Assembly: GCF_002571385.2 (NCBI RefSeq) | Contig: NW_019217858.1 | Coordinates: 463,218-527,217 of the forward strand | Direction: 5' to 3' | Origin: Stylophora pistillata | Lineage: Eukaryota | DNA length: 64,000 bases | Shown: in pieces, positions 1-64,000 of the stretch | Position numbering within the stretch: the first letter of the stretch is position 1 | Layout: each line of letters starts with the position of its first letter | Program-made: the position numbers and the translations under genes | The notes under the pieces: generated by a model | Databases searched by the model: none | Told to the model about the DNA's origin: nothing | Seen by the model: only the letters and a program-made list of their open reading frames with translations

Positions 1-489
1 AAAAATATCCAAATTGACCCGTCAGATACCCACCGAAGGTCGCTGATGTGACAGAAACTGAAAGAAAGATTTCGTCAGCTAAACTATCTGAATGTAACAC
101 CAGACCTTGCCTTACAAGATTTAGACAAGGAATGCGCAGGTTAACATACAAGACTAAACTGGTGGGCCTTCCGGAACAATCCATCTAATTCGATTTTTTG
201 CTCTTCCATTTTTGAAGAAAGTCTTAAATTTCAGCCTGAAAATCTTGACTCACGAAAAAGTAATTATTGCTGGTTGAACGCCGTCCGACGTTTGTCGGGA
301 AAGAGGGCTCAGACTATTGTTTCCTTCTCATTGTCTAAGTCCTCGAATGAAAAGAGATTAACGATTTATTATAAATAATGTTTATAGTTCAGTTAATTGA
401 CGAGTGATCCCAAGTTCTCAGGTTATTTGTCTCTCTTTTTAGCAGCCGATGTAAGATTAACAGAATACCATTAAGAAACCTGACAAAAA

Positions 490-588
490 GTCTGGGACAT
501 CCCTCATCGATGCTTTACTCTCAAAGCCGCTTTATGCTACGGAAACCAGGATAAGCTCCGTTCGATTAACTACTTGGCTATTTGAAGA
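490..588 (+). mobile_element. 3' fragment of a tRNA-derived SINE (same family as 58695-59557)
   Basis: gctttatgctacggaaaccaggataagctcc is the reverse-complement counterpart of ggagctcgtcctagtttccatagcatgaagc at about 58720. Confidence 0.45.
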
Positions 589-2999
589 CGTAATCCTTTA
601 TTGCACAAATCAACTAAGACTTTTAATTGAATTGCCTAGAAGTCCTCAGAAAAGATGCTAGTAAATTCCTCTGGCCTAAACTCCTTCCTTTAATTTGTGG
701 TTAACCCTTTAAACACCCACATCTTAGCCGCCATGAAAGAAAAAAACCTGTTGAGCTTAAACTTTACTGCACACCCATAAATTCCAAGAGTGACCGACAT
801 ATCAAAGTCTTGAATTTTCAAATTCCACGCTAAATCTGCTTTAAGTACCTTTAACCAAAAATAAACAAATGGAGGTCGCAGATTGTCAATGTACATGTAT
901 TTAATAATAAACTATCCACAACATGTCAGGAGATATTTCACTCCATTGAACATTTTTCCGCATTGACAAGGTAGTATTTCCTAGCGTTTTGATAACATTG
1001 TTTGCTGAGAAATATGTTGGCAAACCAAAAGGAGACAAATTATTTCGGATGCTGAAACATTCATAACGGCAGTTTGCAACTACTGAACACTGCACGTATC
1101 TTTACAAGTTAATGAAACTATCTGTCGCTTATCTGGTGATTCATCAGTAATGCTTTTGGCAAGTTTCTTCTTAACCCAATATAAACTCGTGAAACTATTT
1201 AAGCAATGCAACCTTTGAAAAAGTTTATTTGTGAGGGTAAGCTTTATTGAGTAGCACGTTATAAATGGTTGTTTGTCGGTTACTAAACACCCACGTATCA
1301 AACATAACGAGAAATTGATTCCGTTGCTATTTGTTTGCGGAAGAGGTTGAATGATAATTTTGTTGCGCCTAAGGGCAAAAACTTAAGTTGCAGCTGTTCG
1401 CAAGTTTTATTCAGTCGTTGCTTCGCCATAACATTTTCAGTGATTTCAGTTTTGACACTAACGAAAATAGCCTGTCTGATGATCGGATACAAAATCGCGC
1501 GCTGCTAAGATTAGTATCTAAGCAGCTGATTCAAATATGACAAAATTCAAAATAAACTTTAAGAGTTTTTCTGGAAGTCTCTGGGCGTTACGAGATAAAA
1601 TAGTTTATCTCATCATACAATCAAAAATTTAGCTGTGTAATTATTTTTAGGTACGGCGGCAAATAGTCCCCTAAAAGCTGATAATTTCTTTTTACTTTTC
1701 CGCGGTGATTAGTCCTACAGATGTAAAACTGATTGACAAGCTTTGGGAAATGAGTGCGTTGGCTTTGCAACCCAAAGTGCGTGTAATTTTCAAACTAGTT
1801 TAGTAACAGTGGATGACTTATCCATGCCATAACCAACAACATCTGCACATAAGTCTGCATTTCCTTCGCACTAACAAGGCACTTACCACCAAAACCCCCT
1901 TCATCCGTGCACTAGAAACATGACCCTTGAAGTCTTTGCTAAATAGCTTACAGGCCTTATAGATAATGGCTCACTAAAGAACCCTGTAGCCAATTTTTGT
2001 TATCTTTGTGGGCGATTTTATAAGCTTCTGTGGGAGGCAAGAAACAAAATTTTATAGAATTACGAATTCTAAAAAAGACGTGTGCAGGAATTTACTCCCC
2101 TTGTCACGAAACACTCGTCAATAATATACACAAAAAATTGCCTGGTATATTAACACTCGAACGCATTGCATTTCTGTTTGAAAAAGCTTTCAGTCATACG
2201 GTCATTAAGATCCCACATGGGTCAAGAATTTCCACCTTAAAAGTCGTTTTTCAGACATTTAATGCAGAGTAGTTCGAATTAGTGCCATCATCTGCTAAAG
2301 TTGAGGTAAGTGTTGGAATCCGGAGTATTAAGATTCCTCCAGTCTGATTTTGTGAACATGTATCTATTAGCGCTGACATCGTAGCCTGATGAGATTTGTA
2401 AAATGATGCAGGCTGATATCAGCTGTGACCTCTTTTCATTAGTGGGGTTTAAGCTTACAAGAGCCTATTCTGAATAAAATATCACTAATTCTTTAATCTC
2501 TGGGGACCTATCATTATTCGTTTAGTCGCATTTTACCCTGAAAGTTTCAACAATACACCGTTCACATTGTACCTCGGCTACAAAGACATTTTTTTCAATT
2601 AACATCAAAGATAAATGTGTTGACAATCAAAGGCTGTACACCATGACAGGCAAGAGAAATAATAAACTGATTTTAATGAGATTAAAGAAAACTGGCAACG
2701 ATCTGTTGATGATAAGGGGAGTGCAGTGTTTAGCTATCACCTCCCAAACTATTAGCTGACATTCTCAACAGAATAATGCGACCAGTAACCGAACGAGTAC
2801 GGCAGGTAATAGGATGAGTAGAAAGTTTCAAGAGCCGGAAATTGCAATCACCTCTTGATTGAGAGATTAGTGGTTTATATGGTTAGCCTTGTCAAAATCA
2901 GTTCGCCGGTGAAACACTTCCAAGGAGATCAAGAGGCCTGCACAACAAAGTAAGACAATAAATTAGACATGTGATCCGATGAAAGGTTGCGTACATGCG

Positions 3000-3009
3000 A
3001 TTGGCCAAT
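3000..3009. promoter_or_regulatory. Palindromic double CCAAT box (ATTGGCCAAT) about 190 nt upstream of the ligand ATG
   Basis: Motif read directly; function inferred from position only. Confidence 0.3.
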
Positions 3010-3194
3010 TCATCGCTTTATTGACAGTCTTTGCGCTTGTCTACAATCCTCGTTGTTGAAATGCTTTGATCACTCGAGGTGGTAATCAAACAGTTTCCTG
3101 CGCTTATGAGCTTATGAGCTGTGCAAACAGGTTTTGTGTTAATTTTCTGACTCATCGTCATCAGACAAGAGCGACAGTCAATGCTCGTGCTAAA

Positions 3195-5358
3195 ATGGCC
3201 GGATTTTCCTGCAGCGCGATTTTGGCTCTCTATCTAACCGCGATAACGTTTCCTGAAGGAGACGCTTATAGCTTGAATCGTGATAAAGCTACTACAGCGC
3301 CTCGCAGTAACATGTCGCTAGCACATGTCAGAACTCCGACGTCAATTCCCTCCACAAATGGATATGTGCAAGATCCGAAACCGATCAACAATGGAAACGG
3401 TATCTATTCCGAAGATTCAGAAATTTACAAACTGAGAATCGAGATTATCAAAGCCAAAATACTTAAAACACTTCAAATGGATAAACAACCGGTCGTCCAC
3501 ATAGAAAAAACAAAGGACAAAATGATCGCAGAGCTTCTCTTAAGTTTAAATCTCATTGATATGAGTGACGATGGCAACGAAACGGGAGAGTACGAAGACG
3601 GAAAGTATGACAAGACGAGTAAACTCATTGTTTTAAGCGAAAAAGGTAAGAGGAACAATTTTGCGTGCTCTAAGGGATAGAAACGAAGTCGCCTTTTGTC
3701 ATATTTCTCCACAGATAATTTCCATCAAGGTCATGGTCCGGCTTTCAAGTTTTCCCTTTGTTTTCAGGACGTTTTGATACCGGCATGGTCAAGAGGGCAG
3801 CAGTTAAATTATTTCAGCATATTTCTTGTCAATTCACTCGTCACCGCAGACAGCAGCAGAGCAAAGTTCAAGAGCTAATGTTGCAACAACTTCATAATTA
3901 CACAAAATCATTGCTGCCTTGACGTTTTAGATATTAGTTCTCGGCACCTCATACGGTGCTAACTGAAATAACGTTTTTTGTTTTGAATTTTGCCTCTAAG
4001 TTAATGACCATTGTGTTACGAACATTAGGAGGCGGAGTCGGTCTATATGTCCTTTCACAACTGCTCAGAGAGTGCTTTGGAAATTGCTTAAGTCCTGACA
4101 CGTAGGTTTAATGCAAAATGTGGAGAGAGGGTTAAACAATTTTCGTCATTCTTAACTTCTTCAACTAAGGAAACGTAATCTCAGAAACGTGCGATTCCAC
4201 CAGCTCACAATAACAAAATAATCCAGACAGTGCCTATGAGAGAATGTCAAGATTTATATAAAAGGAGGGGCACTAGGAACAATTGGTATTAATGCAAAAC
4301 AACGGTTAATAGTAGGTGAAACAATAGAAAGCATGCAAATAATTAGAAGCTTCAATTTTTTCACAGTTGACATGTATATGGTATACAAGCGTTGTGAAGA
4401 GACAAATAGGGCAAAAATTGAGCTTGGACTTTTTTTGCTGCTAACTGATTGGTAATCATAAATCCCATTTCAGTATGTTAGAAAACTAAAACAAACTTAG
4501 GCTAATAAACCGCTTTCTTTCTCTTCAATTTTAGCTGAGGTTTCACCTTCGAGATCAAAGCAAAATTTTTCCGAGAAGTTGATTTTCCAGTTTAATATTG
4601 AGCCGAAATCGCTGTCCAGTTCAGTGCCCTCTGCGTTTCTGTGGGTTCATAAACGGAAAAGCAGACAACACGAGCTAAGGAAGAAGACACTTCACATAAA
4701 GGACCCTAACAAAGAATCACCTAACAGCACCTCCGAAGTACCAATCAACAGAACGGTGACGGCCAAGTTAAAAGCAATACGAACCGGCTCAGGATGGGAA
4801 ATGATAGACATGAAAGAAATCGTTCGGCAATGGTTTAACAAGACAACTCAACAATACGATGCAAGGAATGGAACCGACAACGGCGTACACGAATTAGAAA
4901 TCTCTTGCTCGGACTGTGATTCGGACGTTGGTCAGCTAATTAACTCGCGGGGAAGATTACGGCCATTTCTCGTTATCGACTTGGAGAAGCCAAGAACACT
5001 GTCAAGGAAAAAGCGCCGAGTTAACAACTGCCCTGATGGGCAAGCAGTATCGTGCTGTCGTCGCAATTTCTATGTGGATTTCGGAAAAATCGGCTGGCAT
5101 TGGGTGATACACCCACAGGGATTCTATGCCAATTTCTGTGAAGGTTCTTGTAAGAGTCTTCATACGAGAATTACTAATGAACGAGCCATCATAATGCAAG
5201 AGGCAGTGAAAAAAAATCTGAGTCCACCTGGATTCACCGGCAGTTGTTGCAGCCCCACTAAGATGAAGCCCTTTTCTATGTTATATTGGGACGACGAGTC
5301 TAATATAGCAAAAAAAGACCTACAAGATTTAAAAGTTCACGAATGTGGCTGCTCTTAA
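3195..5358 (+). CDS. TGF-beta superfamily ligand, activin/inhibin-beta/myostatin-like; join(3195..3645,4535..5358), 424 aa
   Basis: Signal peptide MAGFSCSAILALYLTAITF; prodomain alpha-1 helix RIEIIKAKILKTLQMDKQP; RPFLVI motif; furin site RKKRR (5005-5019); mature domain with 9 Cys (C..CC..C...C..CC..CxC). A phase-1 GT-AG intron (AG|gtaag ... ttag|CT) joins the two ORFs in frame. Confidence 0.93.
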
Positions 5359-8300
5359 AATGCAAAGGAAGAAAGACATAGAGTCACGGACATCCGCAGA
5401 CGTGTTTAGCTTATTGAGTCTTAAGGTAAAAAGGCTGTTTGAAAGTAAGGTATCTATTTTTTAAGCAACTTTATTGACGTGGGAGGTTGAACGTTTAGAT
5501 TTAAGATAAGAAAAAAAAAGAGGAATTCTAAATTCCTCAAACGGGTCAGAAGAGAAATTTGATAGCCCCGTCGATAACCGAGGCATTATACCTCTGAAGT
5601 GTTGATTTTATCGGTTTTTGAAACGTAAATACCCTAACCATTTAATCTCATGGAATTCACGTAGATGTGCAAAGTTGCTATTTGATATCGAGCTTAATGC
5701 TCATCTAGGGCTTTGATTTATTTTTGCACGATTAAGAGACAAACATAACCGATAGAGTAGAGTATTTAAGACGATGAACTGAACCCTGGTAGCGCCACGT
5801 GTATGATGCCCTTCAATGGACATAAACTATTGTGATGTGATAATTTGCTAATTCCGGTGGCGCAGCGAGATAATTCGAGTGTTGATGTCCATCTTAATCA
5901 CGCCTATCTTGATACCAAATTGAAACTGGAAATAGCAGATTTATCGTACAAAAGTACAACTTATCATCGGTAAACAAGGGGTAAGTAGATATACATGCAT
6001 GTAAGGAATGATGCTCCATGGGGTTGTCTGAATTTTGAGGTCTTCCAAATGCAAAGCATTGCGGAGAACCATTACTAAATGTATCACTTTGCATGCAAAA
6101 CAGGTTTCTAAAACCACTGCTTGAGGATGGTTGAAAAGACAAATTGAAAGAGGAAGAATAAATTAAAGGAACTTTGCGAAATGATGAAGGTTAAGCAATT
6201 TCAAAACCCATTTGATCATCATTGATTTTTGCGAAATAATTGCTGGATCGGGAGTCAGGGAGGGCGGTTAATTCAAGCTTATGGCTTTTAATTCGGTAGT
6301 GGTTTCAAGACATCATGTGAGCAGCAAGAAAGAGTTTATACCCCCGACAAAGAAAAGAAACAGAAAGCGGGGTATCCTACTCAGTGACTACCCCTCGCAA
6401 CTAACCTCTTCCCCGTACAAGATATAAACCTAGAACAAAACAGAGCTGTCTCCCTATGAAAGAAAAGTACCGAAATCTGACCTAGAGAAAGAAATACTTT
6501 GATCTTTTCTACAGCCTCATTGCTTCCTTATACTGGCTATAAGCGTATAAAGTACTGTCAAATATGCTTTTATGTAACAAGAATCTAAAAGTAGTACTGC
6601 ATTATATTGCAATTAACTCACACGCTGCGAGCTCACAAGAGTGGCCGGCGGAGTGATTTAAAATCTTTCGTAAATTTAGAGAGTAAATAATGTGGCACAG
6701 CCGTTTCAAAAATACTTTTTGTGTGGTAACTTGGTGAGATTTTCTGTGACGAGTGTGTTAGTGTTTTATTTTAGACCTGTGAGGCAACTTAATGTTTTGT
6801 AGGTAAGGAAAAGCACACGATTTTTCAATAAAGTATTGTTTTCATCCTATAGATTCCACGAACATTTAGTCAGGGGTTCTTTTTGGAGGGGTTATTTTTC
6901 TGAGTAATAGATTCGTGAGCTGGTTGTCATGAAAGTCTATGATCAACTTCAGTTGGTCCTTCCATTGATCATTAATGCAGGACAGCTATTGTTAAGCAAT
7001 GCTTCATTAGACCTATATTCTTAGCTTGTTCTCTAGTTGTCTGACTGTTTTCTTAAGGAAGGGAAAATGAGCATACTCTCGGAAAGAACGGATACCCAAT
7101 TTCAGACCAAGAGAAGGTCGCGTTGAATAATACTTATTTAATTGCAGGGAAGTGCAAATAATTTTAGTTCCAAAGTATCTATAAGAAGGAGAAAGAAAAA
7201 CTAAAAGTAGCTTTCACGCCAACTTGCTCAACCTAATTCAGTCTGAAGCAGCCCGAGCTCGATGTACGACGTCATCTGAACTCGACTGTCATTACGTAAT
7301 GGTATTCCAGTAGGTATACTTCCATTGGGGACCAAATCATAGCATCCGGGATTTAAGTGGAAAAATAGCTTACTTTGCCACATTGTGTGTTTGTAAGTCT
7401 TCAGTGAGATTTTTTGGGTCGATTATTTGTTATTGAGGCGGTTTCAAGTCCCTCCGCTATTTTTATATACATTTCCCAACACAAACAAATCCTGATGTTC
7501 CTACTATTACGTAGCAACAAAATACTTCTTGTCGTTCAGCTGCAAAGCAAAAAGTGTGTTGTAGAAGGAGCGTCGCTACATACTCCAGTAAGCAATTTCC
7601 CCCCATCCCTCACATGACTTTAAACACGTATAGTATTGTATCCAGTATAGGATGTAAGTCCACTGAATATTCAAGCTACGCTGGGTCAACACCTATAGAG
7701 GTACTTTGAAAGCTTTTGGTCTACGGAGAGTAATAAGGAGCCAAAAAAGATCAATCGTCACATTAGAATAGGAAGACTCCCTTAATAACACGAATGAAAC
7801 ACACGAAACAGTGCCTACCCCATGGGGTACACAAAAACATCACGTCCGAAAGTCAGACGTTTGTTCTCGAATCCAGCAAAATAGATGCCGTCACGGTCCC
7901 TGGTACTTTACCATTGATGAGTGTCGTACGTCAGTGAATGAGAGGAGTTCGTCTCATTTACTAGAAAAACATTTAAATTCTTCAGGATTGCCCTGGGAAA
8001 TAGTATCAAATTAAAATTGAAAACTGAATAGTTCGGCGGGTGTCGAGGGGAAATGTAGTGTTGGGATGCTTGTTTTGACGTTCTTGAAATTCTTATACGA
8101 GCTTAAAATAGTACCAGATTCCCTAAGAATAGCCTATTCCAAGTGCTCAGTTAGTAAAATGGAGCGAAATAAATGAACGGCGCGATAGTAACAGCAGAGT
8201 GTAGGGAAGGAAGCAGGCTTTAGTCGGGTCGCGAGTCGACCCAAACCTCCCCTGTTTTTCCTTCGGTCCCCACCATCACACCATTGACTTTTGGGCTTCG

Positions 8301-8522
8301 TTTCACTGATTAAGAGCCTAGGACGAGCTACAATAGGAAGAAAACATTTTTTTAGCAAGAAATCATGGGATTGAAAACAAACTCGAAATAACGACATCTA
8401 GCATTTTGATTAAAGATGGAGATTAGCGAAGGGCTGGAAATGGGTGCTTACGTAATTTCTAACAATTCGGGCAAGGATACTTTGCAATCCGGCTAACATT
8501 TGCTAGTAGAGAATTACTTATT

Positions 8523-8848
8523 TGATAAGTAGAGATTTGCTGAAGCAAAGGCATATAAAAAACCAGGAAAGATTTATTGCTGCTCGACATTTCGGAATCA
8601 GCATGACTCCATTATCAAGAGACTAGTTAACTAGCATGCAACTAAAGAAAGGTACAAGATAATTGAACGCACATTGAACGTGCAAACATTAATATTCCAT
8701 CCGCGCCAAGGTGTTTGTTTAGGCCGTTTATTGTAATTTATGCTTATCTTGTACCTTTCCTTAGTTGCATGCTAGTTAAGTAGTCTCTTAATAATGGCAT
8801 CATGATGATTCCGAAGCGTCGAGCAGCAATAAATCTTCCCTGGTTTTT
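8523..8848 (-). mobile_element. Penelope-like non-autonomous insertion: inverted ~105-bp arms plus ~35-nt tail
   Basis: Arms 8558-8662 and 8744-8848 are inverted repeats; unpaired tail 8523-8557; 13-bp direct repeat agaattacttatt at 8510-8522 and 8849-8861; hammerhead-like motif in each arm. Confidence 0.75.
8583..8621 (-). ncRNA. Minimal type-I hammerhead ribozyme-like motif (U3-A8 core variant)
   Basis: Minus strand reads CTC-TTGATAA-T-GGAGTC-ATGCT-GATTCC-GAAAT-GTC-GAG (helix I, core, helix II, GAAA, GUC site). A more decayed copy lies on + at 8785-8823. Confidence 0.6.
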
Positions 8849-9255
8849 AGAATTACTTATTCAGTATTTTAAAAGGATGACAAAAAACCCCTGGTAATTG
8901 ACTGACTAATTGCCAAATGAAAGCCGAGTGGTAATTGGGTAAGATTGAAGGTAGCATACCATGGGAAAATCTTACGTTTACGTTTGCGGTGCACCCACGA
9001 CTGACACGACCAATCGGTTTAATCTCATTCGAACAAATTGGCTCAGAGAGAGAGGGAGAGATTGTTCGAGATTATATCAATTTGCACTGAGATTTTTGCG
9101 CTGCGTCGACAACTAGGGAAGTGAAACGATTGGTTGCTTTCTAACCGTAAATCCCGAGAAACGGGCTCGAAAAACTATCTCCGAGTATTTTAAGTTTTCC
9201 GGCTAATCAGTCGTGTTCTGTGGCACGTTATCATAACTGGTGCTTTTTACTTAGG

Positions 9256-9760
9256 TTTTGCAGCATTTTGTAACAAAGGCGAGCAACAAATTTTGAAATA
9301 AGGGCTGCAGCATTTTGTAACTGTCGAGTTTCTTAAAACTTACAACACAGTATTATTCCACGTATTAGGTATTTGCGGATTCTCTCCTTCGAATAAAAAT
9401 CTGTTATGCAGTTTTGGCGGTTTGAAAGAAGAAAGCGACACTTAACTTCAACAGTTACTTCAAGAATGATAAATCTAAGGAAACATTTCAACAGTTGTTC
9501 CGAGATATCGACGATATCTCGGTACTGAGAACAAAGCACGAGATTCGTCTATAATGGTTTGCATTACTTTTGCACAGTGCGGTATGTTTTTGTCGTCAGT
9601 AAGCTGAGATTATTAGAATTTGCGTTGAGATGTTGTTAGAAATTACGTAGACCTACGATTATTAAAAAAATGCTGCAGCTCTAATTGCAAAATGCTGCAA
9701 CAGCTCTTACAAAATACGCAGGGTTATAAAAAAATTATCAGTATTACAAAATGTTGCAGA
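9256..9760. repeat. Degenerate MITE-like element with inverted subterminal motifs
   Basis: GCAGCATTTTGTAA motifs on the left, TTACAAAATG(C/T)TGCA motifs on the right; ends not resolved. Confidence 0.45.
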
Positions 9761-12700
9761 AGAATTCGTATAAACAATGGATGTCAGAGGAGTTTTTCTC
9801 TAAGGTAACACCTAAATTCGCAAAAGTCACGGAGTCAAACCAAAAATCGAAACTTCATCTCCCATTGAAATTCACCCACGTTTCTCATTTAATTTGCGTT
9901 ATAAACAGACAATCCCCAAATCCCCCACTTTGCTTTGACGTGTGGCCAACACTGGAACTGATTTAAAGCTTTCTTAATCCGCGGTTCGCTCTCACGAATA
10001 GTCTCCTCTCGCAGCCGTTCTTTGTCTCGGGATCTAATAGACATATATAAAAGGAAAGCTAACACGTCATGCCTGTGTAAGTGGACTGTTGTTTTTTTTC
10101 TCATGAAAACGTATAGCCACAAAAAATTAATGTCATATCCAGCAGTCCCCCTTTCTCCTTCGCCTTCCCCTAAAAAACATTGTGAACGCGAAGGATTTGT
10201 TGTCAGAATAGTGCTATGCAAATGGTTATAGTATATACAGTTACATGTAGCTATATAGACAGACTAAGTGGCGTTTCAGTTTAAAATATACTTGTATTTC
10301 AAAGTGTTTGGTAGTTTCTGTACTAAATATTGTATGATTTTTTTTTTCAACCAGAAAAATGCATCATTTCTGTATACAGCCCTCAATCAAGACAATCAAG
10401 ATGGATCAGTGTTCCGAAGAAAAATAGGATCTCTCAATAATTTTTGATAAGCATCCCCCTCTCCAATAAACCTCTTCCCTATGTCCGGAGGCGAATCAGA
10501 TCGTTTAGTGGTAGCTCAAGTTTTCAGTGCAGACCTCTTGAAGAATTTTGAAGCGGGATCCGTTTAACTTATAAAACATTTGTCGATCTCGCATTTTTCT
10601 CCTTCTTGATTGTTAAAACGAATGGTTGCCCAAGCGGTTCTACGTAACGTTGTAAATTATCCCGTACGATAAGTTTCTTTAATCTCTAAAATTAGGGTAA
10701 AAAGAACTTATAGATCATCTATGTAGTAAAAGTTCAAGCCTTGGCTCCTGGAAAGCCTATTATACCTCTCCCGAAGTAGTAAACCTAGAGAATTTCTTAT
10801 CACTACGATACTGAACTAATCTAGAAATAACTAATCCAGGTCTTATCTATCGAATCGTGAACTAATTTTGGATTAATGGTAATACAAAACAGTTTAAACA
10901 GTTAAGCGAATTTATCCGTGAGGAGAAAAAGGGAAAGAAGAGGAAAGGAATGTCGGAAAATTATTAATCAATGGAAGTTGAGAAGGCAAAAAGGAAATTG
11001 CTCCGTTTGAGGGTTGACCTTGGTTTTGCCTCAAGTTGCTTCATACAAGGCAAACCGGAAAAGCTCCGACTGGATGGGCCACAGCTTGGCTCGAGTGCAG
11101 AGTTTACTTAACCTTAAATGGTTGCCACAGGTCAGAAAATGGTCGGGTAAAAGTACTGATTCCTTAAGGTCAGAGAGAAGTCTGGGAATTTCACTCTATT
11201 GAAGTCAAGGAAAATTCATGTTTTCCAAAGAAGTTAGGGAAAAGTTAATTTTTTTTTAACCAATTCAAGTACTTTGGTAGGTTTTTATAGAAATGATATT
11301 TATATAAATTAATTTGGGTGTCAATGAATGAAAAAATGTTTTTAGAGTGGCAGCACATGCTCTTAGTGGCTTTTCATCTATAAAATTCCAGATTGAAAAG
11401 CAACTTTGAGAAAACATGCAAAAAATGTGCTGGATTGTTTAAATACTGTTTTGTGAAAATTTATAAGATCCAGGAACACTGTTCCATAGGATTGCACAGG
11501 TTTCTGACAAAATCAATCCGTTTTTCATGTTTTGTCAAGGAACTATCAATTCATCTGCCTTGCATGTGACTTAATGACAGCAAAAATAGTTGAAAGGAGA
11601 GGATAGCTTTTGGGGTGGTTGTAGGTGATCACTATAGCTAATTCAGGAATTGTAAAATTGGTCAGGCAAATTTTACATTTGTCAAAATAAACCTATGGCT
11701 ATAGCAACAATGTTGTATATACTTCTGTCTCAAAGTTAATTGAACTGAAGAAAGACAGACAAGATTTGCTAATGAACACTTTGTAAAAGGAAAGCCAAGA
11801 CCTGAAGTGCAAGTAACACCTTTGATTACAACTAAGCAAGATAGAGTTCAAGGCAAGGACATAAAAAATGTTACTAAATTAGAGAACCTCAAAAGAGCAG
11901 AGAAGAAATTTCAACCTGGCTCTGATGAAGATTAAAAATTAAAAATTACAGATTAAAAATGAAGCTGAATGAAATGTATTTTCTAAAGAAAAAAAAAATA
12001 TCCTCTTTGTCTTCAATCTAGTGTGCAAATGAACCTGAACAGGATATGGATACTGAAAAGGAACTCTTACTGTGGAAGATCATGATCATGAAGTCTATGT
12101 TCAGTCATTGTGCATTTCCCTCTGCATATTTTGGTCATCATTCCCATCACTGCTAATTTTACATGAAACTGTGTAACTGCTCTGCATGACCATGATGGTA
12201 TTGGGCATTAACAATTAATGTACATTTCACTTGAGTAACAGATCCAAGCTTTAGTTTCTTGCTGCAAAAGCAAGAAATATCTGACCATTTTCATTGTGTC
12301 CACCCTTTGACATAATTTGTTTATTTGAAGATAATCTATTTTCTTGAAGTCATGCTCTAGGTTTAATCTGCAAAACATCTTGCACTGGGGCATTAGAATG
12401 TTTTCATTCTCTGTTGGTATTCCCATTTCATTGTTTTTGCTTTGGGAATGCACTATGATTTCATCCTCCTTCTTGCCTACGGGCTGGACCCACTGGGATG
12501 ATTCACTTGTGAAGATATCACTGAAAATGATTTTTCCTTTCCCACAGATATATAGTTGGAACTGAGACAACATTGAAAACCTGGTAGCATTGCTATCCAC
12601 AAAGAAAGCAAAATACTAGGGATGAAAATTATTGAGATTGAGAGTTATTATTCCTTTTCACTGCCAATGTAAATTGTCAGAGGAACTGGCTCAGTAAAAA

Positions 12701-12953
12701 AAAGGAACTCTGATGAAATAAACCAATGGAAATTCACTTTATTTTGCAAATAGTGGTCTGAAATTTTACCTTTCTAGTTGGTTAAGTTGAGCTTCTATCA
12801 TAAGTTTCAGACAAAAGTCATTGAAAGGTAATTTTACCACAGTTGGCAGAAATATTGCAATCTGATTGGCCAATTTGTCGTTGTTGCTAAGAGAGCAAAT
12901 GAAGCTGCCCGTGTCGACACAATATGTCACGCAATGTGTCGCGCACTGAAAGA

Positions 12954-12977
12954 ATACATACATACATACATACATAC
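12954..12977. repeat. (TACA)n microsatellite
   Basis: Read directly. Confidence 0.9.
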
Positions 12978-13340
12978 GTATAACTTTATTTAAACTCGGA
13001 TTTAAAATAGCTTGAGAGAGCTAGTAACTCCGAGTATAATTGGAGATTATAATCATTTTCTGATTTGACGTCGATGTTCTGGCCACAACATTTAAACCAC
13101 TGTGATGACGAATATCTTTAGTGGATAAGAGTACAGACCACACTAAATCACTCTCGATTTGTAAATTTGTTTTCCTAGTACAAGTGTATTCATCGTCGAT
13201 AAGACCTAAAATAATCAGTTGGCCATAAGTTTTTCTCAAGCATTTGTGAGAGAAATTCAGAAAAAAATCCTATATAGATTTCAAAGTGTTTCCTCTTTAC
13301 AGGTGGTAAAAGGGAATTTTCCATAGTTTTACCCAGATTT

Positions 13341-14208
13341 ATAATGGTAATTGAACTGGGTGGAGTGCAATTTGGGCTGAAGTCATATGGATGACTTCAA
13401 AATCAAACGAGCACGCAGTGCGAGTTTGATTTGAAATCACAAGTATGTTTCAGACCAAAATTGCACGACATGAGGCTCAATTACCACTTTATTACATTCA
13501 TTTTGAAATTGCCCAAATACAGGACTTGGTCAACTCAAATATTTTACTGATGCAGTACTGAGCCAGTTTTTAAGTAAAAGGTGGAACCAGAAATGCTTTT
13601 ACATCTTATTTTGTATGCAAAACAGAAAGACTTTGATGTCATGTGTCAAAATCTCAGTCAATCATAAAATGATGCGATTTAGAGAAAAAAATGGTGCGAT
13701 TCATGAATAAATCGCACCAGTTAGAGCCAATCAGATTACAGGGACCACCAGTGATTTCAAAATGGATGTAATAAATAATGGTAATTGAACTGAGTGGAGT
13801 GCAATTTGGGCTGAAATCATACATGTGATTTCAAAATCGAACGAGCGCACAGCGCAAGTTCGATTTGAAATCACAAGTATGATTTCAGACCAAAATTGCA
13901 CGACACGAGGTTCAATTACCACTTTATTACATCCATTTTGAAATCGCCCAAATGCAGGACTTAGTCAATTCAAATATTTTACTGATGCAGTGCTGAGCCA
14001 GTTTTTAAATAGAAAGCGGAACCGGAAACGCTTTTACATCTTATTTTGTATGCAAAACAGCAAGACTTTGACGTCATGTGTCAAAAACTCAGTCAAGCAT
14101 AAAAATGATACGATTTAGAGCAAAAAATGGTGCGATTCGTGAATAAATCGCACCAATTAGAGCCAATCAGATTACAGACCACCAGCGATTTCAAAATGGA
14201 TGTAATAA
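13341..14208. repeat. Head-to-tail tandem dimer of a ~434-bp interspersed element
   Basis: Units 13341-13774 and 13775-14208 align along their length; each ends in a module bounded by ttattacatccattttgaaatc / gatttcaaaatggatgtaataa. Confidence 0.9.
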
Positions 14209-15570
14209 AGGTAAAAATTACATCAGACTGCATAGATCTTTCATGGCAAGCGGGAAGAATTAAACATGTGATGTGCATTCAAAGCAATGTGAAACAAGAG
14301 GAGATATTTACTTTCAGCTGTAAGTATTGGATATTTTTCTATTTCTGTTAGATTTTCCTGTGGATGAATTAAGAGGTAAAGGCATTGTTTCTAACATTTT
14401 TCTGTTGCCTTTGTAAATAAACGGGGAACTTCTTAAAATTTGTCTTTGAATTTGTAGCATTCTCAACAAATTAAAGGTAAGATATCAAGGAGAAAGTACC
14501 TACCATACTTAACTTAAACATACCCTTTCGAAGCGAAGCTCCTAATTCACATGAGTTCCCAGCTTCGGACCAAACAAATAAACTTTACATCCTGAATTTT
14601 TCCTTTCCAACGGTTTTATGCTCCTCATCGTCCAATTCAAGGTGCAATAATCTCATAAAGGACTTTAAAAATCAGCAAAATCTGAATATGTGAGATCTGT
14701 TGTCCACGTCTATGTCCACTTGCAAAGCTCACAAAGGTTCACTTGTGTCACCCGCGTTCGATGTTTCCCGCGCTTGGCAAATAGGTGTTATCACGTGACG
14801 TGTTAACCCAATCAGCTGGGGGTTGATAAGAAACAGTATGTGGGGGAGTGGGAGGGGTCTAAAGTTTCTTGAGAACGCCTTCTTCAAGATATTTTGCAAT
14901 TAATTAACGAGAAAAAAAAAAACAAAAAATAATTTGGTCCTTAAGATTAAAAACTAGCCAGATTCACATTTGAGAATTAATAACTACTGCAAGTGCTGCA
15001 GATTTTTCAATTGCTCCTAAGTGGCCTTCAAATTATCAATCACGTCAGTCTCAAGAATTTATGTTAAAAATACCCATTTCGATTTTAGAAACTTTGTCAG
15101 AACGTATTTCTAGTCACAAAGGTTTCTCAGTCCCTCGGGGTGGAAACTTGTGGAAAGCCCTGAATTATTTACTTTTTCTCCTTCAAAGTGACTTCTCTTT
15201 CTGCCTTCCACGTACATTCTGCCCTTTCCCTTGATTAAAAAAATTGGTGACACAGAAAAAGTTATTTGTCGCCCGGGGATCGGGTAAGGGGTGAGCAGAG
15301 GATTTTGGGTGGTGATTTTCATGTGAAACGGGGAGTATCCGTCGTTGCTGACTGTTTCGTTTAGTAAATAGGCGTCGCCTATGATGACAGATATAATTTA
15401 ATTAACACAACTCGTGATTGACATTAATTCCTCACGATGATTTAAAGTGTTAGCTTGTCGTGATTTAAACTAGTTTTTTCAGAAGAATCAGTGAGAGAGA
15501 AGTCGATTTTTGTATCTGTTCGCTTACCCGAATCTGCTAACCTGAAGTGAGAAACCTGTTTTTACGACCC

Positions 15571-16188
15571 NNNNNNNNNNNNNNNNNNNNNNNNNNNNNN
15601 NNNNNNNNNNNNNNNNNNNNNNNNNNNNNNNNNNNNNNNNNNNNNNNNNNNNNNNNNNNNNNNNNNNNNNNNNNNNNNNNNNNNNNNNNNNNNNNNNNNN
15701 NNNNNNNNNNNNNNNNNNNNNNNNNNNNNNNNNNNNNNNNNNNNNNNNNNNNNNNNNNNNNNNNNNNNNNNNNNNNNNNNNNNNNNNNNNNNNNNNNNNN
15801 NNNNNNNNNNNNNNNNNNNNNNNNNNNNNNNNNNNNNNNNNNNNNNNNNNNNNNNNNNNNNNNNNNNNNNNNNNNNNNNNNNNNNNNNNNNNNNNNNNNN
15901 NNNNNNNNNNNNNNNNNNNNNNNNNNNNNNNNNNNNNNNNNNNNNNNNNNNNNNNNNNNNNNNNNNNNNNNNNNNNNNNNNNNNNNNNNNNNNNNNNNNN
16001 NNNNNNNNNNNNNNNNNNNNNNNNNNNNNNNNNNNNNNNNNNNNNNNNNNNNNNNNNNNNNNNNNNNNNNNNNNNNNNNNNNNNNNNNNNNNNNNNNNNN
16101 NNNNNNNNNNNNNNNNNNNNNNNNNNNNNNNNNNNNNNNNNNNNNNNNNNNNNNNNNNNNNNNNNNNNNNNNNNNNNNNNNNNNNNNN
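15571..16188. other. Assembly gap (N run)
   Basis: Ns. Confidence 1.
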
Positions 16189-16430
16189 TTTGTGGTGGTC
16201 GTCTGAGCTGACCAGTTCCGAGTAAGGAAACACTGACTTTAGACAATTGACTGCCAATTAATTGCTAATCAGCGGGATCATAAAATTGTTTCAGAGCCTC
16301 ATGGGATCAGGTAAATTTCATCGTAACACAACCAGAATCCCTCTTCCCCAGGCGATAGATAATGATTGGCCGGACTGTGCAGAGCCGGGTTGAAATGAGC
16401 CGGTCCGGAAAATGCCGTCCGGCCCTGTTG

Positions 16431-17011
16431 TTTATAGTTTATGCTAGTAAAGGTAGCATATTATGCAAGTAGCATTGCTCTTTTTTTAGCGAAATTATGC
16501 TAAAATTATGCTCTTTTTTTCCAAGTTATGCCCCTTTTTTTAAAATTATGCTCTTTGAAAAATTGCAAATAACTCCAAAAAATACATTTTTTAATTAGAA
16601 GCCGTTGGTCTACATGAAAGAACCGCAACAAATCCACAATCAAATTCAAATAAACAGATGGTTTATGTTAACATGCACACTAGTACTAGACTATACATGG
16701 CCTACAATGTGACTTCCGGTTCCGGTGCACCCCTGACCCGGGCTCAGACCGTTTCAGACGCCGCGCAGTGATTCACAGTGAACTACAAATGCTAAACCTT
16801 CAAAAAACTAAAACTAAAACTAAACGAACTAAAACTTAAAACATCGAATAACGTCACCAAGTGCTTGGGAGTAGAGATGAACAATGATCAAATAAATGAT
16901 CCAATATATATCAAAATATGCGAATTATGCTAGCATTGCTACTTGGCAGAAATTATGCCAGTTTGCTCAAATTATGCCAAAAATTATGCTAGCATAATCT
17001 ATAAAGGCCTA
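16431..17011. mobile_element. hAT-type MITE with 8-bp TSD; left TIR clipped
   Basis: TSD ccctgttg at 16423-16430 and 17012-17019; right end gctagcataatctataaaggccta matches left tttatagtttatgctag lacking the first ~6 nt; AATTATGC subterminal repeats. Confidence 0.75.
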
Positions 17012-18299
17012 CCCTGTTGCCCTCGCGTCGCTTTGTGGTAAGAACTTAAAGGAAAATAGAAATGAAAAAAAAAAAAAAAAAAAAAAAAGTCGCGTCTTTC
17101 AAGGAATTGGGGTTTTCTCGCTCTGACTCGCAAAAATAAAGGAAAAGTTATAATTCCATTTTTTTTTTTTTTTTTGTGCTCGTTTTGCTGCGTGTACCCG
17201 GCTTCTATCGCGTCCTATCTATGCTGAGGTTTTCAAAACTTCGTGGTCATATGATGAAATGCTTATTGACTGAGTTTAGTTGGGCCGGGCGTGAAAATAT
17301 TTGGCTTTCTGTCATGAGGCACGGACCTCGCGCACTCCGTATGTCATGAACTCGAATAAACTGGTATAGGTGTGGAAGATTGTTGGCTGTGCCGAATAAA
17401 TTCGTAGTGGTATTTGCTGGCTCAACGATCTGATTGAGAATTAAAAGTAATACTTTCTATTTCTCGACCCTGTTAAGGCCATTAACTTTGGTCACCTGTC
17501 AACCTGATAACAAAAACAGCCGACTGGCGTTTTCATTTTTCTTACCTGTCTTATCTTACAGGGGAAAGGAATAAATATCTACAGGGGTTGAAAAAGAATT
17601 GGATCAATTTCCCGCAAGGCTATCACGGCAATGACACAAACCTCCCCACCCTCCCATCCCCCTACGCACCCTTGGTTACAGGTACTTTGATTGAAAAAAA
17701 TTATCAAATATGAGCAGACTAGAGTTAAATATGTAATCAATCATGATACAGCCTTTATTTCCTCTTTTCCCCGCTATTTGTTTCAGATTCCAAGATGCTC
17801 TCTACGTATTCGTGCTCGTGGGTTCAAAACGGAAAAAGAAGTGCTTAAAAGTTTTTTCCCGCTTCCGTAGTCGTAAATTACCAATTTTTGTTCTCGTCAG
17901 TAATCTGTGAACTTAGGGATATTGAGGTGGTAGTCACAGAGAAAATACTCAACACTCCCTTCTCTCTCAAAAAATTGCCATCATAACGTGTACCAGAGGA
18001 TTTAACTGAATCTATTTAATGCGATTTTAGTAGTAACTACTGCTTCCCACTCTAGAGAAGCGGATGTGAAATATGTCAAGTTGTAGGCGTCCCGAATTAA
18101 CAATTGAAACCGGAAACAGGATGTAAAAGTACATTACGTAGTTTCAGAGAATATAACAAGACCCCATATTTAAGCGATACTTCGGCTTTTCTTCTCATAC
18201 TTGTCACGTTATCACGTTTTATCTCCGTTGAAAAACCGTCTCGGAGACTTCGTGGTCTTAAATATTTCCCAGTCACAGGTGTACAACAATACCTCAATT

Positions 18300-18487
18300 A
18301 TCTTATCACCTTTTATCCAATCACAAGGCTCTGAATTAGCACATGATCAGACGCGTGCAGCTGAGCTTCGCATGGCGCGGTCGCGGAACTGAGAGGTGGC
18401 AACAAATATGGCGTCTGAAGAAAGTTTGGAACTTGCTGGCCGCCTTTGACGAGGGATTGTGGATTTGTTGACATGTATTTGAACGAT
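18300..18487 (+). promoter_or_regulatory. DOT1L promoter/5' leader: CpG-rich, CCAAT, YY1-like AAATATGGCG, short uORF 18408-18449
   Basis: Motifs read directly just upstream of the DOT1L ATG. Confidence 0.5.
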
Positions 18488-38506
<20,019 letters not shown>

Positions 38507-38584
38507 AGAATCACTACTAGTATATTGGGATTTCATTTGATTATTTATACTGCAAATGTATGTATAAATTTATGATAGGTATGG

Positions 38585-38802
38585 AATAGTCCATTTTACA
38601 GTTGTGTGCTTGGTTGCCAAGCCTTTGAACAGAAGTGAGGCTAAGGGTGATCTTGTTTTGATACAGACGTTGCTGCTATTCAAATATAAATTTCTTTGTT
38701 CTTGTGCTCTAGATACTGGTCTCTATCGCAACAAGGTTACCTTCAGCCTCACTCCAAATCAAAGGCTTGGCGACCGAGTACAGGACTGTAAAATGACCCA
38801 TT
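38585..38802. mobile_element. Fold-back MITE about 80 nt after the DOT1L stop
   Basis: ccattttacagt..gccaagcctttga..agtgaggct / agcctcact..tcaaaggcttggc..actgtaaaatg inverted arms. Confidence 0.8.
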
Positions 38803-39436
38803 GTTAGGGTCAACATTTATCTATTTATCTTAGGAAATTGATTTCTCAGCGGGTATGTTTGGGGAAAACAGTTTGTTGTGCTTTGGGGGTTAAAAGGTGT
38901 TCAAAGTTTTATACATCAGTGATGGACTTTTTAAGGTTTTTACGAAACTACGGGGTGTTTTGTGGTTTCGGAATGTCATATATTTCTCATTTTCTTTTGG
39001 TCGGTTTTATCTCATTTTAAGAACTGTTTACAAAGTCAGGATTTCTCGGGGTAACAATTGATTTGCATGCAATCTAGCTGAGCTGGGTTTTACTGAAGAG
39101 GTGTTGCTAAGCAACAATGACTTATCGTGGACTAGTTCACGCGCCTTTGCGTGAAGTTGTCGTGTTCACTCGTGTGATATTCGACATAAGCAGTCGGAAA
39201 GCAGCCGGCCGTTCTCGAACGTTTCCGGAATACTGCCTTTTTTCAGGTAGTGTATTCTTAGTGGTTTTAATTGAAGTACTGTGAGGTTCAGGGTTAAATC
39301 CTCGTCTTTCTCTGAACAGTTTAATTTTTCTTTGCGTTGTTTTTCCTTTTCTAAGCTTTGTAACGGCTTTTCTTAGCTAGTGAACCCTTTCACTTGATAA
39401 AAAACGAACAACTTAGGAAACAGATGAGAGCAGATT

Positions 39437-39463
39437 TTATTATTATTATTATTATTATTATTA
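39437..39463. repeat. (TTA)n microsatellite
   Basis: Read directly. Confidence 0.9.
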
Positions 39464-40053
39464 TATTAGAAGTTAATTACAAGCTTTTATTCGCGCGCAT
39501 GCAACAGAAGGTGGTTCGGACTTTCAGGTGTGACGATAAGACCTTAGTTTGTTGATAATCTATTAACGCAACCAAGGAGAACTTTCTGGTAATGTAGGTG
39601 ATAAATAGTTCTAAAGGGAAAGTGGAACTGTTCTCTTGAATGCTCGCCGCCGGTTTGGAAGTTGATGTTGAGACGGTGCTTGTTTTTTATGCTGAAAGAC
39701 AAAGTAAAAAAAAAAAAAACTTCTTATAGACCGTTAGGTTTGAGTGAAAGGGTTGGCTAACTTGTGCAGCCTCCTCTTCCGATATAATGCAGTAGCAAAA
39801 GGAAGATATGCGTCCACTCTTCGCGATAAGTAAGCAACAATTTTCCTTACTGGATTTCAAAGTTTGCTTCAGTGTTAGGAGAATTTGGTCGTGAATCGAG
39901 ACTATTTTATGTTCGATAGCCTATGATGAACCTTGCTGGTCAGCGTACATTTTCTGACCCTAGAACTGCCAAGAGCTGACTGTTTATTCTCCCTTCTAGC
40001 CGCTACACATTTCTTTGTAAACTACCTGCGAGAATTTGGAGTAAGATCAAGAT

Positions 40054-40413
40054 TACAGAGCTGAATAATGAAATGCTATGTCAGCGGGTATGCGGTCAAC
40101 AACGCGGGCTCGAGTGTCCTAGGTCTAAAATTTAGCGAAATTAGCGGAAAATAATAAGGGCTGACCTTTAAAACCGAGGAACTCTATTTTCGTCGAAGGC
40201 ACTTTCTTATTTCCAAAGGTTTAAAGGAGAAAATTAATTTTTGAAAATTTTGAGGGGGTGTACCAAATTTTTGGAGGTTGTTCTGTAAATGAAAAGCGGC
40301 AAGGAAATCGACGCCGCGAAGGAACAGGATGGGAAATCAACCATGCGAACGACTCTAAATCCGTGTCTCCGCGGCAAAACCTAGCGCATGCGTAGACGTT
40401 ATTCAGCTCTGTC
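40054..40413. mobile_element. MITE with 9-bp TSD (Mutator-like), nested in a TTAA-type MITE (about 39955-40531)
   Basis: TIRs acagagctgaataa / ttattcagctctgt; gatcaagat at 40045-40053 and 40414-40422. Confidence 0.75.
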
Positions 40414-41226
40414 GATCAAGATTACTTCTGCCTGATAAGTTTGTGTGTTCTCATTACTTGTTTGCTGCATAGTGTATGGATATTAAAGGGAGAAGTTACA
40501 AGTTAATCACTTCTGGGAGTTAAAGGGTTGAAGGAGAACTTGTTTAGCTTTAAAATTAATTTTTCTGCTGATCAGGGCTCGAATTCTCCTAGCGCTCTTC
40601 TTCTCCTAGCGCTCTTCTTCAGAAATGACTCTTAAACCGTCGAAAGGAGTTTAAGATTCATTTCTTTTTGATGAGATCCATGTTCATTAAAAAAGCTTAG
40701 CTTTTCTCGTTGGAGTTGAAAAAATTCTGGAGCTGGAGGAAATCTGTCGTTCACCAAATGTTTGCGTCTTATTGTGACAATTTTCTTGATATGAAAACGA
40801 ATTTATGGAGGACAATATCCTGCATAGGGGTTTTCATCTGCAAATGTTTATGCATGAATAGAGAGAACGCTATTTTTATGATTAAAATTTTAGCTGTTGC
40901 GTACGATAGTTGTCTGTGTTGGTATTGCAAGCGAAAGGTCCAATTTCTACTTGGTTAAGTTTTTGGTATGTTACCATGTATTTTTTTAAAATTTTGTGGT
41001 TTCCTCCGCGTTGACGCCGATTTCGCTCGTCGCAGAAGAAAAGCCTTGAATCGATTTGACATAGTAACTTGAACGATGAATTCCGGAGTGTTACTCCGCC
41101 TAGTAATGGCACTAGTGGGGTGCGGAGACACTGAGACAAAAACAGTAGGGCTGATCGGAAGACCAAGTCCGCGACAAACGCACCTTGATTTTAAGTTGTT
41201 AACATCAGTAATTAATAATGATGATT

Positions 41227-41880
41227 CAATCTCGTTCCCAGGGTCTCTCCTCTAGGCTTAGCCACAAGTTGCTCGGCAACTTTTCGGCAACTTTTCGGCA
41301 ACTTTTGAGATTTTCGGGAACTTTTAGAATTTTCGGCAACTTTGAGCTTTTTGAGGTTTTTTGAAGCCACTTTCTTCACGTTTTGAACCACATTGGTCAG
41401 TTTTCGATAGACATTTATTCAATTTATTCTAAAATACAATAACTAGGGCCCCTCCCCAGGGGGTTGATTTTTGTGATGCCTTATCACGAGGTCAGCGGTA
41501 TCACGTTGCACGATTTTCAAGATGGCGAACAATTACAGTGACTGATGATCAAGTTAAATGGAAACAACCTCTGATATTATCATTGGACTTTGACAAATAA
41601 AGTTTTGATAAGAAGCAGTGTGCGAATTTTTAATCTTTAACACCCAAAAAAGGTACGAAAAGCAGAAAAATTTTGGCAACTTTTCGGCAACTTTTTGAAA
41701 TTCAGCAACTTTTTGGCAACTTTTAGACACTTTTATCGGCAACTTTTTTGGGATTCATCGGAAATTTGTGGCTAGGCCTACTCTCCTCTTCCCTTTCTTT
41801 GGAGCGAGACAGCGAGAACCTCTTTCTCTCAGCTCTGGCTCCAAAGGAAGGTAAGAGGAGAGAACTTGGGAACGAGTTTG
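41227..41880. mobile_element. CAACCTCGTTCCCAG-family MITE interrupted by a hAT MITE
   Basis: caatctcgttcccagggtctctcctc ... gaggagagaacttgggaacgagtttg. Confidence 0.75.
41253..41780. mobile_element. hAT-type MITE with 8-bp TSD
   Basis: TIRs taggcttagccacaa / ttgtggctaggccta; ctctcctc at 41245-41252 and 41781-41788; GGCAACTTTT subterminal repeats. Confidence 0.9.
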
Positions 41881-42039
41881 AGTATGATAATCATTATTAT
41901 CACCATAAGCAATGTTATTGTCATTATCATTATGAAGGGAGAAATTACATGGCCTTACGCATATTAGTCATTATTCGGGTTAACCCTTAAAGCCCAAGGT
42001 GATAGCATCTAATTTTTCCTTACAATATCACCCCTGAAT

Positions 42040-42107
42040 CAACCTCGTTCCCAGGGCCTTTTCCAACTAACCCCCAACTATGGGAAAATACTCTGGGAAC
42101 GAGGTTA
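42040..42107. mobile_element. 68-bp MITE with 9-bp TSD nested in a TTAA-type MITE (about 41980-42266)
   Basis: caacctcgttcccag / ctgggaacgaggtta; cccctgaat at 42031-42039 and 42108-42116. Confidence 0.85.
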
Positions 42108-45100
42108 CCCCTGAATCAAACGTTTAGGTCACGAGAATAAAAAAAATGATCACCAACTAAATAAGTTCTTGAATGTTGAACAAATTCTCCTAGTAAGCGC
42201 GTCAGTAAATGTATAAAAGAACAGTATGAAGAAAATGAATTCTAATGTTCAGATGTAAAGTGTTCAAAAAGAAAAAAAAGTTATACCAAGGTGATGGTTC
42301 ATACTGAGGAGATTCCCATAAAATAGATGTATCATCAATAACATTTTTCCATTCCATAAAAATCGATTTTGGTGGACATTGTCTTGGGCAGAAGGAACAA
42401 CTTTTGCCCGATATTCTTGGAAGGGAAAGTTTGTTATATTACGAGATTCGTGAAATTTCGAAGACCATCGTACCGTAATATTCCTGGCAACGTCGTGTTC
42501 CCTATAGAATTATACCTTTATTGTGCAAAGTGATGACCGAAATTAGAGGGAAAAAAATTAAAAAATAGTACGCACTAGAAATTTCAAGTCGGTATAGCTC
42601 AAACCAGGCAGGGAGAGAAGAAATGGGGAATCCTGTGTAAAAAAAATCCTCAAATTTGCTCGCGTTCGCGTGTCTGGGGGTAATTACAGTTCCTTAATCA
42701 TGTAAATGACTTCATTTTATATGTAATTTACCAATTTATTTACCTCCATGATTTTAACAAAAATATTTTCTCGAGACAATCAAAGCCTAATGGGGTGAAA
42801 TCGTTGGTAAGAGCGTGAGTTTATCTACGTGTTTTTATGAATTTTCTAAACAGTTTTAGTTGGTACTTTTTGCTTTCCATTTCTAGCCTCCACGCAGCTT
42901 GGCGAACTTTGTTTTGCTCAAATTCTATCTTAACATAGTAGAAAGTTTTGCCTCAAGTTCGTTTTCAAGCAATTGAATTTTTTTGTTAAAATTCAAGCTA
43001 ACTGGAATGTTTCCTCCCGCTGAAAACTCCGCCATTTTCTGTCGCAGTGTTAGATATTTCCTTCAACTAAAACAAAGTTACAGAGTGCTGTGAGCAAATG
43101 CAAAACCTTCTAATCATGTTCGTATTTCTTTTTCCATGTTTATTTTACAGTTTTACTTTCCTCCGGTTTGCAAAACTGTTTCAATATTTAATTTTGGAAT
43201 CGGATGTGTAAAGTTTGAACGCGTTCGGAAAATATCCTTGAAGTCGCTATCCATAAATGACTGGCGTTAGTTGAAAACTTACAATGTAAACAACAAACTT
43301 GGATGTTTGTTCTTTTGCCAAATTTCTCTCAATTACGTCCTCTGTATTCAAAATGCATTTTTATTTTCATTTGACTTTGTTTGATAGTTCAGTGTAAACA
43401 TTAAATGGGCAGAAAGTTGACGGTACACAAAATAAGGTCTTATGTGGAAATTGCTATTTGCAGTAGTACTTTCTGTAAATAATAAAGCTCGATATTATTT
43501 GTTTTGAGTTTAGAAGTTTCAAAAGAGGTGAGTTTTGCTTTGACTGAGTTGTTTCAGTTGGTTCCGTGCTGTTAGGTAAAGTATACTAAAAGACTTCATC
43601 CCAAAGGTATGTTAACTTCTAGTAACATTGATCCTCAAAGAATTCACTGATTTTCTTAATCCTCGAGGAGATTTTGGTTTGTGATGAAGTCCGAAAGAAT
43701 CTGACCTAACCTAAACATCTCCTAAACGTGTGTTGATTCGCTTTTCAACTGAATTCCCTTTTCCCTTCAAGTGAATGGAAACGAAGCGCTCATTTCACAA
43801 ATGCTTATCCCTTTGTTTAGAGGTATCATGAGAAAATTGATGAGGTAAAAGTACAGTCGCACTTGCCGAACAAGCGTAAGAGTAAAATGTCCTCGGGTAA
43901 TAGTTTTTCAAAAGATCGGTTTTAATAAGACTCAAACTGCAGCAAAAATAAAGGAAAATTTTTCACTTTTTTTTCATTTATCTAGTTAGAATTTTCCCCA
44001 AGGCCATCCGACTATACCTCTCGTTTACTTTTCACGGAAAACTGATTGAAATGGACTTGACGAACTTGAATTAAGCAATTTGAAAACCCTAACCTTCGCC
44101 CATAAGATGAAAGAGTTTGAACTGAAGTGTAATATTTTTGCTGACTTTTATCATTTGAAAACAACTTTTTTAACAATTTCTATAATTCTCTTTGTTTCAA
44201 AACAACCTACGAATTACTTAGCTAAATGGATTTGATAGAAATACTTTACAACACCCACAAAATGAAATAGAGTTTTTAAAAATTGGATCGTGCTTCAAGT
44301 TTGAATATAAATTTACAGATCCCAAAAAATACTGAATAACTCAACCTATAATATTTTCATAGAAGCATATACTCGCTTGATAAGAAGTTCCAACTATAAC
44401 GTGTATTAACAAAGATTAGTTTTCTTAGGACTGATAGTGAAGTACAAGAACAAAGTAACTCAAAATATGGCTATGTTTTTGTTGTTCTGTAAGAGTTTGG
44501 CTTAAGGTTATGCAGGAAAAAATAGAATAAGTGGTTTTAATGAAATAGCTTAAATCGCTTTAAGAATAAATATTTGATTGGTGAGAACTATGTCTGAGGT
44601 TAAAATGTCTCGGAGTAACTGCTATAACTGTATCTCTAAAGAAGCCAAAGTTTCCTCTGTACACTACTTGTAAACGCATTTCTGTGAAGTGGTTCTGAAA
44701 CGGGTGTGGCTTAAAATCGTTTGAAAAAACCTATAGAACTCGAAGACAAAATTCTGCTTCGTTTCGATTATCTTTAATTTAGGATTTTGCTTCAGGCCAA
44801 ATGCTAAACCGCTCAAATGAACAGCAAACGAATAACGAAGTTAGATGAATCAGTTAAAACCGCCTACGAAAAAAAAAAAAGAACTTGGCAATGTTTAGAA
44901 GGTAAGAGCTGTGAAACATCTGTTAACACTTATTTCATCATTTTTTTATACTTGAAAGAGATAAAATTTTACTTCCTACCTAATCGCGTAACATGTGACG
45001 ATAAAATTTAAGTCGCTTTGTTTTAAACATGTTCAATTAAAGGCCATATGGCTTGAGGCAAATTCAGACGCTCTTACTAAAAGCCAGCAAAATCTTTAAC

Positions 45101-46499
45101 TAAGTGGACAGTTAATCAATTATACTGTAAAGTTGAGCCAAATCGGCTTCCGGAATCGAAGGTAATTGACAGTTTACTGAAAAAAGAAGAGTTATTGTTT
45201 AAGCATTGAGCAGCGGTACGTTATTGAAATACTTTGCTCTTTTTGAACACCTAGTACTCACAAGCCTGCTATAAAATAATTCCGGGATTTCAATAAAGTG
45301 AGTGAAAAGTTTTTTATACTTTTATTAAGCTGAAAATCGTCAGCCGTGAAATGTCAAAAGTGTTAAAGTTTTAAATGACTTTACTGTAAACAACTGTGCG
45401 AAAGCGTTGATTTCCAAAAAACGAATAAGTTGCTGTAAAGATCTCCTTGTTCTTTATGATAACTTTCAAATTCACTGCAGGGATTTGCCAATATTTCAGG
45501 CAATTGACTGAAGATTCTTCTTTTCATAAACTCAGCTGCAGTACAGCGGTTTACGCTTATCAAAGTAATCTTCTCGTGCAACTGACCTAACGAATTACAA
45601 AATGCGTTTACGTTAAAAACAGATGCAGCTTTAGTAAAATGGAATTAGGAACGACCGCAAACACACACTGCTCAGTTGAAAGGAAATTATTTAATTACTT
45701 AAACACTAACTATTGCCTCATTAAAAAGTCTCATTCGTGCGGTTTCACTAAAAAATTAAATGAAGAAACTGAACAACAGCTTCAAAATATTCGAATGAAA
45801 AAAGATGTTGAAAACTTTTCTTGCACATAGACAGAAAAAAAAATTGAGGATCCGAAACCCAACGATCGAGGTCTGTGACAACAACCTTTTTCTTAAGCTC
45901 AGCTACCGATGTGTAATAGGTGATTGTGCCCAGTAAAGGGAAGCCCAAACAAGAGAGAACCTGCTCACAGGCTATAAACAGATGGCAGTGGGAGGTCTTA
46001 CAAGCCAAGGTACTAGACCGACAGTAAATATAGCCGGTTTTTCTTGAAACCCTTGAAACCCTTGAAACCTTTCTTGAAACCCCTGCTGGGGTTTTGTAGT
46101 AGCTGCTCTATTGGGCAAATTTAGCTACAGAGATCCTTTGGCGAGCTGGGGTATAACATAAGCTCGCTTCGTATGTGGCAAGTCACCCGTACACTGCTAG
46201 AATCAGTAATATTTACTAGTTTTTTTTTTTTTGGTATTCATGGACTCTCGCGGCCTTTTATGAAGGTTAGTTTTTCACAAATAACCTGGGATGAGGATCC
46301 TAGTTCATAAGGAACACAGGAAGATCCCAGAAAGAGGATCATCCCAGCGCCATATATTTTCTGTTTATATTTAAAGGCTTTTTTAAGGTCTTCCTTGTGC
46401 CCACTGCACACATTTTCCTAACTGAAAGATAGCGAAGTCCACGATGCTCTGGTAAGGTCCCAGCACCTTGTAAACTCTTGAGCAGTACTATAGAAGAAA

Positions 46500-46748
46500 A
46501 CAGCCAAACATGGCGGCCGGCGGTCGGACGTTCCGGCAGCGATACCACTATTTGGCTGATGTTTTCCTTTTTCTAAGCTCAAACTTCGGGTTTCGGAACC
46601 TGACCTGAAAACATTGGGGAAAGCAGAATGCATAAGGAGGACAGCGAAGTCGAAAATATGGCTTTGAATCAGTTCAAATCATCCGTAGGAGATGAAAATG
46701 ATGAAGAAAACAGGCTAAGAGTTTGCGAGCCTTCATTTTTTCGCATAG
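46500..46748 (+). promoter_or_regulatory. Probable RNF220 promoter and first exon (candidate coding part 46628-46748)
   Basis: GC/CpG-rich patch with YY1-like AAACATGGCGGC (46506-46517), uORF 46510-46608, strong donor AG|GTAAG at 46749; ATG 46628 joins in frame to the acceptor at 53937. Confidence 0.6.
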
Positions 46749-49700
46749 GTAAGAGCCACTGGCTTCAACAGATTTCGTTGGCATACTGAGTGAGGGTATA
46801 AGCGTCAAGTTATCTTTTTCCGTGAAAAATCCTCAGTTTAAACAAAGTGAATTCGCACGCATTGTTCTTCACATCTGCGCCGATATGCCTTCCTCGCATA
46901 ATCTAAACTGTTAACTCGGTTCAATTTCAAATGAAGCAGTCCGAAAGGGGCACAAACAGGTATACCTATAAGGACCTGTGTCTTCACAAATTCGCCTTAA
47001 CGAAGATTTTTCCCAGTCGATCCCTTAACTCACAAACATTTTTATCAGTAATTGTCAAGTTTAATAAACACATCTCATTCAAATTCCAGTAAAGTGTTTG
47101 TTTTAGTCATTTCTAAAACCTTTCCATTCATTCATGTGGTATGTTTAAAAAATGACCAGAATTTCACTCAGTTTTCGCTTTGCCAGTGAGATTTTTTTAA
47201 TAAACGAACTGAACCAGTCAATTCTTTAAATTAAAAGCGCCTATGCCGTGAATATAGTTTTTGACCATTTCACATTACTTAGGTCATCGCAATTATTTAA
47301 TGTTCGTCAGAAGTAGCCAGTAGCAGAGCAATTGTAATGTCCCTCATTTTATATATAATTATGAATTTCACTCATCAAATTTTTAGGTATTATTTCATTT
47401 CAAACCATCTAGTACCATGAGAAGTCTGCCCTGCTGTAAGAAATTATAGATGTGCGAGATAAGATTGTGTTGACGAACGGTTAAAGATCTTTGCTAGCAA
47501 ATTTCTACCATGCCATTGATCAGCGATTAGCGACGTCTACACGAAGAAGAAGAAGAAGAACGGCCTTTAATTCAATTATCGCTCGAAAGTGCAAAGCTGA
47601 AGACTCTCTCACTAAGAATTAAAATCGTTGGAAAACTTATATTTGCTATTTATATCATTCAGTCCGATTCACGGCAAAGCAGCGAATTTTTAAAAACGAA
47701 TTTCCAAGTCATGACAACTTTCGTGCCGAGCAGATCCAATAAACGCTTTTGCAATCTTTTTTTTAAATATCTAACTCTTCAATTCAAGCTATGATTTTAT
47801 GGTTCAATCTAGCCAAGATACCTATTTTTTTGACCGGTAATAAATAGTACCTTTTGTTTAATTCGCTATACGTAATAACTGATTTATAGCCCGCCACAAA
47901 AATGTTAAATGACATATCTTACGTTGCCTGGGTAGCGCGACTGTTAAATAATACCTAACACACGCAAGACTGACGCTTCCTACTCGTAACATTGGCCTGA
48001 AGACGAGCGAGCAATAATTATTTTTATAAAGACAACGAGGTTCATATGCTATCTCAAAGGTGAGTCGAGAGTTTATGAAGAGGCTCGAATCCCTGTAAGA
48101 TTGAATTTAAGCCACGCTAAAGATGAAAACTGTCATCGATCTTGAGCTGGCGGAGTGACAAAATGAACAGTTGGTATTTTGACCAGTCTTTGTGTGCCGC
48201 GTTATTATGCACCTTTTCAAGATTATAACTCCGCAATTTTTCCGCGAAATTTCATATCTTCAATGAAGATACATGGAATAATATTTTTTTTTTATTATTA
48301 TCCTTTTGAAACCCTTCTAGACCAGAGGGAATATACTTTCAAGGAAAACTTCCCTTTTTCACCGCAGCTAATTTTGTAGGTTTCACACTCTTTAAATTTA
48401 ATGAATTCCTCTCACTCAATATATTTTAACCTCGTACTCCGAAGTTGTATGACCCGAAGGAAACTGTAGTTTTGCAGGATAGCTCGCTATCATTGAGCTT
48501 GGTATTGTATTCATCTTCTAAGTAAGAGGTGTTTAAGCTGAAGAAGATAATTAAATGACCTTCGAGAAAACAAACATTATTTAGGCGAGGCAAATATCGC
48601 GCATTTCGAATGAAAGCGCGAACTTCTTTTCCAAAGCGTATCTTTTGACACCTTGAATAAAGATTAAAACAAAACCGATTGCAGCTACAATTGACTCGAT
48701 TGCTGAGCAAAAGTCACGAATTACTCAAGTGATTATTGCAATTATTTGAATTTTTTTTGCCCGGTGGATTTTTGAGGAATTTCGCGCGGAAAATCACCCT
48801 TCTATATTCCGATCGCGTCAGTTGCATTAACTTTCGGTTACATTTGTTTTAAATTTGACCCTAAATATTTCCAACATTTTCCTTTATTTCTTAGTCTGAT
48901 TTCTAGTACAAATATTTATGCGCACTCGTTTGTTCACCTTTCTCGTAAGTCCAGTCCATAAAAGCTTAAAATTTAATCAAAGTTGGGTCGGTTAACATCA
49001 AAAGAGTCGTTTCATTTTTGCTTATTTTGCTCAGGGCTTTCTAGCTAATTTACCCATGCACTTAAGTAAATTCTATCTCTGATAACAGAAAACGCAGCTT
49101 TTTGAGCATCAATCGCTACAAAAACTATAATCCCTAAAAGCAACACTGATATAGTTTAAGCTCTTTATTATTTTTCTCTCGAAAAGAGCGAGTTCCTTGG
49201 AAAGCAGAACTCATGGTTCTTAATTTAAGCACTACTTGTATTGTTACAGCAATACTCAAATTTTCCCTCGCCGTTTTTTGTTGATCCACATTTGTAGATG
49301 CCTTCCGGCCAAAAACTGTTTCTTGTTGCCGTTTATCTTCTACATTTTTTCTTTAAAAATAATCGCGAGCAGTGACTACACGAAATTTCACAAAGTTGCG
49401 TCTCACTATATATGATTTTGTTAAGTAACTCCAATGCAGTTAGAGAGTGCGCTGGTTCAATGCCGTGATGAGACCTGGGCTAGTCATATCTATTTAACGC
49501 CACATGGCTTTCTTAGATTGAAGGTAATTATACTGCTTACAGGCAAGATACCGTTAGTAATTTGCATAAACGAGTATTTACACTTCAAAGAACTCAGCGA
49601 TGATATTCCCAATCGATTTTTAACTGAGGGCGGTTAATAAATTTTTTTTATTAAATTTCGGCGAACAAGACGTCCGAGATTCGAGATTATCAGGTTCACT

Positions 49701-52700
49701 CTTTCGCGAGGAAGCTTTGGTCCTTGAGATTAATTTCAGTTGTTTTCACTGAAAGTAGAGTTTTATTTTCTTCGCTCGTGGCAATTAAGGGGCGATGGAT
49801 TAAAAGCGCACGGATTATGAAAAAAATTCCCTGGTATCTCTACATAAAAAAGGTTTTCCTGCTTTAACCCAAACAAGCCACTTGTTTATGAAATTAAGCC
49901 GACAGCTCGCGATATCCTCGCCGGTTAATATTCTTATGTAAGGCAGTTTTCTCTTCTGCTGTCGGATAGTCCCGTCTCTCTAGTTCAGTCTTTGTCTTGA
50001 GCTGACTGGTTCGGCATTTATTGAACTAAAACAGGTTTGCGGAAAACACTTAATAACTTTATCTCTTTGAATGTGAGTACAGCTTCAAAAAGCCTATTCG
50101 GAGGCTGTTAAGCCGGCATAATAACAGTTTATGAGATGGTAACTTTCAAACGGAGTTTACTTCGTTTTTCCTAATTGGTTACTTTTATGTAGAACTGCCA
50201 TCGATTTAAACTCACATTGCTAGATAGAAAATTGAAACTGCAGATACTTTCCTAATTGCAGCGCTACGTTTACTAAGCAGATATTTTAACAAAAACTATC
50301 GATTACCTTTCTTCACCGAGGAAAGGACCGATGATTTTAATCCAAGGATACAATCATTTTTTTGAGAAAAAAATTCAGTTCGCGGCACCGAAAATGACTT
50401 AACTTAAGCCGAAAAGAAGGTACAACAGATTTATATTAGAATTGTAAATGAGTTGCGTGTTGAAAGTTGCGATGACAGGTGTGTCGCGAAAGCAGTTTAT
50501 CACTTTTGCAGACTTCTGCCCAGGCGAAAATGATTCAATTTAATTTCTTTCCTCAAAATTGAGCCGCCTTCTTTTCGATCTAATTCTCGCGGTGTGGCCA
50601 GAGGGAAAGAAATGAATATGATCCACTGTATGCTAACTTTGTAAACAGGAATTTAACACGCCAAATTTACTATAAAATTTGTAAATTGGAACGGTTGTTA
50701 TGCAAGTGTCTTATTTGTACAGAGAACCTATTAGAGTTAACTGAAAAAGTGGGTTAGTTTTCCAATAGGCAGTGTTTTGATAATGCAAACAAAGGGCATG
50801 TACCTTTGATTAATTTTGCTTTATTAACCATGATAATACAATCATTTCAGCCGAACAAAAACATCTATGGCAGCTGGAAAATTTAAATTTGTCTTAAAAG
50901 AGTTTAGTTGATGTTAAATTGCGCCAAAGTAGCTAAATGGTCCGTACGTTTTCAAACTCTGTTACCATCAGCGTGTAATTAGTTCTCATTTTTCAATTTC
51001 TGAATTAAAACTAGCCGTCGGCAGGAAAAATTGAAATTTACTGGCGAATACTTTTAAGTGAAAGATGCCAAAATGGACCTCGAATTCGCTGCACGACGCT
51101 TCTGTATTGTTAAAAAGGCTTCCTTCCGATTTTTAAACTAGTTAATTTCGTGTCACAGTCCAGTGCAACTTCTTTCCAACTGTGTGTTTACACGATGTAT
51201 CTTAGAACAACGCGACGCAAATTTTCCTTTGCGTGGGCAACGATACTTTCCACTTTTACGGAAGTTTAGTTTTTAATATGCACTGCACAATTCAACAATA
51301 ACTATTTTGTCAAAAGAATCGTGTTTTGTTCAGGCGAAGAACATTATCAATTCTTATTCCGATGCGCTTGACGCTTCCAAAAATACACATCTCCTTAAAA
51401 AGGTGTCAAAAATAATTTTCCTAACGCATTTTCTCTAAGTCTCATTACTTGAATGCGGGCGGACGATTCGGAAGAGTTTCTTCCTAATTCATCGTTAAAT
51501 CTTCTGCTAAGCGAAAGCACTTTGGAGTCCATTTTTCAAATCATTGCCTCTTTTCAAAGAAGTTCAGAGTCGATAAACAACTAAGTAGCATTTCATAAAT
51601 TTTTACCCTGTGAGGGGTCTCGCAAACGAAGGGTTTCCTTGCAAATGTTTTTTTCAATAAGGAAAAATCTCTTGTTAAGTATATTCTCAGTTTAAATAAC
51701 TTTAATTAGCATAGAAATTGGTCAAGCTGCGCTTCTGTTCCTTCCCTTATTATAATTTTAACATTTAAACGGGCACTTAAAGTACAGTCGATGTTTGATT
51801 TTTTATTCATCTCAACTGAATTAAGCGCGCGCGTCGTAAATAAAGTAAAATCCATTTCGTCAATTTTTCCTGAAAAGTTTTGGCGAAACTTTAAAATGCT
51901 CTTTTGCTATTCAAAAATGAAAAATAAGCTTTCAAAAGAAGCGCGACAGGATCTTTAACCAAGAGAAAAATGTGATACGATTCTTTACTTTTTGAATTTT
52001 TGCTGTCGCTGCTCGCCGAATGAGGTCGCTTTTGTATAATAGACACGTTGAAATTATATATTGCGAATTGAGCAATATGTCTGGTCTGATAAAAGACAGG
52101 AACTTGAAATGTTTAATTGTCAAATTAGAGAAGCGGCTCTGTTTTTAACTCACCGAAACATCTCCAAAGAACACTGGCTTAAGAAAAAAAAAAAGCAACA
52201 ACTATGTATCATTTTGTGAATACTTTACTTTACAAAATTTCTGCCGACTTAAATTAAGTTAAAGATTGTAGGCCCCCGAGCACAATATGCCCGCGAGAGG
52301 CTTTGATCGTTTTGCGATCTCATATCCTGTTCTCTGACAAACTGAACTCTTCATTTAATAAATATTTAGAGACGGAAACTTCTACCAAACACCAGGGAAC
52401 TAATTGATATAGAGAGTTTCGGTTTAACTGCCGGAAAACGCGACAAGATTTGGCTAATTGCTTTCGGCGGAGAAGCTAGCTAGAGCGCGTGAATTGGTAA
52501 AAATTAGATAGCAAGAACACCTCAAACAAAGTATTTTTTCACCAGTTTTGTTCATTAAAAATAACTTTGTTATCACTTCTTCAATACCATTTGCTTAGCA
52601 TTTGTTTAGGGCGTTCAGTCGAGGTTTGTAGAACTTAAACGAATTATAAAGCCTTTTCTTTGCCACAAGAAGTTTTCTTGAAAAACCTAATTTGCGTTCC

Positions 52701-53947
52701 TTTTGGCTAAGTGTTTATTGTCCATACTTCGCTAAATTTGAAAATTAATTCTTCGGTAAGCAAATACCCGCTTGTAGTGTTGAATAATTTTTTTTGCCAC
52801 TGAATCGCAAATGATGCGAAATAAGTCAATTTCCCTGAGGTGTTTTAACAAAGATTTTTTTTTATTAAACTTCAACTTTGTAGTCCGGATGTTTATGTGA
52901 ATTGGAAAATATCACCGTGGACTGTTAGTTTAAGAAGCCAGCCAGCAGGTTCTATTGAAAATATCTAAATTGATCCTATTTTGTTTATGTTCTTTGCCAA
53001 AATTTGCGCCGGGAGAGAAGTCTTTATCAGGATTTATTGACTTCCACCCTGCTAACATGGAAACGAGATGTAACTGCTTAGTACGCATGCTCAATAGGTT
53101 CAAAATAAAAACCGACTGCTCTAGCTGTAAGGGTTAGTTTACTGTTCTTTCATCGGAGGGAAGCGTTGTATCTATTTCGAATCTACCGCATCTTTTGGTG
53201 AACGTAGTTCAACCTGCCACTTGAACCTCTGCAATTACTTCTTCTTGGCTGTGGAAGGACTATTTTTTATCGCCAACTAATCTTGTTCTACTACTGCAGT
53301 CGATAGACATCTCCGATCGACCTAAGTGGTTTACAAAGCTCTTCGTTTTATTAGCAATTTTCGATATTGGTAAACTTACTCGATCCGAGTGTGCAAATCA
53401 GGATTTTATTATCTGTGGCCCTGCAAGTGGCTGCTCAAACACCAAATCGGCCTCTCCCAGAAAATTGGAATTCACTAATGCCGGAAGATTCAGGAAAGAT
53501 TGATATTTTGTCATTTCGAAAGCTTGCTTAGCTGAGAGAAGCTTAAACATTTTCAACGTGCGAAGCTGGGAGCCGTGTGACCGCAGACGATGTCTGGTTA
53601 ACAAACTCATGCTGATGTACGAAGTAAACTTTTGTTGTGAGGTTTTGGTGTTTATTTGCTGTTAATATATTTTCTTAAAAGTGGCTAGCCTTACAAATTG
53701 TGGTCTTATTTGTCGAGAAAAGTGATAATTCAGTTGAAACCATTTAACAGCTGAAGTTTTGTACTTTGAAGTAGAATCTGTCTTTTTTTAAAAAAAACTA
53801 TCCACTTGTTTAAGTCTGGAACATTAACCTTCCCAATTATTAAAACTAGGAAATCCACATATTTCCAACTCTGTTGTAGCTTCATACTTTGATATAAGAA
53901 TGGTGTTATAAAATTTTTTATTTTGTAAATTGCTAGACAGCCCTCCC

Positions 53948-56900
53948 ATGGAGAAGCTTAGTGGGCCGGCATATATTCCAAATCCATTGACGTCTCCTGC
54001 CCTTATGGTACTGGCATCAACTGCAGAGGCTGCTCGTTCCACTGCCTCTTCCCCTGGACCAATGAATGACTATCACGCAATCTACTCATCACCATCAAAC
54101 CGCTATATTGATGGTGAAGCTGTGCACAGAATGGTATTGAATTCGACCCATTTCCAGCATCGGTCTTCTCATCTTGCTCTCTACCCTGGCTCAGAGCATT
54201 ACACTGAAAGAATGCCTCACGAATTTGGACCACATTTTATTCAAATGCATCACCACTTAGGAGGAGGGCTTCTCCACAAAACAAGTGGGCCCACTGCTGT
54301 ATTTAATGGCACTGGTGCTTTCCGCAGAGTTGTGCCACCCGAACATGCTTTCCCTTTTCATCATTTACAACATCCACGAAGCCTGTTGGAGCGAGAACAC
54401 CATGTTGATAGCTTGTACAAGAGCTCTGAACTAGATAAAGAGGCAAACTTAGAAAGGAGTTTAAAGGACAGGATTTCTCCAAGAAAGCCTGATAAGGACG
54501 GTGAAACACGTCTGATTGGAGAGCAACCAAAAAGCCCCAGCCCAATAAGAAGGGCCAGCTTGCATGATGAGTCTGATAATAGTAATATCGAGACTGTAAA
54601 CATCAAAAGAGAACACATTGATCAGATCGAGTGCTGCAAGGGTAGTGAAGCTGAAGATAATGATAGCAATGGGGAATTGCAATTGAAAGGTGGGTAAAAA
54701 AGATTTCCTACATAATTTTTTACAAGTACATCATAAAGAAATTAAATTTCATTGTGGTCTCTTCTATTTAGAAGGTGAGTTTACCTGTAGTTAATTTTTT
54801 GTCTGGTTTGTAAATTGTATTACTACAACATGAGGCATATTAAACTGTCTGGTTAGAGGCTAGCTTTGTTAAATCTGGTTATTGTGCAGTGACAGCCAAA
54901 AACTTCTAGAAGGTTTTGTTTTTGGTGTTTTTAATCGTGAGGTGTAAGGAAAATTCACAGCATTTTTGCTGTCGCAAAGTAGCCTTGCCAAAGGGTTTTA
55001 AAATTCATGATGAAAAGTGCTATAAATGCAGGTTATTTATTGATAAATTTGTGTAATACTGCCAGAAATTGCTGAGCCAAAACAGAAAATTAAAATAAGA
55101 ATGACTTAATCCTGCATTAAATCCATTTCTTAGAAATCAATCCTGAAAGCATTTTTTGAACATTTTCAAACTGTTGTGATGTTAGCTGTTCATTTTATTT
55201 GTTCATTATTTTCTTTTAAAAAACTGGTGCTTATGAATGAAATGGAAAATTAAGAGGTGTTTGGGGACCTGCAGAAGGTAAAATATTCCTGCTTGGGTGC
55301 CAAAAATAAGAAAACATGTCAGCTTTTGCTGGTAATCAATTCATCTTCACCAAAAGTAATATATTTTGCAGCTTGCAGGGATCTGAAAAGTGATTCCTTA
55401 TTAATTTGTAAATGCACTTTTCAAACTGCCTCCCAGATGTGTGGTAATTTGAATTTTGTTCAATTATTTCAATAGAGTTGATTCATAGAGTGTTGGTGTG
55501 AAGGGAAGCAGGTCGGGAAAAATGGTGTGATTAAATTTCCTGTGAAACTGGTGATTAAATTCGGCCCTTTCTTGCTTATTGTAAATATTGAGATATGTTT
55601 GAAATAGATGATTTGTAATATACTCCAACAAGACTCAAAAAGCAGATGGTCATTAGCATAACAATGCTAAATGCTTGTTAGTTCTTCTCGTTTCCATAGC
55701 ATAGAAAAGGGCCCTCTTTTCATCCTCCTGTTTTATAGCAAATAAATTGTACTGTGTTATATTTTTTCAAGAGGACTCTAAAGAGGCAAACTAGCTTCTC
55801 AACAGAAAACTAAACTGTAAACCCCAAGTTTAACATCTCTAAGTTAAGTGGTTTTGTTTAACTGATAACATAAGTTTCATCTCCATTTGCAAGTTACACC
55901 TGCATGCTAAATAGTTATTCATGCTGTCTGTTCTATTGTGTTCCTTATTTTTCTTATTTAACTTGAAAGAAGTGCTAATTTTCCAGAGTCTTGTTGTTTC
56001 TAAAGTGTTAAGGATTATCAGATTTAAATGACTCTACAAAGTGTTTCGCCAGTACCCTTCTTGTTAACAGTTGTCCACAACCAATTCTTTGTGGAACATT
56101 TTATTTTTCATTTTAACTGAGAAATTTGAACTATTTGGTTAGATGCCAAGTCACCCGGTACTCTTTCATTTGTATTTTTTAATTTTGCATCTAGTTTAAA
56201 TGAGTCTTTTTCTTGTTTAAATTTTTACTTAAACAGCCTCTTAAATTTTTCTTTTTTCATGTAGATGTATTAAATGAGAGCAGCTTCTATTCTATGTTTC
56301 AATTAATTAAAACATTTAATGTTTCTTCTAACAGCCAAAGACAATTGTTGTAGTCTTTTAGTTTAAGCCTGCTCTCTAGAAAATTCTATCTTAATTTTTT
56401 TATTGTGTACCCCACGGGATGTAAAACACTCGTCAGAATTCTCACCAAACTGACTGCATTTCTTAAAACTAATATTCCAGCCATTGTTTTTTTGTGGATT
56501 GATATTCTCAAAGAGTTTTTTCACATGTGTACACTTTGCAATAATGGGAATAATTTGTGATAATTACTAGGACAAGCAGAAGTTGCTCTTCAGTGTAAGC
56601 CGATCATCTTTTTACATTTCTAATCTTTTCATTTTTTGTTTTACCCTCGCCAAAGCTGTGTGCTCAAAATTGTTGTTTTGTATTACAGGGCAGGAGTAAA
56701 GCCCTGTTTGAGGGATAAAAGAAATTTTTGGTGAAAAGAAAATTAGTTTCCATAGCATCTCCTTTGACACAATGGTGTTCTGTATAATTACATACAGTTT
56801 ATGATAAAACCAGAGAGAAGAAAATTTGTAAAATAAGATCTCCCAGGGAGAATACTACCCTTGTTATTAGCTTTTGCCATAAAATATACTCAAATATTAA

Positions 56901-59900
56901 CATACACTGTTAGGCTGGGTCTTTACGATGTCAGCGAATATTGACTCTGTGATGTGAAAATAGGTGTTGAGTGACTGGTCTGTGCTTACAGAAGATGCCA
57001 AGTTCCTTCTTTCCTAGTGTTTGTTTGCAAAAGGAAGTTCTTAGACCATGTGGTTCTTGTCATGTAATAAATAATTTTTGTAGTCAAACTTGTTTTGGGC
57101 TCCTGTAGAAATAGACATTGTTAGTGCACTAAGTTTTCCTTTGACTTTCCTTCCCTTTGTACAAGGTAGGCTTCATAGTTGACATCCCTTGGTTACTGTT
57201 CTTCCTTCTTGAGAATGTTGTTTATATTAAGCTGCTCTGTTTTGTCAAGTGTTATGTTTCTGGGTTCATTATCTTCTGCTGTATATTTTCAACTTTCAGG
57301 ATTTTGAATTTCTCACCAAGTTTTGCTCTCACTATTCCTATTCTAACCCTGCAAACCTAAGATGATGGAAATAAATTGAATGATCACCAATGTGAGAAGC
57401 TTTGATAGTCTAAAAAATTCTCCTTAGCAGTACCAAAGGAAATGTATAGAAAAGAGTATGAGAATACAGATCAGGGCTCGAAACTAACTTTTCAACTCAC
57501 TAGCCAAGAGGCTGTTGACAACTTAGATGTTACAACAATTTCAGTTTGTTTACTAGCCAAACTGGCTAGTGAAAATCAAAAACCACCAGCCAAAACTGAA
57601 TTTGTACTAGTCTGTGGCTAGTTGGCTACTGTTAAGTGTGGAGCCCTGCAGATACTAAAATGATAGGGAGTATAGCGTCAAAGTAACTCTGTGTTGTAGC
57701 ATATTTGCAATGTGTCTAAGAAAACAGAAACATCAGCTTTCTATGTACTGCAATTTGAACATGTAGCAGCAAATGAGGAGAGTTTCTTCTGTTGTTGAGG
57801 TGAAAAGAAGTTTATTATGTGATTGTGGGGGGCTCTTCAGTGAGGCAACACATTAACAGAAAAAAGAAGAAAAAAAATTTTTTGGATTTTAAGACAGCAC
57901 CCTTTCACACACTGTCCTTTTTTTTGCTGCTGTTGTGATCCTAGGAAGGCTGTTGTACAATGTTTGTCTCATTAGCCTAAATCAATCTCTACCAGACTAC
58001 ATGTAGGTGTTACTAGACTGGGATGTGATGGATAGCCAATGGAAGAATAGTCAATTAGCACATGTTTTTGCAGCTTTTACCCTCGTATTAGTAAGGAAGT
58101 TGTTGGTTAAATCAACACCTTTGCTAGAAAACAGTGTTTGTGCATGTGTACCTCGTGCAATTGCTAACATTTCATTATTCAGCTCTGTCAGTGGGCACTT
58201 AATTGAATTAGTAGGGTGTGGACATATGCAACTTGTAAGAAGTTTCTAAGACCACAAATAACAAAACTGAAAGCATCCGATTGGTTCAGAGGGTAGCACA
58301 AATTTTCTATATCACTTAGAACAGAGTGAATGAAAATGAATGTGATCCGTGATCACTTCCATTTCTCAATTGCCACTTTTCTTCTAACCAAGTTCATAAA
58401 AGATTTTTTTCTTTTTTTTTTAATCAACTTCAGGAAGACAGAGATCATCTTCAAGTCAAGCACCATGTTGTCCTGTGTGTGGCAACAGCATCAGACCAGG
58501 TGAAATGGAAAGTCACTTTGCTTGGGAAATGGAGAGATTCTGTGAAGAAAACAGGTCAGTTTGGGGATTGTAGTCAGTGCGCACCTCCTTACTATATCAT
58601 CAAAGAGCAAAGGTGTATGAAGGAATTTCAACTTAAGATTACAAGCCATTTGCTGGGACTTGGCATACTGACTTTGAATAAAAGATGAAGTCTGTACCAG
58701 AGTGAAGTAGCTCATTCAGGTGGAGCTCGTCCTAGTTTCCATAGCATGAAGCAAGATAAAACTATTTTTTATGCTGGTATCTTGCTCAATACTAATGAAA
58801 CATCATGTCTTTGACAATTTACTGAGCTATTAATTTTTTATAAGTTTTCCTTTACTTTTTAAATTACAATTTTCTTTTTTTTTTGTTTTTTTTGTTATAC
58901 TGGTGTAATTTAGGGGGCACAATATTTAGTTTATCTAGACATACCCCTCTCCTCTCCTTCTTATCTACAATGTGACTTAATTGGTGTAATTTTGTATAAT
59001 TGTAAGTTTTCTTTCCTTGAAAAGTTTATATCTTTTACTATAATTTTCACCTTGTATCTATTTCTGGTAAGGTTTGGAGAAATATATAGATCTATAAAAC
59101 TAGTAATAGCCAGAGATTAGGGAGAAGTTTTCAACCATTTTGGCCAAGCAAGCACACCAACATGTGAGGCAAAACGTGAAACACAACTCCTGCTAGAAAC
59201 AAAGCACATGGTTGATATAAATGACGTCATTCGCCCCTGAATAATTTTTTTGGGGGGACCAAATTGGTGTCCATGAATACACAGTCCAAAAAAGTTGATT
59301 TCAACTGCATTATGAACACGTTCCTTGTTGAATGCAAAAAAAAAATTACTACTTACCTCTGGGTGGGATGTCAGTCCATCACAAAGTTACCCTTCATCAG
59401 GATTCCCTGACATTTTACCAGTACCAATTTACACTCTTGGGTGGAGAGGGGCACTGTGAGGGTAAAGTGTTTTGTCCAAGAACACAACACAATGTTCCTG
59501 GCCAGGGCTCAAACCCAGACCTCCCAACCCAGAGTCCAGTGCAGTAACCATTAGGGGCCGACCATTTAACTTTTGGGGTGGGTGATTTGTGGTCATCAAG
59601 AAATTTTTTTCAAGCAATCTGCTGGGCAGGATATTTTTTTTCATTCTAGATGCTCTTTTTTTTTCTATTACATTTGGGCTGCATGCAATTTTTTTCTTCC
59701 AACAAGCACTTACAGGAAATTTTTTCTCAAAATCATTAAGGTATTCTGGAGAAGAAAAATGTTGAACATTTTTGTATACTTAGAGAGAGGGGTGCTCTTT
59801 TGGTGTTAAATTTGAAATCATTTGTTTTTTTGGACAGAAAACCAAGAAGAAGTCAAAGAGAATCTGCTTTGCAGGCAAGGAAGGTATGTGTGTACCACAC

Positions 59901-62900
59901 CTCTTTGTACATGTAGCTGTCTTGTTTTTGGAATTCAGCAAGCACAAGTATTAGCTTGATAGTGAAAGGACTCGTGTTGAATTAATTTTTTTTTATAGAA
60001 TGGAGATAATTTTCAAAAGAAAATTAAGCATGAGGGTAAGCGCGATCCCCACCATGGACATGATGACACACCAGCCAGCACAAGACAGCAGGTAATTGAA
60101 GCAACAGCTTATTGAACTGTCCTATTTTAAGCTGTCAGGTGACTGTTGTTGTGGAGATCAGTGACAAGGGACATCAGGTTAGCTACATTTAAGAGGCTGT
60201 TGCACTGCATGCTCCAAGAGTTGTTAACGGAAGTGATGCTGTGAAGATTATGATGCTTACAGTTACTGTTTGTAACAGAAAATTCTTTTCTTATCAACAG
60301 ACATATTTGCGAGTGTGTGCCAACAGAATGGCAAGAAGTGGCCGCTCAAATTCTCTCAAACCTACAAGGTCCAGAAGTTCTCAAAGTATGCCATTTGTTA
60401 AAAATATCACAAATATTTGGGGTTCAACCTCCAATAAGGACAATCATCTAATTTTTCCTAACAGTATTACAACCAAATCAAACATTTAAGCCAGGAGAAG
60501 AAAGGAAATTATTATCAGCTTAAGAATTTTATAATTGTTGAACGTAGTCTCTTTGTCATGATCATAGAAAACATCTAGAGAACAGTTTGTAGAATGTGCA
60601 TACTGCTGTTGGGGTGTAAAGGGTTCATTTTGATGGAAAGGCCAAATTTAGTTGTGTTAATATTCCTAGATAGTGAATTCAAGGGTTTCACTGGTGGTGG
60701 GTGTAATGTTCAAATAAACCAGAAGTTATTGATACTGGATGTTTGCCAGGAACTATGGGACGTCCAGGAGAAACCAGTAGGGCATCCACTGATGATCACA
60801 TGAAACATGTCTGCTTTCAACTAAAATCACTGTTAATCCTACATATCCTTTATTGAAGTCTATCTGAAATATCACAGCAGGGTAGCTGGTAGACCTGTAC
60901 CCACTTGTAGCCTTCACATAAATTTCTTTGCACTCCTAAAGTTCAAGTACTTCCCTTCAAATTTGTTAAAGTTAGTGGATCTTGAGAAATGAGAAAAAGA
61001 AATGTAATTGGAATAGACCTCAGGATGGGGAAAATGCAACTGCAAAAGTCTAAACTTTTTAAATTCCAAGGGAAGCCTGGAACTCCCTTGGAACAGGAGG
61101 CTCACCAGGCTTTCAAAATTACACATTTTTTGTTCTAAACCACCCATTTGTAAGATATTTTATTGTAACCACCACTTATTGTAGTGTAGATAGATGTATC
61201 CTGGTTCAGGGAAAACATAACAATAGACTGGCCTGATGGTGTTTTTGCCAGGATAGTTAAATTCAATCAGCCTGTAGTTATGAAACTTGTGTGTTTAATA
61301 TTCAGGATTGGTGACTCAACCACTTTGATATGTTATTAAGGGTGGCCTTTGTGCAGTGTTATTCCATTTCCTAACCTACTATTTGCTCATTCCCACAGGC
61401 TCCCCAGTGAACTCACCTCTAGCTGGAGAGGAAGGACCCTCAGGAATCAAGACTACCATGTGTCCTGTGTGTGAAGAAGTCATTCATGGGAATGGAGATG
61501 AGTTAAATTCTCATGTGGAGGCTTGCTTGAGAAAGGTGAATGCCACTGTAACGGTAAATTATCAATGTTTGATGTTGAAATGAGGATGGGTGGCCTATCA
61601 TGAGCCAGCATAAGCTGTAGCCTGTTGTTAGTGCTAGTTACCTCAGTCTTTTTTTAACCATTCAACTCCTAAGGGTGACTAACATTTAATTTCACCTTAC
61701 AATATCACCCCCTGGATTATGCATTAAGGCATGAGAATCAAGGAAATAATCACCAACTATAGAAGCTCTTGATTATTTAAAAAATTCCCCATATCAGCAC
61801 CCTAGGTAATGTATTGGGAACAGCATGGAGAATGTGTATACTGATGCTTGGGTGTAAAGAGTTAAGTGCCTCTCTTTAATCAGGGAAAAGGAATTATTCA
61901 AATACTGAATATGGACTTAAACCCTTCATAGAGAGAGTAGAAACACTCCGAAGTTGCCTTTGCAACAGAGGGTGGACACATTTACCTTTGCCATGCAGAT
62001 TGATTTTTACCGATAAGTGTTGTAACTCCTTCTAATTAACCCTTTAATTCCTATGAGGGACCAAGACAGAATTTCTCCTTACATTATCAATACAATATTT
62101 AGCAGAACAGGGATGGGAATAAAGTTACATGTATTAGTTGATCCAAGACCAAATTCGCAGAAGTAACATCACAAGAATTGTATGAAGGCTGGAAGAAGAA
62201 TTAGTAATGAGGTCTTGGGAGTGAAAAGGTTTTTTATTATAATTGTATTTCAATCTGCAGAAGGAAGGCAGGGCTGTTGATGACATTGATGAGGCTAATG
62301 GTCAGGATGTTTTTGAAGAATATGAGTGGGCTGGACAAACAAGAATAAGAGCTACAACTCTGTTGGAAGGTGGCTTTAGAGGTAGAGTTAATTCATTCCC
62401 AAAGGGGAGTGGGGTAATGATATGATTTGTTGTCCATATCATGGTTGAAGGAGGGGGGCTTTGGGATTTTCGGTTTTTCGGTTTTGACTGTTTTTTGGAT
62501 CGGTTTTTCGGTTTTTGAGCCAAAAAGGTTCGATTTTTCAGTTTTGATGTTCAGAGCGGTTTGCGGATTTTACATGTTTTTGCATTCGGTTTTCGGTTTT
62601 CATGAAGACTCTGGTGTGGTTTTCAGTTTTTCCTTTTTGACCCCTTCAAAGGTGAAAATGTAGTGGTTTTGTCAGATTTGCATGCGGTTTCCAGTTTTGC
62701 TGCCTTTTTTGGACAGTTTTGAAGGTTTTGAAGGTTTTTTTTCTCCGATTTTGTGGTTTCCCAGAGGCCCCAATGCCCCCCTCTTGAAGGATAAATGTTG
62801 CAAAATTTTCAATTCTCTGTTTGCAATGAAGGAATTAACCTCCAACCTGAGTGAAACCACAAAATGCATTTTTGTTTTTGTAAGATAAGGAACGCACACA

Positions 62901-64000
62901 AGAAAATGGAAGAATGAACTAAATCAGAATGGGTTGATTGTTTAAGAAAATTGGTGTGCATCGTAAATGACAACCTTTGATATTTGACGAAAGTTTTTCA
63001 AAAGGCGCAAATGTTGATGTGCCTTGATTTTTTTTTTGGACTTAACAATGAAACACAAACTTTGTGGAATTTGTTAGGAAACAAGTTGTGTCATTTTTCA
63101 TGCCATAAGTTGTTGTTACTTTTTCAGCCTCGGGCTTTCAGACTGGAATAAAACGTAAAAGGGAGGAGGAGGATGATGGAGACCTTGATATTGATGGAGA
63201 TGATTCAGAAGAATATGGAAAACCTCAGTATCCTACAGAATGTTGATTTGTAAACTAGAGATGATACCTCCATGTGCGGGGGATACTAGGTTGCTTACTG
63301 GTTGTTTTATTTTCACTGTCATTTTGTACCCAGTTGTTTCTTACCCAGCTAGGTTGTTTTGTACCCAGCCAGTTGAGTTGTTTCATGTCCAGCTTGCTTT
63401 TTTATACCCAAACTAATAAAGCATGTTTTCCATGTTAACAATTGGAGAAAAAATATCACATTTACATAAGCTGTTATCATTTAAAAAGTCCCAAGTATCA
63501 ACAGTGGAGTTTTCTATCAAAAATATCACACTTACCTTGCACCAGGTAATAATTGAGTTGTTTTTATTGAGAAGGTCACAAGTGTACGTAACAGATTTTG
63601 TTTGGATCTTACTCAACTAAATTGTTGTATGCAACTTGTTATATGAATCGATCAGAGGCTTGGGTAAGAATGACTGTATAAGGTTACAAAACAACAGGAT
63701 ACCATTAGGATTTTTGCATATTACAGGCAGCCTTACCTTTTTGCATATACAGTGTGTGTCCATAAGACAGCAATTTGTACAATTTTGTTTTCGAAGTAAT
63801 CACTGTGAGCTTTCAATTGTAAGGGTATAGCATTAACTGCATGAATTAAGATGTTTTTCAACATACGATACAACTTATTGCATCATAAAGGAGAAAACTG
63901 CTGTTTTTGCCATTCCTTAATTCATTATCTCATAAAACAAGGTACTCAGAAGCAGATATAATTCCTTGTGGTGCTGGTGAACCCGATGAAGATAATGTCA
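53948..64000 (+). CDS. RNF220: E3 ubiquitin-protein ligase RNF220, 3'-partial; join(53948..54689,58434..58554,59838..59883,59999..60091,60301..60385,61399..61535,62261..62381,63128..63227,63942..>64000)
   Basis: Recognisable RNF220 blocks: YIPNPLTSPALMVLASTAEA, GTGAFR, CPVC..SIRPGEMESH, TYLRV.ANR, CPVC..ELNSHVEACL, FEEYEWAGQTRIRATTLLEGGFR, DLDIDGDD..EYGKPQYSEADIIPC. Exon phases are consistent. The RING domain lies beyond the window. Confidence 0.95.
57472..57648. mobile_element. CAGGGCTC-terminus MITE with 5-bp TSD
   Basis: cagggctc / gagccctg; cagat at 57467-57471 and 57649-57653; inserted into an older TTAA-type repeat. Confidence 0.85.
58695..59557 (-). mobile_element. tRNA-derived SINE in two pieces (about 58695-58770 and 59346-59557)
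   Basis: Minus strand: tRNA-like head (ctaatggtta..ggtttgagccc), central gtgttcttggacaaaacacttt..ctctccaccc motif; 3' part displaced by about 575 bp. Confidence 0.6.
61654..61865. mobile_element. TTAA-flanked (piggyBac-like) MITE; relatives at about 41980, 60430 and 62036
   Basis: ttaa|ccattcaactcct ... gggtgtaaagag|ttaa; shares catttaatttc.ccttacaatatcacccc with the 41980 copy. Confidence 0.7.
62451..62783. mobile_element. MITE with 6-bp TSD and CGGTTT subterminal repeats
   Basis: TIRs gaggggggctttggg / cccaatgcccccctc; ttgaag at 62445-62450 and 62784-62789. Confidence 0.85.
63228..63941 (+). other. U12-type (minor spliceosome) GT-AG intron in RNF220
   Basis: Donor GTATCCTA, branch site TTCCTTAAT (63913-63921) 20 nt before the AG, no polypyrimidine tract; splicing restores GKPQ|YSEADIIPC. 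Confidence 0.9.

What the first reader, a model, noticed from the sequence alone, without database searches (positions are those of the whole stretch)
3195..38506. TGF-beta ligand next to DOT1L: possible ancient counterpart of vertebrate AMH-DOT1L linkage
Seen: an activin-type ligand is the nearest recognisable gene upstream of DOT1L (13 kb apart). Established: the divergent TGF-beta ligand AMH lies close to DOT1L in human (19p13.3), and amh neighbours dot1l in teleosts. Inference: the ligand-DOT1L pairing may predate the cnidarian-bilaterian split and could mark the ancestral locus from which AMH diverged, which sequence trees resolve poorly.
Basis: partly seen in the sequence, partly recalled or inferred. 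Interest (0 to 1): 0.7.

Follow-up and report, generated by a model that had tools for sequence, protein, structure and literature searches.

The report
Old activin-like gene beside DOT1L
An intact activin-family growth-factor gene sits directly upstream of DOT1L in this coral and, judged by gene numbering, likely also in another stony coral and a sea anemone; it groups with a branch in which no vertebrate protein was seen and likely shared an ancestral chromosome with DOT1L, which makes it an unproven positional candidate for the ancestor of the sex hormone AMH.

Summary
A two-exon, 451-aa, nine-cysteine activin-subfamily gene (3114-5358) lies 13.1 kb upstream of DOT1L (18488-38506), with no recognisable gene between. 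The pair is not a misassembly: both genes share a contig or chromosome in 8 of 8 hexacorals where both accessions were obtained, with consecutive protein accessions in Oculina and the anemone Actinostola. Nematostella has broken it (about 1,060 gene ids apart) while keeping DOT1L-RNF220-NFI. Trees place the ligand in a third, dawdle-like activin class with jellyfish, brachiopod, amphioxus and beetle proteins, apart from inhibin-beta and myostatin. The amphioxus member is on BFL15, which I recall as linkage group L, likely DOT1L's group. Against the AMH idea: no AMH_N domain, 23% identity to AMH versus 50% to activin A, DOT1L on the opposite side of the ligand in fish, and GDF15 an equally good candidate. 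AMH could not be put in a tree, and adjacency outside Hexacorallia could not be tested. Verdict: a real, old hexacoral gene pair and a likely ancient shared chromosome; descent of AMH from it is open, about 1 in 4.

The parts
3114..3645 (+). Activin-subfamily ligand, exon 1 (signal region and start of prodomain; second in-frame ATG at 3195)
4535..5358 (+). Ligand exon 2: rest of prodomain, RKKRR cleavage site, stop
5020..5355 (+). Mature cystine-knot domain, 112 aa, 9 Cys; best PDB matches inhibin beta B 102.6 and beta A 100.9 bits
5359..18487 (.). Intergenic stretch, repeat-rich near the gap, no Pfam-positive ORF (0 of 74)
15571..16188 (.). Scaffold gap (618 N) between the two genes; not bridged by the runs laid
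18488..38506 (+). DOT1L histone H3K79 methyltransferase gene, 22 collinear coding segments; second gap 23922-24548 lies between segments
53912..62422 (+). RNF220-like gene downstream (Pfam RNF220 at 62243-62422; the 53912-54694 ORF is assigned to it by position only; gene likely runs on past the window); DOT1L-RNF220 neighbourhood also in Nematostella

Best explanation
This is an intact activin-subfamily ligand gene lying directly upstream of DOT1L, a pairing likely inherited from the common ancestor of stony corals and sea anemones; the ligand groups with a third, dawdle-like activin class, likely shared one ancestral chromosome with DOT1L since before cnidarians and bilaterians split, and is not shown to be the ancestor of AMH. 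Shown here: gene models, recurrence of the pair, tree position, amphioxus chromosome. Inferred from family knowledge: the precursor is secreted, cut by a furin-type protease at RKKRR, and the disulphide-linked dimer signals through activin receptors and Smad2/3. Inferred: the pair persists because local gene order in this block (ligand-DOT1L-RNF220-NFI) shuffles slowly, not because the two proteins work together, since Nematostella tolerates the break. The vertebrate DOT1L-AMH neighbourhood most likely formed separately on the same ancestral chromosome, with the third-class gene lost or changed beyond recognition in vertebrates.
For: Consecutive protein accessions on one contig: Oculina KAL9951493/KAL9951494 (locus tags 044161/044163), Actinostola KAK3731059/KAK3731060 (019218/019219); four apart in Desmophyllum (KAJ7356142/KAJ7356138); same chromosome length for both genes in 5 of 5 acroporids. 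Nematostella: Activin NV2.173, DOT1L NV2.1233, RN220 NV2.1235, Nfix NV2.1242; NFI also lies downstream on this scaffold. Third class is one clade: 99/98 unrooted, 99/98 with BMP outgroup under the mixture model, 70/99.7 under LG+G4; AU tests reject anthozoan + inhibin-beta/Act-beta (p 0.010) and + myostatin (p 0.020). The top-scoring bilaterian-labelled hits of the coral profile are the Lingula and Branchiostoma proteins. The B. floridae member is on a 21,514,203-bp sequence = BFL_15, by elimination one of groups D, F, K, L, N. ALG Ea is unfused in scleractinians.
Against: BFL15 = L, and the L membership of DOT1L, RNF220 and NFI, are recalled, not read in any call; the paper text says chicken 28 descends from CLG C, with L only implied through the C-L fusion pair. 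Adjacency in other species is read from accession order and contig length, not from DNA; RefSeq offsets are 21-86 in 4 of 5 acroporids and 1,562 in M. foliosa. The Nematostella activin sequence was not in any tree. In one search the third class is drawn open (bootstrap 70), and the mature-domain tree did not resolve it. Tree rows were chosen by me from a coral-profile search, most are unnamed, and no named Dawdle, AMH, GDF15, inhibin-alpha or GSDF was available.
Confidence: 0.6

Rival explanations
1. The pair is ancestral to cnidarians and bilaterians, and AMH is the fast-evolving vertebrate descendant of this third-class ligand, still held near DOT1L after a local rearrangement.
For: Pair kept across the anemone-coral split; the class has an amphioxus member on BFL15 and no recognisable vertebrate member among the rows treed; amh sits beside dot1l in gar and teleosts. 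A vertebrate ligand within three genes of DOT1L by chance is roughly a 1% event (my estimate from recalled gene counts).
Against: Order reversed; no AMH_N match in 3 coral ligands or in 17 further activin-subfamily proteins; AMH 23% versus activin A 50% identity; AMH's receptor groups with BMPR2; SF3A2 and ELL are not on this scaffold; two- and three-gene order is poorly kept across cnidarian classes.
Confidence: 0.25
2. The vertebrate heir of the third-class gene is GDF15 (or GDF15 and AMH arose from it by local duplication), since GDF15 keeps nine cysteines and lies next to ELL and FKBP8, which flank dot1l in fish.
For: ell and fkbp8 lie upstream of dot1l-amh in teleosts and gar; GDF15's nine cysteines and its place beside ELL/FKBP8 on human 19p13.11 are recalled; structural Z 9.2 for GDF15 against 8.0 for AMH.
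Against: GDF15 identity is also only 23%; its GFRAL/RET receptor system ties it to the GDNF family; no GDF15 sequence could be treed; coral ELL is on another scaffold.
Confidence: 0.12
3. The adjacency is a scaffolding error at gap 15571-16188.
For: The gap is repeat-flanked and no listed contig or read bridged it.
Against: The same pair has consecutive accessions in independent assemblies of Oculina and Actinostola and shares a contig or chromosome in 8 of 8 species.
Confidence: 0.01

Closest known systems
Cnidarian 'Activin' genes (Acropora digitifera Activin 1 and 2, BAQ19091/BAQ19090; Nematostella Activin NV2.173)
   Same: Same clade in all trees for the Acropora proteins; nine-cysteine mature domain; already annotated in databases.
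   Different: One copy found here against two in acroporids; the link to DOT1L was not found in print.
Dawdle / activin-like (third activin class; name recalled, supported by the eggNOG label 'daw' for Nematostella activin)
   Same: Groups with beetle, brachiopod, amphioxus and jellyfish proteins apart from inhibin-beta/Act-beta and myostatin/myoglianin.
   Different: No named Dawdle sequence was in the tree; branching inside the class is unresolved.
Vertebrate inhibin beta A/B (activins)
   Same: Best PDB sequence matches, 102.6 and 100.9 bits; 50% identity on the structure alignment.
   Different: An exclusive clade with them is rejected (p 0.008 and 0.010); they lie on the Hox-bearing paralogon beside GLI (recalled).
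AMH and the vertebrate dot1l-amh block
   Same: A TGF-beta ligand next to DOT1L; same cystine-knot fold, Z 8.0.
   Different: Opposite side of DOT1L; AMH has an AMH_N prodomain and seven mature cysteines (recalled) and a BMPR2-related receptor; 23% identity.
Conserved two-gene microsyntenies on ancestral metazoan linkage groups (Simakov 2020, 2022; Zimmermann 2023)
   Same: Old gene pair inside a conserved chromosome-scale unit.
   Different: Shown only within Hexacorallia; lost in Nematostella.

Membership tests
TGF-beta family, activin subfamily | Prodomain, multibasic cleavage site, cystine-knot mature domain | tested here: met
   Pfam PF00688 + PF00019; RKKRR in the sequence; model and fold match
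TGF-beta family, activin subfamily | Nine cysteines in the mature domain | tested here: met
   9 Cys in 112 aa
TGF-beta family, activin subfamily | Groups with activins and myostatins against BMPs | tested here: met
   99/94, 96/91
TGF-beta family, activin subfamily | Signals through activin receptors and Smad2/3 | not testable with these tools
   inferred from family knowledge
Inhibin-beta / Activin-beta orthologues | One clade with vertebrate INHB and protostome Act-beta | tested here: not met
   AU p 0.008 and 0.010; Act-beta labels given by eye
Myostatin / GDF11 / myoglianin | One clade with myostatin-type proteins | tested here: not met
   AU p 0.020
Third (dawdle-like) activin class | One clade with the amphioxus, brachiopod, jellyfish and insect proteins | tested here: met
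   99/98; weaker, 70/99.7,
Third (dawdle-like) activin class | Contains Drosophila Dawdle itself | not tested
   no named Dawdle sequence obtained; only the 'daw' label
AMH | AMH_N prodomain (PF04709) | tested here: not met
   no match in the ligand at E up to 1 or in 17 relatives at E up to 10; the genome search found none but had no positive control
AMH | Seven-cysteine mature domain (recalled) | tested here: not met
   9 Cys
AMH | Phylogenetic grouping with AMH | not testable with these tools
   no AMH sequence could be obtained as a stored protein
Vertebrate dot1l-amh block | DOT1L lies 5' of the ligand | tested here: not met
   pike dot1l is upstream of amha; here DOT1L is downstream of the ligand
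Vertebrate dot1l-amh block | Shared flanking genes (SF3A2, ELL, OAZ1) | tested here: not met
   SF3A2 on C11, ELL on C31; antizyme not found (inconclusive)
Pan-eumetazoan microsyntenic pair | Adjacent in more than one hexacoral order | tested here: met
   Oculina and Actinostola consecutive accessions; not in Nematostella
Pan-eumetazoan microsyntenic pair | Adjacent in medusozoans or invertebrate bilaterians | not testable with these tools
   no DOT1L position obtained for amphioxus, Lingula or Rhopilema
Pan-eumetazoan microsyntenic pair | Same ancestral linkage group in amphioxus | tested here: inconclusive
   ligand on BFL15; group narrowed to D, F, K, L or N; L is recalled

The most novel reading that the evidence does not exclude
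Vertebrates did not lose the third, dawdle-like activin class: the gene stayed beside DOT1L from the cnidarian-bilaterian ancestor onward and was remodelled into AMH (possibly also GDF15), so the coral, anemone and amphioxus genes are AMH's long-missing invertebrate orthologues, identifiable by position where sequence trees fail.
Probability: 0.25. Interest if true: 0.8.

Novelty: new member of a known kind. Interest (0 to 1): 0.52.

Why it matters
AMH and its duplicates recur as vertebrate sex-determining genes, yet AMH has no accepted invertebrate orthologue (recalled). This locus names one candidate gene in amphioxus (XP_035699471, BFL15), Lingula (XP_013388584) and Rhopilema (XP_065069268), so the question reduces to looking up DOT1L's coordinates in a few public genomes. 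Even if AMH is unrelated, the result suggests that the cnidarian 'activin' is not the inhibin-beta orthologue but a member of a third activin class, which bears on how activin/Smad2/3 work in cnidarians is compared with vertebrates.

Tried and rejected
Bridging the gap with public runs: no listed piece from 4 of 23 listed runs spanned it. Metagenome DOT1L loci: 0 of 25 carried the ligand, but none reached more than about 4.4 kb upstream of exon 1, so this is uninformative. AMH_N and antizyme searches of the genome found nothing and had no positive control. AMH and GDF15 were not among the 60 rows shown in two PDB sequence searches (60 of 65, 60 of 68), so no bit score was obtained; the fold search gave identities instead. 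Amphioxus DOT1L position: not found in the supplements of PMC11136973, PMC9238270 or PMC7269912, nor by accession-prefix search. The mature-domain-only tree (82 of 170 extracted rows, quick method) left the base open. ESM Atlas gave only generic TGF-beta clusters. Seven look-ups of earlier scan findings gave nothing on this locus. My first reading, that the ligand is a plain inhibin-beta orthologue from a linkage group fused to DOT1L's only in anthozoans, was dropped. No complex prediction was run: no binding is claimed.

Full report
Observation. The window lies on contig C75 of a 398-Mb genome. The ligand gene has two exons, 3114-3645 and 4535-5358, with a GT/AG intron, and encodes 451 aa identical to protein P0016, which public sources label inhibin beta B chain-like of the stony coral Stylophora pistillata. 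It carries TGFb_propeptide and TGF_beta domains, an RKKRR site and a 112-aa mature domain with nine cysteines. DOT1L follows on the same strand, 22 collinear segments from 18488 to 38503, then RNF220. None of 74 intergenic ORFs hit Pfam. The gap at 15571-16188 is repeat-flanked and was not bridged by any listed piece of 4 runs. The genome has 25 TGF_beta matches on 19 contigs; of the 22 scored with a profile of the coral ligands, this one scores 192 bits and the next 96.

Other cnidarians. I compared accession order and contig length for the ligand and DOT1L. Both accessions were obtained for 8 species, and in 8 of 8 the two genes lie on a sequence of the same length. Oculina patagonica and the sea anemone Actinostola have consecutive protein accessions (locus tags two and one apart); Desmophyllum has them four apart on a 1.09-Mb contig; Acropora palmata, A. 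muricata, A. millepora and Montipora capricornis have RefSeq offsets of 21 to 86 for the nearer ligand copy, M. foliosa 1,562, and RefSeq order is only loosely positional. One unnamed 1,174,753-bp contig holds both genes. For Pocillopora, Porites, Orbicella, A. cervicornis and A. digitifera only the ligand accession was obtained. In Nematostella the gene table (PMC10946136, supplement 2, search plus parts 1 and 4 of 77) gives Activin NV2.173 and DOT1L NV2.1233, flanked by ISY1 and RN220, with Nfix at NV2.1242 and no TGF-beta-named gene among NV2.1078-1429. Coral NFI lies about 55 kb beyond the end of DOT1L on C75 and ISY1 on another scaffold. So DOT1L-RNF220-NFI is shared, the ligand-DOT1L pair is shared by Actiniaria and Scleractinia, and Nematostella most simply lost it. 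That both Nematostella genes are on one chromosome is inferred from the running ids.

What the ligand is. Best PDB matches are inhibin beta B and A (102.6, 100.9 bits), then BMP6 and GDF11 near 76. Full-length trees tell a different story. With 42 rows chosen from the 150 best representatives and named cluster members there are three starred clades: myostatin-type, inhibin-beta plus Act-beta-type, and a third (99/98) holding the window's ligand, corals, Actinostola, Rhopilema, Lingula, Branchiostoma and the beetle Diabrotica. With BMP outgroups the third class is one clade at 70/99.7 (45 rows, LG+G4) and 99/98 (30 rows, mixture model). AU tests reject grouping the anthozoan proteins with inhibin-beta/Act-beta (p 0.008, 0.010) or with myostatin (p 0.020). 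Labels of unnamed rows were given by eye. The name dawdle-like rests on recall and on the 'daw' label of Nematostella activin (PMC13193452 supplement 7). No AMH, GDF15, inhibin-alpha, GSDF or named Dawdle sequence was available, and the mature-domain tree was unresolved.

Linkage group. The B. floridae member of the class lies on a 21,514,203-bp sequence, which Supplementary Table 4 of PMC7269912 names BFL_15. BFL15 equals a single linkage group, and passages of PMC8809688 and PMC11175523 assign the other chromosomes so that D, F, K, L or N remain. I recall BFL15 as L, and NFI, RNF220 and DOT1L as L genes from their human and chicken positions. The text read gives chicken 28 as CLG C, chicken Z as C plus L, and a C-L fusion with a paralogous pair, which fits but does not prove this. 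The Nematostella list around both genes mixes names I recall from human 1p/5/9/19p with names from 3p/7/12/X; since ALG Ea is unfused in scleractinians (PMC11577847 passages), the group common to coral and Nematostella is likely the 1p/5/9/19p one. The ligand and DOT1L therefore likely shared a chromosome in the cnidarian-bilaterian ancestor. The amphioxus DOT1L position was not found.

AMH. In pike, dot1l is the closest gene 5' of amha, 4.3 kb away, with ell and fkbp8 further upstream and oaz1 downstream, conserved to gar (PMC6726246, passages and section 11). The coral order is the reverse. SF3A2 and ELL are on other coral scaffolds. No AMH_N match was found in the ligand or in 17 relatives. 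On a model of pLDDT 86, identity is 50% to activin A, 34-39% to myostatin and 23% to both AMH and GDF15. AMHR2 groups with BMPR2 (PMC5979292 section 5). GDF15, which I recall as nine-cysteine and next to ELL/FKBP8 in human, is as good a positional heir. A rough weighing (my estimate): about 1% for any vertebrate ligand to fall this near DOT1L by chance, against about 0.5% for ancestral adjacency, retention and remodelling together, gives about one in four after the reversed order and the shared chromosome are counted.

Mechanism. The protein most likely works as a secreted, furin-cut, disulphide-linked activin-type dimer acting through activin receptors and Smad2/3 (inferred). The neighbourhood is most likely a slowly shuffling block, possibly held by shared regulatory DNA; nothing here shows a functional tie to DOT1L, and gene order is generally poorly kept across cnidarian classes (PMC10719294 passages).

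Novelty. The gene is known and annotated. Five paper searches listed no paper on an invertebrate ligand-DOT1L link; the library lacks most subscription journals. Seen as listing only: PMC3161366, PMC2657120, PMC8293304. Passages read without use: PMC9673378, PMC8321703, PMC13330826, bioRxiv 2024.07.29.605683. Supplements not seen, among them those of PMC10719294, PMC8809688 and PMC11175523 and all bioRxiv files, may hold the linkage-group tables that would settle the amphioxus and jellyfish question.

Verdict. Real and old within Hexacorallia, likely on one ancestral chromosome with DOT1L, AMH ancestry open and directly checkable. Interest 0.52.

Noticed in passing
window 18488-62422 and G000:C75 about 557,300-558,000 (L037:55-825, -): DOT1L-RNF220-NFI block is shared with Nematostella (NV2.1233, 1235, 1242), a three-gene microsynteny that outlasted the ligand link there.
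   Followed up: partly
proteins P0370/P0380 and P0394/P0407: Acropora and Montipora carry two copies of the ligand on the DOT1L chromosome, one with a longer branch.
   Followed up: partly
L009 (G000:C413:186684-186983, -): A ligand that looks like TGF-beta proper by eye and falls outside both the activin clade and the BMPs.
   Followed up: partly
L017 (G000:C100:333132-333440, -): Very divergent ligand that falls inside the activin subfamily on a long branch; placement unsure.
   Followed up: partly
L010-L015, L022 (G000:C70, C96, C172, C741): An expanded set of divergent TGF-beta ligands, four of them within about 31 kb on C70.
   Followed up: no
window 33674-34582: ORFs in a DOT1L intron that look by eye like remains of a LINE-type reverse transcriptase; no significant Pfam match.
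   Followed up: no
L031-L033 and L040 (G000:C75 about 398,000-430,000, -): Upstream neighbours: a very large vitellogenin/apolipophorin-type gene with open frames of 2,518 and 1,984 codons, and an apparently single-exon NIF phosphatase resembling CTDSPL2.
   Followed up: partly
L035:2683-4281 (+): 533-aa ORF between RNF220 and NFI with no Pfam match.
   Followed up: no
window 54000-62000 and 24000-28000: Strong CpG depletion inside the RNF220 and DOT1L gene bodies (8-19 CpG per 2 kb against 26-95 in the other bins), consistent with gene-body methylation.
   Followed up: no

What the first reader, a model, noticed from the sequence alone, without database searches (positions are those of the whole stretch)
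8510..8861. Hammerhead ribozyme motif with compensatory U3-A8 core inside a Penelope-style fold-back insertion
Seen: a 105-bp inverted repeat, a ~35-nt one-sided tail and a 13-bp flanking duplication; each arm holds CTC-TTGATAA-T-[6-bp stem]-GAAA-YGTC-GAG. Established: hammerhead C3 and G8 form a tertiary Watson-Crick pair that tolerates U3-A8 exchange, and Penelope-like elements carry minimal type-I hammerheads in pseudo-LTRs that are often inverted with a short 3' extension. The double change C3U+G8A is what a conserved fold predicts, and standard CUGANGA pattern searches would miss it. Inference: remnant of an ORF-less, ribozyme-bearing retroelement family.
Basis: partly seen in the sequence, partly recalled or inferred. 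Interest (0 to 1): 0.8.

Follow-up and report, generated by a model that had tools for sequence, protein, structure and literature searches.

The report
Decayed Penelope-like insertion with hammerhead motifs

Summary
There are two 105-nt inverted arms, an exact 13-bp flanking duplication and a one-sided 30-35 nt tail.

The element is not a DNA-transposon fold-back. Its relatives in the same 398-Mb genome share a fixed outer end and variable inner ends, which is the 5'-truncation pattern of retroelements. [quoted passage not shown] That ORF is 98% identical to a Pocillopora verrucosa protein. The family is therefore an autonomous Penelope-like element (PLE), not ORF-less.

The motif lies in the 3'UTR, about 66 nt after the stop codon. 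Related coral PLEs and at least 12 other families in this genome keep the same architecture: U3-A8 core, extra U, 6-7 bp helix II, GAAACGUC, 3-bp helix I. Helices I and II covary strongly. Genome-wide, paired cores (C3-G8, U3-A8) far exceed their reversed-pattern controls, while mismatched cores stay near control level.

The two window copies are decayed. The right arm has G5A and A15.1G; the left arm has lost the palindromic CG.

U3-A8 minimal hammerheads in PLEs (2014), minimal hammerheads in stony corals (2020) and the PLE tail (2021, 2024) are all published. This is a new member of a known kind. Self-cleavage was not tested.

The parts
8510..8522 (.). Left copy of the 13-bp target-site duplication AGAATTACTTATT
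   Evidence: Exact direct repeat. Other two-armed insertions of the family have 7-14 bp duplications, mostly 12-13 bp.
8523..8557 (-). One-sided tail. The tail proper is about 8523-8552; 8553-8557 is the ATATA that closes the proximal 3' end and that the right arm lacks.
   Evidence: The same 30-33 nt extension is present at 29 of 60 distinct 3' ends of the family. It sits on exactly one arm in 13 of 14 two-armed insertions.
8558..8662 (-). Left arm: an inverted, 5'-truncated copy of the last ~105 nt of the PLE 3'UTR. The sense strand is the minus strand.
   Evidence: Matches family 3' ends at 91-95% identity.
8583..8621 (-). Left-arm minimal hammerhead motif: CUC-UUGAUAA-U-GGAGUC(A)-loop-(U)GAUUCC-GAAA-UG-UC-GAG. 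The core is intact. 15.2-16.2 is UG instead of the family's CG.
8663..8670 (.). Head-to-head junction between the two arms. TTGAACG occurs twice here, at 8663-8669 and 8674-8680.
8671..8848 (+). Right arm: a 5'-truncated sense copy. It holds the last ~50 nt of the RT/GIY-YIG ORF (stop TAG at 8721-8723) and the 3'UTR up to ...CCCTGGTTTTT. It has no tail.
   Evidence: and (comparison with L040:2520-2694).
8785..8823 (+). Right-arm motif, decayed: CUC-UUAAUAA-U-GGCAUC..GAUUCC-GAAG-CG-UC-GAG. Changes are G5A, A15.1G and a C.U mismatch in helix II.
8828..8833 (+). AATAAA between the motif and the 3' end. Its mirror copy lies at 8573-8578 on the minus strand.
   Evidence: Conserved in both subfamilies.
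8849..8861 (.). Right copy of the 13-bp target-site duplication

Best explanation
Window 8523-8848 is a dead insertion of an autonomous, canonical Penelope-like element (PLE; reverse transcriptase plus C-terminal GIY-YIG endonuclease) of a pocilloporid stony coral.

Inferred mechanism, following published PLE work:
- The GIY-YIG endonuclease made nicks staggered by 13 bp, which produced the target-site duplication.
- Both exposed 3'-OH ends primed reverse transcription of the element's RNA near its 3' end.
- One priming started at the distal start site, giving the arm with the 30-35 nt tail. The other started at the proximal site, giving the arm without it.
- Both cDNAs stopped early, at about 140 and 180 nt, and were joined head to head. 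The result is a 105-bp inverted repeat with its 3' ends facing outward.

Each arm therefore contains the family's 3'UTR, which carries a minimal type-I hammerhead motif. The motif has a 3-bp helix I, a UUGANAA core (U3-A8 in place of C3-G8), one extra U, a 6-7 bp helix II closed by G10.1-C11.1, then GAAA, a palindromic CG, and UC followed by the cleavage site. It has no helix III of its own, so by the published model it would act as a dimer or with protein help.

In the live family the motif is under selection as an RNA structure. In this window both copies are mutated and are locked in a 105-bp hairpin, so they do nothing as ribozymes.

Shown here: the anatomy, family membership, the ORF, covariation, and presence in polyA RNA libraries. 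Inferred: the priming mechanism and any catalysis.
For: Family structure:
- At least 91 matches in the own genome.
- Copies share a fixed outer end, but homology to L031 stops at many different inner points (898 to 1966), which is the 5'-truncation pattern.
- A young subfamily is 99.1-99.7% identical.

The ORF:
- L040 ORF 484-2571 is 695 aa. It hits RVT_1 at E 7e-9 and contains YVDD.
- Its C-terminus reads IVYEFKCNLC..GYVGYT and hits GIY-YIG weakly at E 0.016.
- The best homologue is 98% identical, an uncharacterized protein of Pocillopora verrucosa. The next are Stylophora, Oculina, Montipora and Porites proteins carrying RVT_1 + DUF8422 + HTH_animal, some with GIY-YIG.

Insertion signature:
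- There are two alternative 3' ends, 31-33 nt apart; 29 of 60 ends have the tail.
- The tail is on exactly one arm in 13 of 14 two-armed insertions.
- Target-site duplications are 7-14 bp, mostly 12-13 bp.
- Published PLE descriptions match this: an inverted 5'-truncated copy plus a 30-40 bp tail at one end (PMC8557442), and the tail being the sequence between two RT start sites (PMC11167929).

The motif:
- The same architecture sits 66-106 nt after the stop codon in PLEs of other corals at 59-74% protein identity. Helix II sequences differ but still pair, and a 46%-identity relative has the canonical CUGAAGA core.
- On 20 representative sequences, 84% of cells pair against 60% in shuffles. 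The covariation score is 0.646 against 0.194 (0 of 500 shuffles reach it), and slid registers score at most 0.17. Eleven of 12 pairs show a change on both sides.
- RNAalifold independently predicts helix I (3 bp) and helix II (6 bp).
- Genome-wide pattern counts against reversed-pattern controls: U3-A8 1489/248; C3-G8 2274/94; C3.A8 209/136; U3.G8 197/137.
- Between L040 and L071 the motif block is 37/39 identical, while the rest of the 3'UTR is 41/68.

RNA: polyA RNA-seq assemblies from four studies hold 93-98% of the sampled words of the L040 ORF-end and 3'UTR stretch that was searched. Coverage ends at the tail, and the unique flank has none.
Against: - No cleavage assay was run.
- Rfam hammerhead models give no hit even at E<=10.
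- Helix I is only 3 bp and there is no helix III.
- In the young subfamily helix II has an A.C mismatch (GGAGUC/GACCCC).
- Published PLE minimal hammerheads cleave poorly in vitro. In the Anolis PLE, hammerhead catalysis was not needed for insertion in vitro, and no RNA-seq read ends were found at the site.
- The 3-8 pair and G10.1-C11.1 in alignment A2 were imposed by the search pattern, so they are not independent evidence there.
- The representatives in A2 were picked by eye from the first 100 hits.
- Pattern counts are copy numbers, not independent events.
- The GIY-YIG hit of this ORF is below Pfam's cut-off.
Confidence: 0.85

Rival explanations
1. The conserved 3'UTR stem-loop is real but is not a self-cleaving ribozyme in vivo. 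It would serve as a recognition or positioning element for the PLE reverse transcriptase, or for 3'-end formation. The hammerhead-like core would then be retained for binding rather than catalysis.
For: - The motif sits 25 nt upstream of the proximal and about 61 nt upstream of the distal RT start site, next to AATAAA. Cleavage there would remove the RT start sites from the template.
- Published work reports that hammerhead mutants do not affect insertion in vitro, that cleavage needs the protein, and that no read ends occur at the site in Anolis.
- Minimal hammerheads have low in vitro activity.
Against: - The invariant positions are exactly the hammerhead catalytic core (U4, G5, A6, A9, G12-A14, A15.1-U16.1, H17).
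- The 3-8 positions switch only as a pair genome-wide. That is hard to explain by protein binding alone.
- The palindromic CG at 15.2-16.2 fits the dimer helix III model.
Confidence: 0.2
2. It is a miniature inverted-repeat DNA transposon (a MITE or fold-back element) with 105-bp terminal inverted repeats, and the hammerhead resemblance is chance.
For: A perfect-looking inverted repeat with a flanking duplication, and a long hairpin.
Against: - Most relatives are single arms that continue inward for up to about 2.2 kb into an RT ORF.
- Inner ends are variable, the tail is one-sided, and duplication length varies from 7 to 14 bp.
- No transposase was found.
Confidence: 0.02
3. It is a hairpin small-RNA (miRNA-like) gene, as suggested by the Rfam MIR8562 match.
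For: MIR8562 matches both strands over the full model, at 75-76 bits and E about 1e-13.
Against: - The score is far below the family's gathering threshold of 211.
- Both strands score equally, which is generic long-hairpin scoring. MIR8562 is a plant family.
- The hairpin is explained by the two-armed PLE insertion.
- Whether siRNAs arise from it was not tested.
Confidence: 0.03

Closest known systems
Minimal type-I hammerheads of metazoan Penelope-like elements, including the U3-A8 core variant of Schistosoma Cercyon PLEs (Cervera & de la Pena 2014, PMC4209133)
   Same: [quoted passage not shown]
   Different: The host is a stony coral. Helix I here is only 3 bp. In this genome U3-A8 cores are found in at least 12 sequence families and make up roughly a third of above-background minimal-hammerhead pattern hits. 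Cleavage was not tested here.
Canonical EN+ Penelope-like elements (Penelope/Poseidon, Neptune, Nematis), with insertion anatomy as in Craig et al. 2021 (PMC8557442)
   Same: A single ORF with RT followed by a C-terminal GIY-YIG domain; frequent 5' truncation; inverted or tandem partial copies; a 30-40 bp tail at one end; variable target-site duplication.
   Different: The clade within PLEs was not determined here. The L040 ORF (695 aa) is slightly shorter than its 718-aa Pocillopora homologue, and another repeat abuts its 5' side.
Poseidon PAc of Anolis carolinensis (Mob DNA 2024, PMC11167929)
   Same: Two adjacent internal RT start sites explain the optional tail. The coral family shows two alternative 3' ends 31-33 nt apart.
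   Different: In PAc the hammerhead overlaps the ORF start and has a C3-G8 core. In the coral family it lies in the 3'UTR with U3-A8. In the coral family the tail is on exactly one arm in 13 of 14 two-armed insertions, whereas the in vitro study saw no strand difference in start site.
Non-LTR retrozymes and type-I hammerheads of stony corals (Acropora millepora: more than 6000 motifs in 16 families; Cervera & de la Pena 2020, PMC7229834)
   Same: The same host group, with thousands of minimal or canonical type-I hammerheads per genome linked to PLEs.
   Different: Retrozymes are short tandem non-autonomous repeats with canonical, efficiently cleaving hammerheads that are expressed as circular RNA. 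The element here is a remnant of an autonomous PLE with a minimal motif.
Rfam hammerhead families
   Same: The same catalytic-core layout (helix I, core, helix II, GAAA, cleavage-site triplet).
   Different: No Rfam hammerhead model matches at E<=10. The motif lacks helix III and loop-loop contacts and has U3-A8.

Membership tests
Penelope-like element (canonical, EN+) | Reverse transcriptase domain in a single ORF | tested here: met
   L040 ORF 484-2571 hits RVT_1 at E 7e-9, 36.1 bits, above the cut-off of 29.6. YVDD is present.
Penelope-like element (canonical, EN+) | GIY-YIG endonuclease C-terminal to the RT | tested here: inconclusive
   The C-terminal 130 aa hit PF01541 at E 0.016, 15.9 bits, below the cut-off of 22.6. 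IVYEF...YVGYT with CxxC and H..H is visible. Several homologues at 55-61% identity carry PF01541 on record.
Penelope-like element (canonical, EN+) | Copies share the 3' end and are variably 5'-truncated | tested here: met
   Homology to L031 ends at 898, 942, 1033, 1072, 1207, 1272, 1338, 1446, 1549, 1619, 1672 and 1966 in different copies.
Penelope-like element (canonical, EN+) | Inverted or tandem partial copies, with a 30-40 bp tail at only one end of the insertion | tested here: met
   Fourteen two-armed insertions were examined, and 13 have the tail on exactly one arm. The exception, L003, has flanks that are reverse complements of each other. Direct pairs are seen in L074 and inverted pairs in L069.
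Penelope-like element (canonical, EN+) | Target-site duplication of variable length | tested here: met
   13, 12, 12-13, 12-14, 11-13, ~12, 12, 7-9 and 7 bp in nine insertions.
Hammerhead ribozyme, minimal type I (PLE-HHR) | Catalytic core N3-U-G-A-N-N8-A ... G-A-A-A ... U-H, with positions 3 and 8 able to pair (C-G or U-A) | tested here: met
   Met in both subfamilies' typical copies and in the window's left arm. Not met in the right arm, which has G5A and A15.1G. Genome-wide, paired cores are enriched and mismatched cores stay near control.
Hammerhead ribozyme, minimal type I (PLE-HHR) | Helix II closed by G10.1-C11.1 and supported by covariation | tested here: met
   Five inner pairs each show 5-9 sequences changed on both sides. 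Helix II cells are 85% paired. RNAalifold predicts the helix. G10.1-C11.1 itself was imposed by the search pattern.
Hammerhead ribozyme, minimal type I (PLE-HHR) | Helix I joining the 5' flank to the sequence after the cleavage site | tested here: met
   A 3-bp helix with 2-11 sequences changed on both sides per pair. A fourth pair is mostly unpaired.
Hammerhead ribozyme, minimal type I (PLE-HHR) | [quoted passage not shown] | tested here: met
   U (or A in canonical-core families) precedes G10.1. GAAACGUC dominates the hits. The window's left arm has UG instead of CG.
Hammerhead ribozyme, minimal type I (PLE-HHR) | Site-specific self-cleavage after H17 | not testable with these tools
   Only assembled contigs of RNA runs were available, and they cannot show RNA ends.
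Rfam hammerhead families | Match to a curated covariance model | tested here: not met
   No hammerhead family appears among matches at E<=10 in window 8400-8960.
DNA transposon / MITE | Both termini fixed, with terminal inverted repeats that are part of every copy | tested here: not met
   Most copies are single arms running into an RT ORF. Inner ends vary.

The most novel reading that the evidence does not exclude
In this coral the U3-A8 minimal hammerhead may be a functional, in-vivo-cleaving ribozyme that has radiated through a dozen or more PLE lineages. The low depth of RNA-seq contigs bridging the predicted cleavage site would then reflect real cleavage. In polyA libraries the bridging contigs are 15-25 times shallower than the contigs on either side. 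If so, this would be a natural, large-scale C3-G8 to U3-A8 core swap with an observable phenotype.
Probability: 0.2. Interest if true: 0.45.

Novelty: new member of a known kind. Interest (0 to 1): 0.25.

Why it matters
Mostly as annotation. It shows that the fold-back repeats of this coral genome with 12-13 bp duplications and one-sided tails are Penelope-like element (PLE) insertions, not MITEs or miRNA hairpins. It also shows that thousands of minimal hammerhead motifs, about 1,240 above background with a U3-A8 core, escape Rfam-style annotation.

The genome-wide contrast of paired against mismatched 3-8 cores is a clean natural confirmation of the C3-G8 tertiary pair.

The strict one-tail-per-insertion rule (13 of 14) constrains models of how the two strands are primed during PLE integration. 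None of this opens a new question.

Tried and rejected
- Rfam at gathering threshold on the whole window gave only a tRNA.
- Rfam at E<=10 on the region gave no hammerhead. It gave a sub-threshold MIR8562 match on both strands, judged to be generic long-hairpin scoring.
- The DNA-transposon/MITE reading was rejected once the 'solo arms' proved to run into longer copies and then into an RT ORF.
- L031, L032 and L034 have no long ORF. The ORF was found only by walking inward to the young subfamily.
- A PDB sequence search gave only a marginal group II intron RT hit.
- Look-ups of P0036 and P0003 were not on record.
- The octocoral relative L072 shows no motif within 330 nt of its stop codon.
- The first alignment, A1, put gaps inside helix II and was not used. 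It was replaced by the equal-length set A2.
- A search for an empty site or second haplotype of the left flank found none.
- Reads could be laid only as assembled contigs, so RNA ends and cleavage could not be read. The contig breaks near the cleavage site coincide with a subfamily indel and are not counted as evidence.
- The PLE clade (Penelope/Poseidon, Neptune or Nematis) was not determined.

Full report
**1. The observation**

Two arms, 8558-8662 and 8744-8848, are 105 nt long and 91% complementary. An exact 13-bp direct repeat, AGAATTACTTATT, lies at 8510-8522 and 8849-8861. A 35-nt stretch, 8523-8557, lies inside the left repeat and has no partner on the right.

The motif formula fits the left arm exactly on the minus strand at 8586-8618. 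A pattern for it finds 1 match in 64 kb against 0.05 expected. The right arm deviates at two core positions (TTAATAA, GAAG) and has one stem mismatch.

**2. What the element is**

A search of the window's own genome (398 Mb, 5513 contigs) gave at least 91 matches. Most are not fold-backs. They are single arms whose similarity continues inward well past the 'loop'.

Against one long copy (L031), homology in other copies stops at many different inner points, from 898 to 1966, while the outer end is always the same. A fixed 3' end with variable 5' truncation is the signature of target-primed reverse transcription, not of a DNA transposon.

Walking inward found a young subfamily that is 99.1-99.7% identical. 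Its copy L040 has a 695-aa ORF (484-2571). The ORF carries RVT_1 (E 7e-9), YVDD and a C-terminal IVYEFKCNLC..GYVGYT..H..H segment. That segment hits GIY-YIG weakly, at E 0.016, below Pfam's cut-off.

The best homologue, 98% identical, is an uncharacterized protein of Pocillopora verrucosa. The next are Stylophora, Oculina, Montipora and Porites proteins with RVT_1 + DUF8422 + HTH_animal, some with GIY-YIG. The genome is therefore a pocilloporid stony coral (inference), and the family is a canonical, autonomous Penelope-like element (PLE). The window's right arm starts within the last ~50 nt of this ORF, with the stop codon at 8721-8723, and runs through the 3'UTR.

**3. Tail and duplication**

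Sixty distinct 3' ends fall into an older subfamily A, to which the window copy belongs, and the young subfamily B. They end at one of two places 31-33 nt apart...CCTGGTTTTTT(A/C)TAT, or that sequence plus GCCTTTGCTT(C/T)AGCAAATC(T/C)CT(A/G)CTGATCA(A). Twenty-nine ends have the extension and 31 do not.

In 14 two-armed (inverted) insertions, 13 have the tail on exactly one arm. The exception, L003, has flanks that are reverse complements of each other, so it is a palindromic duplication or an assembly artefact. If each arm chose independently at about 0.5, exactly one tail in 13 of 13 would have probability of about 1e-4.

Flanking duplications are 13, 12, 12-13, 12-14, 11-13, ~12, 12, 7-9 and 7 bp.

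This matches the published PLE anatomy. Craig et al. 2021 describe an inverted 5'-truncated copy next to the main copy and a 30-40 bp tail at one end (PMC8557442). The 2024 in vitro study of the Anolis element identifies the tail as the sequence between two adjacent RT start sites (PMC11167929).

**4. The motif**

In the sense strand the family reads as follows: CUC, UUGAUAA, U, GGAGUC(A), loop, (U)GAUUCC [subfamily A] or (U)GACCCC [subfamily B], GAAA, CG, UC then the cleavage site, GAG, and AAUAAA a few nt later. It begins about 66 nt after the stop codon. It ends 25 nt before the proximal 3' end and about 61 nt before the distal 3' end.

Cervera & de la Pena 2014 define the metazoan PLE minimal hammerhead by these same features. 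[quoted passage not shown] They also report a U3-A8 core covariation in Schistosoma Cercyon PLEs, with about 1,300 hits (PMC4209133).

**5. Is the motif more than a look-alike?**

(a) PLEs of other corals carry the same architecture 66-106 nt after their stop codons, with different but pairing helix II and helix I sequences:
- L071 (74% protein identity): GGAGUC/GACUCC
- L069 (67%): GGCGCC/GUCGCC
- Oculina L070 (58%): GACGUU/AACGUC
- Porites L074 (59%): GAUGA/UCAUC, with helix I GAAU/AUUC

A 46%-identity relative, L073, has the canonical CUGAAGA core. Between L040 and L071 the motif block is 37/39 identical, while the rest of the 3'UTR is 41/68, about what unrelated AT-rich sequence gives.

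(b) In the own genome I searched the pattern N3-TGA-N-N8-A-N-G-N{12,18}-C-GAAA-NN-TH. Hits (forward + reverse) against the reversed-pattern control were:

| Core | Hits | Control |
|---|---|---|
| U3-A8 | 1489 | 248 |
| C3-G8 | 2274 | 94 |
| C3.A8 (mismatched) | 209 | 136 |
| U3.G8 (mismatched) | 197 | 137 |

Many of the mismatched hits are visibly single-base decay products of the big paired families. These are copy counts, not independent events. Even so, the U3-A8 hits include at least 12 different helix II sequences.

(c) I aligned 20 equal-length representatives: 17 with U3-A8 cores, including both window arms, and 3 with canonical cores. On this alignment 84.2% of cells pair against 60.1% in shuffles. 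The covariation score is 0.646 against 0.194 (0 of 500 shuffles reach it), and slid registers score at most 0.17. Eleven of 12 pairs show changes on both sides. RNAalifold, given no structure, returns helix I (3 bp) and helix II (6 bp).

Caveats: the 3-8 pair and G10.1-C11.1 were imposed by the search pattern, and the representatives were chosen by eye for being different.

**6. State of the window copies**

Relative to subfamily A:
- The right arm has G5 to A and A15.1 to G. Both positions are essential in hammerheads (established biochemistry). It also has two changes in helix II.
- The left arm keeps the core but has CG to UG at 15.2-16.2 and one loop change.
- The arms are 9% diverged from each other although they were made in one event, so the insertion is old.
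- Any transcript through the element would fold into the 105-bp hairpin.

These copies are relics.

**7. Expression**

PolyA RNA-seq assemblies from four studies of 'coral metagenome' samples hold 93-98% of the sampled words of the L040 ORF-end and 3'UTR stretch that was searched. Laid on L040, their contigs cover the ORF and 3'UTR up to 2730, which is the end of the tail. They cover nothing in the 830 nt of unique flank.

High-depth contigs stop at 2667-2673 and restart at 2678-2679. The listed contigs that bridge the predicted cleavage site (after 2669) are 15-25 times shallower. I do not count this as evidence of cleavage. Subfamilies A and B differ by an indel exactly there, which would break a de Bruijn graph; most pieces were not listed; and contigs cannot show RNA ends.

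**8. Surroundings**

The remnant lies about 3.2 kb downstream of an ORF that ends in a TGF_beta domain (4579-5358). Its flank is single-copy, and no empty site exists elsewhere in the assembly. The window also holds two-armed insertions of a second short repeat family, at about 21535-21872 and 29497-29726. That family is extremely abundant in the RNA contigs. Other first-stage notes cover it, and it is outside this finding.

**9. Comparison and verdict**

The element works like, and is, a PLE insertion. The motif works like, and by sequence and covariation criteria belongs to, the published PLE minimal hammerhead class with a U3-A8 core. Catalysis is untested.

The literature also reports more than 6000 minimal or canonical type-I hammerheads in the stony coral Acropora millepora (PMC7229834). 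A 2026 preprint links animal retrozymes to PLE terminal repeats.

The thing is a new member of a known kind, of modest interest.

Noticed in passing
L040:303-430; window 21535-21659, 21803-21872, 29497-29561, 29645-29726: A different short repeat family forms two-armed insertions in the window and carries ...CCGACGAAGGGCTAACGCTCGAAACGTCAGC.... A copy also abuts the 5' side of the L040 PLE copy. In four polyA RNA-seq assemblies it reaches contig depths of 7,800-93,500, far above the PLE itself, so it may be a retrozyme-like, very abundant RNA.
   Followed up: partly
L040:2667-2679: High-depth RNA-seq contigs stop and restart around the predicted hammerhead cleavage site. The listed bridging contigs are 15-25 times shallower. 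This is confounded by a subfamily indel at the same spot and by truncated output.
   Followed up: no
Family-wide (loci L002, L015, L016, L024, L035, L039, L042, L043, L049, L052, L057, L060 and the window): Exactly one arm of 13 of 14 two-armed insertions carries the tail, although about half of all 3' ends do. The two priming events of one integration are therefore not independent.
   Followed up: partly
L003:1471-1869 (G000:C149): A fold-back copy with tails on both arms has flanks that are exact reverse complements of each other for at least 30 nt. This is a palindromic duplication or an assembly artefact.
   Followed up: no
window 4579-5358 (+): A 259-aa ORF ends in a TGF_beta domain (Pfam E 1e-27). 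It is probably the last exon of a BMP/TGF-beta-like ligand gene, 3.2 kb upstream of the remnant.
   Followed up: partly
window 19824-19896 (-): A tRNA gene (Rfam RF00005, 39 bits). Another first-stage note places it inside a Penelope-type insertion.
   Followed up: no
G000 genome-wide: There are about 2,270 canonical-core minimal hammerhead pattern hits. They are dominated by one family: CTGATGATGACTTCCGCACAGGTTGTCGAAACGTC.
   Followed up: partly
L074:335-365 and 2888-2918; L069:1372-1404(-) and 3597-3629(+): In Porites lutea the motif flanks the ORF as direct repeats 2.55 kb apart. In another coral assembly the upstream copy is inverted. These are both classic PLE arrangements.
   Followed up: partly
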